Shown: piece by piece, positions 1 through 37,702 of the stretch
Numbering within the stretch: position 1 is the first letter of the stretch
How the letters are laid out: the number at the start of each line of letters is the position of its first letter
Source of the DNA: a virus
Lineage: Duplodnaviria; Heunggongvirae; Uroviricota; Caudoviricetes
Strand: one strand, 5' to 3'
Length of the DNA: 37,702 bases
IMG/VR virus record: IMGVR_UViG_2681813232_000007
Program-made: the position numbers and the translations under genes
The notes under the pieces: model-generated
The model's input: the letters and a program-made list of their open reading frames with translations, nothing else
Told to the model about the DNA's origin: nothing
The model's database searches: none

Positions 1-258
1 ATGCAAACCGTTATTTTTGGTCGTTCGGGTTGCCCTTACTGTGTGCGTGCAAAAGATCTGGCTGAGAAATTGAGCAATGAACGCGATGATTTTCAGTATC
101 AGTATGTAGATATTCGTGCGGAAGGGATCACTAAAGAAGATCTACAACAAAAGGCAGGTAAACCCGTAGAAACCGTGCCGCAGATTTTTGTCGATCAGCA
201 ACATATCGGCGGCTATACCGATTTTGCTGCATGGGTGAAAGAAAATCTGGACGCCTGA
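1..258 (+). CDS. grxA: glutaredoxin 1
   Basis: 85-aa ORF with CPYC active-site motif (GCPYCVRAK), full-length match by recall to E. coli GrxA; synteny with ybjM/ybjL. Confidence 0.93.
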   Translation: MQTVIFGRSGCPYCVRAKDLAEKLSNERDDFQYQYVDIRAEGITKEDLQQKAGKPVETVPQIFVDQQHIGGYTDFAAWVKENLDA

Positions 259-268
259 TCGTCTGACA

Positions 269-299
269 AGCCCTCGCGTTGAGGGCTTTACTGATTTTT
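269..299 (+). terminator. putative intrinsic terminator after grxA
   Basis: hairpin agccctc-gcgtt-gagggct (269-287) followed by T-rich tract; the T-run is not immediately adjacent so strength is uncertain. Confidence 0.4.
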
Positions 300-665
300 T
301 CTGTGCTGTGGTTTAAACAAACTACTGATAAATAAGAAACACAGTGCCCCCAGCGCACACCAGAACACCGCGCTTAGTAACCATGCCAGCTCTTGCCAGA
401 ATGAGCGCGTCGGTGAAAAAAACAGCCGCATAATGAGCATCGAACAGGGTGCCGCCAGCATTGCGCCAAACAGAGGTTTCAGGACTTCTCTACGCTGTGA
501 AAAGAAGCTGGCGACTGCTCCAGGAAGAATGAAAAATAGCAAGCCGATTTCAGGATGCCCGGCAGCCCGAAAAGCGCCTTTCATGTGCGTCGCCAGAAAA
601 AGGCACACCACAATGAAGAGGACAAAACAGCAGATTGCCCCCGCCCAACGTTGTTTATGTTTCAC
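288..665 (-). CDS. ybjM: inner membrane protein YbjM
   Basis: 125-aa hydrophobic ORF, expected size and position between grxA and ybjL. Confidence 0.8.
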   Translation of the reverse strand: MKHKQRWAGAICCFVLFIVVCLFLATHMKGAFRAAGHPEIGLLFFILPGAVASFFSQRREVLKPLFGAMLAAPCSMLIMRLFFSPTRSFWQELAWLLSAVFWCALGALCFLFISSLFKPQHRKNQ

Positions 666-934
666 TCGTTCCTCCTGACACTGCGTCTATCGAACACATT
701 TTTCGCCAGTGTGGCGTTCAGTAAGATAAAGCCGCTTCGCATTCCATGCTAATATAGGCCAACGCAATTCATATAGCCGTTGATACCTAATGTGATTACA
801 CTAGTAAAATATATTGTTACTTTACTATCGTTTAGGTGCGCTGAATGAATCTGCGCCCTGAATTCTGGTAAAAAACATTATCGTAAATTACCATTTCTTT
901 CAACAGCTTACTAGTAAACAAGAAGTTAGCCTCC

Positions 935-2620
935 GTGAATATAAACGTCGCCGAATTGTTAAATGGGAATTACATTCTGTTATTATTTGTGGTCCTCGCG
1001 CTTGGGCTATGTCTCGGAAAGTTACGACTTGGTTCGATCCAACTGGGTAATTCCATTGGCGTTTTAGTCGTATCGCTGTTATTAGGCCAACAACATTTCA
1101 GCATTAACACCGATGCGCTTAATCTTGGCTTTATGCTGTTTATTTTCTGCGTCGGGGTCGAAGCCGGACCGAACTTTTTTTCCATTTTTTTTCGCGATGG
1201 GAAAAATTACCTAATGTTAGCACTGGTGATGGTTGGCAGTGCGCTGGTGATCGCCTTAGGGTTAGGTAAGCTGTTTGGCTGGGATATTGGCCTGACGGCC
1301 GGTATGTTAGCAGGCTCTATGACGTCGACACCGGTTCTGGTCGGTGCTGGCGATACACTGCGTCATTCCGGCATGGAAAGCAGGCAGCTCTCACTGGCAC
1401 TGGATAATCTGAGCCTCGGGTATGCCTTAACCTATTTAATCGGTCTGGTGAGTTTGATTGTTGGTGCGCGTTACTTGCCGAAATTGCAGCATCAGGACTT
1501 ACAGACCAGCGCCCAGCAAATCGCCCGCGAACGTGGCCTGGACACTGATGCCAACCGTAAGGTTTATTTACCGGTGATCCGCGCCTATCGCGTCGGCCCG
1601 GAACTGGTGGCCTGGACCGACGGCAAAAATCTGCGTGAACTGGGTATTTATCGACAAACCGGCTGCTACATTGAACGTATTCGACGTAACGGGATTCTGG
1701 CAAATCCAGACGGTGATGCCGTGCTACAAATGGGCGATGAAATAGCGTTGGTAGGCTATCCCGACGCCCATGCCCGACTCGATCCCAGCTTCCGTAACGG
1801 TAAAGAAGTTTTCGATCGTGACCTTCTCGACATGCGTATCGTCACTGAAGAAGTGGTCGTTAAAAACCATAACGCTGTAGGTAAACGTCTCGCACAACTG
1901 AAGTTGACCGATCACGGTTGCTTCCTTAACCGCGTCATTCGTAGCCAGATTGAGATGCCGATAGATGACAACGTCGTGCTTAACAAAGGTGACGTTTTAC
2001 AAGTCAGCGGCGATGCCCGCCGCGTAAAAACCATCGCCGATCGCATCGGCTTTATCTCGATTCACAGCCAGGTCACTGACCTGCTGGCATTCTGCGCCTT
2101 CTTTGTTATTGGGCTGATGATCGGGATGATCACCTTCCAGTTCAGCACATTCAGTTTCGGCATGGGGAACGCTGCCGGGTTGTTATTCGCCGGAATTATG
2201 CTGGGCTTTATGCGTGCTAACCACCCGACCTTCGGTTACATTCCGCAGGGTGCATTAAGCATGGTGAAAGAGTTCGGCTTGATGGTGTTTATGGCAGGCG
2301 TTGGTCTGAGCGCCGGTAGCGGTATTAATAACGGCCTGGGCGCGATTGGCGGTCAGATGTTGATTGCCGGATTGATTGTCAGTCTGGTGCCCGTGGTTAT
2401 CTGTTTCTTGTTCGGTGCTTATGTATTGCGAATGAACCGCGCGCTGTTGTTCGGCGCAATGATGGGCGCACGTACCTGCGCGCCGGCAATGGAGATCATC
2501 AGTGATACAGCTCGCAGTAACATCCCGGCGCTGGGCTATGCGGGCACCTATGCAATCGCCAACGTCCTGCTGACGCTGGCAGGGACAATCATCGTCATGG
2601 TATGGCCAGGATTAGGATAA
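935..2620 (+). CDS. ybjL: putative transporter YbjL (two membrane domains flanking a cytoplasmic TrkA-C-like region)
   Basis: 561-aa ORF, GTG start at 935, hydrophobic N- and C-terminal blocks, size and neighbourhood match ybjL; intact, so prophage insertion did not disrupt it. Confidence 0.9.
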
Positions 2621-2732
2621 AACTGAAGTTGCCCTGAAAATGAAATTTTTTTGCACAACCGCAGAACTTTTCCGCAGGGCATCAGTCTTAATTAGTGCCA
2701 CTGCTTTTCTTTGATGTCCCCATTTTGTGGAG

Positions 2733-2775
2733 CCCATCAACCCCGCCATTTCGGTTCAAGGTTGATGGGTTTTTT
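2733..2775 (+). terminator. intrinsic terminator-like hairpin (probably ybjL terminator, near prophage right junction)
   Basis: cccatcaacc (2733-2742) pairs with ggttgatggg (2760-2769), followed by TTTTTT (2770-2775). Confidence 0.45.
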
Positions 2776-2855
2776 GTTGCCTGAAATTTAAGCTGTTTAA
2801 AATCATGATGTTAGAAACACTGTTTTTTAACGATGGCGACAAAATGGCGGCAGCG

Positions 2856-3074
2856 TCAAAGAGAGAGCGCCACCTGTCCTGATTTCATTGGATGTGGCTG
2901 AACCGGATTTGACTCTTTTGGCGTTGCAATCGAACGAACAAAAGTTTCATGGGTAACAAAAGTATGGCTGCAGTTAATGTTCTGGCACTGGTTGTAACGC
3001 TCTTTGGTCAATGAAGATACCTGAAAACTGCTGCGAGTATGGGCGGCACTTCCACACAGTGGGCAAATCATCAT
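2856..3074 (-). CDS. ogr: Ogr-type zinc-finger late-gene transcription activator
   Basis: MMICPLCGSAAHTRSS...YNQCQNINCSHTF: C4 zinc finger like P2 Ogr; start moved to the internal ATG at 3074 because GGGGAG Shine-Dalgarno lies ~9 nt upstream; the ORF-track start at 3107 is an N-terminal extension. Confidence 0.85.
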   Translation of the reverse strand: MMICPLCGSAAHTRSSFQVSSLTKERYNQCQNINCSHTFVTHETFVRSIATPKESNPVQPHPMKSGQVALSL

Positions 3075-3164
3075 TTTTCGAATTCTCCCCATTTTTGCTA
3101 AATTCACAATAATGATACCGCATTATTCCATTTTGCAAACTTAAAAGTTCTCCATTGCGAAGAA

Positions 3165-4265
3165 TCATTCCATTTCGAAATCATCAATCCTCACTTCAAG
3201 CTCCAGACTGGTTGTAAAACCGTTATCGGGGTTGACGGTATGCGTCAGAGTCGTAATGGTCCATTCCGCATCATCTATCGGCTGTTTAAAGCCACTGACT
3301 TTCACTGGCATTTCCGTGTAGAGATCTGCCCGCCCTTCCGCCAGTTGTAGCGAGAATGACGCAACGCCGCGTTGCAGGCGTTCCCACTGCATTTTCGCTG
3401 CCCGTTCGGCGTTACTCCGATTAGCATAGGTGCGATTAAGTACCAGCACGTTTTCATCCGTACCCACCAGATAATCGCCCTGCTTCGTTTCCGGCTCTTT
3501 CTTCTGCTTCTTAGTCCTGCGCTTACGCTTCACCGCGGTGCTTTCTTTCTTCGCGGGTTCGCGGGTATGCAACCAGCTGGCAATTACGCCCGTGTAAGCT
3601 CCGCGATCTGCCAGGGTAAAGCGGTGACTGTCGCCGTCCTTACGTGTGATAGTGATAACCGGTAGTGGTTTACCACTGGCGCTTTTACCCTGCCCCTGTC
3701 GGATGAATAACAGATTGCCATTTTTCACCGACGCAATAGCACCGTACTGGCGCGCCAGCCGCATCAGAAAACTGCCGTCACTCTCATTGGTCTGATCTAT
3801 ATGTTCCACGGGTTTATCTGACAGGTCTTTACCCAATGCCATCTTCAGTTTGTGCCGCGCAGCTATTTCCTTCACCACTTCCCCAACGGTGGTCTTGTGC
3901 CACGACTTTTCACGACGGGTATTCAGTGTTTCACGAAAATCAGCACTTCGCGCCCGGATAGTCAGGCGGTCCGGTGCGCCAGTGTGTTCAATCTCGTCCA
4001 CCGTGAATGCCCCTTTCGGGAAAAGCGGCTGCCCCTTCCAGCCCAGCGCCAGCGTAATGACCGCACCACGGCGCGGCAGCACGATTTTTCCGTCGGCGTC
4101 GTCCAGCTCCAGATCAAGCTGGTCCGCTTCAAAGCCCCGATTGTCCGTCAGCGTCAAACTCATCAGGCGGTTATCCAGCACAGTGGTGATATCCCTGCCC
4201 TCAATACTGATGCTGAATGCGGGAGTTTTGTTGCCTTTGTTAAGCAGTTCAGAGCTGAAATTCAT
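3165..4265 (-). CDS. D: tail protein D (late control gene D family)
   Basis: 366 aa, position between ogr and U as in P2; stop overlaps ogr region, start overlaps U stop. Confidence 0.85.
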   Translation of the reverse strand: MNFSSELLNKGNKTPAFSISIEGRDITTVLDNRLMSLTLTDNRGFEADQLDLELDDADGKIVLPRRGAVITLALGWKGQPLFPKGAFTVDEIEHTGAPDRLTIRARSADFRETLNTRREKSWHKTTVGEVVKEIAARHKLKMALGKDLSDKPVEHIDQTNESDGSFLMRLARQYGAIASVKNGNLLFIRQGQGKSASGKPLPVITITRKDGDSHRFTLADRGAYTGVIASWLHTREPAKKESTAVKRKRRTKKQKKEPETKQGDYLVGTDENVLVLNRTYANRSNAERAAKMQWERLQRGVASFSLQLAEGRADLYTEMPVKVSGFKQPIDDAEWTITTLTHTVNPDNGFTTSLELEVRIDDFEME

Positions 4266-4747
4266 GACAGCAGCCCTCCCACCGTTTTACTGATATCGCT
4301 TAAGGCAGACGTTGCTGTGTCCTGCAGATTATTCAGTTGCGCACTGAGATCACCGAATATATCGGACAGGGATTCATCCACCCGTTTGAGCGACAGGGTG
4401 AACTCAATCCGGCGCGGCATACCGTCGCGGAAAAACTCCGTTTTAGTCTGATTCAGTCCCTCAATCACATACATGCCATAAATCGTGCCACTGCCTTCAA
4501 TCAGGGGCCATGCTTTCCCCTGTTCTGCCATCTGCTCCAGTGCCAGCAACGACAGCCTGCCACCTGTTATCTCCGGCATAAGAACACCGGAAAGCGTCAG
4601 CATGTCGTTGTCCGGTCCCAGAAACTGCGTGGACGGACATCGGTTTACCCGGCTGTTTGCCGCATGTCGCCAGCTGCGTTGATACTGCAGCTCCTGATAT
4701 GGCACGGTGCGCAGCATAAACACGTACAATCCCAGCACCATCATCAT
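4262..4747 (-). CDS. U: tail protein U
   Basis: 161 aa, size and position match P2 gpU; 4-nt overlap with D and T. Confidence 0.85.
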   Translation of the reverse strand: MMMVLGLYVFMLRTVPYQELQYQRSWRHAANSRVNRCPSTQFLGPDNDMLTLSGVLMPEITGGRLSLLALEQMAEQGKAWPLIEGSGTIYGMYVIEGLNQTKTEFFRDGMPRRIEFTLSLKRVDESLSDIFGDLSAQLNNLQDTATSALSDISKTVGGLLS

Positions 4748-7700
4748 GCGTCGTATCCCCCCTGATCGCTGTAGTTACTCCTGGCTTTTGCCTTCAGCCT
4801 GCGTTCACGTTCATCAAGCTGGCGGGCCACCTCCCGCGCAATATCCTGCGCACTTTGTCCTGGCTGTGTCTGGATGATGATCTGCGTCGGTGCTTCAATC
4901 CGGTAAATGGGCGGCACAGTAGCTGCACGACTCACCATCGCTTCACCGCCTTTTGCGGGAAGCGCCAAAGGATGCAACGGTGGAAGCTCTGCTGGCGCGG
5001 CAGCAACACCCATCATTCCGGCGACAACGGCAGCCAGTGCAGCTGTATTTCTCCGGCTGGTCACGTTTGCCGGGCCGTTAACAATTTCCGGCCCGTTTTC
5101 ACCGACGATGCCAAACTGCCCGCGCGGGATATAGCCGCCGCTGTCATACATCCCCGCAAAGCCATATCCCCATGACGGAAAATCACCCGATGGCATCATC
5201 ACTTTACCGTCTGCCTTCACCGTCGCAGGTTGCTGACGCGTCACGCTTTCCGGCAGTTTCGCCTTTGCAGCCTCTTTACTGACAATGCCGAGTTTCTCCA
5301 GCAACCAGGAAACGCCGGATTTCAGGGAGTCCAGCGGATGCATGACCATATTCAGCCCTTCTGCCAGTGCCTCCCCGAATCGTCGCCCCATGGCCGCTGC
5401 GCTCTGCAGTTCGGCAGAGGTCGACTTAACGGGCGTCAGCAGATCAGTAAACCAGCCCCACAGCGCCTGCACTTTGTCGCCAATCCACTGGAACACGGGC
5501 TTAAGCGGTTCGAACGCTGCACTGATGGGACCTGCCGCCGCTTTGAATCCTTCCACCACGCCACCGAGAAATGCGGTGATGGGTTGCCAGTATTTCCAGA
5601 CAACCAGCGCCACGCCCGCCAGTGCAGTAACCACAAGACCTATCGGACTGAGCAGAGCACCTAACAGACCAGATATGGCATACAGGGCAACGCGCAGCAT
5701 CGCCAGTGGACCAGATGCCAGTACTCGCAGCACCGTGCCTGCGGCGGCCAGTCCACCGCGCAGTACCGCCAGAGGATTCATAAACATCACAGCAACAGCA
5801 CGTAAACCGGATAATCCAGACCGCAAAAGTGCAACCGGCGCACCTGCTACAGTTTTCAGGACATTTCCCGTCAGTGATGCCGTGCGGCGCAAAGACGACA
5901 ACGGCGCAGTAAGTAAACCTGCGGCGTTGCCCGATGAAGCAAGCCCGCGTCGCAGCAGTGCCAGTGGCGCGCCAGCCAGCCAGGACAACGCGCTGCTGGT
6001 TCGAGTTACTGCTGCCGTAACGGAAGATAACGTTTTGATACCCAACACAGAGAATCCCAGACGGATCACTGCCAGCGGCCCCAGCACTGCAGCCAGCGCC
6101 ACCGCTAAGGTGCCGAGGCCGACGGTAACCGCAGCCACAACAGCCGATGCTTTCATCAGTGTGCCTGTCAGTTCCGGGTTAGCTTCCACCCAGCGACGCA
6201 ACGCCCCCGTGACGCTTTTCACCGTGTACAGAATATCCATCAGCGGCTGGCGCAGCGTTTCGCCCAGGCTGCTGAAGGTGTTCTGCGCTCCGGTTTTGAC
6301 CAGCAACCACTGCGCAGAAAGTGAATCCTTGTTAATGTCGGATTCTTTCTGCATGGAGCCGAGCGCATCATTGCCCGCTGTCAGTTTTAACTGACGCTGC
6401 AGTTCCGGCAGGTTGTTTGCCAGTTTCGCCGCGTCATCGCCAAACTCTTTACCAAACAACATAGTCATGGCAGACAGGCGCTTGTCCTGCGGCAGCGCGT
6501 TTACCTTCTCCAGCACGCGCTGGATGGTTCCCATCGCATCCTTCGTCATCTGCTTTTCAATCACTTCAGGATTGAGTTTCAGCAGATTCATCCCTTCAAA
6601 GAAACTCTTGCTTTGCATGGTGGCAATGGACAATTCACGCACCATCGCGTTTGCTGCACTGGCTGCAACCTCTGGCGCAGCGCCCAGTGTCAGGAAGGTG
6701 GAACCCAGCGCCGCCGCTTTACGATAATCCAGACGGTCAGCCACACCGCCCAGACGTTGCATCACATCAATGATGTCTGCCCCTTTCGACATGGCGTTAT
6801 CATCCAGATAGTTCAGCGCATCACCGAGCTGTTCAATATTGCGGGTGGGGATTTTGTAGAGCTGGGCGATTTTCCCCAGACTTTCTGACAGTTCATCCGC
6901 TGGCAGCTCAAAGGCTGTTGCCGCCTTTGCTGCCGTACTGGCGAAGGCCAGCAGGTCACGTTTCTGATCTTCCCAGCTGTCGTCAGGGTTTGCGACGTTC
7001 ATGCGCGCACCACCTTCAACCAGTGCAGCGAAGTCCACCGCACCGTTTTCCATCGGCAACTGTTCGCTGGCAGCCTTGATGGCATCCTGCATTTCATAAA
7101 AACGTGCAGTGCGGTTGCCATTATCGTCACGCAGACCATTGACCTGCTTTGCCACACCTTTCATGGCATCTTCCATGCTGGTATAGCTTTTTACTGCCGC
7201 CATCACTGGCGCACCCATTGCCAGCCCTGCAGCCGTGGTGGTGGCTCCGGCACCTGCAATACGATCACGCACCTCCAGCGAACGGGCATAACTGGCACGC
7301 GCTGCATTCATCCTGCGCTGAGCTTCCCCCAGTCGCTTCAGCCGCGCCTCCTGTTTCGAAAGTTCCTGGTTATAACGTGATGTTTCACGGGCTAAACGGG
7401 CAGTTGCTCCCGCATCGTCTTTCGCAGAAATTCCCGCCCGGTACAGTTCAGCACGCACAAGCGCCGTCTGCTGCTGCAGCTTTTTCTGGCGTTCTTCCAG
7501 GCGCTGAACAGCCAGCCGTTGACGGCCCAGAGCAACAACCTGACGTTGCGAAGGCGGCCCCATCGCTCCCAGTTCCTGACTGAGCAAATTTGCACGCTGG
7601 CGGGCATAGTTCAGCCTGTCGCCTAATTTCTGATTTTCTGCCTGCAGCTCTCGGAAGCTGTCCAGACTGCTCCCGGCCTGATCAAGCTGCTTTATTGCAT

Positions 7701-7821
7701 CGCGGGATTTTTTGACAGCAGCAGCCAGTTCTCTTGAACTGGCCTGCGCAGATCGAAATGGGCGGGTGAGCTTGTCAACCGCATTAAGAATGACCTGCAG
7801 ACGCAGATTGTTATCACTCAT
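4744..7821 (-). CDS. T: tail tape measure protein
   Basis: 1025-aa Ala/Leu-rich ORF with coiled-coil N-terminus and hydrophobic repeats, directly downstream of E/E' as in P2. Confidence 0.9.
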   Translation of the reverse strand: MSDNNLRLQVILNAVDKLTRPFRSAQASSRELAAAVKKSRDAIKQLDQAGSSLDSFRELQAENQKLGDRLNYARQRANLLSQELGAMGPPSQRQVVALGRQRLAVQRLEERQKKLQQQTALVRAELYRAGISAKDDAGATARLARETSRYNQELSKQEARLKRLGEAQRRMNAARASYARSLEVRDRIAGAGATTTAAGLAMGAPVMAAVKSYTSMEDAMKGVAKQVNGLRDDNGNRTARFYEMQDAIKAASEQLPMENGAVDFAALVEGGARMNVANPDDSWEDQKRDLLAFASTAAKAATAFELPADELSESLGKIAQLYKIPTRNIEQLGDALNYLDDNAMSKGADIIDVMQRLGGVADRLDYRKAAALGSTFLTLGAAPEVAASAANAMVRELSIATMQSKSFFEGMNLLKLNPEVIEKQMTKDAMGTIQRVLEKVNALPQDKRLSAMTMLFGKEFGDDAAKLANNLPELQRQLKLTAGNDALGSMQKESDINKDSLSAQWLLVKTGAQNTFSSLGETLRQPLMDILYTVKSVTGALRRWVEANPELTGTLMKASAVVAAVTVGLGTLAVALAAVLGPLAVIRLGFSVLGIKTLSSVTAAVTRTSSALSWLAGAPLALLRRGLASSGNAAGLLTAPLSSLRRTASLTGNVLKTVAGAPVALLRSGLSGLRAVAVMFMNPLAVLRGGLAAAGTVLRVLASGPLAMLRVALYAISGLLGALLSPIGLVVTALAGVALVVWKYWQPITAFLGGVVEGFKAAAGPISAAFEPLKPVFQWIGDKVQALWGWFTDLLTPVKSTSAELQSAAAMGRRFGEALAEGLNMVMHPLDSLKSGVSWLLEKLGIVSKEAAKAKLPESVTRQQPATVKADGKVMMPSGDFPSWGYGFAGMYDSGGYIPRGQFGIVGENGPEIVNGPANVTSRRNTAALAAVVAGMMGVAAAPAELPPLHPLALPAKGGEAMVSRAATVPPIYRIEAPTQIIIQTQPGQSAQDIAREVARQLDERERRLKAKARSNYSDQGGYDA

Positions 7822-8250
7822 CGTTGGCCCCGCTTCTCTGAATCGCTTTATACCGCCATTCCAGCACTTCGGTCAGCGGCATAACGTCAGTAACGGATGG
7901 CGGCCAGTGAAAAATGGTGGCGATATCTGCCACCAGATCGTCAACCGTCAGGCTGTCGGTAAACCGGCAAGCACCGACTTCTTCAACAAAAAAGTGACAA
8001 CCTCAACCGACATGGCAGTGAGATCTGCCGGGTCCATCTCTGCAATTTCCTGTGCAGTCAGTGCCGGACTGGAGATGCGGGGGATCACGGTCATCATCGC
8101 GTTTACATCCATATCCATAATGGCCTGCAGGCGTGTACCGCGCAGCGCACCGGACTGCGGTTTACGCAGCACAATTTCGGTGATTTCTGTTTTACCGCGC
8201 TTGATGGGGGTATCCAGTTGAATGGTCTTTTCAGTCTGCTTATCGCTCAT
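7814..8250 (-). CDS. E': E+E' tail chaperone produced by programmed -1 frameshift
   Basis: minus-strand TTTTTTG at 7987-7993 inside E; hand translation of the -1 frame continues open (FFVEEVGACRF...RSGANDE) to a TGA at 7814-7816 that overlaps the T start codon (GATGAGTGA). Confidence 0.75.
7948..8250 (-). CDS. E: tail assembly chaperone E
   Basis: 100-aa ORF upstream of T; contains the T6G slippery site near its 3' end. Confidence 0.85.
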   Translation of the reverse strand: MSDKQTEKTIQLDTPIKRGKTEITEIVLRKPQSGALRGTRLQAIMDMDVNAMMTVIPRISSPALTAQEIAEMDPADLTAMSVEVVTFLLKKSVLAGLPTA

Positions 8251-8304
8251 TTTGCTGTCCTGTCAATTGGGTTCTGGCGCGGTATCCCGCGCCGTTCAGA
8301 TATA

Positions 8305-8820
8305 TCAGAGGCCGAGGGCGTTGCGGTGCGCTTCCATCAGGTCCACACCGTCCACAATTTCCACCATGTTGATAAGGTCCACTTCATAGAGCACCTCACC
8401 ATTGATGGTCAGCTTCGCGTAGCTGTTGGTACTGGTCACTTTGGTGGTGTTGCTTTCGCCCGTCTTCCACTCGCCGGAATCCACTTCTTTGTGACGTCCA
8501 CGCACGACAAGCTCCACGGCCTGCACTTCCCCGGTATCGTCACGCTGAATAGAGCCGGTAAAGCGCAGCTGGATGCCATCCACCGTGGCTTTACCCATCT
8601 GTTTAAACAGCAGCAATTCAGTACCACCAATGGAAAATTCTGTGTCCAGCGCACAGTCATCAAGCCCCAGATCCACATCCACCGCACCCGGCATTCCGCC
8701 GCCGCGATACTTCTCATATTTGCGGGTAAATTTCGGCAGCGTCAGCGACTCAACGATCCCCTGCCAGTTGTTCCCGTCGTTAAACAGGTTCAGGTGTTTT
8801 AATTTGCGTGGTAAAGCCAT
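8305..8820 (-). CDS. FII: tail tube protein FII
   Basis: 171 aa, size and position match P2 FII. Confidence 0.88.
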   Translation of the reverse strand: MALPRKLKHLNLFNDGNNWQGIVESLTLPKFTRKYEKYRGGGMPGAVDVDLGLDDCALDTEFSIGGTELLLFKQMGKATVDGIQLRFTGSIQRDDTGEVQAVELVVRGRHKEVDSGEWKTGESNTTKVTSTNSYAKLTINGEVLYEVDLINMVEIVDGVDLMEAHRNALGL

Positions 8821-8829
8821 GTTGTCCCC

Positions 8830-10002
8830 TTACGCGCTGACCTGGCTGGCGAAATTCACCAGGTACTGATCGGTGATGCGCTGACGCAGCATCAGGTTTT
8901 CAAGTGGCGGCACTGGCGTGTAGTCGTAGTCGATGGTGAGTTTTCCGGCTTTCAGCGTGTCTTTGTCGTTCACCGACTCATCCAGCCAGCAATCACCACC
9001 AATGAGATAGCCCTGACTGACCAGGCTGCGCATTTTGGCGCGGATACCTTCGATAATGTCGCGGGCCAGCGACGGGTTAAGCGGTTTATCCACCGCCCAC
9101 ATGTGTGCTTCTGCCATCGTGTCCATCAGCACCTGCGCCGTGCGGGTGTAGTTTTCGAAGGCAAAGAGCGGGTCATCACTCAGGCAGCGGGAACCCCAGA
9201 AGCGGAAACCGTCTTTACGCACAAGCGTGGTGACGTCGTTCTGGTTCAGCAGACCTGCATCGGTTGCCGGGTCCTGCAGATCCCAGAACACATCTGCAGA
9301 AATTCCGGTGATACCGTTCACGCCCACGTTGGACAGGCTTTTGTGCCATCCGGTCTGCTCGTCAATTTTGGCGCGCAGACCAAGCGCACGGGCGGTGGCA
9401 TATGCCGTTGCTTCGGCATTCAGCACCGTGTCCCAGCCAGTAAAGTCAGGCCAGATCAGCATCCCTTCGCGCTGGCTGAAGTTTTCGCGGTAAGTGATCG
9501 CCTCCTGCACTGTCTTGCAGCCATACGCTGACAGGTAAGCAAATCCACGCAGGCTTTGCGCCACGCTCAGCAACTCAGTAGCTACCGCCTTGGTGTCGTG
9601 GCCTGGCACGCCGAGAATGCGCGGTTTAACGCCGAGCTGTGACTGGGCAGATAACAGGGCTTTCATACCTGTTTTTTTACCTTCAGCAGTCACTGCGCCG
9701 ATGATATTGGTCGTGGTTTCGTCTTCCGTTTCACCCTGCGGCACACGCACAACAATGGTCACGGGTTTTGCCTGGTCAGCGATGGCATCCAGCGAACGGG
9801 CCAGAGTACCTGACTCACCCGCTTTACCGCTGGCAGTCAGCACATCAGTGATCAGTACGGGTTTATTAAGAGGAAACATTTTTGCATCGGCATCATCGCC
9901 CGTGCAGACCATACCCACGATGGCGGTGCTCACCGTGGTAATAGATCGGGTGCCTTCGTTGACTTCAACAACGCGCACCCCGTGGTGGTAATCCTGAGCC
10001 AT
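8830..10002 (-). CDS. FI: contractile tail sheath protein FI
   Basis: 390 aa, size and position match P2 FI. Confidence 0.9.
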
Positions 10003-10078
10003 AGTGGCGAACCTCCTGATTGGATTAGGCTTCGCCCTATGTTGAAGTGATTGTGCCTGACAAACAGCTAAGCGCAGT

Positions 10079-10096
10079 TGTGTCGTTATTCACACA
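10079..10096. promoter_or_regulatory. candidate Ogr-binding site (TGT-N12-ACA) of the late promoter upstream of FI
   Basis: TGTgtcgttattcacACA in the FI upstream intergenic region, centred ~85 nt from the FI start codon. Confidence 0.5.
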
Positions 10097-10144
10097 AAAT
10101 GACGGTATTTGTCTACTTGCAGGGATAATCAAAATAATGCTGAT

Positions 10145-10711
10145 TCAGGGGGATTCATTGCTCTTATTTGCCGGAAATTTTCTATAAATGGTAGAAACGC
10201 CTACATCAAAAATCAGTGCAATACGCTGTCTTGATTCTCCGGCCTCGAGTAAACGCCCAATCTGTGCCCACTGTTCGGTGGTCAACTTAGGACGGCGTCC
10301 ACCTACTCTGCCTTTGGCACGAGCTGCAGCCAGCCCTGCCATGGTATGTTCAACTATCAGTTCGCGTTCCATTTCAGCCAGGGCCCCCATGACATGAAAA
10401 AAGAAACGGCCCATTGGGGTGCTGGTATCAATACTGTCAGTCAGGCTTCGGAAATTCACGCCACGCTGACGCAACTCTTCTATCAGCGTAACAAGATGCC
10501 GCATACTGCGCCCCAACCTGTCCAGCTTCCAGACAACCAGAGTGTCTCCTGCCGATAGTGTCCTGAGCAGCTTTTTCAGCCCCGGTCTGTCGGACTTGGT
10601 GCCACTGATTTTATCCTCAAAAATCCGCTCACATCCCGCACAGTTCAGTGCATTGCGTTGCAAATCGGTGTTCTGGTCATTTGTTGACACGCGTACATAG
10701 CCAATAAGCAT
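10145..10711 (-). CDS. serine recombinase, DNA invertase (Gin/Pin/Cin/Hin family)
   Basis: MLIGYVRVSTNDQNTDLQRNAL... with catalytic Ser in the YVRVSTxDQ motif and C-terminal HTH (GVSTIYRKF); near-identical by recall to Mu Gin over the N-terminus; ORF-track N-terminal extension to 11026 rejected. Confidence 0.9.
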   Translation of the reverse strand: MLIGYVRVSTNDQNTDLQRNALNCAGCERIFEDKISGTKSDRPGLKKLLRTLSAGDTLVVWKLDRLGRSMRHLVTLIEELRQRGVNFRSLTDSIDTSTPMGRFFFHVMGALAEMERELIVEHTMAGLAAARAKGRVGGRRPKLTTEQWAQIGRLLEAGESRQRIALIFDVGVSTIYRKFPANKSNESP

Positions 10712-10738
10712 GATCATCCCCCTGAATAAAAACCGGAG

Positions 10739-11215
10739 ATGATGCCAGTTAGCCGTTATCTCTGCATTTTCATAAACGTTCAATTGGGAGAAGCGGCAAA
10801 ACGGGATGTCGGAACCGGTAATAATCAACTCCCGGACATGTCCGCATTTGGTATGTCGCGAAACGGACAAACTGCCTGGGATATTCTCCCAAATGGTATG
10901 ATTCGACAGGCTGGCACTGTGACACTGACACCAGTTGGTAACTTCAACGCGCAGGTGCTTGGTGGGGTGACGTACTACACCCATTACTACAGGGTTAATT
11001 TCCCCAGACAATTCCCAAATGCACAAATAGCAACGCTGGCAACACTAGCGAGTTACAGCTATTCGACCCAGGCAACAATGGCCGGAAAATCACTGGCAAC
11101 GCATCGCGATACTGATTCTGGCACTGACGTATCAAGAACGCGATTCACTGTGGCGTATACGACACCCAATCTCGGCGAAACACCGACACTGCATTTTGAA
11201 GCAATAGGATACTAA
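10739..11215 (+). CDS. alternative tail-fibre C-terminal variable segment (Sv'-like, promoterless until inversion)
   Basis: opposite orientation to H, homologous to the H variable-region start, ends in ...EAIGY like H ends ...IALGY; the 5' end of this ORF upstream of the crossover is probably not translated in this orientation. Confidence 0.6.
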   Translation: MMPVSRYLCIFINVQLGEAAKRDVGTGNNQLPDMSAFGMSRNGQTAWDILPNGMIRQAGTVTLTPVGNFNAQVLGGVTYYTHYYRVNFPRQFPNAQIATLATLASYSYSTQATMAGKSLATHRDTDSGTDVSRTRFTVAYTTPNLGETPTLHFEAIGY

Positions 11216-11217
11216 AT

Positions 11218-11451
11218 ATGGAGAATATCTATTTCAGCCCAACGACCGTTGGTTTTTATGTTTCTGAACAAGAGCGACCTGATGATGCGGTTGAAGTCTC
11301 GCCAGAGGTGGAGGCATTTTTGAGGGAGTGTGTTATCTGGGGAGCGGATACATTTAACGTAGAGCGAGATGCAGCAACGGTGACATATCCAACAGAACTG
11401 CTTGAATATGTCACCACCTACAACGCCCCCGTTAAATATCCTGCGGATTGA
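11218..11451 (+). CDS. tail-fibre assembly protein fragment (U'-like, apparently truncated)
   Basis: 77-aa ORF with a Tfa-like N-terminus (MENIYFSPTTVGFYVSE), lacking the conserved C-terminal Tfa region; convergent with and overlapping the 3' end of the other Tfa gene. Confidence 0.45.
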   Translation: MENIYFSPTTVGFYVSEQERPDDAVEVSPEVEAFLRECVIWGADTFNVERDAATVTYPTELLEYVTTYNAPVKYPAD

Positions 11452-11842
11452 CAGGCCATACGGGTTTTGCTGTATCAACGCGCATCAGCAAGACCCGGTA
11501 TTTTTTCCATTCAGATAACGCGGCGGTTTCTTCTGCCGTCGCGATTTCCGCATCAAAAGCATCCTGTCTCCAGGCTATTTCCTTATCAGCCATAGAACGC
11601 AATACCGTTCTTTTCTGTTCAGCCTGAATAATCTGTTGTTCAGCGGAGAGTGGCGGGATATCAATCCACGCAGGATTACCATTTTTATCAGCCCCCAGCG
11701 TTTTGCCTTGTGGCGCTACGCCTGTGTAAATTGCCATTGTTTCATCATCAACATCAACGCCATTTTCAGGCCATGAACCGGCGCTGATATATACCTCTTT
11801 TAGTGCTTTCGGATAGAAAGAGCCTTTATAAAATTTATTCAT
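11432..11842 (-). CDS. G: tail-fibre assembly chaperone (gpG/U-like)
   Basis: start set to MNKFYKGSFY (ATG at 11842, GGGG Shine-Dalgarno upstream) immediately after the H stop; C-terminal Tfa-like motif SEWKKYRVLLMRVDTAKPVWPVNP. Confidence 0.8.
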   Translation of the reverse strand: MNKFYKGSFYPKALKEVYISAGSWPENGVDVDDETMAIYTGVAPQGKTLGADKNGNPAWIDIPPLSAEQQIIQAEQKRTVLRSMADKEIAWRQDAFDAEIATAEETAALSEWKKYRVLLMRVDTAKPVWPVNPQDI

Positions 11843-11844
11843 TC

Positions 11845-13362
11845 TTAATACCCCAGCGCGATAAAACAACAATCTTCGGTGCCCTCTCCGGATGGCGACC
11901 AGTTCTGAATACTGATATGCGTTCTGCTGGCAATACGCACATTCATCGCGGCATTGTAGCCAGATGTTCCACGGTTTCCGGTCGCAAATAAGCCTGCATA
12001 GGGAAAAGCAAATGGTAAGGCATATCCAGCATCAGCTCCCTTTTGTGTTGCCACCGTTCCCCACTGCAACATAAGTTTCACCGGGTTTCCTGTCGTCGCA
12101 ATGCATGGAATGTAGATGTAGCCATTCCCTGACATCATTGACCTGAAGCTGTCTAAATCCAGTAACTTCGAGGCATTATCTGCTCCAACATCTCGTGTTG
12201 CGGCGGTCCCTAACTGGAGCGCATTTTGGAAGGCTGATACATCAGAAATATCAGCTCCATTAGCCGATTTCTGCATAGCTCCGGAGGCTTTATTTATCGT
12301 TTCGCCCAAACCAAGGTATGCGAGAAGACCAGCTACATCCTTTCCACTCAAATTAGTCAGCGTATTGTCCAGCGGTTGTTTACCTGCCAGCGCATTAAGC
12401 ATTGTCGTGGCAAAGTTCGGGTCATTCCCCAGCGCCGCAGCCAGTTCGTTCAGTGTATCCAGTGCAGCAGGTGCAGACCCCACCATTGCCGCAATTGCCG
12501 ATTTCACAAAAGCCGTGGTGGCAATCTGTGTATTGTTAACCGACTGTGCGGCAGTGGGGGCTGTTGGCGTTCCGGTGAGTGCCGGACTTAACAGCGGCGC
12601 TTTCAGTGCCAGCGCATTGTTAATGGTGGTACTGAATTTCGGGTCATTGTTTATGGCTGCGGCAATTTCTTTCAGCGTGTCCAGCGTGGCTGGCGCACCA
12701 TTAATAAGAGCCGTCAGTGCCACCTGAACAAACGCGGTGGTCGCAACCTGCGTGGTGTTATTCCCCGCCGCTGGCGTTGGCGCTTTGGGTGTCCCGGTAA
12801 ACATAGGACTTTCTTTGGGTGCATACTGTGAATGCGGGTCCGGTGCTGCAAGATGTTTTGCCATCTGATCATCCACGTACACCTTCAGCTCCAGTACCTT
12901 ATCATCCACATACTTGCGGGTTGCCAGCACGACGGCAGGGTCGATTTTCAGGGTGATATTGTCCGTGCTGCTGGTAATCAGCACCATGCGCACGGTCTGG
13001 GTGCGCCCGCTGCCTTCAGCCAGTTGCGGCTTATAGCTTTCCGGGCAGTTGCCCACGGCAATCAATGCCCCGGATTCATCAAACAGGCCCACTTCACGTA
13101 TCCACCAACCGCCCTCGTTTTCAGGGATCACCTGTTCAGCAATAATCTGGCTGCTGTTTTGCGGGTCGATATAGAGCATATTCAGCGCAGCCCGGCGTTT
13201 CTCATTTACCAGTGCAGTCTGCTTTGCGTCCGGCGTTGGTAATGTTCCGCCGCCATCGCCTACCGCCATATGGGTAATTTTTAACGGCACACCGAGCGCG
13301 GCGGCGCTGGCAAGTTTCGCCGCGCCAATATCCGTCAGCAGGGTATAAAATTTTGTGCTCAT
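11845..13362 (-). CDS. H: tail fibre protein H
   Basis: 505 aa; N-terminal ~300 aa resemble P2 gpH by recall (MAVGDGGG, ESYKP.LAEGSGR, LNELAAALGNDPNFATTM.NALAGKQP); C-terminal part variable. Confidence 0.9.
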   Translation of the reverse strand: MSTKFYTLLTDIGAAKLASAAALGVPLKITHMAVGDGGGTLPTPDAKQTALVNEKRRAALNMLYIDPQNSSQIIAEQVIPENEGGWWIREVGLFDESGALIAVGNCPESYKPQLAEGSGRTQTVRMVLITSSTDNITLKIDPAVVLATRKYVDDKVLELKVYVDDQMAKHLAAPDPHSQYAPKESPMFTGTPKAPTPAAGNNTTQVATTAFVQVALTALINGAPATLDTLKEIAAAINNDPKFSTTINNALALKAPLLSPALTGTPTAPTAAQSVNNTQIATTAFVKSAIAAMVGSAPAALDTLNELAAALGNDPNFATTMLNALAGKQPLDNTLTNLSGKDVAGLLAYLGLGETINKASGAMQKSANGADISDVSAFQNALQLGTAATRDVGADNASKLLDLDSFRSMMSGNGYIYIPCIATTGNPVKLMLQWGTVATQKGADAGYALPFAFPYAGLFATGNRGTSGYNAAMNVRIASRTHISIQNWSPSGEGTEDCCFIALGY

Positions 13363-13964
13363 GGATTCACTCTCATTGTGTCAATAACATGGACCGCCCC
13401 GCCTTCATGCGCGGTGCCGCCAGAAATAATTGTTTCGTTGATATACGGATAGATCGTGATTTCTTCACCAAGATAGCTGGCGGCCCCTACCCAGTGCGGG
13501 CCACTAGTTTGCAGATTGATGGACATGCCGATCATGTGACGGCTACATGGTTTGGCATCGCTTATCAGCCGCTCAAGTTCCAGATAGGTATCTTCAGTGA
13601 TGCCCTGGTCTTGCACGCCGATGTCCAGGCGAAACGTGCCCGGTGTTTCTCCAGTCTGCCACCACTCAATAATGCGTATCAGGAAGCCGAACGGCTCCAC
13701 CACCCGCCGCACGGCACTGGTGGTTCCTTTATGCTGATGAATATAAAAAGCATCCTTCACCACCTGGCGCTTGACGCTTTCTGTCCAGCCCTCGTCCCAG
13801 CGATCCACAGAGAACGCCCAGGCGAGATAAGGCAGGAAACTGACCGGACAGGTCGCCGGATCCCACAGGTCACGCAGCGGCACCTGCAAATCAGAAATCC
13901 CGCTGCACGCTTGCGCCAGTCGGCGCTCCAGTGGCGTTGAACCCGGTGGCAGCAGACTATTCAT
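13359..13964 (-). CDS. I: baseplate assembly protein I
   Basis: 201 aa, size and position match P2 gpI; overlaps H start by 4 nt. Confidence 0.85.
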   Translation of the reverse strand: MNSLLPPGSTPLERRLAQACSGISDLQVPLRDLWDPATCPVSFLPYLAWAFSVDRWDEGWTESVKRQVVKDAFYIHQHKGTTSAVRRVVEPFGFLIRIIEWWQTGETPGTFRLDIGVQDQGITEDTYLELERLISDAKPCSRHMIGMSINLQTSGPHWVGAASYLGEEITIYPYINETIISGGTAHEGGAVHVIDTMRVNP

Positions 13965-14865
13965 CCGTTCCTCCGTTGGTTACGCTCCACTGCGTACATG
14001 ATGCCGCCTGTGTTTTGTTCAGGACCACATCCGCCAGAGGGGAAGCCAGCTCCACACGCTGCACACCCTCAACATGCAGGGCGGCAAAGATGGCGCTACG
14101 GCGAATATCCCGACCAAGACGCGTCTGACTGGCGATGTACTTCTGCAGGCTGGCTTTTGCCGCTGCCATTACCGGCTCTGCTTCCGGTCCCGGATAAAGA
14201 AAAATGGTGGCTTCCACTCGGTACGGGATGATTTCTGCGCTGCGAACCGTCAGACGGTCAGCCACCGGGCGGACGTTCTCACTGTTCAGGGCGTTCTCCA
14301 CCACATCCAGCAAGTCTTTTTCTGCAGTTCCGTCGCCTTCGCGGCTAAGGACAGTCAGCACCACCTCTGCAGGTGCCGGGCTGGTTGCACTGGCATCCGC
14401 CACCCGACCGTCGGCGCTTCGGGCATGAAATTCATAAGCGGCAGTTGGCCCCGCAACCGAAAGCCCTTCAAAGGCTGCAGGCACACGCAGGCGTAACGCT
14501 TCATCGCTTTCCATCACAGCCGCAACGGGCGGCACAGCGTCATTATCAGCAGGCGTCACCGTCAGGCGTTTCACGTTGTAGTTGGCAGCGAGCTGGTCAA
14601 GATCGCCGCCCATCGCGTAAGCCACCATCACCGCCTGCGCGGCTTCGTTAATGCGCTGGCGCAGAAGCAACTCACGGTAAGCGTTCTCCTGCAACAATTT
14701 GGTGACTGGTTCAGATTCCAGTTCCAGCGTGCGGATCACTGCTTCCTGCTCATCTTTCGGATGAAGCGCCACAAATTCTGCCTTGCGTTCGGCAAGCAGC
14801 GTCTCAAAGTCCGGCACATCCACAATCTGCGGTGCAGGCAACTGCGAAAGGTCAATCACTGCCAT
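13957..14865 (-). CDS. J: baseplate protein J
   Basis: start set at MAVIDLSQLP (ATG at 14865, AGGAGC upstream); ORF-track start at 14904 is an extension; size then ~302 aa like P2 gpJ. Confidence 0.85.
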   Translation of the reverse strand: MAVIDLSQLPAPQIVDVPDFETLLAERKAEFVALHPKDEQEAVIRTLELESEPVTKLLQENAYRELLLRQRINEAAQAVMVAYAMGGDLDQLAANYNVKRLTVTPADNDAVPPVAAVMESDEALRLRVPAAFEGLSVAGPTAAYEFHARSADGRVADASATSPAPAEVVLTVLSREGDGTAEKDLLDVVENALNSENVRPVADRLTVRSAEIIPYRVEATIFLYPGPEAEPVMAAAKASLQKYIASQTRLGRDIRRSAIFAALHVEGVQRVELASPLADVVLNKTQAASCTQWSVTNGGTDE

Positions 14866-15211
14866 TCTCTGCTCCTGTTGATACGGAAAGGGACACAGGC
14901 ACACCGTTATTCCGCCGCCCGGTCAGCTCCACCACCATTGAACCGTCAAAATTGCTGTTAATAGTGATGGAATCCAGCGTCAGCCGTGGCTCCCAGCGAC
15001 TCAGTGCCACATACACAGCCGACATGACCTGCAGGCGTAACGCCGGATTTTGTGGCTGGTCTATCAGTGCCGACAGCAGGGAACCATATTCCCGACGGGC
15101 AATGCGGCTACCCTGCGGCGTCAGCAAAATGTCCCGCACCGACTGGCGCAGATGGTCAATATCAGTAATGGCTTTACCGCTGGTATTGTTCATCCCGCTA
15201 TAAAGCGTCAT
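14852..15211 (-). CDS. W: baseplate wedge protein W
   Basis: 119 aa, size and position match P2 gpW. Confidence 0.85.
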   Translation of the reverse strand: MTLYSGMNNTSGKAITDIDHLRQSVRDILLTPQGSRIARREYGSLLSALIDQPQNPALRLQVMSAVYVALSRWEPRLTLDSITINSNFDGSMVVELTGRRNNGVPVSLSVSTGAENGSD

Positions 15212-15786
15212 ACCGGGCCTCCGGTTGTGTCGCCGCCTTTCAGGACGCCAGTATGCTGATGTGCATCAACCACAATTCCGTTAGAACTCATTGCACCGCC
15301 GCCCTGGGTAACACCACCATTGATCACTACTTCGCTGTTAATGCGTGTGCGGTCAGCCTCCAGTACAAACTCACTGGTTTTCAGGGTGATGTTGTCGGCA
15401 GCTTCAATGACCATGGATTTGATTCCCCTGACATACCAGCGCCCGGTAGCGGGTTCGTATTCAAACCAGCCACCGTCAGGATGTTCTGTCACACAGGCGT
15501 CCACCGACGCCGACGGTGGTGCGAACTGATTCGAATATACAGCGGGCAGCGCAAAGGCGGTTTCCAGATTGCCGCCCAGACTCAGCAGCACCACCTGCTC
15601 ACCTTCCGATGGTCGCCACCATGTGCGGGCATTACCCGCGCGCAGCGTCAGCCAGTTAATCCAGTTGGTTTCAAGGTCGCCCGTTTTCACCCGACAAAGC
15701 CAGTGTTCCCGGTCCACTTCGGTGACTACACCAGTGCGGATCAGGTTGGTGATAAGGCGCATGATTTCGGTTAATTGTGCGTTCAT
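15208..15786 (-). CDS. V: baseplate spike/hub protein V
   Basis: 192 aa, N-terminus and overall sequence resemble P2 gpV by recall. Confidence 0.85.
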   Translation of the reverse strand: MNAQLTEIMRLITNLIRTGVVTEVDREHWLCRVKTGDLETNWINWLTLRAGNARTWWRPSEGEQVVLLSLGGNLETAFALPAVYSNQFAPPSASVDACVTEHPDGGWFEYEPATGRWYVRGIKSMVIEAADNITLKTSEFVLEADRTRINSEVVINGGVTQGGGAMSSNGIVVDAHQHTGVLKGGDTTGGPV

Positions 15787-15832
15787 AATTTAATCATGCC
15801 GAGATAAGATTGATAAAAAAACTCTTTAGTTT

Positions 15833-15850
15833 TGTGCCAGTTATGATACA
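15833..15850. promoter_or_regulatory. candidate Ogr-binding site (TGT-N12-ACA) of late promoter PV
   Basis: TGTgccagttatgatACA in the 100-bp gap between V and the divergent cargo operon, centred ~55 nt from the V start codon. Confidence 0.5.
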
Positions 15851-15886
15851 AAGTGCATTTACTCATGGACTAAATAAAGGATTCCT

Positions 15887-17146
15887 ATGTTTAGATTATC
15901 TAGTGTCAAGATTGAAGGTTTTTGGGGAAGACTAAATGCATCATGTTCATTTAATGAAGATGTAAATATTATTATTGGTCGAAATGGGACCGGTAAAACA
16001 ACCTTTATGAATATTCTTCACTCAGTTCTGGCATTAGAACTCGAATCACTAAATGAGAATAGTTTTGATAATGTAACAATAAAAATAAAAGAAGGAAGCA
16101 AAACTAAAACAATAAAAGTTGTGAGTAAATTTGACATAACTAAAGCTTTGCCTACGTTTGAATATACAATTTCTAGAAAGAAATATATTATCAGATCCTT
16201 TGAAGATCGTAGACTACCTATATATATGAGGAGAAAATATCAGGAAGACGTTGAAAAACTTAAGTTAGAGTTAGATAAATTAGTTGCTTTATCTTCTCTA
16301 TCAGTTTACCGACTTAGAAGCGGTGAAGATTTTGAAATCAGAGACAAATATGGCTCAAAATTAATCAACCCTGTTGATTACCGATTAGAACAATTATTGC
16401 AGAACCTAACAAAATATCAACTTTATTTATCACAAAGAGCTCGTGATGTTTCTGCAATATTACAGAAAGAGGTTCTTGCTTCTATTCTTTATAGTAAAGA
16501 AGATGGTATCGATGACACATTTAACTTTTCTTTTGATAAAGAAAAAGAACGTAGAAATTTAATAGCTGCATATTCTCAGCTTGGAGCTTTTGATAGTGAT
16601 GTCAGAAAGAAGATTAACTTTCACGTTGAATCTATTGCCAAAACATTTGAAGAATTACGACTTGCAGAAAAAAATAACAGAAATATTTTAAATGTAGATT
16701 ACAGATCATTTGAGGCATTACGAAAGACGCAAAGAATTATAAAGATGTCTTTAAAATCCGAGGAGAAAATAAAAAACATATTTCTTCCTATAAATCTATT
16801 TTTAGAAACATTACATGAGTTCATAACCGATAAAAAATTTAATTTTATCTCCGGTGAGCTAGTAATAGAAAACGAGCATGGGCCGATTAGCCATAGTAAT
16901 TTATCGTCTGGTGAAAAACAGCTATTAATTCTTTTTATTGAAACTTTGCTACAGCAAAACAAACCTTTCATCTATCTTACTGATGAACCAGAATTATCGC
17001 TACATATTGCATGGCAACGAAAAATAATACCTGCAATCAAACAACTTAATCCTAATGCGCAAATTATCGCCGCTACGCATTCACCAGAAGTGGCTTCTAA
17101 ATATCGAAATGCAATCTTTGATATGGAGAAATTGGTTCATGGATGA
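15887..17146 (+). CDS. ABC-type ATPase, candidate anti-phage protein (AriA/AbiLi-like)
   Basis: 419 aa; Walker A GRNGTGKTT (residues 31-39), signature-like LSSGEKQ, Walker B-like FIYLTDEPELSLH; AAGGA Shine-Dalgarno upstream; strongly AT-rich compared with flanking phage genes. Confidence 0.7.
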   Translation: MFRLSSVKIEGFWGRLNASCSFNEDVNIIIGRNGTGKTTFMNILHSVLALELESLNENSFDNVTIKIKEGSKTKTIKVVSKFDITKALPTFEYTISRKKYIIRSFEDRRLPIYMRRKYQEDVEKLKLELDKLVALSSLSVYRLRSGEDFEIRDKYGSKLINPVDYRLEQLLQNLTKYQLYLSQRARDVSAILQKEVLASILYSKEDGIDDTFNFSFDKEKERRNLIAAYSQLGAFDSDVRKKINFHVESIAKTFEELRLAEKNNRNILNVDYRSFEALRKTQRIIKMSLKSEEKIKNIFLPINLFLETLHEFITDKKFNFISGELVIENEHGPISHSNLSSGEKQLLILFIETLLQQNKPFIYLTDEPELSLHIAWQRKIIPAIKQLNPNAQIIAATHSPEVASKYRNAIFDMEKLVHG

Positions 17147-17990
17147 TTTCCATTATTCTGCCGAAGCAGAAAATGTAATGAATTTATTTTACCAAGCTGA
17201 AGCCATGGTTTATGTTGAAGGCCCAGATGATATTTGCTTTTGGGAAATCATCTTTAATAAAGCTAGTTCATTAAAGGTTGAAATCAAAGATGTTGGCGGC
17301 TGTGAAGAATTAAAAAAATATATTGATAGAGTTACTGATGAAGATCTTCAAATTATAATTGCATGTGATGCAGACTTCACTACATTTGAAAATGAGGAAA
17401 ACGCTGATAGTCGCATTGTAAAAACTTATGGGCACTCCATCGAAAACACGTTTATTGACAAAACAGGCATATATAAGGCAATAAAAACTCTAGGAAAATT
17501 ACCTCAAAAGATAATGAACGATGTCAACGTCGATTCTTGGACAGAAGACTTTTATACCAAAATGGAACCCCTAATAAAACTTGATATATACAATCATATT
17601 TATAGAAAAGGCATTTCAGTTATTGGTGACAGTGCAGATCGTTTCATGAAATCTAGAAAATCAAATGAAATTTGCGAGCAAAAAATCACGAGTTACAAAA
17701 ACACCATCATTGAAAAATTAGGTGTGGAACCAGATAACATCGATTCATCTTTCAAATCAAAATCGATAGAATACAGAAAGTGGCTTAGAGGTCATTTTCT
17801 TTTTTCTGCAGTACATAGGTACATTAGCACAACTGCAGAAAAAAATGGAAAAAAAGTATCCTTATCATATGAATCATTATATTCCAATTTAATGAATACA
17901 TTTGAATCCAATTTTACCAATACTCATATTGAGTTTAATCATTACCACGAAAAAATTAAAGCCATAAATATGCCACACGAAATGAAATAA
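17139..17990 (+). CDS. DUF4435/TOPRIM-like putative nuclease, candidate anti-phage effector (AriB/AbiLii-like)
   Basis: start set at MDDFHY (ATG at 17139) overlapping the upstream stop as ATGGATGA; conserved acidic motifs YVEGPDD and IIACDADF consistent with a TOPRIM Glu plus DxD; AT-rich. Confidence 0.65.
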   Translation: MDDFHYSAEAENVMNLFYQAEAMVYVEGPDDICFWEIIFNKASSLKVEIKDVGGCEELKKYIDRVTDEDLQIIIACDADFTTFENEENADSRIVKTYGHSIENTFIDKTGIYKAIKTLGKLPQKIMNDVNVDSWTEDFYTKMEPLIKLDIYNHIYRKGISVIGDSADRFMKSRKSNEICEQKITSYKNTIIEKLGVEPDNIDSSFKSKSIEYRKWLRGHFLFSAVHRYISTTAEKNGKKVSLSYESLYSNLMNTFESNFTNTHIEFNHYHEKIKAINMPHEMK

Positions 17991-18015
17991 GAAAAAATAC
18001 AGATGTATTTTTATA

Positions 18016-18462
18016 TTATGTAGATAACCATTCAAATAGGGTATCCTTGATTTGATAATATTCTTTATCGTGGATACCCAATAGCTTACGCTCTGCGTAA
18101 CGGACCTCAGGTCCTTTGCGACTGACGCGATCACGCAGGCCGTAGTGATGAACGCGGGCAATGCGCTGCACCTTGCCTTCAAACTGCACGCTGGCAGAAT
18201 CGGCGCTGGCGGCAGTTTTCAGGTATTTTGTGGTGCGCAGCTTCGCAAACATCTGACGTTTAATGCGGCCTTTTTTACTGCGTGCTGTTACCCGTCGCGG
18301 TTCATAGCTGCTGCCGTCAGGGTTGCGCTGCATCCTGATATTCTGCTGCTGTGTCCGGCGAAGTTCCTGCGCCAGTTGGCGCATCATACGGCTTCTTGCG
18401 GCTGGCTCCAGATTCGCCAGCAAGGCACTCAGCCAGTCGTCCACCTTCTGCAATTCAGCCAC
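18016..18462 (-). CDS. S: tail completion protein S
   Basis: 148 aa, resembles P2 gpS by recall (DSWLSALLANLEPAAR..., FAKLRT.YLK, VQFEGKVQRIARVH.YGLRDRV.RKGP). Confidence 0.85.
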   Translation of the reverse strand: MAELQKVDDWLSALLANLEPAARSRMMRQLAQELRRTQQQNIRMQRNPDGSSYEPRRVTARSKKGRIKRQMFAKLRTTKYLKTAASADSASVQFEGKVQRIARVHHYGLRDRVSRKGPEVRYAERKLLGIHDKEYYQIKDTLFEWLST

Positions 18463-18907
18463 GTTTCACCGTCCACATTTCTTCAGGTTCATCGGGTTCC
18501 GCTACAGCTTCAACGCTGGACACTGTGCCGTCAGTGCTGACCAGCACACGTTCCGTCAGTTGCAGGTTAAGGCTGATATCACAGACATCGTTGCGCAGAA
18601 TATCCACCTCAAAGGTGAATAACTTTTCCCGTAAAGCGGGATTATTGATGGCATCGGGCTGGTTATCACGCAGCCACAGCAAAACCGGGGCCATCAACAG
18701 ATTCTGGTCACCACTGAAATCCTCTATCACCACGTTCAGGGTGTAGCGGTACTCCCATGACATGGAGCTGGCCCCCGTGGCAACCAGCGAACCGTTATCC
18801 ACAAACAGATGCAGTTTGTCCGGGTTATTACGGACATAAGGCACTGCTTTATTAAGGGCGTGGCGCAGGGATTGTGGTTTGTTCACTGTTTCGCTCCTGA
18901 CACGCAA
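18455..18907 (-). CDS. R: tail completion protein R
   Basis: 150 aa, resembles P2 gpR by recall (FVDNGS, YTLNV...DF.GD..LL..PVL.WLR.NQPD). Confidence 0.85.
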   Translation of the reverse strand: MRVRSETVNKPQSLRHALNKAVPYVRNNPDKLHLFVDNGSLVATGASSMSWEYRYTLNVVIEDFSGDQNLLMAPVLLWLRDNQPDAINNPALREKLFTFEVDILRNDVCDISLNLQLTERVLVSTDGTVSSVEAVAEPDEPEEMWTVKRG

Positions 18908-19139
18908 TAATCATGTCCACTTTGTCTGCACAGACCGCCCAGGCGGCCTCCGTTTCATCCAGCAATGCGTTCAGATCACCGTTAGTGCGCGGCGCTGTCT
19001 GATCCAGCCGACACGGCGTCACTCGCGGACAACCACTGACGGTAAGCTGCACCTCCGGTGAGTGCCGGACGTTCCCGCAGCCGGATAATGTCAACAGGCA
19101 AAGGAGTATCAGCCCAGCGGCGTAAATCCTCGTTCTCAC
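18852..19139 (-). CDS. lysC: outer-membrane spanin lipoprotein (LysC, Rz1-like), nested out of frame in lysB
   Basis: 95 aa with signal peptide and lipobox LTLSGC; starts inside the lysB ORF in another frame and extends past its stop. Confidence 0.75.
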   Translation of the reverse strand: MRTRIYAAGLILLCLLTLSGCGNVRHSPEVQLTVSGCPRVTPCRLDQTAPRTNGDLNALLDETEAAWAVCADKVDMIIACQERNSEQTTIPAPRP

Positions 19140-19410
19140 GTTTCAGTTCTTCGATCCGGCGTTGTCGTTGTCTCAGCTGTGCGCTGGTCTGTTCTGCTTC
19201 GGCATAGAGCCGCGCCTGCTCCCGGTTATTAGTTTCAGTCAGAATGGACAGGCTGATAAGCTGGCTGTTGCTCTTTGCCAGTGCCTGACTTTTGCTCTGC
19301 AGCTCGTCTGCCTGCGTGCTGATGGTCTGGCTGGCATCAGCCAGCCGCCACGTCTGCCAGCCCAGCGCCGCCAGTAATAACGCCAGCACAACCAGCAGCA
19401 ACCGGTTCAT
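18982..19410 (-). CDS. lysB: inner-membrane spanin (LysB, Rz-like)
   Basis: 142 aa, N-terminal transmembrane helix then coiled-coil region. Confidence 0.8.
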   Translation of the reverse strand: MNRLLLVVLALLLAALGWQTWRLADASQTISTQADELQSKSQALAKSNSQLISLSILTETNNREQARLYAEAEQTSAQLRQRQRRIEELKRENEDLRRWADTPLPVDIIRLRERPALTGGAAYRQWLSASDAVSAGSDSAAH

Positions 19411-19784
19411 GCTGCTACCTGTTGCGCCATCTGATTACGGGTGATCCAGAAGGCAATAACGGTCAGTAGATAAAAGACCAGGGTAATAGCCCACCCCGTC
19501 CAGGCGAGACTTACGACAATCAGCAATCGCATCACCCAGCTGATAAATACGTTTTCTTTTCGGGTAATGGTCTTCAGCAAAGATGCCCTCAACTCCTGCC
19601 AGAGCGAGCCATTCTTAATTAACGCAGCCAGTGCTACCGGAATTACCGCCCATGTCAGTAAACAGGCTACCCAAACGCCGGACGCTGCCAGTACCGGAAA
19701 AATCCCCTGCGGATACACCATTGCTGCAATTAACAGCGCCATCCATAACATCAGAAACAGCCCGCTGATTAATTTCTTTTTCAT
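19407..19784 (-). CDS. lysA: lysis regulatory membrane protein LysA
   Basis: start set at MKKKLISG (ATG at 19784, overlapping K stop as TGAAATGA); about four hydrophobic helices. Confidence 0.75.
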   Translation of the reverse strand: MKKKLISGLFLMLWMALLIAAMVYPQGIFPVLAASGVWVACLLTWAVIPVALAALIKNGSLWQELRASLLKTITRKENVFISWVMRLLIVVSLAWTGWAITLVFYLLTVIAFWITRNQMAQQVAA

Positions 19785-19785
19785 T

Positions 19786-20298
19786 TCAGTTTGCTCCCTG
19801 TAAACACCAGGCCATCTCCCGCGCACGGCGGTTATCCAGCCCCTGATTAAACACACCTTTCACATAAACCCAGCGCGGTAACTGTCGGCACGCATCCGCC
19901 CAGCGCCGCTGATTGAGCAATTTCACCAGTGTGGAACTGCAGGCATTGCTAGTTCCCACGTTGAAGGCAAACGACACCGTAGCGTCATACACCTTCTGTG
20001 GTGGCTGTTGCTTCACACACCTTTCCAGTGCCCGCTCCACACGCAGCACGTTGGAGATCAGCCCTTCTGCTGCCTGTCGTTCCGTGATTGTTTTGCCGGG
20101 AATGACGCCCGATGTATTACCAATGCCGTCAGTCCAGACACCCGCGCTGCACTGATACGGCTGCAGACGACAGCCTTCGTAATCGGCAATCAGTTTCAGC
20201 CCTTCCACGGACGTATGAAGCTGCTGAAAGCCCGGCAGCGTGGCAGCAATAGCCAGCACGGCCCCGACAAGGCAGCGTTTAACGACTGATGGATTCAT
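19786..20298 (-). CDS. K: endolysin (lysozyme family)
   Basis: 170 aa; lysozyme-like core, position between holin and lysA as in P2; hydrophobic N-terminal stretch suggests a signal-anchor. Confidence 0.85.
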   Translation of the reverse strand: MNPSVVKRCLVGAVLAIAATLPGFQQLHTSVEGLKLIADYEGCRLQPYQCSAGVWTDGIGNTSGVIPGKTITERQAAEGLISNVLRVERALERCVKQQPPQKVYDATVSFAFNVGTSNACSSTLVKLLNQRRWADACRQLPRWVYVKGVFNQGLDNRRAREMAWCLQGAN

Positions 20299-20494
20299 AG
20301 TCCTCCCGCGAGATCTGCCCGTCGCGCAGAAGCTGGTAGGCTTTGTGTTTGTAGTACCAGTTGATAGCCAGCATCAGCACACCAATCATCAGGCCGCCCA
20401 GCGTTGAGATATCCTTGATGGACAAATCGCCCAGCCAGGCCAGCACGACGGCGATGCAATACGTGATAAAGGCGCTGATTCGCTCAAGCGTCAT
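20279..20494 (-). CDS. Y: holin
   Basis: 71 aa, two hydrophobic helices and a charged C-terminus; immediately upstream of the endolysin. Confidence 0.8.
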   Translation of the reverse strand: MTLERISAFITYCIAVVLAWLGDLSIKDISTLGGLMIGVLMLAINWYYKHKAYQLLRDGQISREDYESISR

Positions 20495-20497
20495 AAT

Positions 20498-20701
20498 TCA
20501 GTCCCATAGCTGGACGGTCTGCACGGTGGTGGTTGCCGGAATGTCCGGCAGCTCCACCTGCAGCCCGTGAGGTAAAAAGGGGCCGTATTCGGCAAGCCCC
20601 GGATTTGCCTTCAGTACCTGCTCCGTGACACCCTGCGTGCGCCCGTAATGACGCCAGCAAAGCGCGTCCACCGTGTCATACTGATGCGCACGCACTTTCA
20701 T
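20498..20701 (-). CDS. X: tail protein X
   Basis: 67 aa, size and position match P2 gpX. Confidence 0.8.
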   Translation of the reverse strand: MKVRAHQYDTVDALCWRHYGRTQGVTEQVLKANPGLAEYGPFLPHGLQVELPDIPATTTVQTVQLWD

Positions 20702-21165
20702 CAGATAAGCTCCACTGTGCAGTGCGGCGCATCCTGCACCCGGCTGATGGCCCAGCGGGCGTCACGCCACAAATCACCGCTTGCTTCCGCCAGTTCCTCG
20801 CCTCGCTTCACACCGGACGCCGTGGCGTCATAGTCCTGATAACGCTCGTTGAGCATGGCGCGTGCCCAGCAGTAAACCGCGTTGAAATAGTGCTGAATGC
20901 GCTCACTTTTGCCGTCCAACTGTTCCGCCGGAACCTCAGCCAGCGACGCATACCCCAGCATCTGCTGACGTCTGCGAAACTCATACAGCTCTGCGTTGAC
21001 CTCCGAAATTGCCGACAGCGCAACCTGCTTTAAACGCGGCTGCGTCACCGTGCCGTCAGTGCGCATCACACTGCGAAACTCCGACAGGTCCACATCAGGC
21101 CAGAACGGCGTATTTCTGATGATTTCCGCCTGTTCCGGTGCCTGTTCTGGCGCAACAAACTTCAT
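20701..21165 (-). CDS. L: head completion/stabilisation protein L
   Basis: start set at MKFVAPEQ (ATG at 21165) because AGGAGA lies 7 nt upstream; ORF-track start 21228 is an extension. Confidence 0.8.
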   Translation of the reverse strand: MKFVAPEQAPEQAEIIRNTPFWPDVDLSEFRSVMRTDGTVTQPRLKQVALSAISEVNAELYEFRRRQQMLGYASLAEVPAEQLDGKSERIQHYFNAVYCWARAMLNERYQDYDATASGVKRGEELAEASGDLWRDARWAISRVQDAPHCTVELI

Positions 21166-21260
21166 GCTGCTTTCTCCTGAAATAAAGGGCGGTGGACGGG
21201 GTTTTGATGTGGCAGAGCCTTTCGCCACCCCGTGCCGCCCGTGCGCGGGGGCACGTTCTG

Positions 21261-21911
21261 TCAGCGGCTGTCATTGCGCAGTCTGCGCTCCAGCTGCTGT
21301 TTGTCTTTTTTCACGCCACAGCGGGGATCGAGCTGTAACGCATGGTTGAGATGATTAAGGGCGGAAGCCGGATTGCTTTCACTCAGGACTGCGCCAATCG
21401 CTTTATGCAGACGCGCCCGTGACTGGTCCGGCATATCCAGATCGTCTGTCAGTTCCAGCGTCTGCAGCAACAGATCAGCATCAAAGCCGATGGCGGCAAG
21501 CATTGCGCTCTGCGCTGCGTCTGCCATTTCCTCTGCCAGCACGGTCTGCACGTTGCGGTTACCCAGCGGCATCACCCAGCCATGACGCAGGGCATGACGC
21601 CCGATCTCCAGCGCCCCGGCATAATCTCCGGCATCAATGCGCCACAGCATCACGTACATCAGCACGTCATCCTGCTGTGCGCCTCCGGCAGCCAGGACAC
21701 CCTCCGCCCAGGCGGCGTACTTCGGCAGCAGCTCCACTTTGATTTCCGCTTTTTTGACCGTGGACTGAACGCCCTTGAGACGGCGGCGGTCTTCCGCCAG
21801 TTGCAGTAGCATCAGGTCATAGCCCGACGCGTGGCGAACACTGCCGCCCTCGCGGGCGGCCTGTTCAGCCTGAACGCGCAGGCGATGCTGCCGTGCGGGA
21901 CTCAGGCTCAT
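21261..21911 (-). CDS. M: terminase small (endonuclease) subunit M
   Basis: 216 aa, position between N and L as in P2. Confidence 0.8.
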   Translation of the reverse strand: MSLSPARQHRLRVQAEQAAREGGSVRHASGYDLMLLQLAEDRRRLKGVQSTVKKAEIKVELLPKYAAWAEGVLAAGGAQQDDVLMYVMLWRIDAGDYAGALEIGRHALRHGWVMPLGNRNVQTVLAEEMADAAQSAMLAAIGFDADLLLQTLELTDDLDMPDQSRARLHKAIGAVLSESNPASALNHLNHALQLDPRCGVKKDKQQLERRLRNDSR

Positions 21912-21914
21912 GGT

Positions 21915-22970
21915 TTATGCTCCGGCTTCTGCGGCGGTGCTGAAGTCGCCAATCTGGATGTTTTCCACCAGTGCTGCGCAGCGGTAGTCCTCAACCACAT
22001 AGGCTTCGTTAACGGATTCAAAGTTTTCAATCCGGTCACGTTTCGGGTTGTCGATAACTGAACGGCGGCGGGTGTCTTCCTGCCAGTAGATGGACAGGTT
22101 ATCCAGACGGGTGATCAGCAGCGCATTCGGCGGGAAGAACGGCGCACGCACGGCCTGCAGGCCACCCATGCGTTTCTGGCTGATGATCATATCGGCAGCC
22201 AGTTTTTCACTGTTTTCCTGCTCTTTGTTGACCAGCGGGAAATACTTATCAGACAACAGTTCACGACCGCAAATCACCACCAGATCGTCATCGTCCTGGT
22301 AGACCACGTCGATAAGCTCATTAACGGCATCCATCACCACGGCGTCCAGGTTGGCATATTCGCCACCTTTACCGACTTTCACCGCGCCCGGTGTGGTTTC
22401 ACCGCCCGTGGTGGTGCTGCCCATGACGTGATCCGGTGCATCCTCACGGATTTTCTGCAGCCAGCCTTTATTCACATCCTGCAGCAGCGGGTTTTCGCTA
22501 CGGTTGGAGGTTTTCGCACGCTTCACGCCGTTAAAGCCGATCATGATGCGGTCCAGTGCCTGACGTTTCACGATGGCGTCACGGATACGCACCTGAAAAT
22601 CCTGAAACTTCGCCCACAGGTCCAGCTTCGCGTAGGTCAGCACCGTGTCAAAGTTGGTCTGCTCGCATTTATATTCCACATCGACCATCAGCGTCGGATC
22701 GACAGGTTCACGCTCTTTCGCGGTGGTATCAGTGGTTCCGGCAATGGTGCTGCCAACTCCCAACCCCAGCAGCTGACCGGACTGCTCAGTCACTGGCGTG
22801 ACGTTAATCAGCGTCAGGAAAGCGGCGGACTGCTGGATCTGGTCTTCCAATGTCTGCTGCACGGACGGCTCTACGGTGAACTTGCTGGACAGTTCTTCAA
22901 CTGCCACACCGTTCAGACGCGCCAGTTGCTGCAGGTAAGCGTTAAAAGCAAAGCGGGTATTCTTCTTCAT
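21915..22970 (-). CDS. N: major capsid protein N
   Basis: 351 aa, extensive resemblance to P2 gpN by recall (FNAYL, KFTVEPSV.QTL, DLVVI.GR.LL.DKYFP.VNKEQ.NSE.LAAD.IISQKR). Confidence 0.92.
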   Translation of the reverse strand: MKKNTRFAFNAYLQQLARLNGVAVEELSSKFTVEPSVQQTLEDQIQQSAAFLTLINVTPVTEQSGQLLGLGVGSTIAGTTDTTAKEREPVDPTLMVDVEYKCEQTNFDTVLTYAKLDLWAKFQDFQVRIRDAIVKRQALDRIMIGFNGVKRAKTSNRSENPLLQDVNKGWLQKIREDAPDHVMGSTTTGGETTPGAVKVGKGGEYANLDAVVMDAVNELIDVVYQDDDDLVVICGRELLSDKYFPLVNKEQENSEKLAADMIISQKRMGGLQAVRAPFFPPNALLITRLDNLSIYWQEDTRRRSVIDNPKRDRIENFESVNEAYVVEDYRCAALVENIQIGDFSTAAEAGA

Positions 22971-22986
22971 CAGGTTTTGTGCTCCA

Positions 22987-23820
22987 TCAGCAATTGGTCA
23001 GAGTGTCAGCGGGGGCGTTACCGCCTGTTGCACGCTGGCGGTAGTCCTGGCGGCTGTCTTCTTGGCTCAGCTTGTCCACCAGTTCGTTAAAGGCGGTCTG
23101 CTGTGCCTGCAGGGCTGTCTCCAGCTCAGACAGGCGCTCTTCCTGCTCAGACAGGGATTTTTCGGTGCGCGCACTCAGGTTCTGCTGCTCAGTGGCGACC
23201 AGTTCCACGGCCTTATGCACATCAGAGAACCGGGCGTCATCGGACTGCTCTTTTTTGGTGAACAGCGCCGTGACACGGGCAAACAGGGACGGCTTGTCCT
23301 CCTGGATTTCTTCCAGTTCGATCACCGTTTCCTCTGCGGCTGTAAAGAGATTGGCGGGATTCTGCTTGCGGTTTGCCAGCGGGTTATGGGCTGCACTGGC
23401 GCTGAATGTCAGCATTTCAGTGCCCAGACTGGCAGGGTCATCAGTGGCTGCCAGGCCGACCAGGTAGGCTTTGCCCGTATCAGCAAACTTCGGGCTGACT
23501 TCCATAGAGGTGAATAATTTCTGGCCTTTTTTCACCAGTTCCACCAGGGACTCCGTTGGCTCAACGTCGGCATACAGCGCCATCTTGCCTGCCAGCGGAC
23601 CTTCCGTGATTTCTTCAGCAAACAGCGCCGTCACCTTACCGTAGCGGTTAAAGGTGCTGTCCGGCAGATAAGACTTGATGTGCTCAAGGTTAATCAGCGC
23701 GGTATACACCGCCGGGTTGTAGCTGGCTGCCATCTGTTCCAGCCATTCACGCTGGATTTCGCGTCCGTCGGTGGTGGCACCTTCCACCCCGATGCGAAAA
23801 CGCTTTGCTTTCACTGTCAT
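22987..23820 (-). CDS. O: capsid scaffolding protein O
   Basis: 277 aa, N-terminus FRIGVEG.T.DGR...INLEH like P2 gpO by recall. Confidence 0.9.
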   Translation of the reverse strand: MTVKAKRFRIGVEGATTDGREIQREWLEQMAASYNPAVYTALINLEHIKSYLPDSTFNRYGKVTALFAEEITEGPLAGKMALYADVEPTESLVELVKKGQKLFTSMEVSPKFADTGKAYLVGLAATDDPASLGTEMLTFSASAAHNPLANRKQNPANLFTAAEETVIELEEIQEDKPSLFARVTALFTKKEQSDDARFSDVHKAVELVATEQQNLSARTEKSLSEQEERLSELETALQAQQTAFNELVDKLSQEDSRQDYRQRATGGNAPADTLTNC

Positions 23821-23898
23821 GAGCCGTGCTCCGTTAGAAAAAACTTACTGGAGCCTTATGGTTGCGGTGATGGGGGCAGTGAAACAATGCGCGGTATT

Positions 23899-23916
23899 TG
23901 TACCGACAACCACACA
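23899..23916. promoter_or_regulatory. candidate Ogr-binding site (TGT-N12-ACA) in the divergent O/P late promoter region
   Basis: TGTaccgacaaccacACA between O (minus) and P (plus); centre ~55 nt from the P start codon and ~87 nt from the O start codon. Confidence 0.5.
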
Positions 23917-23962
23917 AACCGCAGGCGGGGAAAGCCTTCATTCAAGGTTGTAGGTTTGTGCC

Positions 23963-25729
23963 ATGAACACCACACTGACACCCGCAGATCTCGATCCCCG
24001 TCGGCAGGCCATGCTGCTGTACTTTCAGGGATACCGCGTAGCCCGCATTGCTGAAATGCTGGGCGAGAAAGTTGCAACCGTTCACAGCTGGAAAAAACGC
24101 GACAAGTGGGGTGACTATGGGCCGCTGGATCAGATGCAGCTCACCACCGCCGCACGCTACTGCCAGCTCATCATGAAGGAGCACAAAGAAGGGAAAGATT
24201 TCAAAGAGATTGACCTGCTGGCGCGCCAGTCGGAGCGCCACGCGCGGATCGGCAAGTTTAACAATGGCGGCAACGAAGCTGACTTAAACCCTAACGTCGC
24301 CAACCGCAACAAAGGCCCACGCCGTCAGCCTGAAAAGAATGTTTTCACCGATGAACAGATTGAGAAGCTGGAAGAAATTTTCCATTCCTCCATGTTCAAC
24401 TACCAGCGCCACTGGTGGGAAGCCGGAAAAACCAACCGCATCCGCAACCTGCTGAAGTCACGCCAGATCGGCGCGACCTTCTATTTTGCCCGTGAAGCCC
24501 TGATTGACGCCCTGCTTACCGGACGTAACCAGATTTTCCTTTCTGCCAGTAAGGCACAGGCCCACGTCTTTAAGCAGTACATCATCGACTTCGCCAAAGA
24601 AGTGGAGGTGGAGCTGAAAGGCGATCCGATGGTGCTTCCCAACGGGGCCACGCTTTACTTCCTCGGCACCAATGCCCGCACGGCCCAGAGTTACCACGGC
24701 AACCTGTATCTGGATGAATATTTCTGGATACCGAAATTCCAGGAGCTGCGCAAAGTGGCTTCCGGTATGGCTATTCACAAAAAATGGCGACAAACCTATT
24801 TTTCCACGCCATCCAGCCTGACACACAGTGCTTATCCGTTCTGGTCCGGTGCGCTGTTCAACCGTGGGCGCAACAAAGCCGATAAGGTGGACATCGACCT
24901 GTCCCACAGCAATCTGGCCCCCGGCCTGCTGTGCGCAGACGGGCAATACCGCCAGATAGTCACCGTGGAAGATGCGGTGCGCGGCGGCTGTAACCTGTTC
25001 GACCTTGACCAGTTGCGCATGGAGTACAGCCCGGACGAATACCAGAACCTGCTGATGTGCGAGTTTGTGGACGATCTCGCGTCCGTGTTCCCGCTCAGCG
25101 AGCTGCAGGCGTGCATGGTAGACAGCTGGGAAGTCTGGACTGACTTTCATGCACTGGCCCTGCGCCCGTTTGGCTGGCGCGAAGTATGGATCGGTTATGA
25201 CCCGGCGAAAGGTACGCAGAATGGCGACAGCGCCGGATGCGTGGTGGTGGCACCGCCAGCCGTGCCGGGCGGCAAGTTCCGCATTCTTGAGCGTCACCAG
25301 TGGCGCGGAATGGACTTTCGCGCCCAGGCTGACGCCATCAAAAAACTGACCGAACAGTACAACGTGACCTACATCGGCATCGACTCGACAGGTGTCGGCC
25401 ACGGGGTTTACGAGAACGTGAAAGCGTTTTTTCCAGCCGTCCGGGAGTTTGTCTACAACCCCAACGTTAAAAACGCCCTGGTACTCAAGGCCTACGACAT
25501 TATCAGTCACCGTCGTCTGGAGTTTGACGCCGGACACACCGACATAGCGCAGTCATTTATGGCAATCCGTCGCGCCACCACCGCCAGCGGCAACCGCCCA
25601 ACCTATGAAGCCAGCCGCAGCGAAGAAGCCAGCCATGCCGATCTGGCCTGGGCAACAATGCACGCACTGTTTAACGAACCGCTGCAGGGCGAATCCGCCA
25701 ATACCAGCAATATTGTGGAGATTTTTTGA
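23963..25729 (+). CDS. P: terminase large (ATPase) subunit P
   Basis: 588 aa, size and divergent position relative to O match P2 gpP. Confidence 0.9.
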   Translation: MNTTLTPADLDPRRQAMLLYFQGYRVARIAEMLGEKVATVHSWKKRDKWGDYGPLDQMQLTTAARYCQLIMKEHKEGKDFKEIDLLARQSERHARIGKFNNGGNEADLNPNVANRNKGPRRQPEKNVFTDEQIEKLEEIFHSSMFNYQRHWWEAGKTNRIRNLLKSRQIGATFYFAREALIDALLTGRNQIFLSASKAQAHVFKQYIIDFAKEVEVELKGDPMVLPNGATLYFLGTNARTAQSYHGNLYLDEYFWIPKFQELRKVASGMAIHKKWRQTYFSTPSSLTHSAYPFWSGALFNRGRNKADKVDIDLSHSNLAPGLLCADGQYRQIVTVEDAVRGGCNLFDLDQLRMEYSPDEYQNLLMCEFVDDLASVFPLSELQACMVDSWEVWTDFHALALRPFGWREVWIGYDPAKGTQNGDSAGCVVVAPPAVPGGKFRILERHQWRGMDFRAQADAIKKLTEQYNVTYIGIDSTGVGHGVYENVKAFFPAVREFVYNPNVKNALVLKAYDIISHRRLEFDAGHTDIAQSFMAIRRATTASGNRPTYEASRSEEASHADLAWATMHALFNEPLQGESANTSNIVEIF

Positions 25730-26763
25730 TGGGAAAGAGTAAGAAGAACCGCGCTGCGGCGACGAAACAGATCCAGCTTAAAAGTCAAACTACAGCCGAA
25801 GCATTCAGCTTCGGCGATCCCGTTCCTGTTCTGGACCGCCGAGAACTGCTGGATTATGTGGAATGCGTACAGATGGACCGTTGGTATGAGCCGCCCGTCA
25901 GCTTTGACGGACTGGCGCGCACCTTCCGCGCTGCCGTGCATCACAGTTCCCCGATTGCAGTAAAGTGCAACATTCTGACCAGTACCTATATCCCTCACCC
26001 GCTGCTCAGCCAGCAGGCTTTTTCACGTTTTGTGCAGGACTACCTGGTATTTGGTAACGCCTACCTGGAGAAACGCACGAACCGCTTCGGTGAAGTTATC
26101 GCCCTTGAGCCTGCCCTGGCAAAATATACCCGACGCGGGTTAGACCTGGATACCTACTGGTTTGTGCAATACGGTATGACAACCCAGCCATATCAGTTCA
26201 CGAAAGGCAGCATTTTTCATCTGATGGAACCAGATATTAATCAGGAGATCTACGGCCTGCCCGGCTATCTTTCTGCCATCCCATCCGCTTTGCTCAACGA
26301 GTCCGCCACGCTGTTCCGCCGCAAATATTACATTAACGGTAGTCATGCAGGCTTCATCATGTACATGACCGATGCCGCGCAGAACCAGGAGGATGTGAAC
26401 AACCTCCGCAATGCGATGAAAAGCGCCAAAGGGCCGGGCAACTTCCGCAACTTGTTTATGTACTCACCCAACGGAAAGAAAGACGGGATTCAGATCATCC
26501 CGCTGTCAGAGGTGGCGGCAAAAGATGAGTTTCTTAACATCAAGAACGTGAGCCGGGATGACATGATGGCAGCGCACCGTGTACCGCCGCAGATGATGGG
26601 GATTATGCCTAGTAATGTTGGCGGGTTTGGGGATGTTGAAAAGGCTAGTAAGGTTTTTGTCAGGAATGAGTTAATTCCGCTACAACACAGAATATCTGAA
26701 ATTAACTCATGGATTGGACTTAATGAAGAACTGGTTAAATTTACCTCATATGAATTAGATTAG
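25726..26763 (+). CDS. Q: portal protein Q
   Basis: 345 aa, size and position match P2 gpQ; overlaps P stop by 4 nt; the last ~40 codons are conspicuously AT-rich. Confidence 0.9.
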   Translation: MMGKSKKNRAAATKQIQLKSQTTAEAFSFGDPVPVLDRRELLDYVECVQMDRWYEPPVSFDGLARTFRAAVHHSSPIAVKCNILTSTYIPHPLLSQQAFSRFVQDYLVFGNAYLEKRTNRFGEVIALEPALAKYTRRGLDLDTYWFVQYGMTTQPYQFTKGSIFHLMEPDINQEIYGLPGYLSAIPSALLNESATLFRRKYYINGSHAGFIMYMTDAAQNQEDVNNLRNAMKSAKGPGNFRNLFMYSPNGKKDGIQIIPLSEVAAKDEFLNIKNVSRDDMMAAHRVPPQMMGIMPSNVGGFGDVEKASKVFVRNELIPLQHRISEINSWIGLNEELVKFTSYELD

Positions 26764-26814
26764 GCATATAGAAATGCACCTAACATCGAAAGTGAGATTA
26801 GGTGCAAATAATAA

Positions 26815-27969
26815 TCAGCTTATTTGACCTAATAATTCTTCCGCATATTTTTTATCACTATCCATCCGTTGCTGAACAGCATCCCTAAGATGCTCTTTCA
26901 ACTTATCAGGATAATTTTTACATGCATCAATCAATTTTGTTCGTAAAAGCTTAGCACCATTTACAATGGTGGCATAAGCTAAAGCATCAGCTAACTCCTT
27001 AACTTTCACATCATCAGTAATGATAGAAGGGATTGAAAAAACGTAATATTTCGCAACATAATTTTGCGTATACCAACTATCATATAACAATCCAATTAAA
27101 GCATCACCAAGATCACCTCTTCTTTTAAATTTGCTACCAAATGTATTACCCCATGTTCCTATAGCTCCTTTGGTCGCATCAGAATAGAAATCCAAATATC
27201 CTTTTTTGCACTCTTCGATGATTATATTTTCCATTCTAATTAAAACATCATCAGGAAGATTTCTCCATGCGCTCGGCTTAATTATTCTAAATACATTAGC
27301 AAACTCAACATTATTGCTAGCCTTGCGTAACTCATCACCTAGCAACCGCATTGCGGCTTTTTCTTCCTCTCCTGAAAAGCGTTGGTTTATTGCTTTGAAT
27401 ATAGAATCAATTTCCTTGGTTGGCCTTTCATTAAAGCGAGAAATTAAACTTTGGAAAAAATCTAGTAGTTTTTTTTCTGGAATTTGTGATATTAAAGCTT
27501 CTGCATAATCAGAATTATTTACAAAGTGAACCTCATAAATTCTTTCAAGAATTGCTGTGTAATCGAACTCAGCAACATCTCTTTTTAAATACTTAATAAA
27601 AGTATCCAACATGATCAATATTCTCATGCAGGAATCTTCTGTATCAGGGAAATTGTCATGTGTCCTTGGATTTCTTATACACTGATAGTAGCCTCTTAAT
27701 AGTGCTTCAAATCCGCGCTGTTCGTCCTGCTCTGATACAGATTGAAGACTATTAATTTGGATTCTAGGTGATTGTCCACCCAAAACAGTACCAACAAGCT
27801 GAGCCCCATCCCCTTCACATTGCCCTTTTTCACGCAGCAAAGTTGTTAGATATTTGGTTCCTGCAAGTATTGCATCCGAAAATTGGTTGTTTTCCAGCCT
27901 ATTACCAATCGCTTCAACTAATTCCGCATCGAAATTATTTGTATTAAAGTTATTTTTTACAAACATCAC
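26815..27969 (-). CDS. orphan cargo protein with N-terminal HEPN-like RNxxxH motif, candidate abortive-infection RNase
   Basis: 384 aa, AT-rich; motif IRNPRTH (R99-H104; codons 27658-27675); GGGGAG Shine-Dalgarno upstream of the ATG; sits between the portal gene and the cos-like site. Confidence 0.6.
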   Translation of the reverse strand: MMFVKNNFNTNNFDAELVEAIGNRLENNQFSDAILAGTKYLTTLLREKGQCEGDGAQLVGTVLGGQSPRIQINSLQSVSEQDEQRGFEALLRGYYQCIRNPRTHDNFPDTEDSCMRILIMLDTFIKYLKRDVAEFDYTAILERIYEVHFVNNSDYAEALISQIPEKKLLDFFQSLISRFNERPTKEIDSIFKAINQRFSGEEEKAAMRLLGDELRKASNNVEFANVFRIIKPSAWRNLPDDVLIRMENIIIEECKKGYLDFYSDATKGAIGTWGNTFGSKFKRRGDLGDALIGLLYDSWYTQNYVAKYYVFSIPSIITDDVKVKELADALAYATIVNGAKLLRTKLIDACKNYPDKLKEHLRDAVQQRMDSDKKYAEELLGQIS

Positions 27970-28052
27970 ACTCCCCTTTTTTTGAAAGGGTATTGTATTG
28001 AACCTTGTTAAGATTTCTCAGATAAGTATCACACTATCTCAAGTTGCGCGCG

Positions 28053-28071
28053 CTCGTATCCCCGCCACGCC
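28053..28071 (-). other. cos-like cohesive-end site (186/P2 type)
   Basis: minus strand reads GGCGTGGCGGGGATACGAG; the first 13 nt match the remembered 186 cohesive end GGCGTGGCGGGGA; located between Q and the tum-like operon as expected. Confidence 0.45.
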
Positions 28072-28116
28072 TGCCCGCTTTATGTAGTGGTTTTCATGCA
28101 CCTGCATGATCTACGC

Positions 28117-28142
28117 AAAAGCCCGCCAGTTCTGGCGGGCCT
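28117..28142 (-). terminator. intrinsic terminator of the tum/dinI-like operon
   Basis: perfect hairpin gcccgccag-ttc-tggcgggc (28121-28140) followed on the minus strand by TTTTG. Confidence 0.7.
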
Positions 28143-28275
28143 TAGCAAAAACGATCCTCAAACGATCATGCGATCTCATGCGGCATAGACATGCACTACA
28201 GAGCTAACGCCTCGCAAGGGCTCGTTGTTCAACCTTGCTGACGCCAGAAGCAAGTTCAGACGCCAGCAACGTTTC

Positions 28276-28509
28276 TTAATGCAGCCAGCTGTCGTCTTCC
28301 CACACCTTCTGCATAATTTTCATCACTTGTTTTCTTTCTTCGTCCAGTTGCAGTCCGGTTAGTTCCACACCGTTAGAGCTACCTTTGCGAATGCGAATTA
28401 CCGTTTTGGGATACAGGGGGCGCAGATTGCGGTAAAGCTCGGATTCAAGGGCGTCCAGGGTAGACTGGCTAATCTTCTGCTCTTTATCGATCATTATTTC
28501 AATGCGCAT
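28276..28509 (-). CDS. DinI-family protein (C-terminal module of a split Tum-like antirepressor)
   Basis: start set at MRIEIMIDKEQ (ATG at 28509, GAGGTG upstream); 77 aa, alignable by eye to E. coli DinI (MRIEV...WESADDW versus MRIEIM...WEDDSW). Confidence 0.8.
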   Translation of the reverse strand: MRIEIMIDKEQKISQSTLDALESELYRNLRPLYPKTVIRIRKGSSNGVELTGLQLDEERKQVMKIMQKVWEDDSWLH

Positions 28510-28519
28510 AAAAGTCACC

Positions 28520-28708
28520 TCAGCTGATGACATCCATTGAGCGGTTGTATTCGTGGGTTCTGATTTTTGCCATGAGTTCATCAGTCAATTCAGAAACCCA
28601 CTGCAGAGCCAGCCCCTTCTCTTCATCACTACACTCACTAGCCGCTACAAGCTTAAGAAAAAAATCAATGCGCTGGAGCTTCAAAGACTCCAAAAAATAG
28701 TCCTGCAT
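28520..28708 (-). CDS. small protein co-transcribed with the dinI-like gene (possible N-terminal module of a Tum-like antirepressor)
   Basis: start set at MQDYFLES (ATG at 28708, AGGAGG upstream); 62 aa; lies directly downstream of the LexA box. Confidence 0.55.
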   Translation of the reverse strand: MQDYFLESLKLQRIDFFLKLVAASECSDEEKGLALQWVSELTDELMAKIRTHEYNRSMDVIS

Positions 28709-28751
28709 CTTTCCTCCTATGACACCACACGCAATACTGTACGCATAACCA

Positions 28752-28767
28752 CTGTTTATATTTACAG
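28752..28767 (-). promoter_or_regulatory. LexA operator (SOS box) overlapping the promoter of the tum/dinI-like operon
   Basis: CTGT-N8-ACAG: cACTGTTTATATTTACAGta matches the TACTGTATATATATACAGTA consensus at 17/20; minus-strand -35 TTTACA (28788-28793) and -10 TATACT (28766-28771) with 16-nt spacer. Confidence 0.8.
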
Positions 28768-28861
28768 TATATAATAATCTTACTGATGTAAAACGTTTTT
28801 TTACGTTCATCAGCCTGATATGCCTGGTATTATAAAGAGCACGAATTGTTAACCCGCGTAA

Positions 28862-31273
28862 TTAATACAGGTTCCGCCACTGATCATCTTCTTGCAAACG
28901 CTGGTTCCGATAGAAGATACGCAGGCCTGCTCCTGACGGAATACTGCCTCCGCGAAGGAGTAAATCGACCTCTTTCTCGCTGCCATCAAATCCTCTGGAC
29001 TTCAGCTCATACACGAGCTGCAGTCGCTGATGGTCTGTAATTCGCTGTTTGTAGTCTTTACGCCGTTTCGGTTTCACCAGGCGTAACCTTGCAGCCAGTT
29101 CCCGGCGCTCTTTTTTGTTCATACTGTGCAGGTAATCGTGCAACTCCTTGTCATCCATGCTGGTAATGTCCGTTCTGGGGTCCCCATCAGCTGATTTATC
29201 TTTCTCCTGTTGGTTCAAATTTTCAGCAAGGGGACAGTTATTGCCACGAGTCCAAGGGGCGCAAGCGCCCTGGGCTGCCGCCTCCTGAACGTCAACGGCT
29301 TTACGAACCATTTTCCACTTCACTGCATGAGTGCAGATCTTGCCCTCTGCAATGGGTGACCAGATGCCATAAATACGAATGCCGTGATCGCCATAGGCGG
29401 TCGGCTCTTCGTTGATTTCATAAGCGGTTCTGATGAGGTGATATTTACGGGGAACCAGTACGCCGCCCTGCTTCATGATGTAGGTGGCAAAACAACCAGC
29501 ATCAGCAGCAGCCAGAATGGCATCAAGACGCGGGTTATCCAGTACCGGCGCACCTGCTTTTTTGTCACCCTGTTGCCTTGCCGCCTGACCAGCCAGCAAG
29601 CGAAGTTCACGGTAAGCCTGACGCCCCGGAATACCAAAGAAGCGGAATTGCTGAACACGATGCAGAGACGCCCAGGCATTCACGTATTCAGCGTTATCAC
29701 GCAGAGATTTACCCGTTTCCTTGCTGATCTCGCCAGCCAGACCACGACCGTCAATGTTCTTACTGATATATTTCGCGATGTAGCTTGTCGGCGTTCCTTT
29801 GCGCGGGTTAATCAACTCAGACTTAAAGCGCGGCCCAGTGTTATTGCCCAGCTCCTCGCGGTCTTCACGGATGGCAAACTTACGCAGTAATGCAGTGATG
29901 GCACGGCGGTCTTTTTTGCGCATGAAACACAACAGGTGCCAGTGAACTGTGCCATCATGATGCGGCTCAGCCACCCGCACGCCATACCAGCGCAACCCGG
30001 CTTTGTGCATCGCCTTACGAAATGCAGCAAACATGCCGACCAGATAATCGCTGCTTTGTCTTACCGTCGCGTTTGTCCAGGTCGGGTTTGGTCTGCCGTT
30101 ATTTAGCGTGGAATGGAAACGCGACGGACAGGTGATAGTGTAGAAAACGGCGCAGTCACCGCGCATTTCCGCGATAAGCTCCAGACCTTTAACACAGGCC
30201 ATCATCTCATTGCGGCGATGCGCAGGGTTGCTGCTGCTGGCGTTTACCACATCCTCCATGTCCAGCGTGTCGCCGTCTTCGTTCACCAGTTCATGAGAAC
30301 GGAAAAACTCCAGCGACTTACGGCGCTGCTCACGTTTATGCATCACGGCTTCATAGCTGACATAAGGAGATGCTTTTTTGCTGACCAGGCAAACAGCGCG
30401 CAACTGCTCTTCCCGCCATTCGCAACGCATCTTCCATAATTTCCGATACCACCAGTCGGCGCACAACATACGCGCCAGCGAACCCGGAATGAGTTCATAG
30501 GGCACGGGTTTACGGCGGTTTCTTTTCCGACGGAGTTGCTCAAACGCAGGTGGGATGACATCCAGACGCAGGGTTTCCGCTGCCACCTTTTCCCATGTCT
30601 TGCGGATTTCTTCTGGCTTAACGTCATCGGTGGCATACAAATCACCACAAGCTGCATCAAGGCACATACTCATATGCGCAGCTACCAGGGTGGACAGGCG
30701 TTTCACCTGATCCTGACTCATTTCAGGCAGGATCAGCAGGCCGTCCAGCCCTTCATGGCTTGCCATAAAGCGAAAAGATGCAGATAGCTGACTGTCGCGT
30801 ACATGCTCCAGTCGTTCCAGACATGGCTTAATCGTCTCACGTAAATAGCGGGAATAAGCCTTTGGCCTGCCCAGGCTGCTGAAGTATTCAATACGTTGCA
30901 TCAGCGGCTTGCTGATATTGGAAGGCTGGGCGTTGACGTCCGCCAGAATGACCATGTCTGAATTAAAACGCTGCTGCTCATGCGCCAGCTTTGCCCGGCT
31001 AATGAGCTTATCCTGCTCCATTTCGCGCTGGACAGGATCACGTGATTCATTAAAGAAATAACGCTCCCAGACCTGATCACTCAGTGCCTCGCGGCGCAAC
31101 TGTTCCTGCTCGTTATCGGCAGCGTACAGAGTGATCAGGTTTGAAAGCGTAGAAACCGGCGCAACTTCCGCCGGGTCCAGATAAGGGTTAATGGCCTTTT
31201 TCGGGCTGTTCCATGAGAATGCTGCGGCAGCCTCGTTAAAGCCGCAGCACTTGTTCATATCGGCATGACTCAT
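28862..31273 (-). CDS. A: replication initiation protein A (rolling-circle nicking endonuclease)
   Basis: 803 aa, size and position match P2/186 gpA; tandem His motif WHLLCF; start overlaps dam stop. Confidence 0.88.
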
Positions 31274-32127
31274 GCACGTACTCCGTACACGGCAGAACTA
31301 TCCACGCCACGCGAATAATCAAATCCCATCCAGCAGCGCGGCCCGGAAACAGCAATGATTTCTGTTGCTGATTTACCCTCGCCAGCTGCCACACCGATGC
31401 TGCGTTTTACCTTGATATAGTGGTGAGTAAAATTGCGATACAGCGAACGGATCAGGGATGTGTCACTGTTAGAAACAATGACCGGATGTCCTTCTGATGA
31501 CCGATGTTCAAGAACGGATGCCAGGTGATACTGGTCATCTTCAGTGAAACCATCAGTGTGATAGCCGGAAAACGTACCGTCATATGGCGGATCGCAATAC
31601 ACCACATCTCCCGCCTTCAACATCGCCAGCGTTTCATCAAAGCTGGCGCAGATAAACGTTGCTCGCTGGGCTTTTTCTGCAAATGTGCGAAGTTCTTTTT
31701 CAGGGAAATACGGATTTTTATAATTACCGTAGGGAATGTTGAAATGCCCGCTCTTGTTATAGCGACATAAACCACGGTAACCGTGACGATTGAGATACAG
31801 GAAATATACCGCTTTCATGAAATCAGTAATTTCAGTTGAGCAGTTAAACTCCTGCCTTATGTTGTAATAAGCCACCTCCCTGTTTGCGATCTCAAATAAA
31901 ACTCTGGCGCGAGATATAAACGATTCACAATCAGCGGCAACCTTTTTATAGAGGTTGATTAAATCAGGATTAATATCCGCAACCAGATAGCTGGGATAAT
32001 CCGTTTCCATCATCACAGCACAGGAACCCGCGAAAGGTTCAACCAGTCGCGGGCCAGCAGGAAGGTATTTTTTCAGTTCTGGCATAATGGCGGTTTTATT
32101 TCCCGCCCATTTCAGGATAGTGCTCAT
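31270..32127 (-). CDS. dam: DNA adenine methyltransferase (Dam family, N6-adenine)
   Basis: start set at [11 protein letters not shown] (ATG at 32127, GGAGG upstream); motif I EPFAGS and motif IV DPPY; long stretches alignable to E. coli Dam (FLYLNR.GY.GLCRYN..G.FN.P.G.YK.PYFPE). Confidence 0.85.
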
Positions 32128-32351
32128 ACAGCACCTCCGTTGTAATGTTTGCCTTTCAGTTCTGCGATTTCCTGACAGGTAATGCAAAGCTGCACTCCCG
32201 GAATGGCGCGGCGTCGTGCTGGCGGAATTGGCGCTTCACATTCAATGCAAAGTACGCGTGACACGCCCGGTGATTTGGCACGGGCTGCACGGATATGGCG
32301 CTGGCGTTCTTCTTCAACGCGCTGCTGTACGAGATCCATTGCATCAGCCAT
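32124..32351 (-). CDS. TraR/DksA-family C4 zinc-finger protein
   Basis: 75 aa with CIECEAPIP...CITCQ (CxxC-N17-CxxC). Confidence 0.75.
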   Translation of the reverse strand: MADAMDLVQQRVEEERQRHIRAARAKSPGVSRVLCIECEAPIPPARRRAIPGVQLCITCQEIAELKGKHYNGGAV

Positions 32352-32590
32352 TAGTGGATCTCCTGCGCTTCGTTCTGGATTGCTTCAGCAGTCACGCGCA
32401 GCAGTTCTGCCGCTTCCACGTGGTTTAGCTGGCGGGATGAGATATGACACGCCAGGCTATCAAGGCGAGCAGCCATTGCTTCAGCCCTTGCCCGGCGTTC
32501 TTCCAGACGAGCCTCTGTCAGTAAAATATTAAGCCCTGCGTCATCCGGTCCGGTTTTAGTCGTGAGGGTTTCAATATTACGCATAATCAA
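32351..32590 (-). CDS. hypothetical early-region protein
   Basis: 79-aa ORF in the early operon, same strand and tightly packed; no recognisable motif. Confidence 0.5.
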   Translation of the reverse strand: MIMRNIETLTTKTGPDDAGLNILLTEARLEERRARAEAMAARLDSLACHISSRQLNHVEAAELLRVTAEAIQNEAQEIH

Positions 32591-32651
32591 TTCTCCTGAA
32601 TTTAGATAAAGGGATGCCCGGCGGGTTTACGCCATTAATTTCATTAGTTGG

Positions 32652-32993
32652 TTAATTCGGCATGGTTAGCCGTCTGGGAAATAAGCTCACCACTGCACGA
32701 AAATGATTCATTGCTTTAATCAGCTCCCGCTTTTCGTCAGTGGTCAGCTCATTAATGCTGATGCTATGACGTTCAGCTGGAATTTTTGCCATAAAGAATA
32801 TGGCAGCCAGTGCCCGTTTATTTTGTTCATTATTGATATCCCGTGGATCACGCATATCTTTAATAAACCGCTCAAGCTCTGACTCAATATTCAGGCCAAA
32901 AACTTTCGCCCTTAACTCCGCAATGTGATTAAGTCCATTCAGGCGTTCACCGGGGCTTAATGGAACAGTTGCTGCAGCGCCATTAATTGCCAT
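32652..32993 (-). CDS. hypothetical early-region protein
   Basis: 113-aa ORF in the early operon; no recognisable motif. Confidence 0.5.
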   Translation of the reverse strand: MAINGAAATVPLSPGERLNGLNHIAELRAKVFGLNIESELERFIKDMRDPRDINNEQNKRALAAIFFMAKIPAERHSISINELTTDEKRELIKAMNHFRAVVSLFPRRLTMPN

Positions 32994-33015
32994 ACTTCAT
33001 ATCCCCCAAACGCAG

Positions 33016-33240
33016 CTATCGTTCTTTGTTCTTACGGTAACGCTCAAGAGGAGATACATTTTTTCGTATCGTCTCTTTAACCTGCTCTCCCCGTAAAAAC
33101 GTCCCATCCTTTAACGTGAAAAAGTAACTGCCATCGCCCGACAATGACGGATAGCAACAGAGCAAATCATCTTCAGGTACTGAATAACTCTCCCCTCTGT
33201 AACGAAACTGATAAACCACTTCACTTTCTGCCGCATACAT
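33016..33240 (-). CDS. hypothetical early-region protein
   Basis: 74-aa ORF; overlaps an alternative-frame ORF (33111-33407), so only one of the two is likely to be real over the shared stretch. Confidence 0.4.
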   Translation of the reverse strand: MYAAESEVVYQFRYRGESYSVPEDDLLCCYPSLSGDGSYFFTLKDGTFLRGEQVKETIRKNVSPLERYRKNKER

Positions 33241-33414
33241 TTGGACTTTCTCCGTTTCCTCGTGGTCAATTCAGACAGCAATTCATCTTGTGAATGACAT
33301 GGATGCCAGCGTTTTCCATCCTCACCCGTGATCCAGCCGTGACCGTAGTGCATTGCCGGGCTTTGTTTTACCAGCAGCGATGCAAATGATGGTTCTTTCG
33401 TCAGCATAAACACC

Positions 33415-33924
33415 TCACAGCAAACCGAATGAAGCACCAAGGCCAGTCATGGTATCAACTGCACTCGCCATCGCAGGATTAGCCTGTAAACGGGCTTGCA
33501 ATGAAACAGCAGCCAGCGCCATCAGTCGTGTTACAGAGTTAATGCTGCTGATAGCATCACGACGACCGGCACTAGTTTTTACATCACCAGATACCGCACC
33601 TGCTGCAACACGCCCGATCTCTGCAGTTGCGCTCATGACGTAATGCGGCAGTTTCTCTTTTGCTACCTCATTAATCGGTACACATGGCAGACAATGAATC
33701 TGTGCCAGAAAACCATCTACCAACGTTGAATCTTCAGTCAGATCGGTAAGCAGCCAGATTTCTGGTGCGGTTAATAAATGAGGTTGAGCTGGGTTCAGCT
33801 TGTTCCGCAGAATCTGCACATTCATGCCCGCACGTTCTGCCAGTTGCACCAGATTGTGGCGCAGTGCGAATGCACGACAGGCTTCATCAAAATGTGGATG
33901 TTTGGAAACTTGGTAATCAAACAT
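33415..33924 (-). CDS. cII: CII-like lysogeny establishment activator (186 CII type)
   Basis: start set at [19 protein letters not shown]...; near-identical by recall to phage 186 CII over most of its length, including the HTH region. Confidence 0.85.
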
Positions 33925-33956
33925 GGTCGACACCTCTGATGTATCCCAAAATGGAA

Positions 33957-34178
33957 CTAGTTGAATACAACATTGCAATCAGTAAGTGCATCAACGGTAA
34001 GAGCAGCAAGGTTGATCATTACCTTTTCTCTTTTCTTGTCTTTACGAAGACGATGCCGAGGAATGCGACCATCCGCCAACATATCGTTGATTGTGTCGAT
34101 TGAAAGACCAGTAAGTTCGCTATAACGCTCGATTGTGACGTGTGGCGTATTCAGAGTTATTGAAATGTTAGGGGTCAT
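33957..34178 (-). CDS. apl: Apl/Cox-like excisionase and lytic-switch repressor
   Basis: start set at MTPNISITL (ATG at 34178, AGGAG upstream); 73 aa with HTH; divergent from cI. Confidence 0.7.
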
Positions 34179-34228
34179 GATGCAACATCTCCTATTGGCT
34201 TGTGGTGAGCCTGTAGTAATCGTGACAA

Positions 34229-34244
34229 GTACCCAATTGGGTAC
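34229..34244. promoter_or_regulatory. perfect 16-bp palindrome in the cI/apl switch region, candidate operator
   Basis: GTACCCAATTGGGTAC, 30 bp upstream of the cI start codon. Confidence 0.4.
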
Positions 34245-34273
34245 AAAACTGATACTAGGATCGCAAAAGAGAT

Positions 34274-34870
34274 ATGTCAACATCAAAGTACCCAAGTGAG
34301 ATCAAAATAAATCCCAATAAAGGTGGTAAGGCTGCGATTGAGCGATTAGTCGAAGCCTATGGCTTTACGACACGACAGGCTTTAGCTGATCACTTGGAAG
34401 TATCAAAAAGCACACTAGCGAACAGGTATTTGCGGGATACATTTCCTGCTGACTGGATAATCCAATGTGCTCTTGAAACAGGAACCTCCCTCAAATGGTT
34501 AACTACCGGACAAGGCCTTAAGCAAAGCTCGCTGACAGCAGCTACAGAAGAGCTTGTTAAGTTTCGCCTTGCCGCAGGCAAAATGATTGAAGACGGTTCA
34601 TATGTCTTCGATTCATCATTTCTTCCTGCAAACCTTTCATCACCAATTGTTGTTCAGGATGGACTCGTCACATACATTTGTGATCAAAAATTTTCTGAAG
34701 TACTTGATGGAAACTGGTTAATCAATATCGACGGAACCTATTCCATTCGAAAAATCACAAGGCTTCCTAAAGGAATGATTAAAATTACAACAGCAGAGAA
34801 TAGCTTTGAATGTGCATTTTCTGATATTGAAGTGGTTGCTTGTATAAGAAGTACAATAGTCTCGAATTAA
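34274..34870 (+). CDS. cI: CI immunity repressor (186 CI type)
   Basis: 198 aa; N-terminal HTH and motifs EAYGF, CALETG..L.WL.TG.G shared with 186 CI by recall. Confidence 0.8.
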   Translation: MSTSKYPSEIKINPNKGGKAAIERLVEAYGFTTRQALADHLEVSKSTLANRYLRDTFPADWIIQCALETGTSLKWLTTGQGLKQSSLTAATEELVKFRLAAGKMIEDGSYVFDSSFLPANLSSPIVVQDGLVTYICDQKFSEVLDGNWLINIDGTYSIRKITRLPKGMIKITTAENSFECAFSDIEVVACIRSTIVSN

Positions 34871-34890
34871 TATAGTAAAAGGATTTTAAA

Positions 34891-36567
34891 ATGAATTCAT
34901 TTGCCATCGTTATACTCTTATTAGCATTTCTCGCCCCTGTTCTAGCTGTAATATTATTTAAACAAAGTAAAAAACACAAAGCGGCTATAGATAACCTGAC
35001 AGCTAACAACATAGCCCTTTCTAACCAACTGATTGAAAATCAAGAAAAACTAGCACAGACCGTACGAGAATTATCAGAGCTTGAAGGGCGAGCAGCACCA
35101 TTGTGGCAATACGAAGAATTGCACAGCGCAGTAATGGATGCAGAGAATAAGATAAAAAATGCGGACTCAATAGCCAAGCAAAAAATAGATGAAGCCCAAA
35201 TTAAGGCGGCTAAAACAGTAAACGAAGCAAATTATCAAGCTCAGATGACAATAAGCAACGCTAATAGCGAAGCTATAGCAATCACCAAAGACGCTCGCGA
35301 TGCACGCCTGAAAGCCAAAGAACGTCTTGATAATGCTAATAATAAAGCAAATGAGCTAATCTCAAATGCTAATGACAATGCAGTAAAAATTATTTCTGAT
35401 GCAGAAGAAAGAGCAAAGGAGATTGCTGGTTCAGCATATGAAGCTAAAGAGTTTGCAGAAAAATATGAAGCAGTTGCAAAATCAATGAAAAATAAAATTG
35501 AAGGTTATGGTGATGAATGGATCATCCCTAACCGTAGTGTACTTGATGAGCTGGCAGAAAATTATGAATTTACAGATGCAGGCAAGGAATTACAAAAAGC
35601 CAGAGAGTTAACCAAATCATTAATAAAAACTAATAAAGCTGCTTCGTGTGATTATGTTGAGCAAAACAGGCGTAATACTGCCATAAACTTTGTTTTGGAT
35701 GCCTTCAATGGAAGAGTTGACAGTATTTTATCAAAAGTCAAACACAACAATTTTGGAAAACTTTCCCAAGAAATAAAAGATGCATTTCAACTAGTAAATT
35801 ACAATGGCTCTGCCTTTAGGTCCGCAAAAATAAGTGACATCTATCTTCAGGCAAGACTCAACGAGCTAAAATGGGGTGTAGCAGTTAATGAAATTATGCT
35901 CGAAGAAAAAGAAGAGCAAAGAAGGATTAAAGAACAGCTTCGTGAAGAGGAAAGAGCTCGTAGAGAATATGAAAAAGCGATAAAAGAAGCTGAAAAAGAA
36001 GAAAAAGCTATTCAGCAAGCTATAAATAAAGCAACGAAAGAACTTATGCTTGCAAATGAAGAACAACGCTTAGCTTTAGAGCAAAAAATAGCTGAACTAC
36101 AGTTAAAATATGAAGAAGCTGAAGCTAAAAATCAACGAGCTATTTCTATGGCTCAACAAACCAGATCAGGCCACGTCTATATCATTAGTAATATTGGTTC
36201 ATTTGGCGAAGATGTATATAAAATTGGAATGACACGCCGCCTTGAACCACTTGATCGTGTTCGTGAACTCGGAGATGCTAGTGTTCCTTTTTCGTTCGAT
36301 GTTCATGCGATGATTTATAGTGATGATGCACCATCATTAGAAAACCATCTGCATAAAGTTTTCAACGAAAAGCAGGTCAATAAAATTAACTCACGAAAAG
36401 AGTTTTTTAACGTAAATTTAAAAGAAATCAAATCAGTTATTGAAGACATGAACATCAACGCCCACTGGACAATGTTTGCAGAGGCGAAAGAATATAGAGA
36501 GTCTCTATCTATTGAGCAGGAGCGCAAAGCAGCCACTTCCGCCAACGATGAACTACATGTTGCTTAG
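34891..36567 (+). CDS. membrane-anchored coiled-coil protein with C-terminal GIY-YIG-like (T5orf172-type) domain; candidate anti-phage cargo
   Basis: 558 aa, AT-rich; N-terminal transmembrane helix (FAIVILLLAFLAPVLAVILF), long Lys/Glu/Ala-rich helical region, C-terminal GHVYIISN...YKIGMTRRLEPLDRVREL; inserted between cI and int. Confidence 0.65.
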   Translation: MNSFAIVILLLAFLAPVLAVILFKQSKKHKAAIDNLTANNIALSNQLIENQEKLAQTVRELSELEGRAAPLWQYEELHSAVMDAENKIKNADSIAKQKIDEAQIKAAKTVNEANYQAQMTISNANSEAIAITKDARDARLKAKERLDNANNKANELISNANDNAVKIISDAEERAKEIAGSAYEAKEFAEKYEAVAKSMKNKIEGYGDEWIIPNRSVLDELAENYEFTDAGKELQKARELTKSLIKTNKAASCDYVEQNRRNTAINFVLDAFNGRVDSILSKVKHNNFGKLSQEIKDAFQLVNYNGSAFRSAKISDIYLQARLNELKWGVAVNEIMLEEKEEQRRIKEQLREEERARREYEKAIKEAEKEEKAIQQAINKATKELMLANEEQRLALEQKIAELQLKYEEAEAKNQRAISMAQQTRSGHVYIISNIGSFGEDVYKIGMTRRLEPLDRVRELGDASVPFSFDVHAMIYSDDAPSLENHLHKVFNEKQVNKINSRKEFFNVNLKEIKSVIEDMNINAHWTMFAEAKEYRESLSIEQERKAATSANDELHVA

Positions 36568-36625
36568 CAATGTATGTTTCATAGTAATCACACATTGATT
36601 ACTGGTTACATATACAGTTAAATTT

Positions 36626-36649
36626 AGCCCTCTGATATGAGGGCTTTTT
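36626..36649 (+). terminator. hairpin plus T-tract immediately upstream of int (terminator and/or RBS-sequestering structure)
   Basis: agccctc-tgatat-gagggct (36626-36645) followed by TTTTT, then the int ATG at 36650; the 3' arm GAGGG doubles as the only Shine-Dalgarno-like element for int. Confidence 0.6.
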
Positions 36650-37702
36650 ATGGCAGTACGAAAACTAACCACAGGGAAATGGCTTTGCGAATGTTACCCC
36701 GCCGGACGAAGTGGGCGTCGTGTGCGTAAACAATTCGCTACCAAAGGCGAAGCACTGGCTTTTGAGCGCCACACGATGGAAGAAACCGAAGCAAAGCCCT
36801 GGCTGGGTGAATCAGTGGATCGTCGAACACTGAAAGACGTGGTTGAGCTATGGTTCAAACTACATGGTAAATCTCTGACAGCTGGGCAGCATGTCTATGA
36901 CAAATTGCTGTTGATGGTTGACGCTCTGGGCAATCCTCTTGCAACCGATCTCACCTCTAAAATGTTTGCCCACTATCGAGATAAACGCCTGACAGGCGAG
37001 ATCTACTTCAGCGAGAAATGGAAGAAAGGAGCAAGCCCGGTCACCATTAACCTGGAGCAAAGCTATCTAAGTAGTGTTTTTAGCGAACTATCCCGTCTGG
37101 GCGAATGGTCGTATCCGAACCCACTGGAGAACATGCGAAAATTCACCATCGCAGAAAAAGAGATGGCATGGCTTACCCATGAGCAGATTGTTGAATTGCT
37201 GGCTGATTGCAAACGTCAGGACCCAATTCTGGCACTGGTAGTTAAGATATGCTTAAGCACAGGCGCACGCTGGCGTGAAGCCGTAAATCTTACCCGCTCA
37301 CAGGTGACCAAATACCGAATTACCTTTGTCAGAACGAAGGGGAAGAAAAACAGAAGCATCCCTATCAGTAAAGAGCTTTACGAAGAGATCATGGCGCTTG
37401 ATGGGTTCAATTTCTTCACAGACTGCTATTTTCAATTTTTATCCGTGATGGAAAAAACGTCTATCGTGCTCCCTCGCGGTCAACTCACACACGTTCTGCG
37501 CCATACGTTTGCGGCGCACTTCATGATGTCGGGTGGAAACATTCTGGCCTTACAAAAAATTCTCGGACACCACGATATAAAAATGACTATGCGTTACGCA
37601 CATCTGGCACCGGATCATCTAGAAACGGCGCTCCGTTTCAATCCTCTGGCAACGCTGCCAAGTGGCGACAAAGTGGCGGCAGCGGTTGGCATTACCCCGT
37701 AA
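36650..37702 (+). CDS. int: tyrosine integrase (P2/186 family)
   Basis: 350 aa; catalytic region with HVLRHTFAAHF and MRYAHL (R..H..R..Y); stop codon is the final triplet of the window. Confidence 0.9.
   Translation: MAVRKLTTGKWLCECYPAGRSGRRVRKQFATKGEALAFERHTMEETEAKPWLGESVDRRTLKDVVELWFKLHGKSLTAGQHVYDKLLLMVDALGNPLATDLTSKMFAHYRDKRLTGEIYFSEKWKKGASPVTINLEQSYLSSVFSELSRLGEWSYPNPLENMRKFTIAEKEMAWLTHEQIVELLADCKRQDPILALVVKICLSTGARWREAVNLTRSQVTKYRITFVRTKGKKNRSIPISKELYEEIMALDGFNFFTDCYFQFLSVMEKTSIVLPRGQLTHVLRHTFAAHFMMSGGNILALQKILGHHDIKMTMRYAHLAPDHLETALRFNPLATLPSGDKVAAAVGITP

Follow-up and report, generated by a model that had tools for sequence, protein, structure and literature searches.

The DNA analyzed here (the window, 37,702 nucleotides) belongs to a P2-family prophage (Peduoviridae) of E. 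coli. Its late genes fall into four operons (P-Q, O to S, V to G, and FI to D), and its early region resembles that of phage 186 (cI, apl/cox, cII, fil, and tum), whereas its late structural genes are nearer to those of SopEPhi/SEN8 and the Klebsiella Gege-type phages than to those of 186. Directly downstream of D, where the activator genes of P2 and 186 are also found, an intact gene on the minus strand (2856 to 3074) encodes a 72-amino-acid C4 zinc-finger protein whose translation contains the motif CX2CX22CX4C. This protein matches the Ogr_Delta family (Pfam PF04606; E = 5e-22; 78 bits, with a cutoff of 26.3) and is 51% identical to P2 Ogr and 54% identical to 186 B over all 72 residues. 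An Ogr/Delta-family activator is thereby encoded in cis, by the same element that carries the sites described below.

An initial annotation had placed three TGT-N12-ACA elements, taken to be Ogr/Delta-type activator sites, ahead of the late genes, and exact matches are present at all three positions. The site of the FI operon (the pF equivalent) occupies 10079 to 10096 on the minus strand (TGTGTCGTTATTCACACA; gene-sense strand, ttTGTGTGAATAACGACACAac), and that of the V operon (pV) occupies 15833 to 15850, also on the minus strand (TGTGCCAGTTATGATACA; gene-sense strand, ttTGTATCATAACTGGCACAaa). The third, at 23899 to 23916 (TGTACCGACAACCACACA), is common to the divergent genes O (minus strand) and P (plus strand), and its dyad symmetry extends into the flanks (TTGTACCGACAACCACACAA). 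The three sites cover the starts of all four late operons. Their centers lie 85.5 nt (FI), 55.5 nt (V), 87.5 nt (O), and 55.5 nt (P) from the respective start codons, in agreement with the distances first proposed (~55 nt for V and P and ~86 nt for FI and O).

The motif is not enriched in the window as a whole, where 14 matches stand against 9.51 ± 3.09 in dinucleotide shuffles, close to the nine chance occurrences anticipated by the initial annotation. The clustering that it had called far above chance is borne out: the late intergenic gaps (10003 to 10144, 15787 to 15886, and 23821 to 23962; 384 bp in total) contain 3 matches where 0.09 to 0.11 are expected (Poisson probability of at least three, 1.4e-4 to 2.2e-4). 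The probability that each gap holds at least one match is 2.7e-5, and that of all three matches falling in a 5-nt positional slot is ~3e-9. A window-wide scan of the kind suggested there as a check gave 0.26 matches per kb in coding DNA (nine wholly inside coding sequence, in 34.9 kb) versus 7.8 per kb in the late gaps.

To follow these sites in related phages, IMG/VR relatives were found by single-protein queries. All of them are close (89 to 100% protein identity), so the independence of these observations comes from how diverse the upstream sequences are and not from phylogenetic depth. The expected slot is filled at all 80 of the FI loci and at 79 of 80 for both V and P; that is, the TGT and ACA triplets keep their distances at all but two of the 240 loci, and the spacers and flanks diverge, giving 19 distinct site sequences at V, 36 at FI, and 10 at P. 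Upstream of V, every one of 44 unique sequences has a match centered 54.5 to 57.5 nt from the ATG in flanks that are otherwise unrelated, and the V loci hold 79 matches in the expected slot versus 2 elsewhere in 141 kb. All 70 unique FI sequences have a match 78.5 to 85.5 nt from the ATG. The P site lies exactly 55.5 nt from the ATG in 45 of 46 unique sequences (10 distinct spacers), and the distance from the same site to the O ATG is 85.5 to 88.5 nt. Three other genera likewise keep the triplets at the same distances with divergent spacers and flanks: the late sites account for 3 of the 6 matches in 25 kb of Salmonella phage SEN8 (Felsduovirus), 3 of the 4 in 38 kb of Klebsiella phage ST258-KPC3phi16.1 (Gegevirus), and 3 of the 6 in the Klebsiella phage ST15-OXA48phi14.1 (Gegavirus). 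Conservation in SEN8, the two Klebsiella phages, and the IMG/VR loci is of the kind expected under purifying selection. As to the fixed architecture that had been suggested, the ~86 nt seemingly shared by FI and O is not constant, given the range of 78.5 to 85.5 nt at FI in relatives; it is the distance from site to −10 element that is fixed.

When the motif is extended to TTGTRYSR-N4-YSRYACAA, the three late sites are the only matches in the window at up to one mismatch; some of the sequences behind this motif are almost the same as that of the window, which makes the scan descriptive and not an independent test. None of the coding-region TGT-N12-ACA matches fits the extended half-site, nor does a match upstream of int (36575 to 36592). 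A further match, absent from the initial annotation, overlies the P start codon (23957 to 23974). We do not consider it functional and take it to have arisen by chance or to be specific to a lineage: its right half misfits the extended half-site, it is lost in many close relatives (TTTGGGCC variants), and it is missing from SEN8 and the two Klebsiella phages. That the three late sites are themselves functionless, chance matches to a six-base motif in AT-rich intergenic DNA would suit so short a motif, the lack of global enrichment (14 matches versus 9.5 expected), and this nonfunctional fourth match right beside P, but such clustering has probabilities of ~2e-4 (at least three in 384 bp) and ~3e-9 (a 5-nt slot), and the triplets recur at the same distance in 238 of 240 related loci and three other genera in which spacers or whole flanks differ, so that the conservation data effectively refute this explanation and leave it with a negligible probability.

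The sites can be placed against those of P2 (pP, pO, pV, and pF; activator Ogr) and 186 (p12, pV, pJ, and p32; activator B), for which experimental site and start positions were taken from RefSeq feature tables and secondary statements. P2 has the same operon layout, with the activator gene after D and one site between divergent P and O, and 186 has one annotated B site for the divergent p12 and pV. The O/P site of the window aligns column for column with the annotated site at 3057 to 3087 in P2 (pO and pP) and with the 186 B site at 3798 to 3817 (pV and p12); the counterparts of the FI site in the alignment are the site annotated at pF in P2 and the B site of pJ in 186. The suggestion that a single palindrome may serve both O and P thus has precedent in the records themselves, which read "activator binding site; pO, pP promoters" for P2 and "activation of pV and p12 promoters" for 186. 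Site centers in P2 lie 55.5 to 58.5 nt from annotated starts, and the 186 pJ site lies 58.5 nt from its mapped start. The annotated P2 sites read TGT-N12-CCA or, at pV, are irregular, and the 186 sites also read TGT-N12-CCA, whereas those of the window are perfect TGT-N12-ACA dyads; the specificity of the window activator may therefore differ in detail from that of the P2 and 186 activators.

Palindromes are a generic operator shape, and we considered whether these could be operators of another regulator, such as host CRP (TGTGA-N6-TCACA), a phage repressor, or a Cox/Apl-type silencer of late genes. The FI site does contain TGTGA-N6-ACACA, one mismatch from the CRP core. However, this 16-bp core with N6 spacing is approached at FI only; the V and O/P sites lack the CRP-like register, as do most of the FI variants seen in relatives (e.g., TGTGCCATT...), and the conserved spacing is N12, whereas a CRP core implies N10. 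For regulators of this sort in general, the alignment with annotated Ogr/B sites of P2 and 186 and the presence of an Ogr homologue in cis argue against the idea, which we regard as very unlikely. The three palindromes are, very probably, binding sites of the prophage's own Ogr-like activator, located ~55 nt upstream of four late promoters. The assignment to the Ogr/Delta type, as first proposed, is supported by the Ogr_Delta gene in cis, the alignment to P2 and 186 sites, the conserved triplets, and the lack of a sigma-70-like late promoter, which is described next.

A consensus scan of the three late gaps revealed no sigma-70 consensus promoter in the late orientation and no recognizable −35 element, as in P2. 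All starts in the window are predictions, transferred by homology together with a −10 rule. For pF, the predicted −10 hexamer CAACAT (10044 to 10039, minus strand) puts the +1 at ~10032, 55.5 nt from the site center, and yields a predicted leader of ~30 nt with a Shine-Dalgarno sequence (GGAGG) at 10012 to 10016. This hexamer aligns with its P2 homologue GAAAAT, whose T(−7) precedes the annotated P2 start (17626) by 7 nt; in 19 diverged sequences the block gAACATAgG stands at a constant distance from the site, and a Shine-Dalgarno sequence is found in 19 of 19 diverged FI leaders. For pO, the predicted hexamer AACCAT (23863 to 23858, minus strand) puts the +1 at ~23851 to 23852, and position 23852 is the counterpart, in the alignment, of the start annotated for P2 O (3127). 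The predicted leader of ~32 nt includes the Shine-Dalgarno sequence GGAG (23829 to 23832), and the pO block CCTTATGGTTGC is kept in all four lineages with a short O-P spacer.

The other two promoters differ in where their predicted starts fall. At pV, the predicted hexamer CATGAT (15798 to 15793, minus strand) puts the +1 on the A of the V ATG (15786), so that the V mRNA is predicted to be leaderless; in the P2 record, too, transcription of the V operon begins with the first coding base of V. Of 22 unique relatives, 19 have A(−11) and T(−7), counted from the ATG, and 16 of 17 diverged V upstream regions have no Shine-Dalgarno sequence. Cassettes at the V hotspot seem to swap all of the DNA up to the V ATG and yet always to keep the site at −55.5 along with A(−11) and T(−7). 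At pP, the predicted hexamer TAGGTT (23951 to 23956, plus strand) aligns with its homologue TAGCCT in P2 and with TAGCCT in 186. The window base opposite the annotated P2 start (3016) is the A of the P ATG (23963), which is the predicted +1 of a leaderless P-Q mRNA. A(−11) and T(−7) are invariant here in 10 unique relatives. From site center to homology-transferred start, the distance is 55.5 to 56.5 nt for all four promoters, consistent with the ~55-nt rule, here on inferred starts. That rule concerns the transcription start and not the start codon; tied to the former, it implies that the V and P mRNAs (55.5 nt from site to ATG) are leaderless and that FI and O (~86 nt) have leaders of ~30 nt.

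Collectively, these data point to a model of late control that we hold with high confidence, comprising an Ogr/B-type activator, three sites, four promoters, and the predicted starts. Ogr is known to bind inverted repeats centered near −55 and to require the RNA polymerase alpha subunit (PMC3152322). In the window phage, each late operon would have a weak sigma-70 promoter that lacks a usable −35 element and depends on the phage-encoded 72-amino-acid Ogr/B-type activator. The activator would bind the inverted repeat TTGTRYSR-N4-YSRYACAA (invariant core, TGT-N12-ACA), centered ~55.5 nt upstream of each start, and, by analogy with P2 Ogr, would recruit RNA polymerase through the alpha subunit. 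Three sites could serve four promoters because the symmetric O/P site lies 55.5 to 56.5 nt from both of the divergent starts, pO and pP. Transcription would begin at ~10032 (minus strand) for FI, 15786 (minus strand) for V, ~23851/2 (minus strand) for O, and 23963 (plus strand) for P; FI and O would have ~30-nt leaders with Shine-Dalgarno sequences, and the A of the start codon would be the first base of the V mRNA and, in this lineage, of the P mRNA as well. For this phage, the sequence comparison directly shows the motifs with their positions and conservation, the activator gene, and the homology to the annotated P2 and 186 sites; from these we infer that the protein binds, activates, and contacts the alpha subunit, and where exactly the transcripts start.

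The reading of P departs from P2 and 186. P2 P has a 23-nt leader with the Shine-Dalgarno sequence GAGG, and the leader of the 186 terminase gene (orf12) is ~23 nt, whereas the P ATG of the window lies on the predicted +1 of pP, so the terminase mRNA is probably leaderless in this lineage. As for the start codon itself, an in-frame TAG lies four codons upstream of the ATG at 23963, and the P N terminus is collinear with that of P2 P from residue 3. A downstream alternative start was set aside in view of the upstream stop and also because the next methionine, residue 17, is within an N-terminal segment that can be aligned with P2 P (window residues 10 to 15, DPRRQA). We lean toward the view that the 22- to 23-nt P leader is missing in the window phage, SEN8, and the Klebsiella Gegevirus and Gegavirus phages, such that one palindrome would drive a leadered O mRNA and a leaderless P-Q mRNA. 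It is, by the same modest degree, probable that half of the late operons, those of P and V, would rely on leaderless translation initiation. A literature search on leaderless P or terminase mRNA, and on the mapping of late promoters in phages of the Fels-2/SopEPhi type, returned nothing relevant.

It is unusual for an essential terminase gene to be expressed from a leaderless mRNA, and a weak AGG lies 8 nt before the P ATG in the window. Both facts would fit a scheme in which the site at 23899 to 23916 activates only pO, and P-Q is transcribed from another start, for example, further upstream in the O-proximal DNA, to give a leadered P mRNA. However, the GTAG..TTG block that contains the pP −10 element does not vary among P2, 186, and the four lineages with a short spacer, and its unchanged distance from the site puts the +1 on the ATG. 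Moreover, many relatives have ATG in place of the AGG (TATGTT), and in the 142-bp O-P gap there is neither a second match to the extended motif nor a sigma-70 consensus promoter. We therefore consider a separate P-Q start unlikely, although less so than the involvement of another regulator, and favor activation of both pO and pP from the shared site.

Similar elements have been described beyond P2 and 186. The Delta-dependent promoters of satellite P4 (Psid and PLL) have a published TGT-N12-ACA consensus at position −55 and belong to the Ogr/Delta system (PMC3931495; PMC3152322). The window shares this core, this position, and the activator family, and it contains no P4-type element. In P4 promoters there is, in addition, a second Delta site that is promoter-proximal. 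In Stenotrophomonas phage Smp131, a single palindromic TGT-N12-ACA-like element (nt 4381 to 4398, both strands) was assigned to PP' and PO' (PMC3931495); the sites of this phage, which has a distant host and rearranged tail operons, are predicted, and its paper does not include an analysis of spacing or transcripts.

The initial finding holds, but most of it is textbook biology, and it leaves the established picture of P2 late control unchanged. New relative to the P2 and 186 records is that the P ATG coincides with the +1 predicted for pP; a terminase mRNA without a leader, as predicted here, would add one modest, testable case to the small number of natural leaderless mRNAs known from enterobacteria. 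In addition, the late circuit can now be annotated with confidence in a prophage lineage common in E. coli, Klebsiella, and Salmonella, from the single activator gene and its three sites to the four promoters and their predicted +1 positions. The six-base motif has been sharpened to TTGTRYSR-N4-YSRYACAA with a strict rule on distance, and in this form it is specific enough to annotate P2-like prophages automatically, along with the P4-like satellites that hijack the same activators. As a separate observation, hotspots of defense genes directly adjoin the activator sites, with PARIS beside V and an invertase region beside FI; the cargo beside pV and pF in P2 is instead orf30 and fun(Z).

The Ogr/Delta-type activator motif TGT-N12-ACA occurs at 10079 to 10096 upstream of FI, 15833 to 15850 upstream of V, and 23899 to 23916 between O and P, as the initial annotation had reported. 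A genome-wide scan returned 14 matches in the window where 9.5 ± 3.1 were expected (about nine by chance had been claimed); the bare motif is therefore not globally enriched, and nine of the matches are wholly enclosed by coding sequence. The proposed excess in late intergenic DNA was borne out, with three matches in the 384 bp of the three gaps (10003 to 10144, 15787 to 15886, and 23821 to 23962) against about 0.1 expected (P = 1.4e-4 to 2.2e-4 for three or more; P = 2.7e-5 for at least one in every gap). The distances first given from site center to ATG also hold (FI, 85.5 nt; V, 55.5 nt; O, 87.5 nt; P, 55.5 nt), and the three-site observation is confirmed. A fourth match over the P start codon (23957 to 23974), overlooked earlier, is gone from many relatives. 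Another match (TGTTTCATAGTAATCACA, 36575 to 36592) occupies the short gap that precedes int, with 66.5 nt between its center and the int ATG; this match departs from the extended half-site described below and is present in the near-identical vB_EcoM-813R9 (L001), the sole phage compared.

The late genes on the minus strand follow the P2 gene order, as judged from open reading frames and the annotation of relatives: an ogr-like gene (2856 to 3074, minus strand); D, U, T, E, FII, and FI (8830 to 10002); an invertase and tail-fiber switch region between FI and H; H, I, J, W, and V (15208 to 15786); an insert of two plus-strand genes between V and S; and S to L, M, N, and O (22987 to 23820). P (23963 to 25729) and Q come next, on the plus strand; beyond Q is a 186-like early region (tum, A, cII, cox/apl, and cI), followed by int. 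The leftmost 2.7 kb is host DNA with a permease gene. An 801-bp query around the O-P gap was 100% identical to Escherichia phage vB_EcoM-813R9, a close match to the window, and 92 to 99% identical to Klebsiella and Salmonella Peduoviridae.

Three such relatives, Salmonella phage SEN8 (Felsduovirus; 25 kb searched) and Klebsiella phages ST258-KPC3phi16.1 (Gegevirus; 38 kb) and ST15-OXA48phi14.1 (Gegavirus; 34 kb), contained six, four, and six motif matches, respectively, three in each being the late sites. These lie 78.5 to 81.5 nt from FI, 56.5 to 57.5 nt from V, 85.5 to 87.5 nt from O, and 55.5 nt from a conserved P ATG; one Klebsiella record (L005) annotates P from a second ATG three codons downstream. 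When the P, V, and FI proteins were used as queries to retrieve IMG/VR loci, a match occupied the expected slot at 79 of 80 V, 80 of 80 FI, and 79 of 80 P loci, and V loci had two matches in 141 kb outside it. Counted as unique upstream sequences, these were 44/44 for V (54.5 to 57.5 nt from center to ATG; 19 distinct sites), 70/70 for FI (78.5 to 85.5 nt; 36 distinct sites), and 45/46 for P (exactly 55.5 nt; 10 distinct sites). Such conservation excludes chance as the origin of the three matches. V-upstream sequences are mutually unalignable except at the site and two positions; what is constrained there is motif and spacing, not inherited sequence.

Across 82 flank-distinct site sequences, TGT is preceded by T in 81 and ACA is followed by A in 59, giving a half-site of TTGT-R-Y-S-R. 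With at most one mismatch, TGTRYSR-N4-YSRYACA matches just the three sites in the window, a descriptive result because the pattern was partly built from near-identical sequences. Were the elements CRP sites instead, all three should fit; the FI site alone does so, and in some variants only. The Ogr/Delta-type interpretation is supported by the 72-aa product of the ogr-like gene, an Ogr/Delta zinc finger (CX2CX22CX4C) 51% identical to Ogr of P2 and 54% to B of 186. Ogr binds inverted repeats centered near -55 of P2 late promoters, and it depends on contacting the alpha subunit of RNA polymerase (PMC3152322). The TGT-N12-ACA consensus and four late operons have been summarized, and in Smp131 a single palindrome is assigned to both PP' and PO' (PMC3931495). 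We infer activator binding, activation, and the exact starts in the window, where the mechanism would be that of P2, with three sites driving four promoters.

The window system is one more example of the late-control circuit known from P2 and 186. Annotated in the P2 RefSeq record are one "activator binding site; pO, pP promoters" (3057 to 3087; starts at 3016 for P and 3127 for O), a pV site (10239 to 10266) with the operon start at the first coding nucleotide of V, and a pF site (17555 to 17583) with starts at 17626 to 17628, 24 to 26 nt before FI. In the 186 record, p12 and pV, which diverge, are assigned a single B-protein site, and the pJ site is 58.5 nt away from the mapped pJ start. Thus, one palindrome serving two divergent promoters and a spacing of 55 nt between site and V start codon, both proposed initially, were already on record. 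The P2 sites at 3057 to 3087 and 17555 to 17583 and the 186 sites at 3798 to 3817 and 14091 to 14110 read TGT-N12-CCA, in contrast to the published consensus, and the P2 pV site is irregular, whereas the window sites are perfect ACA dyads. The perfect ACA half-sites of the window are a lineage variant, which we did not find in the literature searched. Half-site and activator possibly co-vary, the activators being just 51 to 54% identical.

A consensus scan of the three gaps for sigma-70-type promoters in late orientation found none, as expected if the promoters are activator dependent. The -11 A and -7 T are the two strongest positions of the sigma-70 -10 hexamer; both are present relative to the ATG in 19 of 22 unique 20-nt sequences upstream of V and in 10 of 10 upstream of P, and +1 was therefore placed on the A of each ATG. 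Of 17 diverged V-upstream sequences, 16 lack a Shine-Dalgarno sequence; all 19 FI-upstream sequences have one (in the window, GGAGG at 10012 to 10016), and that of O is GGAG at 23829 to 23832. In alignment, the O/P site matches the shared P2 and 186 sites, with an invariant CACACAA half-site, and the P-side hexamer (TAGGTT, 23951 to 23956; TAGCCT in P2 and 186) is equally far from the site in all three. Of the annotated P2 starts, that of O aligns to 23852 and that of P to the A of the window P ATG; P2 and 186 (in its counterpart gene) then have an additional 22 to 23 nt, including GAGG, ahead of their own ATG. The window P ATG, at 23963, is the earliest possible start, an in-frame TAG lying four codons upstream, and collinearity of the protein with P2 P begins at residue 3. 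P-Q could instead be transcribed from an unrecognized start upstream, but the homologous hexamer favors a start at the P ATG. The terminase (P) mRNA of the window lineage is thus predicted to be leaderless, a feature of which the literature searched gave no report. At FI, the site aligns with those of P2 pF and 186 pJ, and CAACAT with P2 GAAAAT, in which T(-7) precedes the annotated 17626 start by 7 nt; from this alignment the FI-operon +1 is predicted near 10032, which puts it 55.5 nt away from the site center.

Among the V loci (L087 to L166), phages that share at least 96% V-protein identity with the window have nonhomologous DNA in the 120 nt upstream, up to the ATG, forming 17 groups at <85% identity. 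All variants keep TTGT-N12-ACAA 54.5 to 57.5 nt from the ATG. With the site and -10 positions retained in nonhomologous DNA, the variable hotspot cassette appears to include the entire pV promoter; we found no account, in the literature searched, of cassettes replacing everything up to the V ATG with the site in register. In the window, the S-V hotspot holds a PARIS-type defense pair (15887 to 17990, plus strand) divergent from V: AriA (15887 to 17146; PADLOC E = 5.7e-40) and AriB (17055 to 17990; E = 2.8e-24; Pfam DUF4435). The promoter of this pair must fit, together with pV, into the 100-bp gap (15787 to 15886), and a TATGAT (15842 to 15847) lies within the spacer of the V site; speculatively, activator binding late in infection could therefore interfere with PARIS transcription.

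Two further defense cargos are likely: a PD-Lambda-1 homologue between cI and int (34891 to 36567, plus strand; E = 3e-120; T5orf172/MUG113 domains) and a Hypoth_Ymh protein adjoining Q in the cos-proximal hotspot (26815 to 27969, minus strand; weak PD-Lambda-3_B and HEPN-like matches). A Hin/Cin-type DNA invertase (about 10145 to 10708, minus strand; Resolvase and HTH_7 domains) is located immediately upstream of the FI site, beside an alternative tail-fiber tip (10739 to 11215) and a partial assembly gene (11218 to 11451), both on the plus strand; candidate 14-nt crossover repeats (11032 to 11045 and 12045 to 12058) are 93% complementary. In the vB_EcoM-813R9 record (ON470620; 5185 to 6261 against window 10000 to 13362), the prophage stops within tail-fiber gene H, adjoining host ybjT; that deposit is without G, the invertase region, FI to D, and ogr, and the window has the whole left arm.

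Follow-up and report, generated by a model that had tools for sequence, protein, structure and literature searches.

Inverting part of a tail fibre is a textbook way for a phage to hedge its bets on host range. In the window analysed here, a 37,702-nucleotide stretch of phage DNA, a locus spanning positions 10145 to 13362 combines a serine invertase, a 1,532-bp invertible segment and the tail-fibre gene H, and it raises the question of whether both orientations of the segment are used, or whether one of them has decayed, as the initial annotation suspected from the short length of the second accessory gene. A DNA flip-switch of this well-known type is a kind of system already described. In particular, inversion in the P2-like prophages of EPEC E2348/69 was shown by sequencing and PCR (Goldberg et al. 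2014, PMC4272514), so that the existence of a further fibre switch in such a prophage adds little in itself.

All five open reading frames of the initial annotation were recovered at their positions in the ORF listing of the window, and the features of the locus are collected in Table 1. The flanks are of the P2 type, with the sheath gene on one side and I, J, W and V on the other. Specifically, these ORFs and the RefSeq annotation of the identical locus in EC11 give a tail module in the order V-W-J-I-H-(G)-FI-FII with a gpH-type fibre N-terminus, as in P2-like phages, and the region is 96% identical to phage Cartapus, placed in the Peduoviridae. The prediction of a Gin/Pin-like invertase at the P2 Z/fun position, adjoining an invertible segment, is borne out; invertases have been noted as frequent at this hotspot (bioRxiv 10.1101/2024.10.15.618418).

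Table 1. Features of the invertase and tail-fibre locus (positions in the window).
Feature	Position	Strand	Basis
Serine DNA invertase, 188 aa, ATG at 10711	10145–10711	-	Pfam Resolvase (E 5e-52) and HTH_7 (E 1.5e-15)
Weak terminator-like hairpin and T-run, between crossover site and invertase start	10731–10750	-	Consensus scan only
Fibre-tip ORF as annotated	10739–11215	+	Gp53-like_C
Invertase-side crossover site, core TT at 10779–10780	10767–10792	+	EC26 junction comparison
Invertible segment of 1,532 bp, lying between the core dinucleotides	10781–12312		Reverse-complemented in E. coli EC26
Silent alternative tip (Sv'-like cassette), 144 codons	10781–11215	+	Gp53-like_C
Accessory gene (77 aa), partner of the alternative tip	11218–11451	+	No Pfam family
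tfa, canonical tail fibre assembly protein (Tfa/gpG/U-like), 136 aa	11432–11842	-	Caudo_TAP
H, whole gene, 505 aa	11845–13362	-	Phage_tail_fib and Gp53-like_C
Currently expressed variable tip (Sv-like), H residues 351–505	11845–12312	-	Gp53-like_C
H-side crossover site, core AA (+ strand) at 12313–12314	12301–12326	-	Exchange point versus EC26
Constant part of H, residues 1–350, P2 gpH-type N-terminus	12313–13362	-	Phage_tail_fib (E 4e-65)

The most direct evidence for inversion came from a prophage of E. coli EC26, which is 99.7–99.9% identical, with collinear flanks and the segment flipped: positions 10779–12317 of the window appear there as the reverse complement, with a segment identity of 99.9%. 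When the EC11/window arrangement is set against that of EC26, a comparison between genomes and not within one culture, the exchange is reciprocal and falls exactly at a central TT, the flipped left site reading TTTTCATAAACG TT GGTTTGGGCGAA and the flipped right site TTCTCGCATACC TT CAATTGGGAGAA. Among 5,426 complete E. coli genomes, the H/Sv junction was present in 41 and the H/Sv' junction in 40, while the two invertase-side junctions were present in 49 and 86, counts that describe lysogen genomes and do not measure virion function. Both orientations therefore occur in nature, as had been expected, and they are related by a base-precise, in-frame exchange.

Tail-fibre cassettes are mosaic, and an invertase-plus-cassette module is found at 93% identity on plasmids of 94–96 kb; moreover, the unequal invertase-side junctions (86 versus 49) point to cassettes having been re-paired with other partners. 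Such observations would suit an origin of the two arrangements by homologous recombination or cassette exchange between phages. However, EC26 has the entire 1.5-kb segment in plain reverse complement (99.9% identity), the reciprocal exchange occurs at one dinucleotide, where the shared homology is too short for RecA, and the breakpoints coincide with the centres of gix/pix-like sites adjoining a Gin homologue. We consider this origin extremely improbable, and site-specific inversion is the reading that we retain.

The EC26 comparison also defined the crossover sites. The invertase-side site is TTTTCATAAACG-TT-CAATTGGGAGAA, and the H-side site, read in the direction of H, is TTCTCGCATACC-TT-GGTTTGGGCGAA, encoding ...LLAYL/GLGE. 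The two lie in inverted orientation and consist of 12-bp imperfect dyad half-sites around matching 2-bp cores, as expected of Din sites, with 17 of their 26 bases in common. In a scan of the 37.7-kb window with the e14-type half-site, which gave only two short sites, the H-side site was the best 26-mer and the invertase-side site the second best. In addition, the core motif ACCTTGGTTTGGG is common to both sites and to the published inverted repeats of e14 and of the EPEC P2-like prophages, and Cartapus has the same outer half of the invertase-side site, from which plasmid H8-A differs by two substitutions. The match to Mu gix (17/26 for the H-side site and 14/26 for the other) did not rise above chance in the scan of the window, shuffled sequence reaching 16–18; the ACG-TAAA flanking the H-side site matches Mu gix as well. 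A generic inverted-repeat search over 10000–13400 likewise returned no pair at the true junctions.

A different crossover had been proposed on the basis of partial similarity between AATAAAgCCtCCGGAG and AATAAAaaCCGGAG. This AATAAA/CCGGAG junction was rejected because joining there breaks the reading frame, and the EC26 comparison places the true crossover about 40 bp away; the invertase-side copy of the string sits in the hairpin and T-run at 10731–10750. More generally, working Din sites can be degenerate enough (17/26 common bases) to escape repeat finders and consensus scans, and comparison with a genome in the opposite orientation fixes them to the base.

In both orientations the fibre reading frame remains open. 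In the window, H residues 1–350 are followed by a 155-aa tip beginning GLGETINK and ending IALGY, and then by the 136-aa Tfa, whereas in the flipped state the same residues are joined in frame to a 144-aa tip, beginning QLGEAAKRDVG and ending EAIGY, and followed by the 77-aa ORF. The two H proteins, from EC11 and EC26, are identical up to L350, and that of EC26 is an intact fusion of 494 residues (...GLLAYL/QLGEAAKRDVG) in which the alternative tip occupies residues 351–494. The annotated start of the tip ORF, at 10739, is outside the segment, and the stretch before 10781 is not part of the fibre. The expectation of alternative C-termini for H, both provided with a downstream accessory gene of their own, is thus confirmed, as are the block common to the two tips (QLGTAATRDVG/QLGEAAKRDVG; BLASTP E 7e-5) and their shared GY end. 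Relatives of the alternative tip in three other loci (L004, L008 and L006) are 85%, 86% and 53% identical. The tfa gene, cognate to the expressed tip, matches Caudo_TAP over its whole length (E 2e-31) and phrog_188 (E 4e-42); its 3' end overlaps the convergent 77-aa ORF by 20 bp.

The invertase belongs to the Gin/Pin/Cin/Hin (Din) family, with a catalytic domain and a C-terminal HTH, and its start, MLIGYVRVS, contains the nucleophile position Ser9. It shares 139 of 184 aligned residues with Mu Gin (75.5%), the first 22 being identical, in agreement with the near-identity first noticed at the N-terminus; it matches the PHROG 125 DNA invertase (E 1e-98) and aligns over residues 1–184 with the Gin structure 3uj3 (PDB; E 5e-93). 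Even closer copies are found in Cartapus (186/188 identical) and in a prophage of E2348/69 (187/188, the sole difference being residue 122). The invertase and H are transcribed in one direction, as are gin and S in Mu; in a promoter scan, no sigma-70-like site was seen for the invertase. A degenerate Fis-like 15-mer lies at positions 71–85 of the gene, the same place as in Mu gin, in a search whose consensus is too loose to be decisive and which gave no second site at the 48-bp spacing; a DNA alignment with Mu gin did not establish an enhancer signature either.

All together, these data make it highly likely, in our judgement, that the locus serves a P2-like (Peduoviridae) E. coli prophage as a two-state host-range switch of the Din type, operating by site-specific inversion, with both states working. 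The resident invertase (10145–10711) would recombine the site at 10767–10792 with that at 12301–12326 at their common TT core and so flip 1,532 bp, presumably with the help of Fis and an enhancer. Starting from the orientation of the window, in which H 1–350 carries the 155-aa tip with the canonical 136-aa Tfa encoded downstream, inversion would place H 1–350 in frame with the 144-aa tip and the gene for the 77-aa protein downstream. The latter, which probably acts in fibre assembly, would serve the alternative tip as its natural full-length partner, so that working fibres are expected in either state.

This last point depends on the nature of the 77-aa gene. The ORF is much shorter than the neighbouring tfa (77 versus 136 aa), it has no Caudo_TAP match, and the C-terminal domain that it lacks drives trimerisation in published models of Tfa (PMC9608196); a truncated Tfa would leave the flipped state with a misfolded or absent fibre and the switch half-dead. 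The resemblance to Tfa is indeed confined to the N-terminus, where the motif YFSxxTxGFY...PDDAVEV is common to both: hhalign gave 93.9% (E 1.6e-7) over residues 3–35 only, and positions 43–80 of phrog_188 match the protein (E 9e-5). BLASTP against the neighbouring Tfa returned nothing, none of 18 family members matched Pfam, with E values of up to 1 allowed, and neither NCBIfam nor Pfam held a family for the 77-aa protein. The ORF therefore resembles a Tfa in its fibre-specific N-terminal region and in its position directly after the fibre gene, and differs from one in lacking the conserved C-terminal helical domain recognised by Pfam.

Against truncation, however, the length of the gene is constant. 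The family comprises 34 clusters from Escherichia, Citrobacter, Enterobacter and Phytobacter, with identities as low as 59%; complete members have 75–81 aa (nearly all 77–80), and invariant residues run along the entire alignment. A profile search of 1.84 billion representatives gave short members only. The dN/dS of 0.08–0.25 indicates purifying selection. In addition, the gene always follows the same tip type, also in other phage backbones, including a non-P2 phage of E. kobei; it starts after a 2-nt gap from the tip ORF, a synteny repeated in L004, L006, L008 and EC26. In P2-like loci devoid of an invertase (I, H with the same tip type, 77-aa gene, sheath) it is the sole gene in the G slot, and in L006 the sheath gene lies just 118 nt away. 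The AlphaFold2 model is compact and confident (pLDDT 93). Since, moreover, the H/Sv' junction is as common as H/Sv, there is no sign of a defective second state, and we regard a truncated gene with a half-dead switch as quite improbable. The earlier comparison of the ORF with Tfa thus holds for the absent C-terminal domain, the likeness being limited to the first ~35 residues, and not for the truncation drawn from it.

As judged from these comparisons, the 77-aa ORF is the full-length natural partner of the alternative tip type and not a truncation. The protein is most probably a fibre-binding chaperone of minimal size, or else a factor associated with the tip, in which only the Tfa N-terminal motif has been kept. 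The model had no fold match in the PDB and only weak matches in BFVD, such as one to a 60-aa protein of Pantoea phage LIMEzero named 'tail fiber assembly protein' (E 0.04), so that no structural link to the N-domain of Mu Tfa is established. We tentatively propose, as a possibility that we hold somewhat short of probable, that the protein represents an undescribed minimal class of fibre accessory protein, with the N-terminal fibre-binding motif of Tfa and without its C-terminal oligomerisation domain. If so, at least one gp53-like tip type would do without that domain, which is core in current models. The gene offers a natural test case for what the domain is needed for. In practice, an ORF annotated automatically as 'hypothetical' or read as 'truncated Tfa' is the conserved cognate partner of one fibre-tip type, and transplants of the alternative tip in phage or tailocin engineering should include it.

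The invertase of the window itself carries a private substitution, R122H (codon at 10346–10348). Residue 122 is the helix-E arginine position (R123 in Hin, R122 in Gin, R125 in resolvase) needed for synapsis, and it is this copy only that lacks the arginine, which is kept in Mu Gin, EC26, Cartapus, E2348/69 and plasmid H8-A. An exact 61-mer search found H122 in 4 of 623 genomes, a rare allele, and all four share one orientation, which is not significant. In Hin, neither cleavage nor a synaptic complex was obtained with R123C, and non-conservative substitutions were strongly inhibitory (PMC2724282, PMC4513852), while in Tn3 resolvase R125A/K slowed cleavage ~30-fold and reduced synapsis (PMC2794168). 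An invertase lesion, which the initial annotation had named as evidence against a switch, is thus present in part, as a substitution at the Hin-R123 position in this copy. By this analogy the window's own invertase is probably weak or inactive, and this one rare change in helix E may have left the switch of the lineage frozen, as a fossil fixed in the Sv/Tfa state. On the other hand, His for Arg is a milder change than Cys for Arg, Tn3 R125A/K retained partial recombination (PMC2794168), and both crossover sites are intact. The two sides appear to us evenly balanced for this prophage.

Trans action of Din invertases is established for Gin, Pin, Cin and Hin. Invertases from other prophages could therefore act on these sites; where no other Din invertase of the cell does so, the segment may be locked. 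PinQ, for example, inverts the e14 segment (PMC12529663).

Among known systems, the G segment of Mu with Gin (and the C segment of P1 with Cin) has the same arrangement of constant part, Sv, U and inverted U' and Sv', with the invertase co-directional with the fibre gene. Mu also shares the 12-2-12 layout of 26-bp sites of recognisably related sequence, and the residues encoded downstream of the site are similar (GLQETVN in Mu, GLGETIN here). In contrast, Mu has perfect 34-bp inverted repeats, a TC core and a 3-kb segment, where this locus has sites with 17/26 bases in common, a TT core and 1.5 kb; here, moreover, the backbone is P2-like, the tips are gp53-like, and one accessory gene encodes the 77-aa protein instead of a ~175-aa U'. 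Compared with lambda Tfa, P2 gpG and Mu U (Caudo_TAP), this protein has the N-terminal motif and lacks the family-defining C-terminal helical domain.

The same site motif occurs in the repeats of the e14 P segment (Pin) and of the EPEC E2348/69 P2-like loci, AAACCTTGGTTTGGGAGAAGG and ACCTTGGTTTGGGGGAAGG, versus ATACCTTGGTTTGGGCGAA here (PMC4272514). The EPEC loci also share the P2-like context and the alternative C-termini for one fibre protein, and differ in having other cassettes, repeats of up to 215 bp and, in one case, three sites and four states (PMC4272514). The locus at 0.878 Mb in E2348/69, where the near-identical invertase is encoded, was considered as experimental support and set aside: it is rearranged and is not among the published phase-variable loci, and therefore gives no direct support. 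Finally, Escherichia phage Cartapus (LF82 prophage, Elveevirus, Peduoviridae) is alike in its flanks (96%), outer half-sites and layout, whereas its cassettes are different and include two canonical Tfa genes (131 and 139 aa), and its inner half-sites are identical to each other and thus form a longer inverted repeat.

The P2-type tail module occupies 8.8-15.8 kb of the window, on the minus strand. Between the sheath gene and the tail fibre gene H, at the position where P2 itself carries Z/fun, there are four genes, namely a serine recombinase, a fibre-tip ORF, a 77-aa ORF and the canonical tail fibre assembly gene tfa, and the P2 genes I, J, W and V lie further along from H. A prophage with 100% identical sequence is found in E. 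coli EC11 and in three other complete genomes, and the flanks match phage Cartapus (Peduoviridae) at 96% identity. In gene order and orientation, the region mirrors the S-U-U'-S'-gin layout of Mu. The initial annotation had described this anatomy correctly, including the QLG..A..RDVG block and the GY at both tip ends. In addition, the 3' ends of the convergent 77-aa ORF and tfa share 20 bp (11432-11451). The terminal part of the 77-aa ORF contains a 14-nt inverted repeat (93% complementary, 9-nt loop; 11379-11415), located 17 nt past the tfa stop codon and with no T-run after it.

Features of the tail-fibre region and of the neighbouring gene insertion
Feature	Position	Strand	Remarks
Sheath	8830-10002	-	P2-type tail module
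Serine recombinase, 188 aa	10145-10711	-	Resolvase + HTH_7
Terminator-like hairpin + T-run	10731-10750	-	Between crossover site and invertase start codon
Fibre-tip ORF	10739-11215	+	Gp53-like_C
77-aa ORF	11218-11451	+	Accessory gene
Canonical Tfa	11432-11842	-	Caudo_TAP
H, tail fibre	11845-13362	-	P2-type tail module
Two inserted genes	15887-17990	+	Between P2 gene V (15208-15786, minus strand) and tail-completion genes

The same prophage is present in E. coli EC26, with flanks 99.7-99.9% identical, and there window positions 10779-12317 are reverse-complemented at 99.9% identity. The proposed invertible tail-fibre switch exists. When the four junctions of the window and EC26 are aligned, the exchange is seen to be reciprocal and to fall precisely on a TT dinucleotide. 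Specifically, the invertase-side site (10767-10792) reads TTTTCATAAACG TT CAATTGGGAGAA and the H-side site (12326-12301, in the H direction) reads TTCTCGCATACC TT GGTTTGGGCGAA, and the EC26 junctions are both recombinant combinations of these half-sites. The inversion is genuine, with both ends fixed at single-base resolution. The same alignment shows that the junctions had been mislocated, and the partial similarity pointed out in the initial annotation is not the crossover site. The string there taken as a gix remnant is contained in the hairpin upstream of the invertase, which might insulate this gene from late transcripts reading through the segment.

Both sites are built as imperfect dyads in the 12-2-12 arrangement of gix, cix, pix and hix. 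Mu gix (TTATCCAAAACC TC GGTTTACAGGAA) matches the H-side site at 17/26 positions, the likeness running on into the next codons. Both window sites also contain a motif of the ACCTTGGTTTGGG type, which PMC4272514 (Table S1) gives for the P segment of e14 and for the invertible P2-like loci of EPEC. When the 37.7-kb window was scored against the e14-type half-site TTCTCCCAAACC, the two sites were the best two 26-mers (scores 21 and 17; next 15); since there are just two such high-scoring sites, the system has two sites and two states and is not a shufflon. A repeat search revealed no inverted repeat at the junctions. The sites were missed by eye because they have only 17/26 bases in common and, scored against Mu gix alone, neither rises above shuffled sequence.

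The codon for L350 of H contains the crossover core. In the window, H consists of residues 1-350 followed by GLGETINK...IALGY (155 aa), with the 136-aa Tfa 2 nt downstream; in EC26, the same residues 1-350 continue in frame into QLGEAAKRDVG...EAIGY (144 aa; total 494 aa), and the 77-aa ORF starts 2 nt after H. The opening 14 codons of the window fibre-tip ORF lie outside the segment and belong to no fibre. Among 5,426 complete E. coli genomes, queries spanning the junctions found H joined to the tip now expressed (Sv) in 41 genomes and to the silent alternative (Sv') in 40. On the invertase side, Sv' adjoins the invertase in 49 genomes and Sv in 86, an excess from which it follows that the Sv cassette also pairs with other partners. 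The entire invertase and cassette module occurs at ~93% identity on 94-96-kb plasmids with phage genes, which indicates module exchange between P2-like prophages and phage-plasmids. One such copy, on E. coli H8 plasmid A (L003, 94 kb; 3868-9707), comprises the invertase, Sv', 77-aa and Tfa genes at ~93% identity and adjoins a 4-kb tail-fibre gene annotated as a pseudogene.

The 77-aa ORF had been read as a chaperone that looks truncated and may leave the second state defective. Constant length, purifying dN/dS and synteny with the same tip show that it is not truncated, and a defective second state is not supported. The 77-aa family forms 34 clusters at 90% identity in Escherichia, Citrobacter, Enterobacter and Phytobacter, with identity down to 59%; nearly all complete members measure 77-80 aa (two are longer, 84 and 99 aa), invariant residues are spread along the full length, and pairwise dN/dS is 0.08-0.25. 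Exhaustively searching 1.84 billion representatives with a profile gained only further short proteins, and no long relative above the weak-hit zone. In the invertase-less P2-like phages L004/L005 and L006, the gene order is I - H - 77-aa family gene - sheath, the H tips share 85% or 53% identity with the silent cassette, and the 77-aa family gene alone fills the G slot (118 nt from the sheath gene in L006). Likewise, an Enterobacter kobei prophage of non-P2-like type has a 77-aa family gene after that for a fibre protein of 250 aa, which bears the same tip (86% identical).

AlphaFold2 models the 77-aa protein as a compact beta-beta-beta-alpha-beta-beta-alpha fold (pLDDT 93). Residues 3-35 are homologous to the canonical Tfa N-terminus (phrog_188; hhalign probability 93.9%), and the remainder has no counterpart in Pfam, NCBIfam or PDB. 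Published models of Mu Tfa and Pam3 gp25 have the variable N-terminal domain bind the fibre and the conserved C-terminal helices trimerise (PMC9608196); the 77-aa family lacks these helices as a family trait. We infer that the protein is a cognate assembly or tip-associated factor of the Sv' tip type. In two distant proteins of ~200 aa, P0045 and P0046, two tandem copies of the Tfa N-terminal motif (YFSxxTxGFY...PDDAxEI) precede a Tfa-like C-terminus.

In conclusion, the window switch is a Din-type fibre switch, with the enzyme, sites and exchange point of that family. A scan for a Fis enhancer in the invertase gene, with a loose consensus, gave one degenerate Fis-like 15-mer (gene positions 71-85, as in Mu gin) and no partner at 48-bp spacing. 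The switch is most closely related to Mu G/Gin, e14 P/Pin and the P2-like loci of EPEC, the last shown to phase-vary (PMC4272514), and a recent survey noted invertases and inverted neighbours at the P2 Z/fun hotspot (bioRxiv 10.1101/2024.10.15.618418). The switch is of a known kind, with some novelty in the 77-aa family, which retains only the Tfa N-terminus; the original observation is confirmed and its interpretation supported in part.

Residues 1-184 of the recombinase align with Mu Gin (PDB 3uj3; E 5e-93, 75.5% identity), and residues 1-22, Ser9 included, are identical. The helix-E arginine of the Din family is absent from this copy: residue 122, equivalent to Hin R123, is His. Mu Gin, EC26, Cartapus, plasmid H8-A and an E2348/69 prophage all have Arg there; the invertase of the last is identical at 187/188 residues and differs at this position only. 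Of 623 genomes with this allele family, only 4 have the exact 61-nt stretch around codon 122, namely EC11, XJW9B277, DETEC-E223 and DETEC-S560. They are the ones in which the locus is 100% identical, and all have it in the Sv-expressing orientation. EC590, like EC26, has R122 together with the same cassettes. Hin R123C lacks both cleavage and the synaptic complex, non-conservative substitutions being strongly inhibitory (PMC2724282 Table 1; PMC4513852), and Tn3 resolvase R125A/K keeps partial activity, with cleavage ~30-fold slower and weaker synapsis (PMC2794168). Because His is a milder change, we would give about an even chance that the window copy is locked or very slow. R122H, a different possible defect from the one first proposed, is the more serious candidate. 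Action in trans is established among Gin, Pin, Cin and Hin, and other Din invertases of the same cell could flip the segment, as PinQ acts on that of e14 (PMC12529663).

In EC26, where the segment is flipped, helix E of the invertase (L001, 1646-2212) bears a separate change, A112D; Gin M114, which was altered in the crystallised variant of Gin, is two residues away. In E2348/69 (L012; NC_011601 875404-882464), a locus not among the published phase-variable ones, a 384-aa hypothetical gene comes after the near-identical invertase, and then V, W and J reversed, so that the fibre region of this prophage has probably undergone a larger rearrangement or decay. Finally, the two genes inserted beside V encode a 419-aa AriA-like ATPase (PADLOC E 6e-40; AAA_21/AAA_15) and a 311-aa AriB-like DUF4435 protein (PADLOC E 3e-24), together a prophage-borne PARIS anti-phage defence pair.

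Follow-up and report, generated by a model that had tools for sequence, protein, structure and literature searches.

Background

Several phage-exclusion systems combine an ABC ATPase with a TOPRIM nuclease. In P2 Old, a class 1 OLD nuclease, and in the class 2 protein GajA of Gabija, whose partner is the UvrD-like helicase GajB, both domains are joined in one polypeptide; the cassette described here has the same combination, but distributed over two polypeptides and without a helicase. PARIS constitutes class 4 of the OLD-like systems. Its B185 representative (PARIS-2; structures 8UX9 and 8V45-8V49; Rousset 2022, Burman 2024, Deep 2024, Belukhina 2025) is carried by a P4-like satellite and has the gene order found in the present cassette, an ABC ATPase followed by a DUF4435/TOPRIM protein. 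B185 AriB targets the tRNAs for Lys, Thr and Asn and causes growth arrest, and the five residues of its two-metal TOPRIM site are listed in PMC11464382. The O42 representative (PARIS-1), also from a P4-like satellite, shares the two-domain architecture and is recovered by the same detection rule, which calls adjacent genes scoring at least 32 bits for AAA_15 or at least 27 bits for AAA_21, together with at least 27 bits for DUF4435 (Rousset et al. 2022).

P2-like phages are known hosts of such genes. The PARIS of their gpA-gpQ (old/tin) hotspot (Rousset 2022, Table S5) resides, like the present cassette, in a P2-like element and encodes the same domain pair (AAA_21/AAA_15/SMC_N/AAA_23 plus DUF4435), but in a different slot. 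The junction between the tail genes S and V is in turn a classical P2 accessory-gene ("moron") site, occupied by Orf30 in P2 itself. PARIS at this junction is described neither in Rousset 2022, whose coverage is gpA-gpQ only, nor in the P2 diversity paper PMC13100340, while the accessible part of a 2026 NAR survey mentions hotspots of defence genes "within the tail genes" and "downstream of GpL" but gives no particulars.

The window, that is, the whole stretch of 37,702 nucleotides analysed here, corresponds to positions 3739102-3776803 of the chromosome of E. coli EC11 (NZ_CP060938.1) with 0 mismatches. It holds an AT-rich block, probably a two-gene PARIS (AriA-AriB) abortive-infection cassette that a P2/186-like prophage harbours as accessory DNA in its S-V slot.

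Results

The block occupies positions 15787-18015, the whole gap from the start of gpV (15786, minus strand) to the stop of gpS (18016, minus strand), and its genes run on the strand opposite to both. Its GC content is 0.309, and 0.28-0.36 in each 300-nt segment lying fully within it, against 0.52-0.61 in the flanking tail genes and 0.515 in the prophage outside the block. Both flanks are phage backbone. On the left, gpV (15208..15786, minus strand), a 192-aa ORF annotated in ON470620 and NZ_CP060938 as baseplate assembly protein V, shares 96% identity with V of the phages Cartapus and 4LV2017. On the right, gpS (18016..18462, minus strand), a 148-aa ORF, is labelled tail completion protein GpS or virion morphogenesis protein in the same two records. 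The foreign segment proper spans approximately 15852-18015, the first 65 nt of the block (15787-15851) being phage backbone. The cassette bears no transposon or integron signature, its flanks no direct or inverted repeats, and neither a tRNA gene nor any other RNA family was found within or close to it. Where ariB and gpS converge, a weak AU-rich hairpin lies between their stops (17993..18012). It folds with an energy of -4.1 to -5.1 kcal/mol, has z values of -3.6 (minus strand) and -1.8 (plus strand), and sits at the place equivalent to that of a putative O-operon terminator in the P2 record. It may terminate transcription in both directions, the T-tract being better on the minus strand, behind gpS; as a plus-strand terminator after ariB it is weak and not convincing.

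The first gene, ariA (15887..17146, plus strand), encodes an ABC/SMC-type ATPase of 419 aa (48.7 kDa, pI 9.1), the presumed sensor and scaffold. The product carries a Walker A motif (GRNGTGKTT, 31-39), an ABC signature (LSSGEKQ, 339-345), a Walker B motif (LTDEPE, 364-369) and an H-loop (ATHS, 396-399), and it matches AAA_21 (82.3 bits), AAA_15 (64.6) and SMC_N (51.9) in Pfam. Residues G31-T39, among them the Walker A lysine K37, L339-Q345, D366-E367 and H398 show no variation among 36 homologues, and the Walker B residue E367 aligns with E393 of B185 AriA, the site of an ATPase mutant. AriA is the top PADLOC model (5.7e-40), and phmmer against the solved AriA 8ux9_B gave an E value of 6e-17. 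The best 15 Foldseek PDB matches of the AlphaFold2 model (pLDDT 80) all come from AriA-containing entries, the top 14 with E values of 8e-18 to 1e-14 and TM scores of 0.56-0.65; PtuA ranks behind.

The second gene, ariB (17139..17990, plus strand), encodes a DUF4435/TOPRIM nuclease of 283 aa (33.0 kDa, pI 5.5), the presumed effector. Its ATG overlaps the stop of ariA in the 8-nt sequence ATGGATGA (17139-17146), through which its translation is predicted to be coupled to that of ariA. The mechanical ORF list offers an earlier ATG at 17055; the start at 17139 was adopted because all 35 homologues (35/35) begin at an MDDF-type N-terminus and 31 of the 32 measurable loci show the same 8-nt overlap. 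The protein scores 91.3 bits against DUF4435 and contains the motifs YVEGPDD (25-31) and ACDADF (75-80); AriB is its top PADLOC model, and the matches at E<=1 are limited to AriB, AriAB and mad4. Its TOPRIM acidic residues E27, D31, D77, D79 and E102 are invariant in 36 family members and are paired by hhalign with E26, D30, D88, E90 and E122 of B185 AriB, whose sequence for comparison was reached by bridging via a Pseudoalteromonas homologue and then Rousset Table S2A. Neither phmmer nor the 36-sequence family profile, run against all solved structures, matched AriB, so the link between the two proteins comes from fold comparison and from hhalign, which gave a probability of 65% to solved AriB. 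The whole-protein folds of both products match the solved ones, the closest structure being AriA for the first and AriB for the second, with OLD-family TOPRIM nucleases second and third closest to the latter.

These results agree with the initial annotation, made from the sequence by eye, on the AT-rich block between S and V, on the strand opposite to both neighbours, on the ABC-type ATPase (Walker A, LSSGEKQ, DEPE), on the overlap of its stop with the next start and on the conserved Glu and DxD as TOPRIM hallmarks of the second protein. The profile-HMM search of both proteins that it had proposed placed AAA_21/AAA_15 and DUF4435 well above the Pfam cut-offs. At 64.6, 82.3 and 91.3 bits, with overlapping genes, the pair is called by the PARIS detection rule. 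Of the double label "PARIS/AbiL-like" that had been given to the locus, the PARIS half stands, since both domains, the top PADLOC models and the closest structures all point to AriA and AriB; the AbiL half is not supported, as no AbiL (AbiLi/AbiLii) model occurs among the top 25 PADLOC matches of ORF1 or the E<=1 matches of ORF2. Models of AbiL form part of PADLOC-DB 2.0.

Other ATPase-based systems fit less well. An OLD class 1 identity is contradicted by the two separate ORFs and by an OLD-like_TOPRIM score of 13.1 bits against a cut-off of 23.2. Gabija is disfavoured by the neighbours, gpV and gpS, with no helicase, and by a marginal structural match to GajA (Foldseek E 0.18). Septu and retron PtuAB would require a stronger PtuA match than the one seen (PADLOC 3e-23, weaker than AriA at 6e-40; NCBIfam 64.9 bits for ORF1 against a cut-off of 500), the partner is DUF4435 and not HNH, and no Rfam retron RNA was found at the cassette. 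For the mad3-mad4 pair of MADS, an ATPase and a TOPRIM-like protein within a multi-gene system associated with methylation, the PADLOC values (mad3 5.5e-21, mad4 0.034) are both weaker than those of AriA and AriB, the NCBIfam MAD3 score is 35.5 bits against a cut-off of 420, and no methyltransferase or other mad gene is adjacent.

The two genes travel together. In 57 genome loci (L006-L062) the match to ORF2 extends over roughly 200 residues or more out of 283, and in 56 of these the gene directly upstream is an ORF1 homologue; Proteobacteria, Cyanobacteria, Bacteroidota and others are represented. Over 75 diverged loci, AriA and AriB identities correlate (r 0.88), which, together with the kept overlap, agrees with the ariA-ariB co-evolution reported for PARIS; AriB diverges faster than AriA in 72 of them, and 62 of the homologous pairs, spread over many phyla, have no V/S context. 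The V/S junction is a recurrent residence, as it holds the same clade in 17 of 31 related viral contigs, and P2-like phages that share only 63-69% identity in V keep the cassette there, both ORFs being intact in all of the deeply diverged alleles at this site. In E. coli, copies 99.8-100% identical to the cassette are intact in 18 complete genomes of human, cattle, dog and environmental origin, and any allele detectable by DNA search is found in 31 of 5426. Strain S56 has a frameshifted relative at the same site, which indicates that the cassette is dispensable, and strain GDSC2227PM retains the cassette in a degraded prophage. Among 50,697 phage records, the sole match to the clade is the source record ON470620. 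Public records label the genes "AAA family ATPase", "DUF4435 domain-containing protein" or "hypothetical protein", and those with such generic labels could be re-annotated as ariA and ariB; the defence-finding tools of today would label the cassette automatically.

The proposed insertion of the genes, as a moron, at the S-V junction is in line with this recurrent residence and with the presence of P2 Orf30 in the same slot. P2 Orf30, Cartapus gp14 and R18C ORF16 all occupy, as the cassette does, the space from the end of S to the PV activator box and are oriented against the late operons, but they are unrelated proteins, and their genes measure 0.5-0.8 kb compared with the 2.1 kb of the cassette. 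Neither P2 Orf30 nor the Cartapus S-V cargo matched Pfam or PADLOC, which lends no support to a general role of S-V as a defence slot; what emerges is that a recognisable defence system recurs in a slot long known for small genes of unassigned function. Two further slots of this prophage hold PD-Lambda-1 and a Hypoth_Ymh protein, the latter in the gpA-gpQ hotspot, which together with ariAB makes up to three candidate defences in one 33-kb phage.

The backbone part of the block (15787..15851, minus strand) is the PV late promoter of the V operon with its Ogr/activator box (TGT-N12-ACA), and not cargo. The extended dyad TTGT...ACAA at 15832-15851 is centred on 15841.5, which is 55.5 nt upstream of the first base of the gpV ATG; the P2 record, with its activator site at 10239-10266 and transcription of the V operon starting at 10308 (the first base of V), gives the same 55.5-nt geometry. 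The dyad is kept in all eight aligned P2-like sequences (8/8), among them Klebsiella phage 4LV2017 with its empty S-V junction. A block shared by five alleles (TTGT-N12-ACAA with TGrTACAA) was initially taken for an extended -10 or a cassette operator; the P2 annotation and the phages with empty junctions identify it as the backbone PV Ogr box, and the reading was rejected.

What remains upstream of ariA is a short 5' region (15852..15886, plus strand), in which a Shine-Dalgarno sequence (AAGGA, 15877-15881) can be read 5 nt before the ATG and which is too short for a full promoter. A scan of the plus strand upstream of ORF1 for the sigma-70 consensus gave no match of at least 9/12, and by eye only weak candidates were seen (TATGAT at 15842-15847; TTCATA-17-TAAGAT at 15782-15810). 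The initial annotation considers morons in this slot to be typically expressed from the lysogen, for which the scan gave no convincing promoter. AT-rich foreign DNA in E. coli is subject to silencing by H-NS, and this may apply to a block of 31% GC. O42, a validated PARIS, is inactive from its native promoter and active only when induced. As the sole room for a promoter overlaps the PV Ogr activator box, expression of ariAB may be wired into the phage late switch. If this is true, the binding of Ogr during P2 late development could turn the defence off or on, and the prophage would be spared from sabotaging its own lytic cycle.

Discussion

The mode of action can be proposed by homology to B185 (PMC11464382, PMC9122126, PMC12409363). 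AriA would form a trimer of head-to-tail dimers that keeps AriB inactive, until a protein of an infecting phage binds to it; in B185, Ocr or some other acidic protein does so at a basic pore. Trigger-bound AriA would then free AriB in an ATPase-dependent manner, and the free AriB would dimerise and, with the two-metal TOPRIM site formed by E27, D31, D77, D79 and E102, cut the anticodon stem-loops of host tRNAs. Cleavage of tRNAs would stop translation and abort the infection, protecting the lysogen population and hence the prophage.

Both the trigger and the tRNA target of this clade probably differ from those of B185, judging from docking residues and tRNA-gripping lysines which are not conserved at the aligned positions. 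The faster divergence of AriB, along with the lack of these B185 residues, could mean that it acts on another set of tRNAs or another nucleic acid, and that the triggers are not of the Ocr type. A stronger version, in which the clade is a PARIS functionally distinct in two ways, with AriB retargeted and expression tied to the phage late switch, is on the whole unlikely.

It is quite unlikely that the effector is of a different kind altogether, an OLD- or Gabija-like DNA nickase or nuclease, or a cutter of another RNA, with defence proceeding via degradation of phage or host DNA. The next-closest structures to ORF2 are indeed OLD-family TOPRIM nucleases, described as DNA nucleases in PMC12392090, and B185 K60 and K64 (anticodon loop) and R28 (D-loop) have no conserved counterparts at the aligned positions. 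A role that is not primarily anti-phage, such as prophage addiction or stabilisation, competition of P2 with P4-like satellites, or regulation of the phage's own cycle, is highly improbable. The cassette adjoins and diverges from the Ogr-activated PV promoter, keeps one site across P2-like phages despite the divergence of their V proteins, and persists in the degraded prophage of GDSC2227PM. However, deletion of either gene of B185 is non-toxic, which excludes a toxin-antitoxin arrangement; the 62 of 75 diverged loci outside the V/S context show that the function is not P2-specific; and PARIS on P4 spares, or even benefits, P2. That the cassette is silent or decaying cargo without present function in the strain is scarcely credible: the want of a recognisable promoter, the very AT-rich composition, the frameshifted S56 relative and the rarity of its alleles (31/5426) would suit it, but both ORFs are full-length with every catalytic residue and the coupling overlap in place, 18 genomes hold nearly identical, undisrupted copies, and the deeply diverged same-site alleles all keep both ORFs.

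The reading of the locus as PARIS leaves current understanding of PARIS and of P2 unchanged; the system is well studied and the slot known. The members of PARIS are believed to have signalling and effector parts in common yet to sense different phage proteins, and comparison with a third, equally distant clade would be useful for mapping the surfaces with which AriA chooses its trigger and AriB its tRNAs.

Comparison with known PARIS systems

B185 and the cassette are both found on mobile elements of the P2/P4 system, B185 in the cos-proximal hotspot of P4 and the cassette in the S-V slot of a P2-like phage. All ATPase motifs, the five TOPRIM acidic residues and an RGH motif are common to them, and at the position of the B185 trigger-binding pore (residue R116) the first protein of the cassette also has a basic loop (RR108-109, RRK114-116). 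In structural alignment, by contrast, identity is 17-20% for AriA and 15-18% for AriB, and both proteins are shorter here, AriA by 45 residues (419 aa compared with 464) and AriB by about 25 (283 compared with 308). The docking salt bridges of B185, between AriB R28/R31 and AriA D401/E404, correspond in an alignment of low confidence to P29/I32 and A375/R378; these bridges are a feature of the B185 complex, outside the definition of the PARIS family. The anticodon-loop lysines K60/K64 align, likewise with low confidence, with E57/Y61, and R28, the proposed D-loop contact, is not conserved at its aligned position in ORF2, whereas R236 is.

With O42, the N-terminal region of the TOPRIM protein aligns (hhalign E 9e-5, residues 25-125), with conservation of E, DxD and IEN, while the alignment of AriA is limited to the N-terminal 89 residues (E 7e-8). 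By BLASTP, the AriB proteins of B185 and O42 match each other with an E value of 1.4, and comparison of each with ORF2 gave 0.35 and 2e-4, the value of 0.35, for O42, being not significant and pointing to a separate clade. The cassette pair is thus about as far from B185 and O42 as these are from each other, which makes it a third clade. The choice between a canonical PARIS and a divergent relative, which the initial annotation had left to further work, falls on the latter: the cassette represents a divergent PARIS clade and not the canonical B185 type. As the validated B185 and O42 systems are equally distant from one another, PARIS function is known to span divergence of this extent.

An AT-rich cassette between genes V and S

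Two minus-strand genes, V for the baseplate, with its start at 15786, and S for tail completion, with its stop at 18016, flank a block in which GC content falls to 0.28-0.36, against 0.52-0.61 on either side; the block averages 0.309, and the prophage outside it 0.515. It holds two plus-strand genes, antisense to the late operons: ORF1 (ariA, 15887-17146, 419 aa) and ORF2 (ariB, 17139-17990, 283 aa), the ATG of the latter overlapping the stop of the former in ATGGATGA. The initial annotation had described both the AT-rich block on the opposite strand to its neighbours and the overlap of stop and start, and all the motifs it quoted were found in place. Its extent of 15787-18015 lies exactly between V start and S stop; the foreign part of it is shorter.

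A TTGT-N12-ACAA element upstream of ORF1, common to the five cassette alleles aligned, was considered as a promoter or operator of the cassette and dropped, because the P2 annotation and a phage with an empty junction identify it as the backbone site of PV, the late promoter of the V operon. In the P2 reference record, the 'activator binding site; activation of pV promoter' occupies 10239-10266 and transcription of the V operon starts with gene V's first base (10308), so that the centre of the site precedes the start by 55.5 nt. The dyad in the window, made up of TGT (15833-15835) and ACA (15848-15850; extended dyad 15832-15851), has its centre at the same distance of 55.5 nt before the A of the V ATG. 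All P2-like phages aligned retain this dyad, among them Klebsiella phage 4LV2017, whose S-to-V gap is just 68 nt and contains no insert. Since the geometry is that of P2 and the dyad is present without an insert, 15787-15851 belongs to the backbone as a P2-type PV with its activator site, the Ogr box, leaving a foreign segment of about 15852-18015. The spacing also implies that the V transcript would be leaderless, as annotated for P2. No flanking repeats marking the insertion mechanism of the cassette were found. A weak AU-rich hairpin (-4 to -5 kcal/mol) lies at 17993-18012 between the convergent stops of ORF2 and S, and at the corresponding position the P2 record has a putative terminator of the O operon.

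The Ogr box and ORF1 are just 35 nt apart, and this stretch also contains a good Shine-Dalgarno sequence (AAGGA, 5 nt before the ATG); any cassette promoter must therefore overlap the PV control region. A consensus scan upstream of ORF1 returned none. The upstream region of the cassette overlaps PV, which is controlled by Ogr, and expression of ariAB may be linked to this promoter. DNA of 31% GC is a likely target of H-NS. PARIS-1, the validated system of E. coli O42, required artificial induction.

Protein families and predicted folds

The published detection rule for PARIS asks for adjacent genes, one scoring at least 32 bits with AAA_15 or at least 27 bits with AAA_21 and the other at least 27 bits with DUF4435 (PMC9122126). 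The profile-HMM comparison suggested in the initial annotation gave 82.3 bits with AAA_21, 64.6 with AAA_15 and 51.9 with SMC_N for ORF1, and 91.3 bits with DUF4435 for ORF2, and the pair is recognised as PARIS by this rule. In PADLOC, AriA was the first match of ORF1 (5.7e-40), with PtuA behind at about 1e-23, and the best matches of ORF2 were to AriB (2.3e-24 and 1.5e-9). PHROGs assigned each protein to a family of unknown function, and neither reached a family-level model in NCBIfam.

When solved structures were searched by sequence, ORF1 matched AriA (8ux9_B, E 6e-17), mainly over the C-terminal ATPase lobe, and ORF2 had no match, even as a 36-sequence family profile. With the AF2 model of ORF1 (pLDDT 80), the 15 best Foldseek matches were chains of AriA-containing entries, the top 14 with E values of 8e-18 to 1e-14, TM scores of 0.56-0.65 and 16-20% identity, followed by retron PtuA, Rad50 and SMC heads with E values of about 1e-11 or weaker and TM scores of about 0.3-0.45.

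Catalytic residues and proposed mechanism

The AriB sequence of PARIS-2, the validated system of E. coli B185, was obtained first by aligning a Pseudoalteromonas homologue with the PDB chain and then from Rousset Table S2A. Aligned with hhalign (E 6e-5, probability 65%, 193 columns), the ORF2 family places E27, D31, D77, D79 and E102 of ORF2 on B185 E26, D30, D88, E90 and E122, which are exactly the two-metal TOPRIM site described by Burman et al. (PMC11464382), and R217-G218-H219 on R236-G237-H238. All of these ORF2 residues are invariant in the 36 family members, save R217, which is nearly so. ORF1 is invariant at Walker A (G31-T39, with K37), the signature (L339-Q345), Walker B (D366-E367) and the H-loop (H398), and its E367 is aligned with B185 AriA E393, the site of an ATPase-dead mutant. 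The pairing of an ATPase with a DUF4435/TOPRIM protein of the PARIS type, as originally proposed, is thus upheld by Pfam, PADLOC, the published rule, folds and catalytic residues.

The interface residues differ. The docking arginines R28 and R31 of B185 AriB are not conserved, P29 and I32 standing at the aligned positions of ORF2, and their AriA partners D401 and E404 correspond to A375 and R378 in ORF1. With R378 in place of E404 in AriA, D30 and E36 in helix alpha-2 of the window AriB, and pI values of 9.1 (basic) for ORF1 and 5.5 (acidic) for ORF2, the alignments hint, speculatively, at a charge-reversed AriA-AriB docking interface. K60 and K64 of B185 AriB, proposed to hold the anticodon loop, correspond to E57 and Y61 in a low-confidence stretch of the alignment, and the target of AriB may have changed in this clade. 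At the position that aligns with pore residue R116 of B185, ORF1 has a basic loop (R108, R109, R114, R115, K116). This loop belongs to a comparatively variable stretch of the family, in agreement with the published statement that residues of the pore differ between PARIS clades.

For the window pair itself, the analysis establishes the domains and folds, the catalytic residues, the coupling of the genes and a recurrent location in phages; the steps of its action are extrapolated from B185 (PMC11464382, PMC9122126, PMC12409363). By this analogy, AriB would be held sequestered by an AriA hexamer, binding of a phage protein by AriA would lead to its ATPase-dependent release, and AriB would then form dimers and cleave tRNA, the resulting halt of translation ending in abortive infection. 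The main alternative, in which ORF2 would cleave DNA in the manner of OLD nucleases, is disfavoured by the match to the AriB fold over the full length of ORF2 and by the conserved RGH motif.

Distribution, linkage and evolution

The ORF2 family is compact, with 51 clusters at 90% identity, all of 266-285 aa save one fragment; the ATPase family that includes ORF1 is much larger. Among 57 genome loci whose ORF2 match spans about at least 200 of the 283 residues (L006-L062), an ORF1 homologue lies directly upstream in 56; the phyla represented include Proteobacteria, Cyanobacteria, Bacteroidota, Planctomycetota and Deinococcota, together with one archaeal metagenome-assembled genome. The 8-nt overlap is retained in 31 of 32 measurable loci. 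Across 75 diverged loci, the identities of the two proteins correlate (r 0.88) and AriA is the more conserved in 72 (mean 51% vs 38%), which suggests that the effector AriB may be evolving faster than the sensor ATPase AriA.

Most homologous loci lie outside a P2 context. The full V-[ariA-ariB]-S order is present in 16 of 31 IMG/VR viral contigs, and a 17th, ending at the contig edge, has ariB beside S; identity in the V/S-located contigs goes down to 63% for V and 43% for AriB. The contigs L106 and L107, set against L090-L094, have an almost unchanged V (96-97% identity) yet very different alleles (62% in AriA, 44% in AriB), a pattern suggesting that alleles may be replaced through recombination in the flanks. 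The window AriB is present in just one of 50,697 phage records. Its allele occurs in 18 of 5426 complete E. coli genomes (99.8-100% identity), alongside a 72% allele in one and a roughly 65% allele in eleven, and gene V adjoins the cassette in all four E. coli contexts inspected (EC11, which has the window allele, GDSC2227PM, S1 and S56). Both genes of the related allele in S56 (L003) are split by frameshifts. In GDSC2227PM (L087), the prophage is mostly deleted between ariB and the immunity region, and intact ariAB remains beside a portal fragment, cI and a DUF4041 gene, so the defence genes outlast the phage.

The prophage and its accessory slots

The window comprises a complete P2/186-like prophage and short host DNA on the left, spanning grxA to the phage integrase, and has no mismatches to the E. 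coli EC11 chromosome (NZ_CP060938.1, 3739102-3776803). At its ogr end (ogr at about 2856-3074), the prophage comes within about 80 nt of the RybB sRNA gene (2700-2778, plus strand; Rfam, 105 bits), which places the prophage between rybB and rcdA. The same region occurs in Escherichia phage vB_EcoM-813R9 (ON470620) within a truncated prophage with host flanks. This record (ON470620.1, our locus L001), titled 'Escherichia phage vB_EcoM-813R9, partial genome', carries genes of the E. coli chromosome at either end (artP, ybjP ... rcdA, mdfA, deoR), and its tail module breaks off inside gpH, beside ybjT; what was deposited is therefore the region of a defective prophage and not a virion genome.

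According to PMC6823313, which refers to Christie and Calendar, P2-like phages have three regions where morons are classically found, one of which is the S-V interval. It holds the non-essential Orf30 in P2, likewise antisense to the late operons (P2 record), an unrelated 176-aa ORF in Cartapus and a 741-bp ORF in R18C (PMC6823313); Orf30 and the Cartapus ORF matched no Pfam or PADLOC family. Rousset et al. covered only the gpA-gpQ hotspot and recorded PARIS cassettes there (PMC9122126). Defence genes in P2 tail-region slots are already in the literature; no explicit description of PARIS at S-V was found in it.

The prophage carries a second candidate defence gene between cI and the integrase, a slot called a hotspot by others: a 558-aa DUF4041 and T5orf172/MUG113 protein (34891-36567, plus strand; PADLOC PD-Lambda-1, E 3e-120). 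Beside the portal gene Q, in the classical old/tin (gpA-gpQ) hotspot, a 383-aa protein (26815-27966, minus strand) bears a Hypoth_Ymh domain at its N-terminus (82.5 bits) and gives weak PADLOC matches to PD-Lambda-3_B and an Aga HEPN model. In the Z/fun-side slot, at about 10145-11842, the annotation shows a recombinase-family (invertase-type) gene adjoining alternative segments for tail fibre and tail-fibre assembly, which lie on opposite strands; this arrangement resembles an invertible switch of host range.

Relation to tested PARIS systems

Current defence-annotation tools would label the pair automatically, the mechanism is well worked out in its B185 relative and the slot is a classical one. 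Whether the cassette is a canonical or a divergent PARIS, a point left undecided in the initial annotation, is answered in favour of the latter. In BLASTP comparisons, the window AriB aligns with that of PARIS-2 with an E value of 2e-4 (26% over 117 residues) and that of PARIS-1 with 0.35, compared with 1.4 between PARIS-1 and PARIS-2; for AriA, the corresponding values are 9e-9, 7e-8 and 6e-6. The window pair therefore constitutes a third clade, whose distance from the two validated systems does not exceed the distance between those two. Function is expected despite the low identity, mainly because the equally distant PARIS-1 and PARIS-2 have both been shown to defend. Eleven PARIS clades have been published, and the evidence supports the cassette as a divergent clade of PARIS.

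Follow-up and report, generated by a model that had tools for sequence, protein, structure and literature searches.

A HEPN protein with an added helical-repeat domain as a candidate single-gene anti-phage module in the gpA-gpQ hotspot of a P2-type prophage

What is the role of a lone AT-rich gene that sits between the portal gene and the cos-like site of a P2-type prophage of Escherichia coli? This question is raised by a window of 37,702 nucleotides, the whole stretch of viral DNA analyzed here, in which one gene encodes a HEPN protein. The coding sequence lies on the minus strand at 26815..27966 (stop codon at 26815–26817) and specifies 383 amino acid residues, as given by the list of open reading frames and by the RefSeq annotation of an identical locus. 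The listed frame, 26815..27969, gives 384 residues if counted from a GTG; in RefSeq and in every homologue (MF.K...), the start is the ATG at 27966. The predicted product, hereafter the window protein, is identical to RefSeq WP_000497736.1, annotated as “TIGR02391 family protein”. A preliminary description of this DNA had listed the open reading frame, the HEPN motif, the low GC content, the convergence with Q and the cos-like site; all are present, with the start and the residue numbering corrected as given here. The evidence set out below leads us to consider it probable, though well short of certain, that the gene, a moron of the cos-proximal gpA-gpQ hotspot, encodes in one protein a complete anti-phage module of the abortive-infection type, composed of a HEPN RNase effector and a C-terminal sensor or regulator.

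The gene is convergent with the portal gene Q (25726..26763, plus strand), which ends at 26763, and its start is about 90 bp from the cos-like site (28053..28071, minus strand). The core of the latter, GGCGTGGCGGGGA at 28059–28071, matches P2 cosL, GGCGAGGCGGGGAAAGCAC, in an alignment made by eye with the P2 cosL annotation; it occurs once in the window, with 0 copies expected by chance. Homology to P2-like phages picks up again at about 28043, such that the cargo cassette spans roughly 26764–28042, with 51 bp of non-coding DNA on the Q side and about 75 bp on the other. Because the cassette is confined to these limits, it has no space for a second gene. A Shine-Dalgarno sequence, GGGGAG, can be read at 27973–27978, and a repeat search returned an imperfect inverted repeat that spans the ribosome-binding site. 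Inside the cassette, 26 nt upstream of the ATG, is a weakly called promoter-like site (27992..28021, minus strand; CTGAGA, an 18-nt spacer and TACAAT), which matches the consensus at 9 of 12 positions; matches of this kind are no more frequent in the region than expected from shuffled sequence. The same repeat search found, within the 51-bp gap between the convergent stop codons, a 9-bp perfect inverted repeat, TGCACCTAA / TTAGGTGCA, with a 14-nt loop (26775..26806). We infer that it may serve as a bidirectional terminator; the P2 terminator tQ occupies the equivalent place.

Beyond the cos-like site lie a DinI-like gene (28276–28509), accompanied by a 62-aa open reading frame between gpA and cos, and gpA itself, which encodes the replication endonuclease (28862..31273, minus strand). 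The order Q, HEPN gene, cos-like site, DinI and gpA is that of the gpA-gpQ hotspot of P2-like phages, with Q as its left boundary and gpA as its right boundary. This hotspot houses old/tin, retrons, DUF4238, DprA-PRTase and TIR+TM systems (Rousset et al. 2022, PMC9122126), and the view that the gene is a lone one at a phage-end cargo site thus agrees with a published defence hotspot. The earlier suggestion that it is possibly undescribed does not hold: besides its RefSeq entry, the exact protein appears as system 31 in Table S5B of the same study (“Hypoth_Ymh, putative nuclease, 118 occurrences”). There it is not named among the active systems, and five cloned systems showed no activity (PMC9122126). 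DefensePredictor tables also list clusters named “TIGR02391 family protein”. Searches of the literature on WP_000497736, Ymh and TIGR02391 returned only a 2013 HEPN survey, its 2012 companion review and supplementary tables, with no paper that names the accession, and the literature searched contained no functional test of the window protein or of any full-length homologue. The gene is therefore an already catalogued candidate; what is new here is its C-terminal domain, the effector fusions of that domain, the solo organization and the genomic contexts. The other two AT-rich islands of the same prophage carry a PARIS-like AriA/AriB pair (E 5.7e-40 and 2.8e-24) and PD-Lambda-1 (E 3e-120).

The gene has a GC content of 0.34–0.39, as against about 0.55 in its flanks, and is patchily distributed: of 5426 complete E. 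coli genomes, 51 carry it, out of 1278 that match the flanks. Low GC content and patchy distribution together constitute a cargo signature. Its carriers include uropathogenic and livestock E. coli, with CFT073 and EC11 among the lysogens, and Klebsiella prophages, and two phage records show that induced or isolated phages have it. This last fact, together with the position of the gene next to cos, the sole region that P2 and P4 have in common (PMC9122126), would suit a gene that serves the P2-like phage itself, through lytic RNA processing, counter-defence or interference with satellites of the P4 type, and not one that protects the lysogen. We consider such a role unlikely, given that so few flank-matching genomes and only 118 of 18,150 hotspot loci (PMC9122126) have the gene, that its base composition is foreign, and that homologues occur in lambdoid prophages, in non-phage islands and in very distant phyla.

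We characterized the N-terminal domain by profile searches and by an AF2 model (pLDDT 91, pTM 0.67). The Pfam family PF09509 (Hypoth_Ymh) matched residues 12–126 (27589..27933, minus strand) over positions 2–117 of its 119, with E 2.9e-23 and a score of 82.4 bits where 25 is the cutoff, and the TIGR02391 profile scored 44.8 bits against a cutoff of 39.45; the HEPN call of the preliminary description is thus borne out. So is the presence of the IRNPRTH motif, whereas its numbering as R99/H104 was one too high: counted from the ATG at 27966, the Rx4H HEPN RNase signature is R98-N-P-R-T-H103 (27658..27675, minus strand). Across 32 aligned homologues of 34–92% identity, R98, N99, R101 and H103 do not vary, so RNPRTH is not a chance hexapeptide. 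In the model, the N-terminal domain is an all-alpha up-and-down helical bundle, and the motif lies between helices 77–97 and 110–128, at the junction preceding the last core helix, which is the HEPN-like placement that the preliminary description had wished to see checked. The Ymh family is described as a HEPN family with a conserved Rx4-6H motif, commonly RNxxxH, and is scored as having the catalytic motif (Anantharaman et al. 2013, PMC3710099). Thus, the N-terminal domain is a HEPN family member with an invariant catalytic motif and a HEPN-like fold.

Other searches added little to this assignment. A Pfam scan of the window protein with E values up to 10 returned only Hypoth_Ymh and noise, the weak matches to EnY2, MauJ, DUF937 and PUF_NOP9 being under their cutoffs and not reproduced in other family members. 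The proposed kinship with Abi_2 (AbiD/AbiF), AbiU2 or RnlA/LsoA found no match in the same scan. PADLOC returned only PD-Lambda-3_B and Aga_HEPN, PHROGs gave nothing significant, and sequence and profile searches of PDB chains gave noise only. Foldseek with the full model against the PDB gave generic ARM/HEAT/PUF repeats only, none of them with an E value under 0.001, and the model retrieved nothing significant from the BFVD viral structures.

The remainder of the protein, residues 135–383 (26818..27564, minus strand), is modelled as an all-alpha repeat domain with one beta-hairpin. The pLDDT values of this ~250-residue domain are about 90–96; how the two domains are placed with respect to each other is uncertain, because pTM is only 0.67 despite the overall pLDDT. 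Neither a Pfam nor a PADLOC family was found for it, and its structural matches are generic HEAT/ARM/TOG/PUF-like alpha-solenoids only; it is a helical-repeat domain without a described family. It is nevertheless present in 528 clusters at 50% identity, at least 393 of them at E<=1e-10. Among the best 150 of these 528, many clusters consist of ~449-residue proteins in which the domain is fused to Pkinase, and one representative cluster (P0220) has it fused to a CHAT protease. BLASTP aligned the domain with the C-terminus of the kinase protein P0041 at E 2e-21, and W234, E246, G256, W298, Q301, N302, N336 and P353 are shared invariant residues. Proteins that match the domain but carry no precomputed Pfam annotation had hinted at a further architecture; the five of them that were inspected (P0061, P0048, P0071, P0106 and P0092) are N-terminally truncated kinase forms. 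One non-catalytic domain is thus joined to HEPN, Pkinase or CHAT. Mean identity among homologues is 64% in the HEPN part versus 51.5% in the C-terminal part, and the HEPN part is the more conserved in 99.6% of pairs; lower conservation of the C-terminal part would be expected if that part tracks variable targets. Residues 161–220 are a variable stretch within it, and the E. coli and Klebsiella alleles have 92% identity. By the logic of this architecture, the C-terminal domain would be a sensor or regulator. It resembles Avs/NLR-like and AbiJ-NTD-type modular sensors in logic only; the window protein contains no NTPase or STAND module.

The siblings also bear on whether the HEPN domain is an enzyme. 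It might instead bind a ligand or RNA, or have a regulatory function, like the HEPN domains of the MtlR or sacsin type, in which case the whole protein would be non-enzymatic. The sacsin HEPN domain is indeed one of the two top HEPN structural matches, and some HEPN families are non-catalytic (PMC3710099). This explanation seems very improbable to us, as R98, N99 and H103 are invariant over 34–92% identity, the Ymh family is scored with a conserved catalytic motif (PMC3710099), and the same position in the siblings is held by enzymes, either a kinase that carries HxDLHxxN or a CHAT protease. The kinase siblings match the PADLOC models PD-T4-6 and mad6 over the kinase lobe, with E values down to 4e-27, which suggests from sequence that they may be defence kinases. 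The match ends at about residue 143, and no PD-T4-6 model extends over the C-terminal domain. The window protein itself differs from single-protein Ser/Thr kinases of the PD-T4-6 type in having no kinase.

The preliminary description had called the protein an orphan, which does not fit its occurrence in E. coli genomes and phage records as given above, nor its 34 clusters of full-length homologues, which extend from Vibrio to Sulfurovum with a nearly constant length of ~383 residues and the MF.K start. One homologue (P0008) is from Marinomonas. An Aeromonas homologue resides in a lambdoid prophage, others are found on IMG/VR viral contigs, and one is part of an integron-like cassette array. 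Homologues in defence islands, on which the HEPN defence reading had been made to depend, were found as well: the Sulfurovum homologue adjoins a PDC-M36A-like gene and Septu PtuA/PtuB, and another is near BilD and DUF4145. Of the relatives with other effectors, a Pseudomonas kinase version terminates a P2-like tail cluster, with a DUF4145 HEPN gene as its neighbour; some contexts, including that of the CHAT-fused protein, are no obvious defence islands. UmuDC genes were observed near family members in three unrelated loci. No conserved neighbour was detected within 3 kb on each side across 20 loci, and no antitoxin-like partner, for which a search in homologous loci had been suggested, appeared, there being no second open reading frame in the cassette either. 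The gene thus has a solo organization.

This organization bears on two further explanations. The gene could encode a cis-autoinhibited toxin or addiction module that maintains the prophage or island, or arrests growth under stress, instead of acting against other phages. HEPN domains are common as toxins of toxin-antitoxin systems (PMC3710099), the gene stands alone on mobile elements, among them integron-like arrays, in which such modules are frequent, and the proximity of UmuDC would fit generic mobile-element cargo. Against this, the 20 loci show no antitoxin-like partner or conserved neighbour, the fused 250-residue domain, found also with kinase and CHAT, suits a sensor better than an antitoxin, and the slot is otherwise filled by validated anti-phage systems; we therefore assign this possibility a low probability. 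Alternatively, the protein could belong to a multi-component system whose partner has gone unrecognized, whether a small RNA, a tiny open reading frame or a gene elsewhere in the prophage. Such a system is hard to accommodate in a cassette with just 51 bp and ~75 bp of non-coding DNA, in 20 loci without a common neighbour and in a gene that moves on its own among phages of the P2-like and lambdoid kinds and an integron-like array. It is quite unlikely in our estimate, even though the closest PADLOC model, PD-Lambda-3_B, comes from a two-gene system and an inverted repeat, albeit imperfect, lies on the ribosome-binding site.

The window protein can be compared with several known systems. The described architectures of Ymh HEPN proteins are solo or have pMORC, AbiJ-NTD1 or AbiTii N-terminal to HEPN (PMC3710099); here HEPN is at the N-terminus and precedes a 250-residue helical domain absent from that list. 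PD-Lambda-3 (Vassallo et al. 2022; PDLC03987/03988) was the best PADLOC match, at E 2.4e-14, and its B protein has a Ymh-type HEPN, but that HEPN is C-terminal, the match is limited to it (profile positions 138–258 of 270), and the system comprises two genes, whereas the cassette in the window has neither an A gene nor the N-terminal region of B. HEPN-MNT and other HEPN toxin-antitoxin pairs differ in having an adjacent antitoxin gene, which the cassette lacks. The systems of the gpA-gpQ hotspot share the slot and the cargo signature with the window protein, but its domain content is unrelated to that of the validated ones. An attempt to connect the family with the HEPN-like Vibrio cholerae integron cassette Esos, whose description includes neither a sequence nor a locus, gave no hit in the supplements.

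Two further systems bear on the mechanism proposed below. HepS (“HEPN solo”) of the Salmonella prophage Gifsy-1, which serves as the model for it, is an inactive oligomer, a tetramer, that a phage structural protein of the tail tip activates to cleave tRNA at the anticodon (PMC13043305). Like the window protein, it is a HEPN protein that is tolerated constitutively and encoded, without a partner gene, in an accessory slot of a prophage; its Rx4H motif is at R100-H105, compared with R98-H103. However, HepS homologues are defined as proteins of <250 aa without an extra domain, a definition that excludes a protein of 383 aa with an added domain of ~250 residues. A HepS candidate with the reported features was not found in the Gifsy-1 record of strain LT2. 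Tha-1 and Tha-2 of Staphylococcus aureus prophages are triggered by the tail proteins of incoming phages, with an abortive-infection-like outcome (PMC11087260). They too are phage-encoded single proteins that combine a HEPN RNase with a second domain of unknown fold, but their HEPN is C-terminal (residues 184–296 of 301) and their N-terminal part poorly predicted, whereas the window protein begins with HEPN and continues into a confidently modelled helical repeat; the host phylum is also different. By analogy, HepS and Tha can be taken as precedents, both being lone HEPN proteins of prophages that respond to structural proteins of phages.

On the reading that we favour, a single-protein anti-phage module, the N-terminal Ymh-family HEPN would be the effector, a metal-independent RNase whose active site would be made up of the R98-x4-H103 motifs of two paired HEPN domains. 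In the lysogen, the C-terminal helical-repeat domain would keep the enzyme inactive until it recognizes some part of an infecting phage, in all likelihood a protein. Recognition could then alter the oligomeric arrangement and render the HEPN site competent, and cleavage of RNA (tRNA, rRNA or mRNA) would halt translation and abort the infection. RNase activity, an anti-phage phenotype, an abortive outcome, the sensor role of the C-terminal part and the nature of the trigger are what we infer for the window protein. More tentatively, and with the balance somewhat against it, the C-terminal domain may be a new, widespread trigger-sensing or oligomerizing module, in which case its bearers would be NTPase-less single-protein immune sensors. 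It would impose induced proximity on a HEPN RNase, a minimal Ser/Thr-type kinase or a CHAT caspase-like protease, all of which would need pairing to fire, and the version in the E. coli P2-type prophage would offer a tractable first representative of the family.

Should the defence reading prove false, the HEPN gene would still be catalogued hotspot cargo. If it is true, a defence system of one gene and only 1.15 kb is absent from current detection tools, PADLOC giving a partial domain match only, and, in view of the E. coli and Klebsiella carriers named above, it would affect the host range available to phage therapy. The C-terminal domain amounts to a natural experiment, in which one putative sensor has been coupled to effectors of three kinds, RNase, kinase and protease, and it could show how one recognition module fires different proximity-activated effectors and which phage target it recognizes.

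The DNA of the window is that of a P2-like prophage. On the 3′ side of terminase P (23963-25729, +) and portal Q (25726-26763, +) lies a reading frame on the opposite strand (26815-27969 in its longest form, −), and beyond it a DinI-like gene and gpA (28862-31273, −), which encodes the replication endonuclease. The region is 100% identical in E. coli EC11 and many other strains, and at the identical EC11 locus RefSeq annotates WP_000497736.1, a "TIGR02391 family protein" of 383 amino acids starting at the ATG at 27966. We adopted this start because all homologues begin with MF.K. The RNxxxH motif noticed in the preliminary description was confirmed, but the protein length and residue numbers given there (384 residues, R99/H104) are one too high; the residues are R98 and H103.

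The gene has a GC content of 0.34–0.39, versus ~0.55 in the phage backbone. A cos-like core, GGCGTGGCGGGGA, lies at 28059-28071 (−), the counterpart of P2 cosL, and occurs once in the window, where none is expected by chance. Since likeness to other P2-like phages resumes at ~28043, the foreign cassette spans ~26764-28042. It measures ~1.28 kb and holds exactly one gene, bearing out the earlier description of a lone cargo gene at a phage-end site. Where the stop codons of Q and the HEPN gene converge, the 51-bp 3′ spacer contains a perfect 9-bp inverted repeat (26775-26806, 14-nt loop), in the place that the tQ terminator occupies in P2; with a loop longer than 8 nt, it escaped the terminator scan. 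The 5′ leader (~75 bp) has a GGGGAG ribosome-binding site and a weak promoter-like site, whose −10 element is covered, together with the Shine-Dalgarno sequence, by an imperfect 12-nt inverted repeat (27968-27996, 83% complementary, 5-nt gap). If transcribed, this repeat could hide the ribosome-binding site.

The gpA–gpQ interval is a published defence hotspot of P2-like phages (Rousset et al. 2022, PMC9122126). Table S5A of that paper contains WP_000497736, for example in strain CFT073, and Table S5B lists the exact window sequence as system 31, "Hypoth_Ymh", a "Putative nuclease" with 118 occurrences. The novelty originally suggested for the gene was therefore overstated, as it is annotated in RefSeq and previously catalogued as a hotspot candidate. 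System 31 is absent from the systems reported active in that paper, and our literature search found no paper testing WP_000497736.

Two further AT-rich islands occupy cargo sites of this prophage. One, among the tail genes (15887-17990, +, GC ~0.30), lies at the Z/fun-type cargo site known from P2-like phages and carries a PARIS-like pair: an AriA-like ATPase of 419 aa (PADLOC, E 5.7e-40) and, overlapping it, an AriB-like protein of 311 aa (E 2.8e-24). The third defence cargo site holds an AT-rich 558-aa gene (34891-36567, +) that matches PD-Lambda-1 (E 3e-120), between a CI-like repressor (34274-34870) and the integrase (36650 to the window end). Each of the three compositionally foreign islands occupies a known P2 cargo site, and two hold recognised defence systems.

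The Pfam scan assigns residues 12–126 to PF09509 Hypoth_Ymh (E 2.9e-23; 82 bits, cutoff 25), and the TIGR02391 profile also matches the N-terminal part. The Ymh family has been assigned to the HEPN superfamily with its catalytic motif conserved (Anantharaman et al. 2013, PMC3710099). Across 32 aligned full-length homologues (34–92% identity), the hexapeptide R98-N-P-R-T-H103 (27658-27675) never varies at R98, N99, R101 or H103. In the AlphaFold2 model, which is all-alpha (pLDDT 91, pTM 0.67), it sits between helices 77–97 and 110–128. The invariance, the family match and the modelled placement together argue that the motif is not a chance match, and the N-terminal HEPN assignment proposed at the outset was right; we consider a non-catalytic HEPN domain less likely. 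Of the families then named, Abi_2, AbiU2 and RnlA/LsoA gave no match in the Pfam scan. Among PADLOC models, the nearest are PD-Lambda-3_B and Aga_HEPN, whose alignments cover the HEPN part only.

The protein is no "orphan", as it had been called: of 5426 complete E. coli genomes, 51 have the full gene, which among the matches listed invariably lies between the portal and DinI genes. The records of two phages, Klebsiella phage Kp4865-2 and Escherichia phage vB_EcoM-813R9, contain it too. Full-length homologues form 34 clusters, nearly all of 382–389 aa, from Klebsiella, Vibrio, Aeromonas, Marinomonas, Sulfurovum, Desulfovibrio and metagenomes; for remoter ones the sources include Acidobacteriota, Bacillota and Latescibacterota. 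A comparison of 20 loci showed no conserved neighbouring reading frame up to 3 kb to each side, so the gene travels alone, and both a hidden partner and a role as a maintenance toxin are less likely explanations. Relatives occur in IMG/VR viral contigs, and an Aeromonas dhakensis lambdoid prophage carries one antisense to the early genes. The Sulfurovum homologue adjoins a PDC-M36A-like gene, with Septu PtuA/PtuB ~5 kb away, and another shares an island with DUF4145, GIY-YIG, ImmA/IrrE-HTH and BilD-like genes. Homologue P0015 (L028, 1-7300) lies within a run of short same-strand genes ~100 bp apart, with CTAACAAAC-like motifs after the stop codons at 1028, 3217 and 5857, an arrangement that looks like an integron cassette array. 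UmuD/UmuC-type genes (Peptidase_S24 plus IMS) are found a few kb at most from family members at L002/L003 (986-2685), L026 (3573-4838, IMS only) and L029 (13525-15220). The three hosts (Aeromonas, Sulfurovum and Pseudomonas) are unrelated, and the proximity may simply reflect shared mobile-element cargo.

For the C-terminal domain (CTD; residues ~135–383), the model confidently predicts a helical repeat that includes a single beta-hairpin. Profile searches of Pfam, PADLOC and PHROG assigned it no family, and its structural matches are generic (HEAT/ARM/TOG/PUF solenoids). In the HEPN form, the HEPN part is more conserved than the CTD (64% versus 51.5% mean pairwise identity; 99.6% of pairs), and residues 161–220 are the least conserved stretch. 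Genome scans with the family alignment also turned up loci matching the CTD half only, which encode ~448-aa proteins with an N-terminal protein kinase (Pfam Pkinase, E 1e-15 to 1e-21). BLASTP aligned the window protein to one of these over residues 139–357 (E 2e-21, 27% identity), and, numbered as in the window protein, W234, E246, G256, G270, W298, Q301, N302, N336 and P353 are invariant in both groups. PD-T4-6 and mad6 (PADLOC) match the kinase proteins over the kinase lobe only, and the kinase–CTD family appears uncharacterised. Its members (~449 aa; L013 7326-8672, L017 7317-8666, L025 7329-8675, L029 10001-11347) have a short kinase domain with HGDLHxxN, and DIL replacing DFG. One is encoded in a viral contig (L025), and the Pseudomonas one (L029) is found where a P2-like tail cluster ends, with a DUF4145 HEPN gene next to it. 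The sole neighbour match across loci, a 122–145-aa phage protein (52% identical), links L025 (4366-4734) to an Aeromonas prophage with the HEPN form (L002, 4635-5072); related phages may thus carry either version.

A profile of the CTD alone, searched against 1.84 billion representatives, matched 528 clusters at E<=0.001, of which 393 reach E<=1e-10. Among the best 150 of the 528, three kinds of protein carry the domain: a HEPN form (median 383 aa), a kinase form (median 449 aa) and a CHAT form, the single 695-aa protein P0220, with a CHAT protease domain (E 3e-31) and a coiled coil. The same non-catalytic domain thus accompanies three different enzymes. P0220 (L034, 8001-10088; a single representative cluster) has a Q/E/L-rich coiled coil and a divergent CTD copy, and its neighbours, TerD, DUF29 and Uma2, are not clearly defence genes. 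Five CTD-matching proteins without a Pfam domain in the first search were dismissed as a further architecture, their sequences being truncated kinase forms.

The best-supported reading is that the HEPN gene encodes a single-protein defence, presumably of the abortive-infection type; a function serving the P2-like phage itself is less likely. The HEPN domain would be the RNase effector, held off by the CTD and switched on when the CTD recognises a phage component. Kinases and caspase-like proteases are commonly activated by pairing. HEPN active sites, too, form across a dimer (PMC3710099; PMC13043305), and an induced-proximity switch operated by the CTD would explain why it is common to HEPN, kinase and CHAT effectors. 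HepS (PMC13043305) and Tha (PMC11087260) are lone prophage HEPN proteins able to work in this way, although the window protein falls outside both families by their definitions. The new element is the shared CTD with its exchangeable effectors.

Follow-up and report, generated by a model that had tools for sequence, protein, structure and literature searches.

Background

The interval between gpA and gpQ of P2-like phages (the old/tin locus of P2) is a major reservoir of anti-phage systems, and the rapid turnover of its content is an acknowledged question. This hotspot was described by Rousset et al. 2022 (PMC9122126), who offered only speculation on the rapid turnover and proposed an event at the cos end together with one homologous exchange, a scheme stated there to be untested. 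A later analysis at the level of whole genes reported that defence genes and core genes are almost unlinked (Spearman ≤0.2; NAR 2026, PMC13586616). The locus described here lies in a window (the whole stretch of DNA analysed, 37,702 nucleotides; IMG/VR virus record IMGVR_UViG_2681813232_000007) and has the backbone, the interval, the adjacency to cos and the putatively defence-type cargo of the P2 hotspot, with the same extreme diversity of content among near-identical phages, here 49 types in 76 relatives. In P2 itself, old and tin lie across cos and Q is followed directly by a terminator and cos, whereas in the window the cargo occupies the Q-cos interval. The hotspot itself is already known (Rousset 2022), and the sub-genic hitchhiking and the break of linkage at cos reported below are a modest refinement; taken individually, a mosaic junction of this type is to be expected at such a hotspot.

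Organisation of the locus

The window represents a P2-like (Peduoviridae) prophage with a single accessory cassette between Q and cos, which puts the cassette at the far left of the DNA as packaged. The gene order N-O-P-Q, cargo, cos, DinI, A is syntenic with P2 and 186, and both GpQ and GpA are annotated in the identical phage vB_EcoM-813R9. The features on the left side of cos are as follows.

25729..26763, + strand: portal gene Q, 344 aa (Pfam Phage_portal; start at ATG 25729, with the ORF list starting at TTG 25726)
26775..26806, no strand assigned: hairpin between the convergent Q and cargo genes (folding, -16.5 and -16.6 kcal/mol, z=-3.8 and -4.0 for the two strands)
26815..27966, - strand: cargo gene, encoding a TIGR02391/Hypoth_Ymh protein with an N-terminal HEPN-type domain (Pfam PF09509)
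27992..28021, - strand: weak sigma-70-like site upstream of the cargo gene and inside the cassette (consensus scan, 9/12 matches)

The Q product was 63% identical in amino acids to P2 gpQ and 96% identical to the portal of phage Cartapus. The cargo protein matched PF09509 over residues 11-125 with 82.5 bits (cut-off 25; E 2.9e-23), contained the motif RNPRTH (R98-N-P-R-T-H103, Rx4H), which fits the Rx4-6H catalytic motif, and matched the PADLOC models PD-Lambda-3_B (2.4e-14) and Aga_HEPN (2.1e-9), so that the label "HEPN-like" given to it in the initial annotation is fair. By its similarity to HEPN and defence-associated models, the cargo can fairly be regarded as a putative defence-type gene, and its C-terminal region of ~250 aa is uncharacterised. 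The gene was found in 51 of 5426 complete E. coli genomes, and the flanks of the locus were matched in ~1290 E. coli genomes, of which 51 carried this cargo. The hairpin, detected by folding only and not by the terminator scan, is part of the cassette and likely a terminator. Scans of the junction for promoters and terminators gave no signal exceeding the shuffle expectation, and the sigma-70-like site, a candidate promoter that was as frequent in shuffles, is indicative only.

Composition of the 3' end of the portal gene

The initial annotation had described an abrupt switch to AT-rich sequence over the last ~40 codons of Q, continuous with the HEPN-like gene beyond. In a sliding profile, GC was 0.50-0.57 along Q until 26599, 0.485 in 26500-26699 and 0.36 in 26600-26799, and stayed at 0.28-0.40 through the cargo gene to ~28000, so that both the discontinuity, a drop from ~0.53 to 0.36 near 26600, and its continuation into the HEPN-like gene were borne out. 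Within Q, which has 345 codons including the stop, GC3 was 0.31 for the final 55 codons versus 0.65 for the body (body versus tail, p=5.2e-6, Fisher's exact test), and the best single change point by maximum likelihood fell at codon 293, nt 26608, with GC3 of 0.65 upstream and 0.27 downstream. The abrupt switch stands, but its length is closer to 52-55 codons.

26608..26763, + strand: AT-rich 3' end of Q (GC3 0.27 vs 0.65 upstream; change point, Fisher test and clade-wide GC3 profile)

Since further AT-rich islands occur in the late-gene region 3165-26599, a plain GC of 0.36 per 164-nt window is unremarkable there, and ~9% of the late-gene windows were equally low. What makes the switch significant is therefore the GC3 contrast inside the gene, together with its replication across relatives. 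The shift lies in synonymous codon choice, with the same reading frame kept. A weaker drop was also seen at the end of gene S, which lies beside another AT-rich island of the window.

The AT-rich tail encodes a portal C-terminus of normal length. In protein alignments it matched the gpQ of P2 and 186 residue for residue (62.5% identity to P2 gpQ across 40 aa), with the usual gene length and the conserved residues, and a scaffold, PLQxRxxExNxWxxxxxIxFxxYxL, was present in every tail compared. Truncation or fusion of Q through the insertion was excluded by the full-length C-terminus in this alignment. The tail proteins were 44-88% identical to the no-cargo consensus, and greater tail divergence was accompanied by greater AT-richness (rho 0.43).

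Linkage between the portal terminus and the cargo

Cargo content at the junction was compared across a set of close relatives comprising 76 IMG/VR loci with 49 cargo clusters, whose Q products were 92-100% identical in amino acids; many of the loci surveyed are related, and the pair counts given here are not counts of independent events. Mean pairwise identity along Q ran from 0.93-0.97 to 0.86-0.90, 0.79, 0.72 and finally ~0.5. In the last 104 nt of Q, identity was 0.959 in same-cargo pairs and 0.592 in different-cargo pairs (maximum 0.837), and clusters of the tail corresponded closely to the cargo clusters (ARI 0.91 vs 0.00-0.28 for the Q body). A few same-cargo pairs had unlike tails, with identities of 0.68-0.69.

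26660..26763, + strand: cargo-linked hypervariable terminus of Q, which behaves as a piece of the cassette (pairwise identity; ARI vs cargo clusters)

The claim that the Q terminus belongs with its cargo was thus upheld for the last ~100 nt, which were not conserved at the nucleotide level in phages lacking the cargo gene. The segment 26600-26659 is AT-rich yet largely shared across cargo types (83% identity). Because this segment is common to different cargo types, part of the AT-richness predates this cassette or spread independently of it. Across the 76 relatives, GC3 was 0.647±0.016 in the Q body and 0.33 in the last 36 codons, and the GC of the cargo was 0.366. Within this close clade, cargo GC and tail GC3 were weakly correlated (rho 0.27, p=0.06); the association of the tail with cargo composition became visible in the cross-species test described below.

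The same cassette in different backbones

26416..28045, no strand assigned: block nearly identical where its flanks diverge (mismatch maps vs Kp4865-2, MG48 and L019/L020; 1-3 mismatches)

From 26416 to 28040 the window differed at only 1-3 positions from Klebsiella phage Kp4865-2 and E. coli MG48, two backbones in which the Q body diverges by 6-14%. Against these two and loci L019/L020, mismatches were dense up to 26415, occurred in Q thereafter only at 26535, amounted to at most a few SNPs from 26535 to 28041, and were dense again from 28077. This block is what was transferred in the latest exchange that can be detected. E. coli VE-V11-M differed up to 26612 and was identical through the remainder of Q, and CFT073 and L018 shared a longer block with a junction ~909 nt upstream of the Q stop. 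The left junctions of the cassette therefore lie at ~25854, at 26415-26535 and just after 26612, and the right junction is invariably at cos, a boundary not mentioned in the initial annotation.

Near-isogenic prophages with other cargo (07-4299, FDAARGOS_1287 and S1-CAM-01-A) were 96-98% identical to the window up to ~26430, 84-92% up to ~26650 and ~55-70% from there to the Q stop, with steps in divergence at ~26433 and ~26650, and 100% identity resumed at 28050. A single breakpoint at the compositional switch near 26600, as proposed initially, gave way to a graded zone with at least three left junctions for this cassette; a breakpoint at 26600 was excluded, as 26600-26659 is conserved in phages with other cargo.

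A locus with a diverged cargo orthologue (L022; cargo 93% identical in amino acids) carried the same peculiar Q tail, including a 2-codon insertion ('GLNEEL') common solely to the window and this locus. In its tail, 39 of 55 codons were identical, with 12 synonymous and 4 non-synonymous changes, versus 146 identical codons of 289 in the Q body. This comparison indicates that the tail is functional and younger than the split of the backbones.

The cos island and the right junction

28046..28198, no strand assigned: conserved cos island (per-base identity rises from ~0.28 to 0.84-0.96 between offsets -16 and -13 from the cos motif)
28053..28071, - strand: cos 19-mer, the putative equivalent of the cohesive end (15/19 matches to 186 cos, 14/19 to P2 cos)
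28276..28509, - strand: DinI-family gene, the first conserved gene beyond cos (Pfam DinI; annotation in relatives)

The context of the cos 19-mer (GCGCGC...CCCCGCCxCGCC) is the same as in P2 and 186, and the homologous sequence in Cartapus is annotated as a putative cos; the left end of the mature genome would be at 28071, reading toward the cargo and Q. All 49 cargo types meet the cos island at one nucleotide, 28046, with variable DNA stopping at 28045, and a second variable region begins at ~28199. In same-cargo pairs, the first differences on the right side mostly lay 13-29 nt from the start of the cos motif, and the left junctions ranged over 7-909 nt. DNA to the right of the cos 19-mer was linked to the right-hand variable region (ARI 0.5-0.83) and unlinked to the left cargo (ARI 0.00-0.04), and the break in linkage coincides with the cos cleavage region and is complete at the 19-mer. 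Chi sites were searched for in the window and numbered zero, which leaves an account of crossover placement by RecBCD and Chi unsupported.

Distribution across species and search for a donor

In a comparison of 75 species-level loci, GC3 over the final 36 codons of Q was predicted by the GC of the 600 nt that follow the gene (rho 0.74, p=4e-14), and GC3 of the body was not. The drop in GC3 at the Q end was 0.25 in cargo loci (n=48) and 0.02 in no-cargo loci (n=9; p=3e-4). The comparison with the portal genes of P2 and 186 that had been suggested at the outset pointed the same way, as neither these two phages nor nine further loci lacking cargo in the Q-cos interval showed a GC3 drop.

The arrival of the cargo by recombination inside the 3' end of Q, the central proposal of the initial annotation, is directly supported by the comparisons above, including the shared blocks and the ARI of 0.91, but a donor lineage for the foreign terminus was not found. 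A tblastn search of 50,697 phage records with the 40-aa tail returned 100% identity only in two cassette carriers, with the next closest portal tails at 62-65% amino acid identity, and the 47-aa tail, searched against 5.8 billion proteins, matched short fragments of portals and nothing else, with no similar tail outside cassette carriers. The fragments were rejected as donors or relics, since on inspection they came from Q genes interrupted either by an IS element (L186) or by draft-assembly frameshifts. The cargo protein had no relative in a one-genome-per-species collection. Homologues of the cargo with ~53% identity occur in Vibrio and Aeromonas outside P2-like settings, on a small contig and in a lambdoid-type prophage, with no adjoining portal gene. 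Marinomonas also holds a homologue of the cargo. We infer, as an unproven origin, that the AT-rich tails derive from P2-like phages of lower-GC hosts.

Proposed exchange and alternative explanations

In our judgement, the AT-rich end of Q is very probably swapped between phages together with the cargo, with a graded junction in Q and the other end fixed at cos. At the level of sequence comparison, the data demonstrate that tail and cargo move together, that the left junctions vary and the right one is fixed, and that the association is both clade-wide and cross-species. The exchangeable unit would consist of the last ~35 codons of Q, the hairpin, the TIGR02391/HEPN gene and its upstream region, ending 7 nt short of the cos 19-mer, and a swap would comprise two events, a break or join fixed at cos and a homologous crossover at a variable site in Q (or into P). 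With the whole of the conserved Q open to the crossover, the codons closest to the cargo would almost never part from it and would share its long, separate, AT-rich history, with linkage, divergence and AT-richness fading over the preceding ~250 nt. The AT-rich end of Q would therefore be a hitchhiking flank of a hypervariable locus, and the GC3 switch at ~26608 would mark where cassette-associated ancestry starts to dominate in the clade. The event on the cos side may have been mediated by cohesive ends or the terminase cut rather than by ordinary homologous recombination, although homologous recombination confined to the invariant core of ~30 nt could in principle produce the same break.

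Local compositional drift, in which the end of Q would have turned AT-rich in place with no exchange with the cargo, is in our view unlikely. Under this explanation AT-biased mutation or selection would be shared with the island, for example through H-NS-type silencing, convergent cargo transcription or relaxed codon selection, and it would accommodate the AT-rich 26600-26659 segment (83% common to phages with different cargo), the scaling of the GC3 drop with downstream composition across species, the greater AT-richness of more divergent tails (rho 0.43) and the weaker drop at the end of gene S beside another AT-rich island. It does not, however, explain blocks of tail and cargo with 1-3 mismatches in backbones that are 6-14% divergent, the clustering of tails by cargo type (ARI 0.91) or the 2-codon insertion shared with the diverged cargo orthologue, and the tails in the identical blocks of recently acquired cassettes are already fully AT-rich. 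Drift may contribute by keeping cassette-linked DNA AT-rich, and is no substitute for co-transfer.

Less probable again, and by our estimate very unlikely, is a functional coupling in which each cargo needs a matched portal C-terminus, for example to spare the resident phage an activation of its defence gene by its own portal, and in which selection, not proximity, holds the tail with the cargo and drives its diversification. Some abortive-infection systems are known to respond to portal proteins, the tail proteins are very diverse (44-88% identity to the no-cargo consensus) and their association with cargo type is almost perfect; but the divergence gradient and variable crossover points are what neutral linkage predicts, the tail changes between the two versions of the cassette are mostly synonymous (12 vs 4), a few same-cargo pairs carry unlike tails, the scaffold is kept in all tails, and the present data hold no link between the HEPN protein and the portal. 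We give virtually no credence to an artefact, whether a chance fluctuation or a replacement of the true end of Q by cargo insertion up to a fortuitous stop. As noted, ~9% of the 164-nt late-gene windows (3165-26599) are as AT-rich by plain GC, but the GC3 contrast lies within one gene (p=5e-6), the pattern is repeated in 49 cargo types and 48 species-level loci, the tail aligns with P2 and 186 gpQ at normal length and with conserved residues, and the identical sequence is deposited as a phage record (vB_EcoM-813R9). By these alignments, this reading is already refuted.

Returning to the joint swap of Q terminus and cargo, we also considered a broader proposal, of which we are slightly more doubtful than confident, in which both ends of the packaged genome carry exchangeable cassettes that reassort freely by breakage and rejoining at cos. 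The 19-mer would then be a site-specific recombination point driving the turnover of defence genes, and the portal would tolerate replacement of its last ~35 codons at each swap (44-88% amino acid identity to the consensus tail). Rejoining at cos could follow cutting by terminase, or different co-resident phages could supply cohesive ends that anneal with one another.

Comparison with known systems

Core genes are known to hitchhike beside hypervariable loci in bacteria, as with gnd beside the O-antigen rfb locus of E. coli and the pbp genes beside the pneumococcal capsule locus. As in the window, these conserved genes show a gradient of divergence and foreign composition that fades with distance and arises through co-transfer, the crossover points are variable, and the locus is one kept diverse by selection. 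Unlike in gnd and pbp, the flank in the window covers no more than ~100-350 nt of a phage structural gene that is essential, and its gradient is one-sided, with the fixed cos site in place of a gradient at the opposite boundary.

In phage lambda, double-strand ends at cos are recombination hotspots, focused by the cutting of cos by terminase. The window resembles this case in combining a sharp break at the cohesive-end site with a second, homologous exchange elsewhere, and differs from it in that our case is inferred from patterns in population sequences and the window is without a Chi site; moreover, P2 differs from lambda in packaging from monomeric circles. The cargo also has described relatives: its N-terminal ~115 aa match the PF09509 proteins, including component B of PD-Lambda-3 and the Argonaute-associated HEPN, with the Rx4H motif. 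Unlike the two-gene PD-Lambda-3, it is a single gene with an unassigned C-terminal region of ~250 aa, and its anti-phage role is putative.

These results may have implications for the mining of defence genes, in which the bounds of the hotspot belong inside Q and at cos and not at gene borders, and for the use of the portal C-terminus, which is a poor phylogenetic marker and a good tag of cassette type. The locus records the footprints of exchange at nucleotide resolution, with a graded flank in Q and a sharp, universal junction at cos. The findings fit the proposed model of a cos end plus one homologous crossover, which crosses and site-by-site mapping of linkage can now test directly. Within the P2 hotspot, the two sides of cos in the window's clade behave as independently assorting sub-hotspots (ARI 0.04), and in contrast to the whole-gene result (NAR 2026), at the sub-gene scale the cargo is in almost complete linkage with the final ~100 nt of Q.

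The late-gene and cos region

The portal tail in question belongs to a P2-like (Peduoviridae) prophage and lies in its late-gene/cos region, where positions 25726-28300 are 100% identical to Escherichia phage vB_EcoM-813R9.

Features of the region
21915-22970, minus strand, capsid gene N
22987-23820, minus strand, scaffold gene O
23963-25729, plus strand, terminase gene P
25729-26763, plus strand, portal gene Q
26775-26806, hairpin, part of the cassette (folding z about -4)
26815-27966, minus strand, cargo gene, convergent with Q
28046-28198, conserved cos island, with a second variable region on its right
28053-28071, cos 19-mer equivalent (15/19 matches to 186, 14/19 to P2)
28276-28509, minus strand, DinI, across the cos-like site from the cargo
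28862-31273, minus strand, replication gene A

In P2 and 186, Q is followed by the Q terminator and then cos, whereas here a cargo gene lies between Q and cos and therefore forms the extreme left end of the packaged DNA. The context of the cos-like 19-mer, GCGCGC...CCCCGCCxCGCC, is that of 186 and P2, and homologous sequence in phage Cartapus is annotated as a putative cos. The cargo gene encodes a TIGR02391/Hypoth_Ymh protein that has an Rx4H motif and matches HEPN-type PADLOC models, for which the initial term HEPN-like is fair.

Composition switch within the portal gene

The AT-rich switch proposed for 26600-26763 was evident in the GC profile, which went from 0.50-0.57 over Q to 0.36 at 26600-26799 and 0.28-0.40 to about 28000, and in third-codon-position GC (GC3), which was 0.65 in the body of Q versus 0.31 in its last 55 codons (Fisher's test within Q, p=5e-6), with the best single change point at nucleotide 26608 (0.65 before, 0.27 after). 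Neither P2 nor 186 has such a drop (tail GC3 0.71 and 0.78). The AT-rich tail is of normal length, keeps the conserved residues and shares 62.5% amino acid identity with the P2 tail, which rules out truncation or fusion of Q; a proper portal C-terminus is retained, so the change lies in synonymous codon usage and amino acid divergence. The alignments, and recurrence of the pattern across relatives, exclude chance fluctuation and gene truncation as causes.

The same cassette in other backbones

Klebsiella phage Kp4865-2 differs densely from the window up to 26415, then shows one mismatch (26535) until 28041 and diverges again at 28077. The same left-junction pattern was found in E. coli MG48, with 3 mismatches in 26416-28040, and in two IMG/VR contigs (L019 and L020), with one extra SNP at 26758. 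CFT073 and the relative L018 have a longer block in common with the window, its left junction lying about 909 nt before the Q stop. In E. coli VE-V11-M, differences cease after 26612 for the remainder of Q and most of the cargo gene, every 50-nt bin of 26650-27949 being 100% identical; base 26622 differs in 3/3 near-isogenic relatives with other cargo, which suggests a crossover within 26612-26622.

Identity to the window falls in steps in the nearest relatives that carry a different cargo, namely 07-4299 (TIGR04255/XRE), FDAARGOS_1287 (DUF262) and S1-CAM-01-A (a 469-aa hypothetical protein): it is 96-98% as far as about 26430, 84-92% over 26450-26650 and about 55-70% from 26650 to the Q stop; their cargo stretch is unalignable, and 100% identity resumes at 28050. 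A more distant phage (locus L022) carries a diverged orthologue of the cargo (93% aa) and the same idiosyncratic Q tail, including a 2-codon insertion, with 39/55 tail codons identical, 12 synonymous and 4 non-synonymous changes, versus just 146/289 identical codons in the Q body. These three lines of comparison indicate that the end of Q was transferred together with the cargo.

Several local differences were also seen. Position 28041, just left of the conserved cos island, differs in all carriers compared there (Kp4865-2 and L018-L021) and seems to be a SNP private to the window lineage. A Logan contig (L186, ERR3164676, 3995-4975) from a prophage with the same cargo has an IS (DDE transposase) inserted near codon 330 of Q, in the 3' end of the gene, that cuts off a 65-aa Q-tail ORF, and in E. 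coli XJ23PTE1 (match H75) an IS100 insertion somewhere within 24800-29300 interrupts the alignment.

Portal tail and cargo type across relatives

Among 80 close relatives of Q taken from IMG/VR, the cos motif was identifiable in 75, and these together with the window held 49 distinct cargo clusters between Q and cos. GC3 of the Q body was 0.60-0.68 in every locus (mean 0.647), and its mean was 0.49 over codons -55 to -37 and 0.33 over the last 36 codons, near the cargo GC of 0.366.

Mean pairwise identity along Q among 49 representatives, one per cargo cluster
Up to about 26470: 0.93-0.97 in most windows, lows of 0.87-0.90 near the 5' end
About 26479-26628: 0.86-0.90
26629-26658: 0.79
26659-26688: 0.72
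26689 to stop: about 0.5

Identity of same-cargo and different-cargo pairs, and agreement of Q clustering with cargo (ARI)
25729-26400 (body): 0.960 and 0.941; ARI 0.00-0.28
26600-26659: 0.945 and 0.831; ARI 0.32-0.69
26660-26763: 0.959 and 0.592 (maximum 0.837); ARI 0.91 (95% clustering threshold)

The cassette-specific part of Q is therefore its last ~100 nt; in the ~60 nt with which the AT-rich stretch opens, the AT-richness is clade-wide and linkage to cargo only partial.

Across 75 species-level loci, from Escherichia to Cupriavidus, GC3 of the last 36 codons could be predicted from the GC of the 600 nt downstream of Q (rho 0.74, p=4e-14), whereas GC3 of the Q body could not, and the GC3 drop was 0.02±0.08 in loci without cargo (n=9) versus 0.25±0.17 in those with cargo (n=48; p=3e-4). 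Three loci with no cargo between Q and cos, from Enterobacter bugandensis (L112), Citrobacter sp. (L130) and Pantoea stewartii (L134), have an identical, GC-normal portal C-terminus, ELNDWLGEEVIRFEPYTLGLTEDKRND, across the three genera, and this may be the 'unswapped' consensus tail of the lineage.

What made the tails AT-rich we can only infer. Tail composition matches cargo composition, and the more divergent tails are the more AT-rich (rho 0.43, p=0.004). Drift toward AT in place may help maintain the AT-richness of cassette DNA, but it cannot account for tail-plus-cargo blocks that are nearly identical in diverged backbones, nor for the grouping of tails by cargo type. Functional matching of the portal tail to the cargo is improbable and not needed: within one lineage of the cassette most changes are synonymous, and the tails differ in a few pairs with the same cargo. 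Some P2-like portals are low in GC, such as that of Proteus faecis (body GC3 0.39), but searches that included 50,697 phage records found no donor of the window's Q tail.

The cos-side boundary

Unlike the Q side, the right boundary of the cassette is not graded. Across the 49 cargo types, per-base identity stayed at about 0.28 until 16 nt short of the cos motif; from 13 nt short of it onward, which is window 28046 and 7 nt from the 19-mer, identity was 0.84-0.96. Pairs with the same cargo had left junctions 7-909 nt upstream of the Q stop, and their first right-hand differences lay mostly 13-29 nt from the start of the cos motif, even where the Q genes were identical. Sequence directly right of the 19-mer co-varied with the right-hand variable region (ARI 0.5-0.83) and showed no linkage with the left cargo (ARI 0.00-0.04). 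Left and right cargo were also unlinked (ARI 0.04), so that linkage breaks completely at cos, between two sub-hotspots that are about 150 bp apart in the prophage and are the two genome ends in the virion. CFT073, with the same left cargo as the window, has two extra genes in the right-hand variable region.

A model of cassette exchange

In the best-supported picture, the cassette runs from the Q terminus through the hairpin and the cargo gene to the region upstream of that gene, and its exchange would take one event, always at cos, plus a homologous crossover whose position in Q or P varies. Sites nearest the cargo would almost never separate from it and so would carry the history of the cassette, both deep (tails about 50-60% identical in nucleotides between cargo types) and AT-rich, giving a classic hitchhiking gradient beside a locus whose diversity is maintained by selection. 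We regard co-transfer and hitchhiking of the Q tail with the cargo as well shown and very probable. The arrival of cargo by recombination inside the 3' end of Q, bringing a Q terminus with it, is supported by shared blocks, stepwise relatives and tail-cargo linkage. A recombination and hitchhiking zone does begin at 26600, where a junction had been placed, but this is not a unique breakpoint. Left junctions vary and identity is graded along Q; the partner junction is fixed at cos.

Rousset et al. 2022 (PMC9122126) proposed, in a model declared untested there, that one of the two recombination points comes from a cohesive or terminase-cut end and the other from homologous recombination, and the putative cos-side event fits this. 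We infer such cos-end chemistry as plausible, at close to an even chance, because the sequence patterns could in principle also arise by homologous exchange confined to the ~30-nt invariant core. Chi, GCTGGTGG, is absent from both strands of the 37.7-kb window, where about 1.3 would be expected by chance, so its absence is not significant.

Other islands in the prophage

A second AT-rich cargo island (15887-17990, plus strand) lies between tail genes V (15208-15786) and S (18016-18462) and encodes an AAA_21 ATPase (AriA-like, PADLOC E 6e-40) and a DUF4435 protein (AriB-like, E 3e-24), a predicted PARIS-like pair. The last 30 codons of S, adjoining this island, have a GC3 of 0.40 versus 0.60 in its body, a weaker echo of the Q-tail effect. 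A third cargo position, between the integrase (36650 onward) and a CI-type repressor (34274-34870), holds a DUF4041+T5orf172 protein (34891-36567, plus strand; PD-Lambda-1 match, E 3e-120). A serine recombinase/invertase (Resolvase + HTH_7; 10145-11026, minus strand) adjoins the tail-fibre genes, which suggests that the tail-fibre segment there is invertible.

Comparison with known systems

The gpA-gpQ hotspot beside cos is already well described (Rousset et al. 2022, PMC9122126; NAR 2026, PMC13586616). The latter study found essentially no linkage of defence genes with individual core genes at the whole-gene level, whereas the resolution here is sub-genic: the last ~35 portal codons belong to the cassette, the boundary is a gradient on the Q side and a single nucleotide position with a linkage break on the cos side, and the two sides of cos assort independently. 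We found no description of these sub-genic points in a literature scope outside which the older P2 work (Nilsson 2004, Odegrip 2006) fell. The Q-cargo junction is a well-documented new instance of a known mosaic type at a known hotspot, and the locus offers a useful handle on the mechanism of hotspot exchange.

Follow-up and report, generated by a model that had tools for sequence, protein, structure and literature searches.

Two small minus-strand genes just downstream of replication gene A, in a 37,702-nucleotide viral sequence (IMG/VR record IMGVR_UViG_2681813232_000007, the whole of which we call the window), very probably make up the SOS induction unit of a Fels-2/DuoHS-type P2-like (Peduoviridae) prophage, a two-cistron equivalent of p95-tum in phage 186. 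The upstream gene (ORF1), of the tumA type, encodes the presumed antirepressor of the CI repressor, and the downstream gene (ORF2) encodes a DinI-like protein. The sequence features, homologies, and conservation described below are established by our comparisons, and the features are collected in Table 1.

Table 1. Features of the SOS operon and its surroundings (window coordinates; a dot marks features given without a strand).
Feature	Position	Strand	Basis or remark
Intrinsic-terminator-like hairpin, 11-bp G+C-rich stem then UUUU	28114..28143	-	RNA fold, sequence
Stem-loop just past the dinI-like stop, without a U tract	28231..28273	-	RNA fold
dinI-like (tumB-type) gene, 77 aa (ORF2)	28276..28509	-	Pfam DinI, 186 Tum similarity
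tumA-type gene, 62 aa, presumed CI antirepressor (ORF1)	28520..28708	-	phrog_698, hhalign, Fels-2/DuoHS identity
Shine-Dalgarno AGGAGG for ORF1	28713..28718	-	Sequence; kept in Fels-2-clade relatives
SOS box 2	28735..28754	.	CAGTGGTTATGCGTACAGTA, degenerate, 13/20; starts 15 bp after box 1, overlapping
SOS (LexA) box 1	28750..28769	.	TACTGTAAATATAAACAGTG, 17/20 to consensus
-10 hexamer TACTGT, left arm of SOS box 1	28764..28769	-	Sequence, conservation, same as annotated 186 p95 -10
-35 hexamer TTTACA (SOS promoter, counterpart of 186 p95)	28787..28792	-	Sequence, conservation
Replication gene A	28862-31273	-	Followed by a 153-bp gap, then ORF1 and ORF2
186-type CI repressor, presumed antirepressor target	34274..34870	+	Pfam Phage_CI_repr E 8e-32, Phage_CI_C E 3.5e-27

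The window and a region of the E. coli HS genome are 96-98% identical where they align, and the alignment takes in the host genes at the left end of the window (ybjL, ybjM, and grxA). The window therefore represents a prophage like DuoHS, the P2-like prophage of E. coli HS, at the same ybjL site. Host DNA occupies positions 1-2900, with ybjM at 288-665 and ybjL at 935-2620. The differences from DuoHS lie in the tail fibre, in three cargo insertions, and in the immunity region. One insertion, absent from DuoHS and situated among tail and baseplate genes, consists of two overlapping opposite-strand ORFs (15887-17990, plus strand) that encode a 419-aa AAA ATPase (PADLOC AriA, E 5.7e-40) and a 311-aa DUF4435 protein (AriB, E 2.8e-24); by these profile matches the pair looks like PARIS-type anti-phage defence cargo. 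Also absent from DuoHS is a 558-aa ORF between cI and int (34891-36567, plus strand) that matches the PD-Lambda-1 defence protein (PADLOC E 3e-120; Pfam DUF4041 and T5orf172/MUG113) and is called a “chromosome segregation ATPase” in the deposited phage record.

The initial annotation placed a near-consensus LexA box over the -10 hexamer of a minus-strand promoter, and this is borne out by the sequence. Box 1 reads TACTGTAAATATAAACAGTG on the minus strand (28769-28750; CACTGTTTATATTTACAGTA on the plus strand), matches the LexA consensus TACTGTATATATATACAGTA at 17 of 20 positions, the top such site within the window, and supplies the -10 hexamer TACTGT as its left arm. It is also the window's only instance of a perfect CTGT-N8-ACAG core. 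By chance, 0.44 such cores are expected per window, and at least one occurred in 32 of 100 shuffles; taken alone, the core is weak evidence for a LexA site. Box 1 is credible because it falls within the 153 bp that separate gene A from ORF1, because its position is conserved in relatives, and because a second, overlapping box is adjacent to it. The second-best LexA-like site in the window, TACTGGTTACATATACAGTT (36600-36619), matches the consensus at 16 of 20 positions with one core mismatch, and about 12.6 one-mismatch cores are expected per window by chance. It is bounded on one side by the stop codon of the PD-Lambda-1 ORF and on the other by a terminator-like hairpin (GCCCTC-N6-GAGGGC, then TTTTT) directly adjoining the start codon of int. 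The site may have arisen by chance or may have been retained from the setting in which the cargo gene previously stood.

We compared the promoter region across 13 loci that share this layout and span several Peduoviridae genera: vB_EcoM-813R9 (the window's twin phage), 186, PSP3, Fels-2, SopEPhi, Cartapus, five Klebsiella phages, ESSI2_ev015, and ESSI-2. A perfect CTGT-N8-ACAG box occupies the same place in 12 of the 13, the distant ESSI-2, PSP3, and 186 among them, and the remaining one carries a single mismatch. Upstream of the tumA-type gene, the succession of TT(T/C)ACA (TTCCCA in PSP3), 17-18 bp, and TACTGT is kept throughout, while the spacer sequence varies; in the window, the -35 hexamer (28792-28787) and the -10 hexamer (28769-28764) are 17 bp apart. 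This conserved footprint is the main evidence for a functional promoter and operator. A generic promoter and terminator scanner run on the window did not report the SOS promoter, because TACTGT fits TATAAT at only three of six positions; the -10 hexamer is weak, which tells against the SOS reading. In ESSI2_ev015 (8501-8713) and ESSI-2 (7971-8138), the LexA box accompanies a tumA-type gene whose product is 41-49% identical to ORF1, and the ESSI-2 gene carries no annotation.

The operator had initially been described as a single LexA box. Box 1 stands, but the count does not, as a second SOS box overlaps it on the downstream side. The two boxes are offset by 15 bp, in a colicin-type register. 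Box 2 is more degenerate in the window than in Fels-2, where it matches the LexA consensus at 15 of 20 positions rather than 13. A degenerate box 15 bp downstream of the first is a feature of the Fels-2 clade, to which the window belongs, and only a single SOS box is found in the 186, PSP3, and ESSI-2 types. When the operator was compared by blastn with plasmids, many small Col-type plasmids matched, and in the three that we inspected, directly on the plasmid sequences, the two-box register is identical to that of the window. Two of these matches adjoin, on the upstream side, the start of a bacteriocin gene, namely pesticin (pPCP1) and a colicin-like tRNase bacteriocin (Klebsiella), and the third falls within an unannotated stretch of a ColE-like E. 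coli plasmid. By analogy with such operators, the double box would probably hold the promoter more tightly and let induction set in later than the single box does in 186, and LexA presumably binds the window's two boxes cooperatively.

ORF1 runs from an ATG at 28708 to a stop codon at 28522-28520 and encodes an acidic protein (pI 4.6) for which AlphaFold2 gives a confident two-helix hairpin (mean pLDDT 88.8). A Foldseek search of the PDB with this model returned only generic helical hairpins with E>1, a PDB sequence search found no solved relative, and neither Pfam nor PADLOC holds a family that it matches. By BLASTP, ORF1 matched neither 186 Tum nor PSP3 TumA. However, PSP3 TumA also failed to match the N-terminal half of 186 Tum by BLASTP, although GenBank annotates these two as similar, and BLASTP is therefore not a fair test for these proteins, which are so short and divergent that profile methods are needed. 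Against PHROG profiles, ORF1 matched phrog_698 (E 3.6e-38), phrog_8554 (2.4e-8), and phrog_1993 (2e-3), and the first 70 residues of 186 Tum matched the same three families at the same positions (phrog_1993, 1.5e-23; phrog_8554, 3.4e-12; phrog_698, 5.9e-6). We then compared the two families with hhalign, using one alignment of 36 diverse relatives of ORF1, taken from a full HMMER scan, and another of 27 relatives of the 186 Tum N-terminal half. They align from the start codon, over residues 1-44 of both, with 97% probability and an E value of 8.1e-11. By profile comparison, ORF1 is thus homologous to about the first 44 residues of 186 Tum, in agreement with the initial proposal that it is the equivalent of the Tum N-terminal half.

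ORF1 is identical at 61 of 62 residues to Fels-2 STM2728, and equally at 61 of 62 to DuoHS tum (ECHS_RS04495), the 62-aa gene directly upstream of the DinI-like gene in that prophage. Like other Tum-type antirepressor genes, it lies just downstream of replication gene A behind a promoter with a LexA box at its -10 hexamer, in a phage that carries a 186-type CI as presumed target. In every annotated genome record that we fetched, the 62-aa gene is labelled as hypothetical or unknown, with the exception of one that has “levan regulatory domain protein”. Some public records (MK416009 QBP08078) start it at an upstream ATG, giving 96 aa, and name it “levan regulatory (domain) protein”. Neither label reflects the homology to Tum that the profiles indicate.

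We considered whether the real product might be that 96-aa ORF (28520-28810), such as the “levan regulatory domain protein”, so that the LexA-like sequence would be coding rather than operator. The in-frame ATG at 28810 does open such a frame, and its start or name is used in some database entries. However, the conserved -35 hexamer would then lie downstream of the start of the extension, and the ATG at 28708 has a strong AGGAGG in front of it. Divergent members of the family begin at the MxD position with extensions that are not conserved, and the protein is 62 aa long in RefSeq and in the Fels-2, Cartapus, and HS annotations. We find this possibility scarcely credible, and we rejected the extended ORF together with its levan regulatory label.

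The second gene had been assigned to the DinI family, which Pfam supports: ORF2 matches DinI (PF06183) over profile positions 1-63 of 63, with an E value of 6.6e-23 and 81.3 bits against a cutoff of 24.2. It starts at an ATG at 28509, 10 nt past the ORF1 stop, and ends at 28278-28276. Its product is 41% identical to residues 71-145 of 186 Tum. The initial annotation would have been refuted by an upstream ORF with no relation to the N-terminal half of Tum, and the profile comparison showed the contrary. ORF2 is 100% identical (77/77) both to Fels-2 STM2726.1 and to the DinI-like protein of E. coli HS, and 78% identical to PSP3 TumB. Among solved structures, E. coli DinI (1GHH) is closest to it in sequence, and DinI is also all that a PDB sequence search with 186 Tum returned.

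The SOS transcript likely ends at the hairpin at 28114-28143, which the generic scanner did not report, and the operon would therefore be a two-cistron unit of roughly 650 nt. Just past this terminator lies a minus-strand gene (26815-27969) for a protein of 384 aa that carries a Hypoth_Ymh domain at its N terminus (Pfam E 2.9e-23) and has weaker matches to PADLOC PD-Lambda-3_B and Aga_HEPN. This gene probably has expression signals of its own. The slot that it fills is occupied by orf97 in 186 and by other cargo in other relatives, and the protein is probably a defence or abortive-infection moron.

That the equivalent of Tum is divided between two cistrons, as initially noted, is correct, but the split is no peculiarity of this prophage. 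PSP3 has the same arrangement in its tumA and tumB genes, annotated in GenBank as “similar to 5' end 186 tum; UV induction of prophage” and “similar to dinI and 3' end of 186 tum”, respectively, and so does Fels-2, which is published as having a “split tum” and described as regulated by an antirepressor mechanism (Lemire et al. 2011). When database relatives of the 186 Tum N-terminal half were ranked by score, only nine of the top 120 carried any DinI sequence, and the rest were stand-alone proteins of 60-100 aa. The split thus looks like the commoner state among relatives, with the reservation that many of them come from fragmentary contigs.

Separation into two products raises the question of which one acts on CI. 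It could be that the DinI-like protein is the antirepressor, or that both products together form a non-covalent full-length Tum, with ORF1 alone insufficient. In favour of this, 186 combines both parts in a single polypeptide of 146 aa, which is the protein used for the biochemical work. In PSP3, however, antirepressor activity was reported for the upstream gene (Lemire et al. 2011), and loss of the upstream gene alone blocks induction of DuoHS (PMC12055606). Furthermore, ESSI-2 and ESSI2_ev015 have the LexA box and the tumA-type gene but no dinI-like gene annotated downstream, and the 186 annotation lists a separate DinI-like product, translated from a GTG inside tum and said to modulate induction. 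We regard both versions of this alternative as very unlikely on this evidence, which may still accommodate a supporting role for the DinI-like protein. Several observations are in keeping with an essential role for the upstream tumA-type gene: Tum of 186 binds CI and thereby keeps it off its operator (cited in Lemire et al. 2011), the separate DinI-like product of 186 is annotated as a modulator, and the ESSI-2 types have no annotated dinI. For the window's own DinI-like protein, we infer an accessory role in the operon.

The immunity region had been described as carrying a 186-type CI, Apl, and CII. Two of these assignments are supported: CI is 32% identical to 186 CI and has the two expected Pfam domains, and CII is 70% identical to its 186 counterpart, as is Fil at 60%. 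Apl is not, beyond its position; no similarity to 186 Apl was found in the window, and Pfam returned nothing for the 73-aa gene that takes the Apl/Cox position. This gene is nearly identical to its DuoHS counterpart and differs from Fels-2 Apl. At E<=0.01, Pfam found nothing in CI besides Phage_CI_repr and Phage_CI_C, and in particular no Peptidase_S24 autocleavage domain. Because CI has no such domain, RecA-dependent cleavage of the lambda type appears unlikely. The CI frames of PSP3, Kp4860-7, and ST11-OXA245phi3.1 have a tandem double N-terminal helix-turn-helix with one C-terminal domain, and a single copy of the N-terminal domain is present in the window, 186, Fels-2, and DuoHS.

The action of TumA on the window's own CI is something that we infer, as this CI is only 55% identical to that of DuoHS and 41.5% to that of Fels-2. 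This leads to a further alternative, in which the operon is SOS-induced in a recombinant prophage whose CI, swapped in with the PD-Lambda-1 cargo, does not respond to the resident TumA, so that the operon only modulates the host SOS response or induces co-resident P2-like prophages in trans. The divergence of CI is in line with such a swap, as is the fact that the immunity region is one of the few segments of the window that do not align with DuoHS; trans-acting antirepressors are moreover documented for Gifsy phages (Lemire et al. 2011). Against it, the window, Cartapus, and three Klebsiella phages encode 100% identical TumA proteins alongside five different CIs. These CIs are 43-56% identical overall, and their N-terminal domains are still 61-79% identical, compared with 26-46% for the C-terminal domains. 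Altogether, TumA proteins that are identical or 97-98% identical occur alongside at least six different CIs, among which overall identity is 41-56%. DuoHS and Fels-2 make the same point: their TumA proteins are nearly identical and their CIs only 41% identical (69% in the N-terminal domain, 35% in the C-terminal domain), yet induction depends on tum and on cleavable LexA in DuoHS, and Fels-2 is described as antirepressor-regulated, so that tolerance of divergence in CI looks like the rule. We therefore consider an unresponsive, swapped-in CI unlikely.

These pairings indicate that the A-tumA-dinI block and the immunity region assort independently. Their simplest reading is that Fels-2-type TumA has broad specificity as an antirepressor and recognises a conserved surface of the N-terminal DNA-binding domain of 186-type CI proteins rather than an immunity-specific surface, a proposal for which we find the case evenly balanced; alternatively, some recombinants, possibly including the window's prophage, may no longer be inducible. 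If TumA is broadly specific, a single TumA made during the SOS response could also induce heteroimmune P2-like prophages that share the cell, in a manner likened to Gifsy crosstalk (Lemire et al.), and the gene A-tum block and the immunity block could recombine freely with inducibility kept.

Returning to the reading of the operon as an SOS induction unit, its course would be as follows. The best-supported account follows the scheme of 186, with the two functions placed on separate polypeptides. In the lysogen, LexA would silence the operon by occupying the two overlapping SOS boxes, which extend over the -10 hexamer and the start region. DNA damage would activate RecA, LexA would cleave itself, and the de-repressed promoter would yield the transcript that ends at the distal hairpin. 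Its first product, the acidic helical hairpin, would bind the 186-type CI non-covalently and sequester it, which would free the early lytic promoter and send the prophage into lytic growth. The second product, as a DinI-family accessory, would probably modulate RecA filaments and with them the strength or duration of the SOS response.

The locus is widespread. An 801-bp segment spanning it was found in 1144 of 5426 complete E. coli genomes, BL21 included, with at least 80% of the locus covered in 735, and in 67 phage records. The operon is thus very common, and it is already known, from genetic dissection in E. coli HS and from descriptions of Fels-2 and PSP3. What the analysis offers is a prediction, useful for annotating the 62-aa gene, that SOS inducibility of this E. 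coli prophage is based on an antirepressor and not on repressor cleavage. Two small points of interest are what the double SOS box, with its likeness to colicin operators, does for the timing or tightness of induction compared with 186, and how a single TumA sequence can serve with highly divergent CIs.

Comparison with known systems places the window closest to DuoHS, in which an in-frame tum deletion or a lexA(Ind-) allele each abolishes mitomycin-C-induced lysis and virion production (Nat Microbiol 2025, PMC12055606). DuoHS has the same promoter, tandem SOS boxes, position after gene A, and integration site, and the two operons differ by one TumA residue and two operator bases, both substitutions falling in the box 2 spacer. 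The CI partner differs, being only 55% identical, as does the cargo flanking the operon and the immunity region. The operon of Fels-2 from Salmonella Typhimurium LT2 (STM2728/STM2726.1) has the same operator with a better box 2 (15/20); its host genus is different, its CI is 41.5% identical to that of the window, and its gene A is 89% identical.

The more distant relatives share the design but not all of its parts. In PSP3, as in the window, two cistrons lie under a LexA box and the downstream one is DinI-like, but PSP3 TumA belongs to the 186-type subfamily, with about 22% identity to ORF1 in a multiple alignment, and a single SOS box (19/20 to consensus) takes the place of the window's two. 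In 186, p95 is annotated as TTCACA, 18 bp, and TACTGT, with a LexA site starting from the -10 hexamer, downstream of gene A, which is the design seen in the window; the N-terminal and DinI-like parts are fused in the 146-aa Tum rather than encoded by two cistrons, and tum is followed by orf97 where the window has the Hypoth_Ymh gene. Outside phages, the colicin and pesticin operators have the same CTGT-N8-(A/C)CAGTGG-N8-ACAG architecture, and identity to the operators of Col-type plasmids reaches 83-92% over 35-43 nt. The genes regulated by these operators are unrelated to the window's tumA-type gene, and in the bacteriocin promoters the -10 hexamer lies upstream of box 1, whereas in the window box 1 itself provides it.

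Follow-up and report, generated by a model that had tools for sequence, protein, structure and literature searches.

Organization of the dam locus

The window, by which we mean the whole 37,702-nucleotide stretch of phage DNA analysed here, carries on its minus strand a dam gene set between a TraR/DksA-like gene and the replication gene A (Table 1). The dam reading frame runs from an ATG at 32127 to a stop codon at 31270-31272 and encodes 285 amino acids, and the DNA of this interval is 100% identical to a gene annotated 'DNA adenine methylase' in the deposited record ON470620. A longer frame that opens with a TTG and reaches up to 32187 was ruled out as the gene; it is the ATG at 32127 that has a Shine-Dalgarno sequence and matches the deposited annotation. 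A sequence-only reading of this locus, which gave no strand, had set dam between replication gene A and a TraR-like gene and had noted an ATGA overlap at either end, and both points hold. Profile matches (PF01258, TIGR02419 and PF05840) confirm the neighbours, the gene A protein being 88% identical to Fels-2 gpA, and the overlaps are read directly from the letters: the dam start overlaps the TGA stop of the TraR/DksA-like gene at 32127-32124, and the gene A start overlaps the TGA stop of dam at 31273-31270.

Table 1. Features of the dam locus, the early region and the cos region in the window
Feature	Position	Strand	Basis or remark
dam	31270..32127	-	Product of 285 aa; orphan N6-adenine DNA methyltransferase (D12 class, Dam family), retron-Ec67 / Fels-2 STM2730 type
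Shine-Dalgarno GGAGG of dam	32134..32138	-	Read from sequence; 6 nt before the dam ATG, within the end of the TraR-like gene
Shine-Dalgarno GGAG of gene A	31281..31284	-	Read from sequence; 7 nt before the A ATG, within the end of dam
TraR/DksA-like C4 zinc-finger gene (P2 orf82 equivalent)	32124..32351	-	PF01258 (zf-dskA_traR) 3e-11; TIGR02419 above cut-off
Replication gene A, rolling-circle initiator endonuclease	28862..31273	-	PF05840 Phage_GPA 5.9e-128
pR-like early lytic promoter, TTGACA-17-TAGTAT	34252..34280	-	Consensus scan, 10/12 matches; putative function
cI repressor gene, 186-type	34274-34870	+	CI repressor domains; the pR-like promoter faces away
GATC-N7-GATC pair, candidate Dam substrate	28153..28167	-	Begins 96 nt upstream of the cos end; putative link to Dam
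cos cohesive-end sequence GGCGTGGCGGGGATACGAG	28053..28071	-	Homology: aligned to annotated P2 cosR and 186 right end

The order of genes from the repressor onwards (cI, pR-like promoter, apl-like gene, cII and, further down, the TraR-like gene, dam and A) follows the layout of phage 186, and the transcript that carries dam is presumed to start at the pR-like promoter (34280-34252). A simple consensus scan found no promoter-like site directly upstream of dam. The gene is therefore most likely part of a CI-repressed early lytic operon, as far as consensus scanning can picture its promoters. The slot that it occupies is equivalent to that of P2 orf83 and 186 orf84, which likewise lie between a TraR/DksA-like gene and A and overlap A, whereas the cargo of this slot in other P2-like phages consists of unrelated proteins (DUF5405, PAPS-reductase-like proteins, exonucleases and C5-cytosine methylases). 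This bears on the claim, made in the sequence-only reading, that dam is translationally coupled to the replication gene. The ATGA overlap stands, but its being special to Dam does not: in related prophages the gene before A usually overlaps A by 4 or 1 nt, and this is seen for Dam, PAPS-reductase-like, C5-methylase and DUF5405 genes alike, so that the overlap is a property of operon architecture and is not peculiar to Dam. According to the phage 186 record, A appears to be translated only when orf84, which lies upstream, is translated through to its end. As a possible enforcer of coupling, a terminator like tM1 of 186, placed just inside A, was considered and rejected; the 9-bp hairpin visible by eye at nucleotides 25-53 of A has no T-run, and a terminator scan called no terminator there.

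No restriction endonuclease was found among all genes of ON470620, which is identical to this prophage, or among the accessory open reading frames scanned with Pfam and PADLOC, in agreement with the sequence-only reading, in which no cognate restriction endonuclease was visible. The prophage has three accessory loci, namely PARIS AriA/AriB, a Hypoth_Ymh protein and PD-Lambda-1. It differs from the prophage of retron Ec67 in having no retron and instead a Hypoth_Ymh gene between cos and the portal gene. An Rfam scan of the whole window returned RybB only.

Distribution of the gene and its relatives

The dam gene is already well known as a common constituent of P2/186-type enteric prophages, in which it lies just upstream of the replication gene. 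At least 1000 contigs encode the identical protein, and copies of at least 90% identity, every one of them annotated as DNA adenine methylase, are present in 1239 of 5426 complete genomes of E. coli. The phage lineage is found in Escherichia, Klebsiella, Salmonella, Citrobacter, Pantoea and Erwinia, and the order TraR/DksA-like gene, dam, A recurs in 31 of 80 related loci. The first account of this type of Dam gene is reportedly that of 1990 for the retron Ec67 prophage, where Hsu, Inouye and Inouye are said to have found a 285-residue open reading frame 44% identical to E. coli Dam, and also three GATC sites close to the promoter of the retron. Our protein has the same length and shares 97% identity with a protein bearing the name 'retron EC67 DNA adenine methylase', and nothing substantial sets the two apart. 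STM2730 of Fels-2 (858 bp) likewise sits between a DksA-like zinc-finger gene and gpA, and a similarity to the Ec67 methylase is noted in its record; a prophage of K. pneumoniae Kp52145 has the same gene order as here (PMC7826664). Two sets of prophage methylases were set aside. M.EcoMIV of EC958 (PMC4659465), a prophage Dam homologue that is poorly transcribed in the lysogen, is a different gene (254 aa, in a Mu-like prophage), so that the evidence on its lysogen expression is not applicable to this dam. M.EcoGV and M.EcoVT2Dam (PMC6602927) were not taken as members of the clade; their copies of stated location lie in Stx2 prophages, and no P2-like term occurs in that paper.

Family membership and specificity residues

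Profile and structure searches place the dam product firmly in the Dam family. PF02086 matched over its full length (profile positions 1-253 of 253; 2.2e-75, 254 bits against a cut-off of 22), TIGR00571 'dam' matched at 4e-95 (318 bits, cut-off 115), the best PADLOC model was 'orphan methyltransferase' (oMTase, 1.6e-110), and the best matches in the PDB were E. coli Dam (3e-73, aligned over the full length; 2G1P, 4GOL and other entries), DpnM (2e-34) and T4 Dam (3e-18). These matches agree with the marks by which the gene had first been recognized as Dam-like, which are motif I (E30-P-F-A-G-S35), motif IV (D179-P-P-Y182) and long runs identical to E. coli Dam (LKWAG, LVEPF, ADIN, FLYLNR, GLCRYN, PYFPE, FAEKAQ and VVYCDPPY). 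The two proteins share the D12 class, DPPY, the F-x-G of motif I and D54, with a global identity of 45.7% (123/269). They differ in setting, E. coli Dam being encoded at a core chromosomal locus and the phage gene within a lytic operon. Against the housekeeping Dam equivalog NF008152 the phage product scored 287 bits, under the cut-off of 441, and judged by its sequence it is a separate phage subfamily, distinct from the core dam gene.

Residue conservation was assessed over 106 clade homologues of 70-97% identity. Under E. coli Dam numbering, K9, W10, F35, G37, D54, R95, Y119, R124, N132, P134 and Y138 were invariant in all 106; three of these, F35, G37 and D54, are F32 and G34 of AdoMet motif I and the acidic D51 of motif II under the numbering of the phage protein. 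Each residue of the catalytic DPPY, as well as L122 and N126, was kept in 103-105 of the 106. This near-invariance of catalytic and GATC-contact residues indicates purifying selection. The clade also departs from E. coli Dam at several points. Position R137, which we take to be a phosphate contact in E. coli Dam, is N or H across the clade (N here), five residues are deleted after DPPY, and the protein of this phage ends in 22 extra C-terminal residues with no counterpart in E. coli Dam. The last glycine of motif I (F-x-G-x-G; G39 in E. coli Dam) is a cysteine in 106 of 106 homologues (C36), and N120, which contacts a base in E. coli Dam (PMC4417163), is an arginine in all of them (R118 here). 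In E. coli Dam, GATC recognition and intercalation are the work of K9, Y119, L122, R124, P134 and Y138 (PMC4417163), and all six are kept in the phage protein as K6, Y117, L120, R122, P132 and Y136.

These differences mean that kinetics, flanking-sequence preference and even specificity could differ from those of E. coli Dam, and the low NF008152 score, the cysteine in motif I and the arginine at N120 are what could be said for a product that is inactive or that methylates a sequence other than GATC. We regard this as extremely unlikely. The residues for catalysis and GATC contact are retained across the clade, T4 Dam is active with a leucine (L36) in place of the same motif I glycine and a serine at the N120 position, and the 1990 paper (PNAS 87:9454), going by its title, credits the Ec67 element with 'Dam methylase functions'. 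Homology thus points most likely to an active, GATC-specific, solitary m6A methyltransferase. Other solitary phage GATC methylases offer parallels. T4 Dam (PDB 1YFJ) is of the same PF02086 family and shares the short loop after DPPY and the missing second glycine of motif I, but it is only 23% identical and belongs to a virulent phage whose cytosines are modified, and what it does in vivo is still unclear (PMC12707154). The homologues from P1, one annotated 'methyl-directed repair DNA adenine methylase' (H78) and the other dmt (H100), are about 35-37% identical to the protein described here.

GATC content of prophages with and without Dam

GATC content was measured as observed over expected counts across gene A and the 10 kb downstream of it, with dam itself left out, in 69 related prophages. 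The 28 P2-like prophages that carry Dam had a median ratio of 1.02, with values below 0.6 in 2 of 28, whereas the 41 without Dam had a median of 0.63, with values below 0.6 in 20 of 41 (Mann-Whitney p = 7e-6; Fisher p = 2e-4). Other four-base palindromes averaged about 1.0 in carriers and non-carriers, and a permutation stratified by gene A lineage retained the association of GATC content with Dam carriage (p = 1e-4). Over whole genomes the ratio was 0.19 in P2 (25 observed, 131 expected), 0.90 in Fels-2 and 0.82 in this prophage. GATC depletion was absent in the P2-like phages phiCTX of Pseudomonas and RSA1 of Ralstonia, hosts that are not known to have Dam.

The association is weaker than the headline medians suggest, and its cause could run either way. 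It is carried mainly by the P2-type lineage, so that shared ancestry is only partly controlled; within the gene A lineage of this phage there was none (1.01 versus 0.93, p = 0.49), and GATC content is normal in roughly half of the prophages that lack Dam. That carriers show no GATC avoidance while many non-carriers avoid it strongly fits an earlier suggestion that GATC sites left under-methylated harm enteric phages (PMC5014478).

GATC sites in the cos region

A search with the 19-mer of the P2/186 cos, allowing up to 3 mismatches, gave no match in this phage; by alignment, its cos end differs from those of P2 and 186 at 4 positions. Beside it lies a GATC-N7-GATC pair, with further GATC sites at 28172 and 28108, which makes four sites within 65 bp both here and in Fels-2, interleaved with TGCAT repeats common to the cos regions of P2 and 186. 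We considered whether the GATC sites at 28108-28172 might form part of a promoter for the Hypoth_Ymh gene and rejected this, as they lie in the cos region, upstream of a terminator-like hairpin. A link between Dam and the replication origin was likewise unsupported: neither this phage nor Fels-2 has a GATC within 60 nt to either side of the stretch that aligns with the P2 nick site.

The GATC pair is fixed. Among 41 related loci with a locatable cos it was found in 21, from different species, at the identical distance of 96 nt and with 11 different spacer sequences, and it is retained even in GATC-depleted genomes (L017, 0.42; L078, 0.45; L030, 0.59). Such constancy would be expected if Dam controlled packaging, by keeping the cos-region GATC sites methylated for a terminase that recognizes or cuts cos only when it is fully methylated. 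Phage P1 provides the precedent, with GATC sites clustered at the packaging site as here, a proven requirement for Dam methylation of pac, and a need for its own dmt gene in Dam-negative hosts (PMC12707154). The present case differs in being a conserved sequence pattern only, and one that also occurs in phages without dam: 9 of the 21 loci with the pair carry dam and 12 do not, so that the phage enzyme is not required for the existence of the pair, and host Dam would serve. Three Dam-carrying relatives (L015, L055 and L069) have no such pair, P2 and 186 package without it, and the pair could instead bind a protein or form part of the adjacent terminator. On this analysis, control of packaging appears unlikely as the explanation of the gene.

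Discussion

The gene structure, comparative residue data and GATC content presented here make it probable that this Dam is a GATC-specific, optional cargo enzyme that acts in lytic growth only and supplements a limiting host Dam on phage DNA. The gene would be one occupant of a variable slot upstream of A, within the early lytic operon of a P2-like prophage of the 186/Fels-2 type. Repression of the early promoter by CI would keep the gene off in the lysogen, and upon infection or induction it would be transcribed along with the replication genes and translated in register with the TraR-like gene and A by means of the stop/start overlaps and its own Shine-Dalgarno sequence. Host Dam is in short supply for multicopy or phage DNA (PMC5014478; bioRxiv 10.1101/2020.06.22.160242), and a phage Dam that tops it up would bring fast-replicating phage DNA to full GATC methylation. 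Such DNA could escape the un- or hemi-methylated state that is exposed to nicking by MutH and binding by SeqA, and a genome kept methylated in this way could hold its GATC content at a normal level. Methylation would also persist at the two invariant GATC sites beside cos, and progeny DNA would leave the cell protected from GATC-directed restriction.

Protection of this last kind might by itself be the purpose of the gene, with progeny DNA methylated in advance against MboI/DpnII/Sau3AI-type enzymes of the next host. Enterobacterales carry their own Dam, and the identified hosts all belong to this order; phage DNA should therefore be largely GATC-methylated already, and GATC-directed restriction should be rare among these hosts. 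Nor would anti-restriction explain why relatives without dam avoid GATC only in Dam-positive hosts. The placement of dam in a lytic operon and the spread of the phage lineage over many genera do agree with such a role, and orphan phage methylases that are expressed only on cell exit are a recognized strategy (PMC12707154), yet on balance we find anti-restriction quite unlikely to be the main function.

The sequence-only reading had offered protection from restriction, altered regulation in the host, and support of packaging or replication as functions for the enzyme. Among these three, a change of host regulation in the lysogen ranks as the least likely, because dam lies inside a CI-repressed operon and a consensus scan detected no separate promoter for it. 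Host reprogramming, or lysogenic conversion, would have Dam alter methylation-dependent host expression, for instance at phase-variable loci. The clade-specific changes at N120 and R137 could shift flanking-sequence preference or processivity, and over-produced Dam does have effects on the cell, such as triggering of the retron-Sen2 toxin through methylation of msDNA (bioRxiv 10.1101/2020.06.22.160242). In one E. coli methylome, however, about 99.9% of host GATC sites carry methylation already (PMC6602927), and any effect would be limited to a cell that is soon to lyse. We consider this role very unlikely.

The replication-associated role that we favor can be extended, more tentatively, into a joint proposal: that in P2-like phages of Dam-positive hosts, Dam in the slot upstream of A lifts a selection against GATC that would otherwise deplete their genomes of it, and that the fixed GATC pair of one cos type in this family makes packaging methylation-sensitive, as in P1. 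We regard it as possible, though doubtful, that both parts hold. If they did, the phage enzyme would serve replication and packaging as an accessory linked to how far phage DNA is methylated, and would not be an anti-restriction device.

As a gene, this dam matters little, being correctly annotated in thousands of genomes and belonging to a family known since 1990. [quoted passage not shown] Since close relatives with and without dam can be compared within the P2 family, these phages offer a natural experiment on that purpose. Phage Dam is also a documented trigger of retron defence (bioRxiv 10.1101/2020.06.22.160242), and its presence may therefore affect which hosts a phage can exploit.

Identity and prevalence of the prophage Dam

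The window holds a P2-like (Peduoviridae) Escherichia coli prophage with short host DNA at its left end, and across the dam region it is identical (100%) to Escherichia phage vB_EcoM-813R9 (ON470620). The sequence-only reading had described a Dam-family adenine methyltransferase with EPFAGS and DPPY motifs, set between a TraR-like gene and replication gene A with ATGA overlaps on either side. Every detail of that observation is borne out, and the only addition is the strand, which is minus. The protein covers the entire Pfam PF02086 profile (D12-class N6-adenine methyltransferase; 2.2e-75), scores 318 bits against NCBIfam TIGR00571 'dam' (cut-off 115), and matches, in order, the solved structures of E. 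coli Dam (3e-73), DpnM (2e-34) and T4 Dam (3e-18). EPFAGS occupies residues 30-35 and DPPY residues 179-182. Both ATGA junctions can be read directly in the sequence, and dam and A each have their own Shine-Dalgarno sequence inside the 3' end of the preceding gene. Against the housekeeping Dam equivalog the protein reaches 287 bits, under the cut-off of 441, and it is therefore a member of a phage subfamily rather than a copy of the host gene.

The exact protein occurs on at least 1000 contigs in a public collection, under the name 'MULTISPECIES: DNA adenine methylase [Enterobacteriaceae]', and its 90% cluster has 4038 members, one of which, 97% identical, carries the name 'retron EC67 DNA adenine methylase'. 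DNA matches were found in 1239 of 5426 complete E. coli genomes (about 1230 of them at 90% identity or more), and the annotation beneath reads DNA adenine methylase, TraR/DksA regulator and replication endonuclease in 15/15 among the matches listed. Near copies are present in 56 phage records, chiefly of Klebsiella phages, and homologues at E <= 1e-20 in 474. Fels-2 has STM2730 (858 bp) in the same place, between a DksA-like zinc-finger gene and gpA, and this gene is recorded as similar to the retron EC67 methylase. That methylase was reportedly described in 1990 by Hsu, Inouye and Inouye as a 285-residue reading frame 44% identical to E. coli Dam, with which the present protein (285 aa, 45.7% identical to E. 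coli Dam) agrees. As cited in PMC7826664, the 34-kb Ec67 element has a Dam methylase reading frame (Hsu, Inouye & Inouye 1990) and is a 186-related prophage (Dodd & Egan 1996); the same paper describes an identical gene order for a K. pneumoniae prophage. The gene is thus not new: it is a prophage Dam of the retron-Ec67 and Fels-2 type, well known and correctly annotated.

Specificity and catalytic residues

The protein was aligned with 105 homologues (270-295 aa, 70-97% identical), T4 Dam and an E. coli Dam sequence that matches the PDB alignment over residues 7-270. In E. coli numbering, K9, W10, F35, G37, D54, R95, Y119, R124, N132, P134 and Y138 are invariant in 106/106 clade members, and L122, N126 and the DPPY residues are kept in 103-105 of the 106. 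In E. coli Dam, K9 and Y138 contact the first base pair, L122 and P134 the third and R124 the fourth, while Y119 intercalates and N120 forms a base hydrogen bond (PMC4417163). Because these contact residues, N120 apart, are invariant or nearly so, the GATC-reading set is intact across the clade and under purifying selection. The clade differs from E. coli Dam in having R at N120 and C at G39 (both 106/106), N or H at R137, and a five-residue deletion after DPPY, a short loop that it shares with T4 Dam; the prophage protein also has an additional 22-residue C-terminal tail. T4 Dam, an active GATC enzyme, likewise lacks G39 and N120, so these two changes are no argument for inactivity. Judged from the alignment, the clade-specific changes could shift kinetics or flanking-sequence preference.

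A cargo site ahead of gene A

With an alignment of four gpA proteins, 80 loci of related prophages were fetched from various Enterobacterales species, and 31 of them carry a Dam gene in the variable site between the TraR/DksA-like gene and gene A. Elsewhere the site holds C5-cytosine methylases, PAPS-reductase-like genes, RNase T-type or Rv2179c-type exonucleases, DUF5405 or ASCH/DUF3850 genes, or is empty; in P2 it holds orf83 (DUF5405), and in 186 an exonuclease, a DUF5405 gene and the PAPS-reductase-like orf84. Cargo can be seen at 8745-9755 of locus L033, 8521-9441 of L071 and 8391-9608 of L069, among others, and C5-cytosine methylases, PAPS-reductase-like genes and 3'-5' exonucleases at times share the site with Dam. 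The site is a hotspot at which cargo genes for DNA modification and DNA metabolism collect.

This bears on the proposed translational coupling of dam to A. Real as they are, the overlaps are a property of the operon and not of Dam. A 4-nt overlap with A is the commonest arrangement for the gene that precedes A, both where Dam is last (10/18) and where a PAPS-reductase-like gene is last (5/9); orf83 overlaps A by 11 nt in P2 and orf84 by 4 nt in 186, where, according to the record, A protein seems to be translated only if translation runs through to the end of orf84. Dam is thus one DNA-metabolism cargo among several at a known variable site, and the coupling comes with the site.

The gene order (int, cI, pR-like promoter, apl-like, cII, small genes, DUF5347, DUF2732, TraR, dam, A) is that of phage 186, and a simple scan found no convincing promoter close upstream of dam. 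Such a layout would leave dam silent in the lysogen and have it made together with the replication proteins on infection or induction. RT-PCR data exist for a 'prophage Dam homolog' of EC958, M.EcoMIV (PMC4659465). That gene belongs to a Mu-like prophage and encodes another methylase, of 254 aa, and the data are therefore not applicable to dam.

Orphan status and accessory genes

The reading that no cognate restriction endonuclease accompanies dam agrees with the accessory ORF scan and with the identical deposited record, where none appears among all prophage genes listed; the best PADLOC model for the protein is 'orphan methyltransferase' (1.6e-110). The PARIS-type pair comprises AriA, a 419-aa AAA_15/AAA_21 ATPase, and AriB, a 283-aa DUF4435 protein, and sits between tail genes S and V, the P2 orf30 position. 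The Hypoth_Ymh gene gives weak PADLOC matches to PD-Lambda-3_B and an Aga HEPN model. Its place, with cos on one side and portal gene Q on the other, is the cargo position of ctx in phiCTX and the reported site of retrons Ec67 and Ec86. The PD-Lambda-1 gene is inserted between the cI repressor and integrase genes, and its product is labelled 'chromosome segregation ATPase' in the deposited record. The left end of the prophage is a few hundred bases away from rybB, which suggests integration next to this gene. The resolvase/invertase beside the tail-fibre genes, present likewise in Fels-2, implies an invertible host-range segment. Beyond the LexA-box-like sequence is a two-gene operon ending in a DinI/Tum-like gene, an arrangement resembling the SOS-controlled p95-tum module of phage 186.

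Coordinates of dam and of other features in the window
Feature	Position	Strand	Basis or remark
RybB sRNA gene	2700-2778	+	Rfam RF00110, 105 bits
Resolvase/invertase (Cin/Gin type)	10145-11026	-	adjoins tail-fibre genes
PARIS-type defence pair AriA + AriB	15887-17990	+	accessory ORF scan
Hypoth_Ymh-domain gene	26815-27969	-	accessory ORF scan
cos region with the GATC pair	28053-28172	-	
cos end GGCGTGGCGGGGATACGAG	starts 28071	-	alignment to annotated P2 cosR and 186 right end
GATC-N7-GATC pair (Dam sites)	28167-28153	-	begins exactly 96 nt upstream of cos end
DinI/Tum-like gene	28276-28509		last gene of two-gene operon
LexA-box-like sequence TACTGTAAATATAAACAGT	about 28757-28775	-	between gene A and two-gene operon
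Replication gene A (replication protein A)	28862-31273	-	downstream of dam; profile matches
dam	ATG at 32127 to stop at 31270-31272	-	ORF, 285 aa
TraR/DksA-type zinc-finger gene	32124-32351	-	upstream of dam; profile matches
pR-like promoter TTGACA-17-TAGTAT	34280-34252	-	simple scan
PD-Lambda-1 defence protein	34891-36567	+	558 aa; DUF4041 + T5orf172/MUG113; PADLOC 3e-120

GATC content and the role of the phage enzyme

All identified hosts are enterics, which possess their own Dam, so mere GATC protection by the phage enzyme seems redundant. P2 gpA is a rolling-circle initiator (annotated so in the 186 record), and phiX174 replicates by rolling circle too. Host Dam is limiting on multicopy DNA (bioRxiv 10.1101/2020.06.22.160242) and methylates phiX174 DNA poorly (PMC5014478), and the GATC avoidance of enterobacteriophages has long been ascribed to MutH at under-methylated sites (PMC5014478, which cites McClelland 1984 and Deschavanne & Radman 1991 for this explanation). 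For these reasons, GATC content was compared between related prophages with the Dam gene (carriers) and without it (non-carriers).

Gene A contains 9 GATC sites in the window and 13 in Fels-2, against 1 in P2 and 2 in 186, and the whole P2 genome has 25 where 131 are expected (observed/expected, o/e, 0.19), compared with o/e of 0.90 for Fels-2 and 0.82 for the window prophage. The depletion is often strong in those P2-like phages of enteric hosts which carry no Dam gene themselves. GATC is not depleted in the P2-like phiCTX (Pseudomonas) and RSA1 (Ralstonia), whose hosts are not known to have Dam or MutH. Over gene A and 10 kb downstream, with dam excluded, in 69 loci, median o/e was 1.02 in 28 carriers (2 below 0.6) and 0.63 in 41 non-carriers (20 below 0.6; Mann-Whitney p = 7e-6, Fisher p = 2e-4, permutation stratified by gene A lineage p = 1e-4); for the remaining fifteen 4-base palindromes the mean was about 1.0 in carriers and non-carriers alike. 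Within the P2-type gene A lineage, five carriers ranged from 0.81 to 1.26 against a median of 0.48 in 24 non-carriers (p = 0.002), and within the window phage's own lineage there was no difference (1.01 in carriers, 0.93 in non-carriers; p = 0.49). The contrast fits a phage Dam that lifts selection against GATC, with ancestry only partly controlled; cause and effect may run either way.

A GATC pair near cos

The cos end lies 45 nt past a terminator-like hairpin, and four GATC sites fall within 65 bp on this side of cos in both the window and Fels-2. GATC-N7-GATC stands 96 nt from cos in 21 of 41 loci with a locatable cos, from different species and with 11 different 7-nt spacers, and 88 nt from cos in one other; some of the 21 retain it in otherwise GATC-depleted genomes. 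Of 5426 complete E. coli genomes, 721 have the 121-bp element of this region. P2 and 186 lack the pair, P2 having GAGATTGCAT where the window phage has GAGATCGCAT. P1 pac requires Dam methylation, and in Dam-negative hosts P1 needs its own dmt gene (PMC12707154); by this analogy, a methylation-sensitive cos in P2-like phages is a fair hypothesis. The pair, however, does not depend on a phage Dam gene, as the 21 loci that have it comprise 9 carriers and 12 non-carriers, and cos methylation is therefore better ranked as a possible secondary benefit of the phage enzyme than as the reason for the gene. Most probably the enzyme serves to bring the GATC methylation of replicating phage DNA to completion in lytic growth. 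Beyond the original finding, two leads are of modest interest: the difference in GATC content between carriers and non-carriers, and the GATC pair close to cos.
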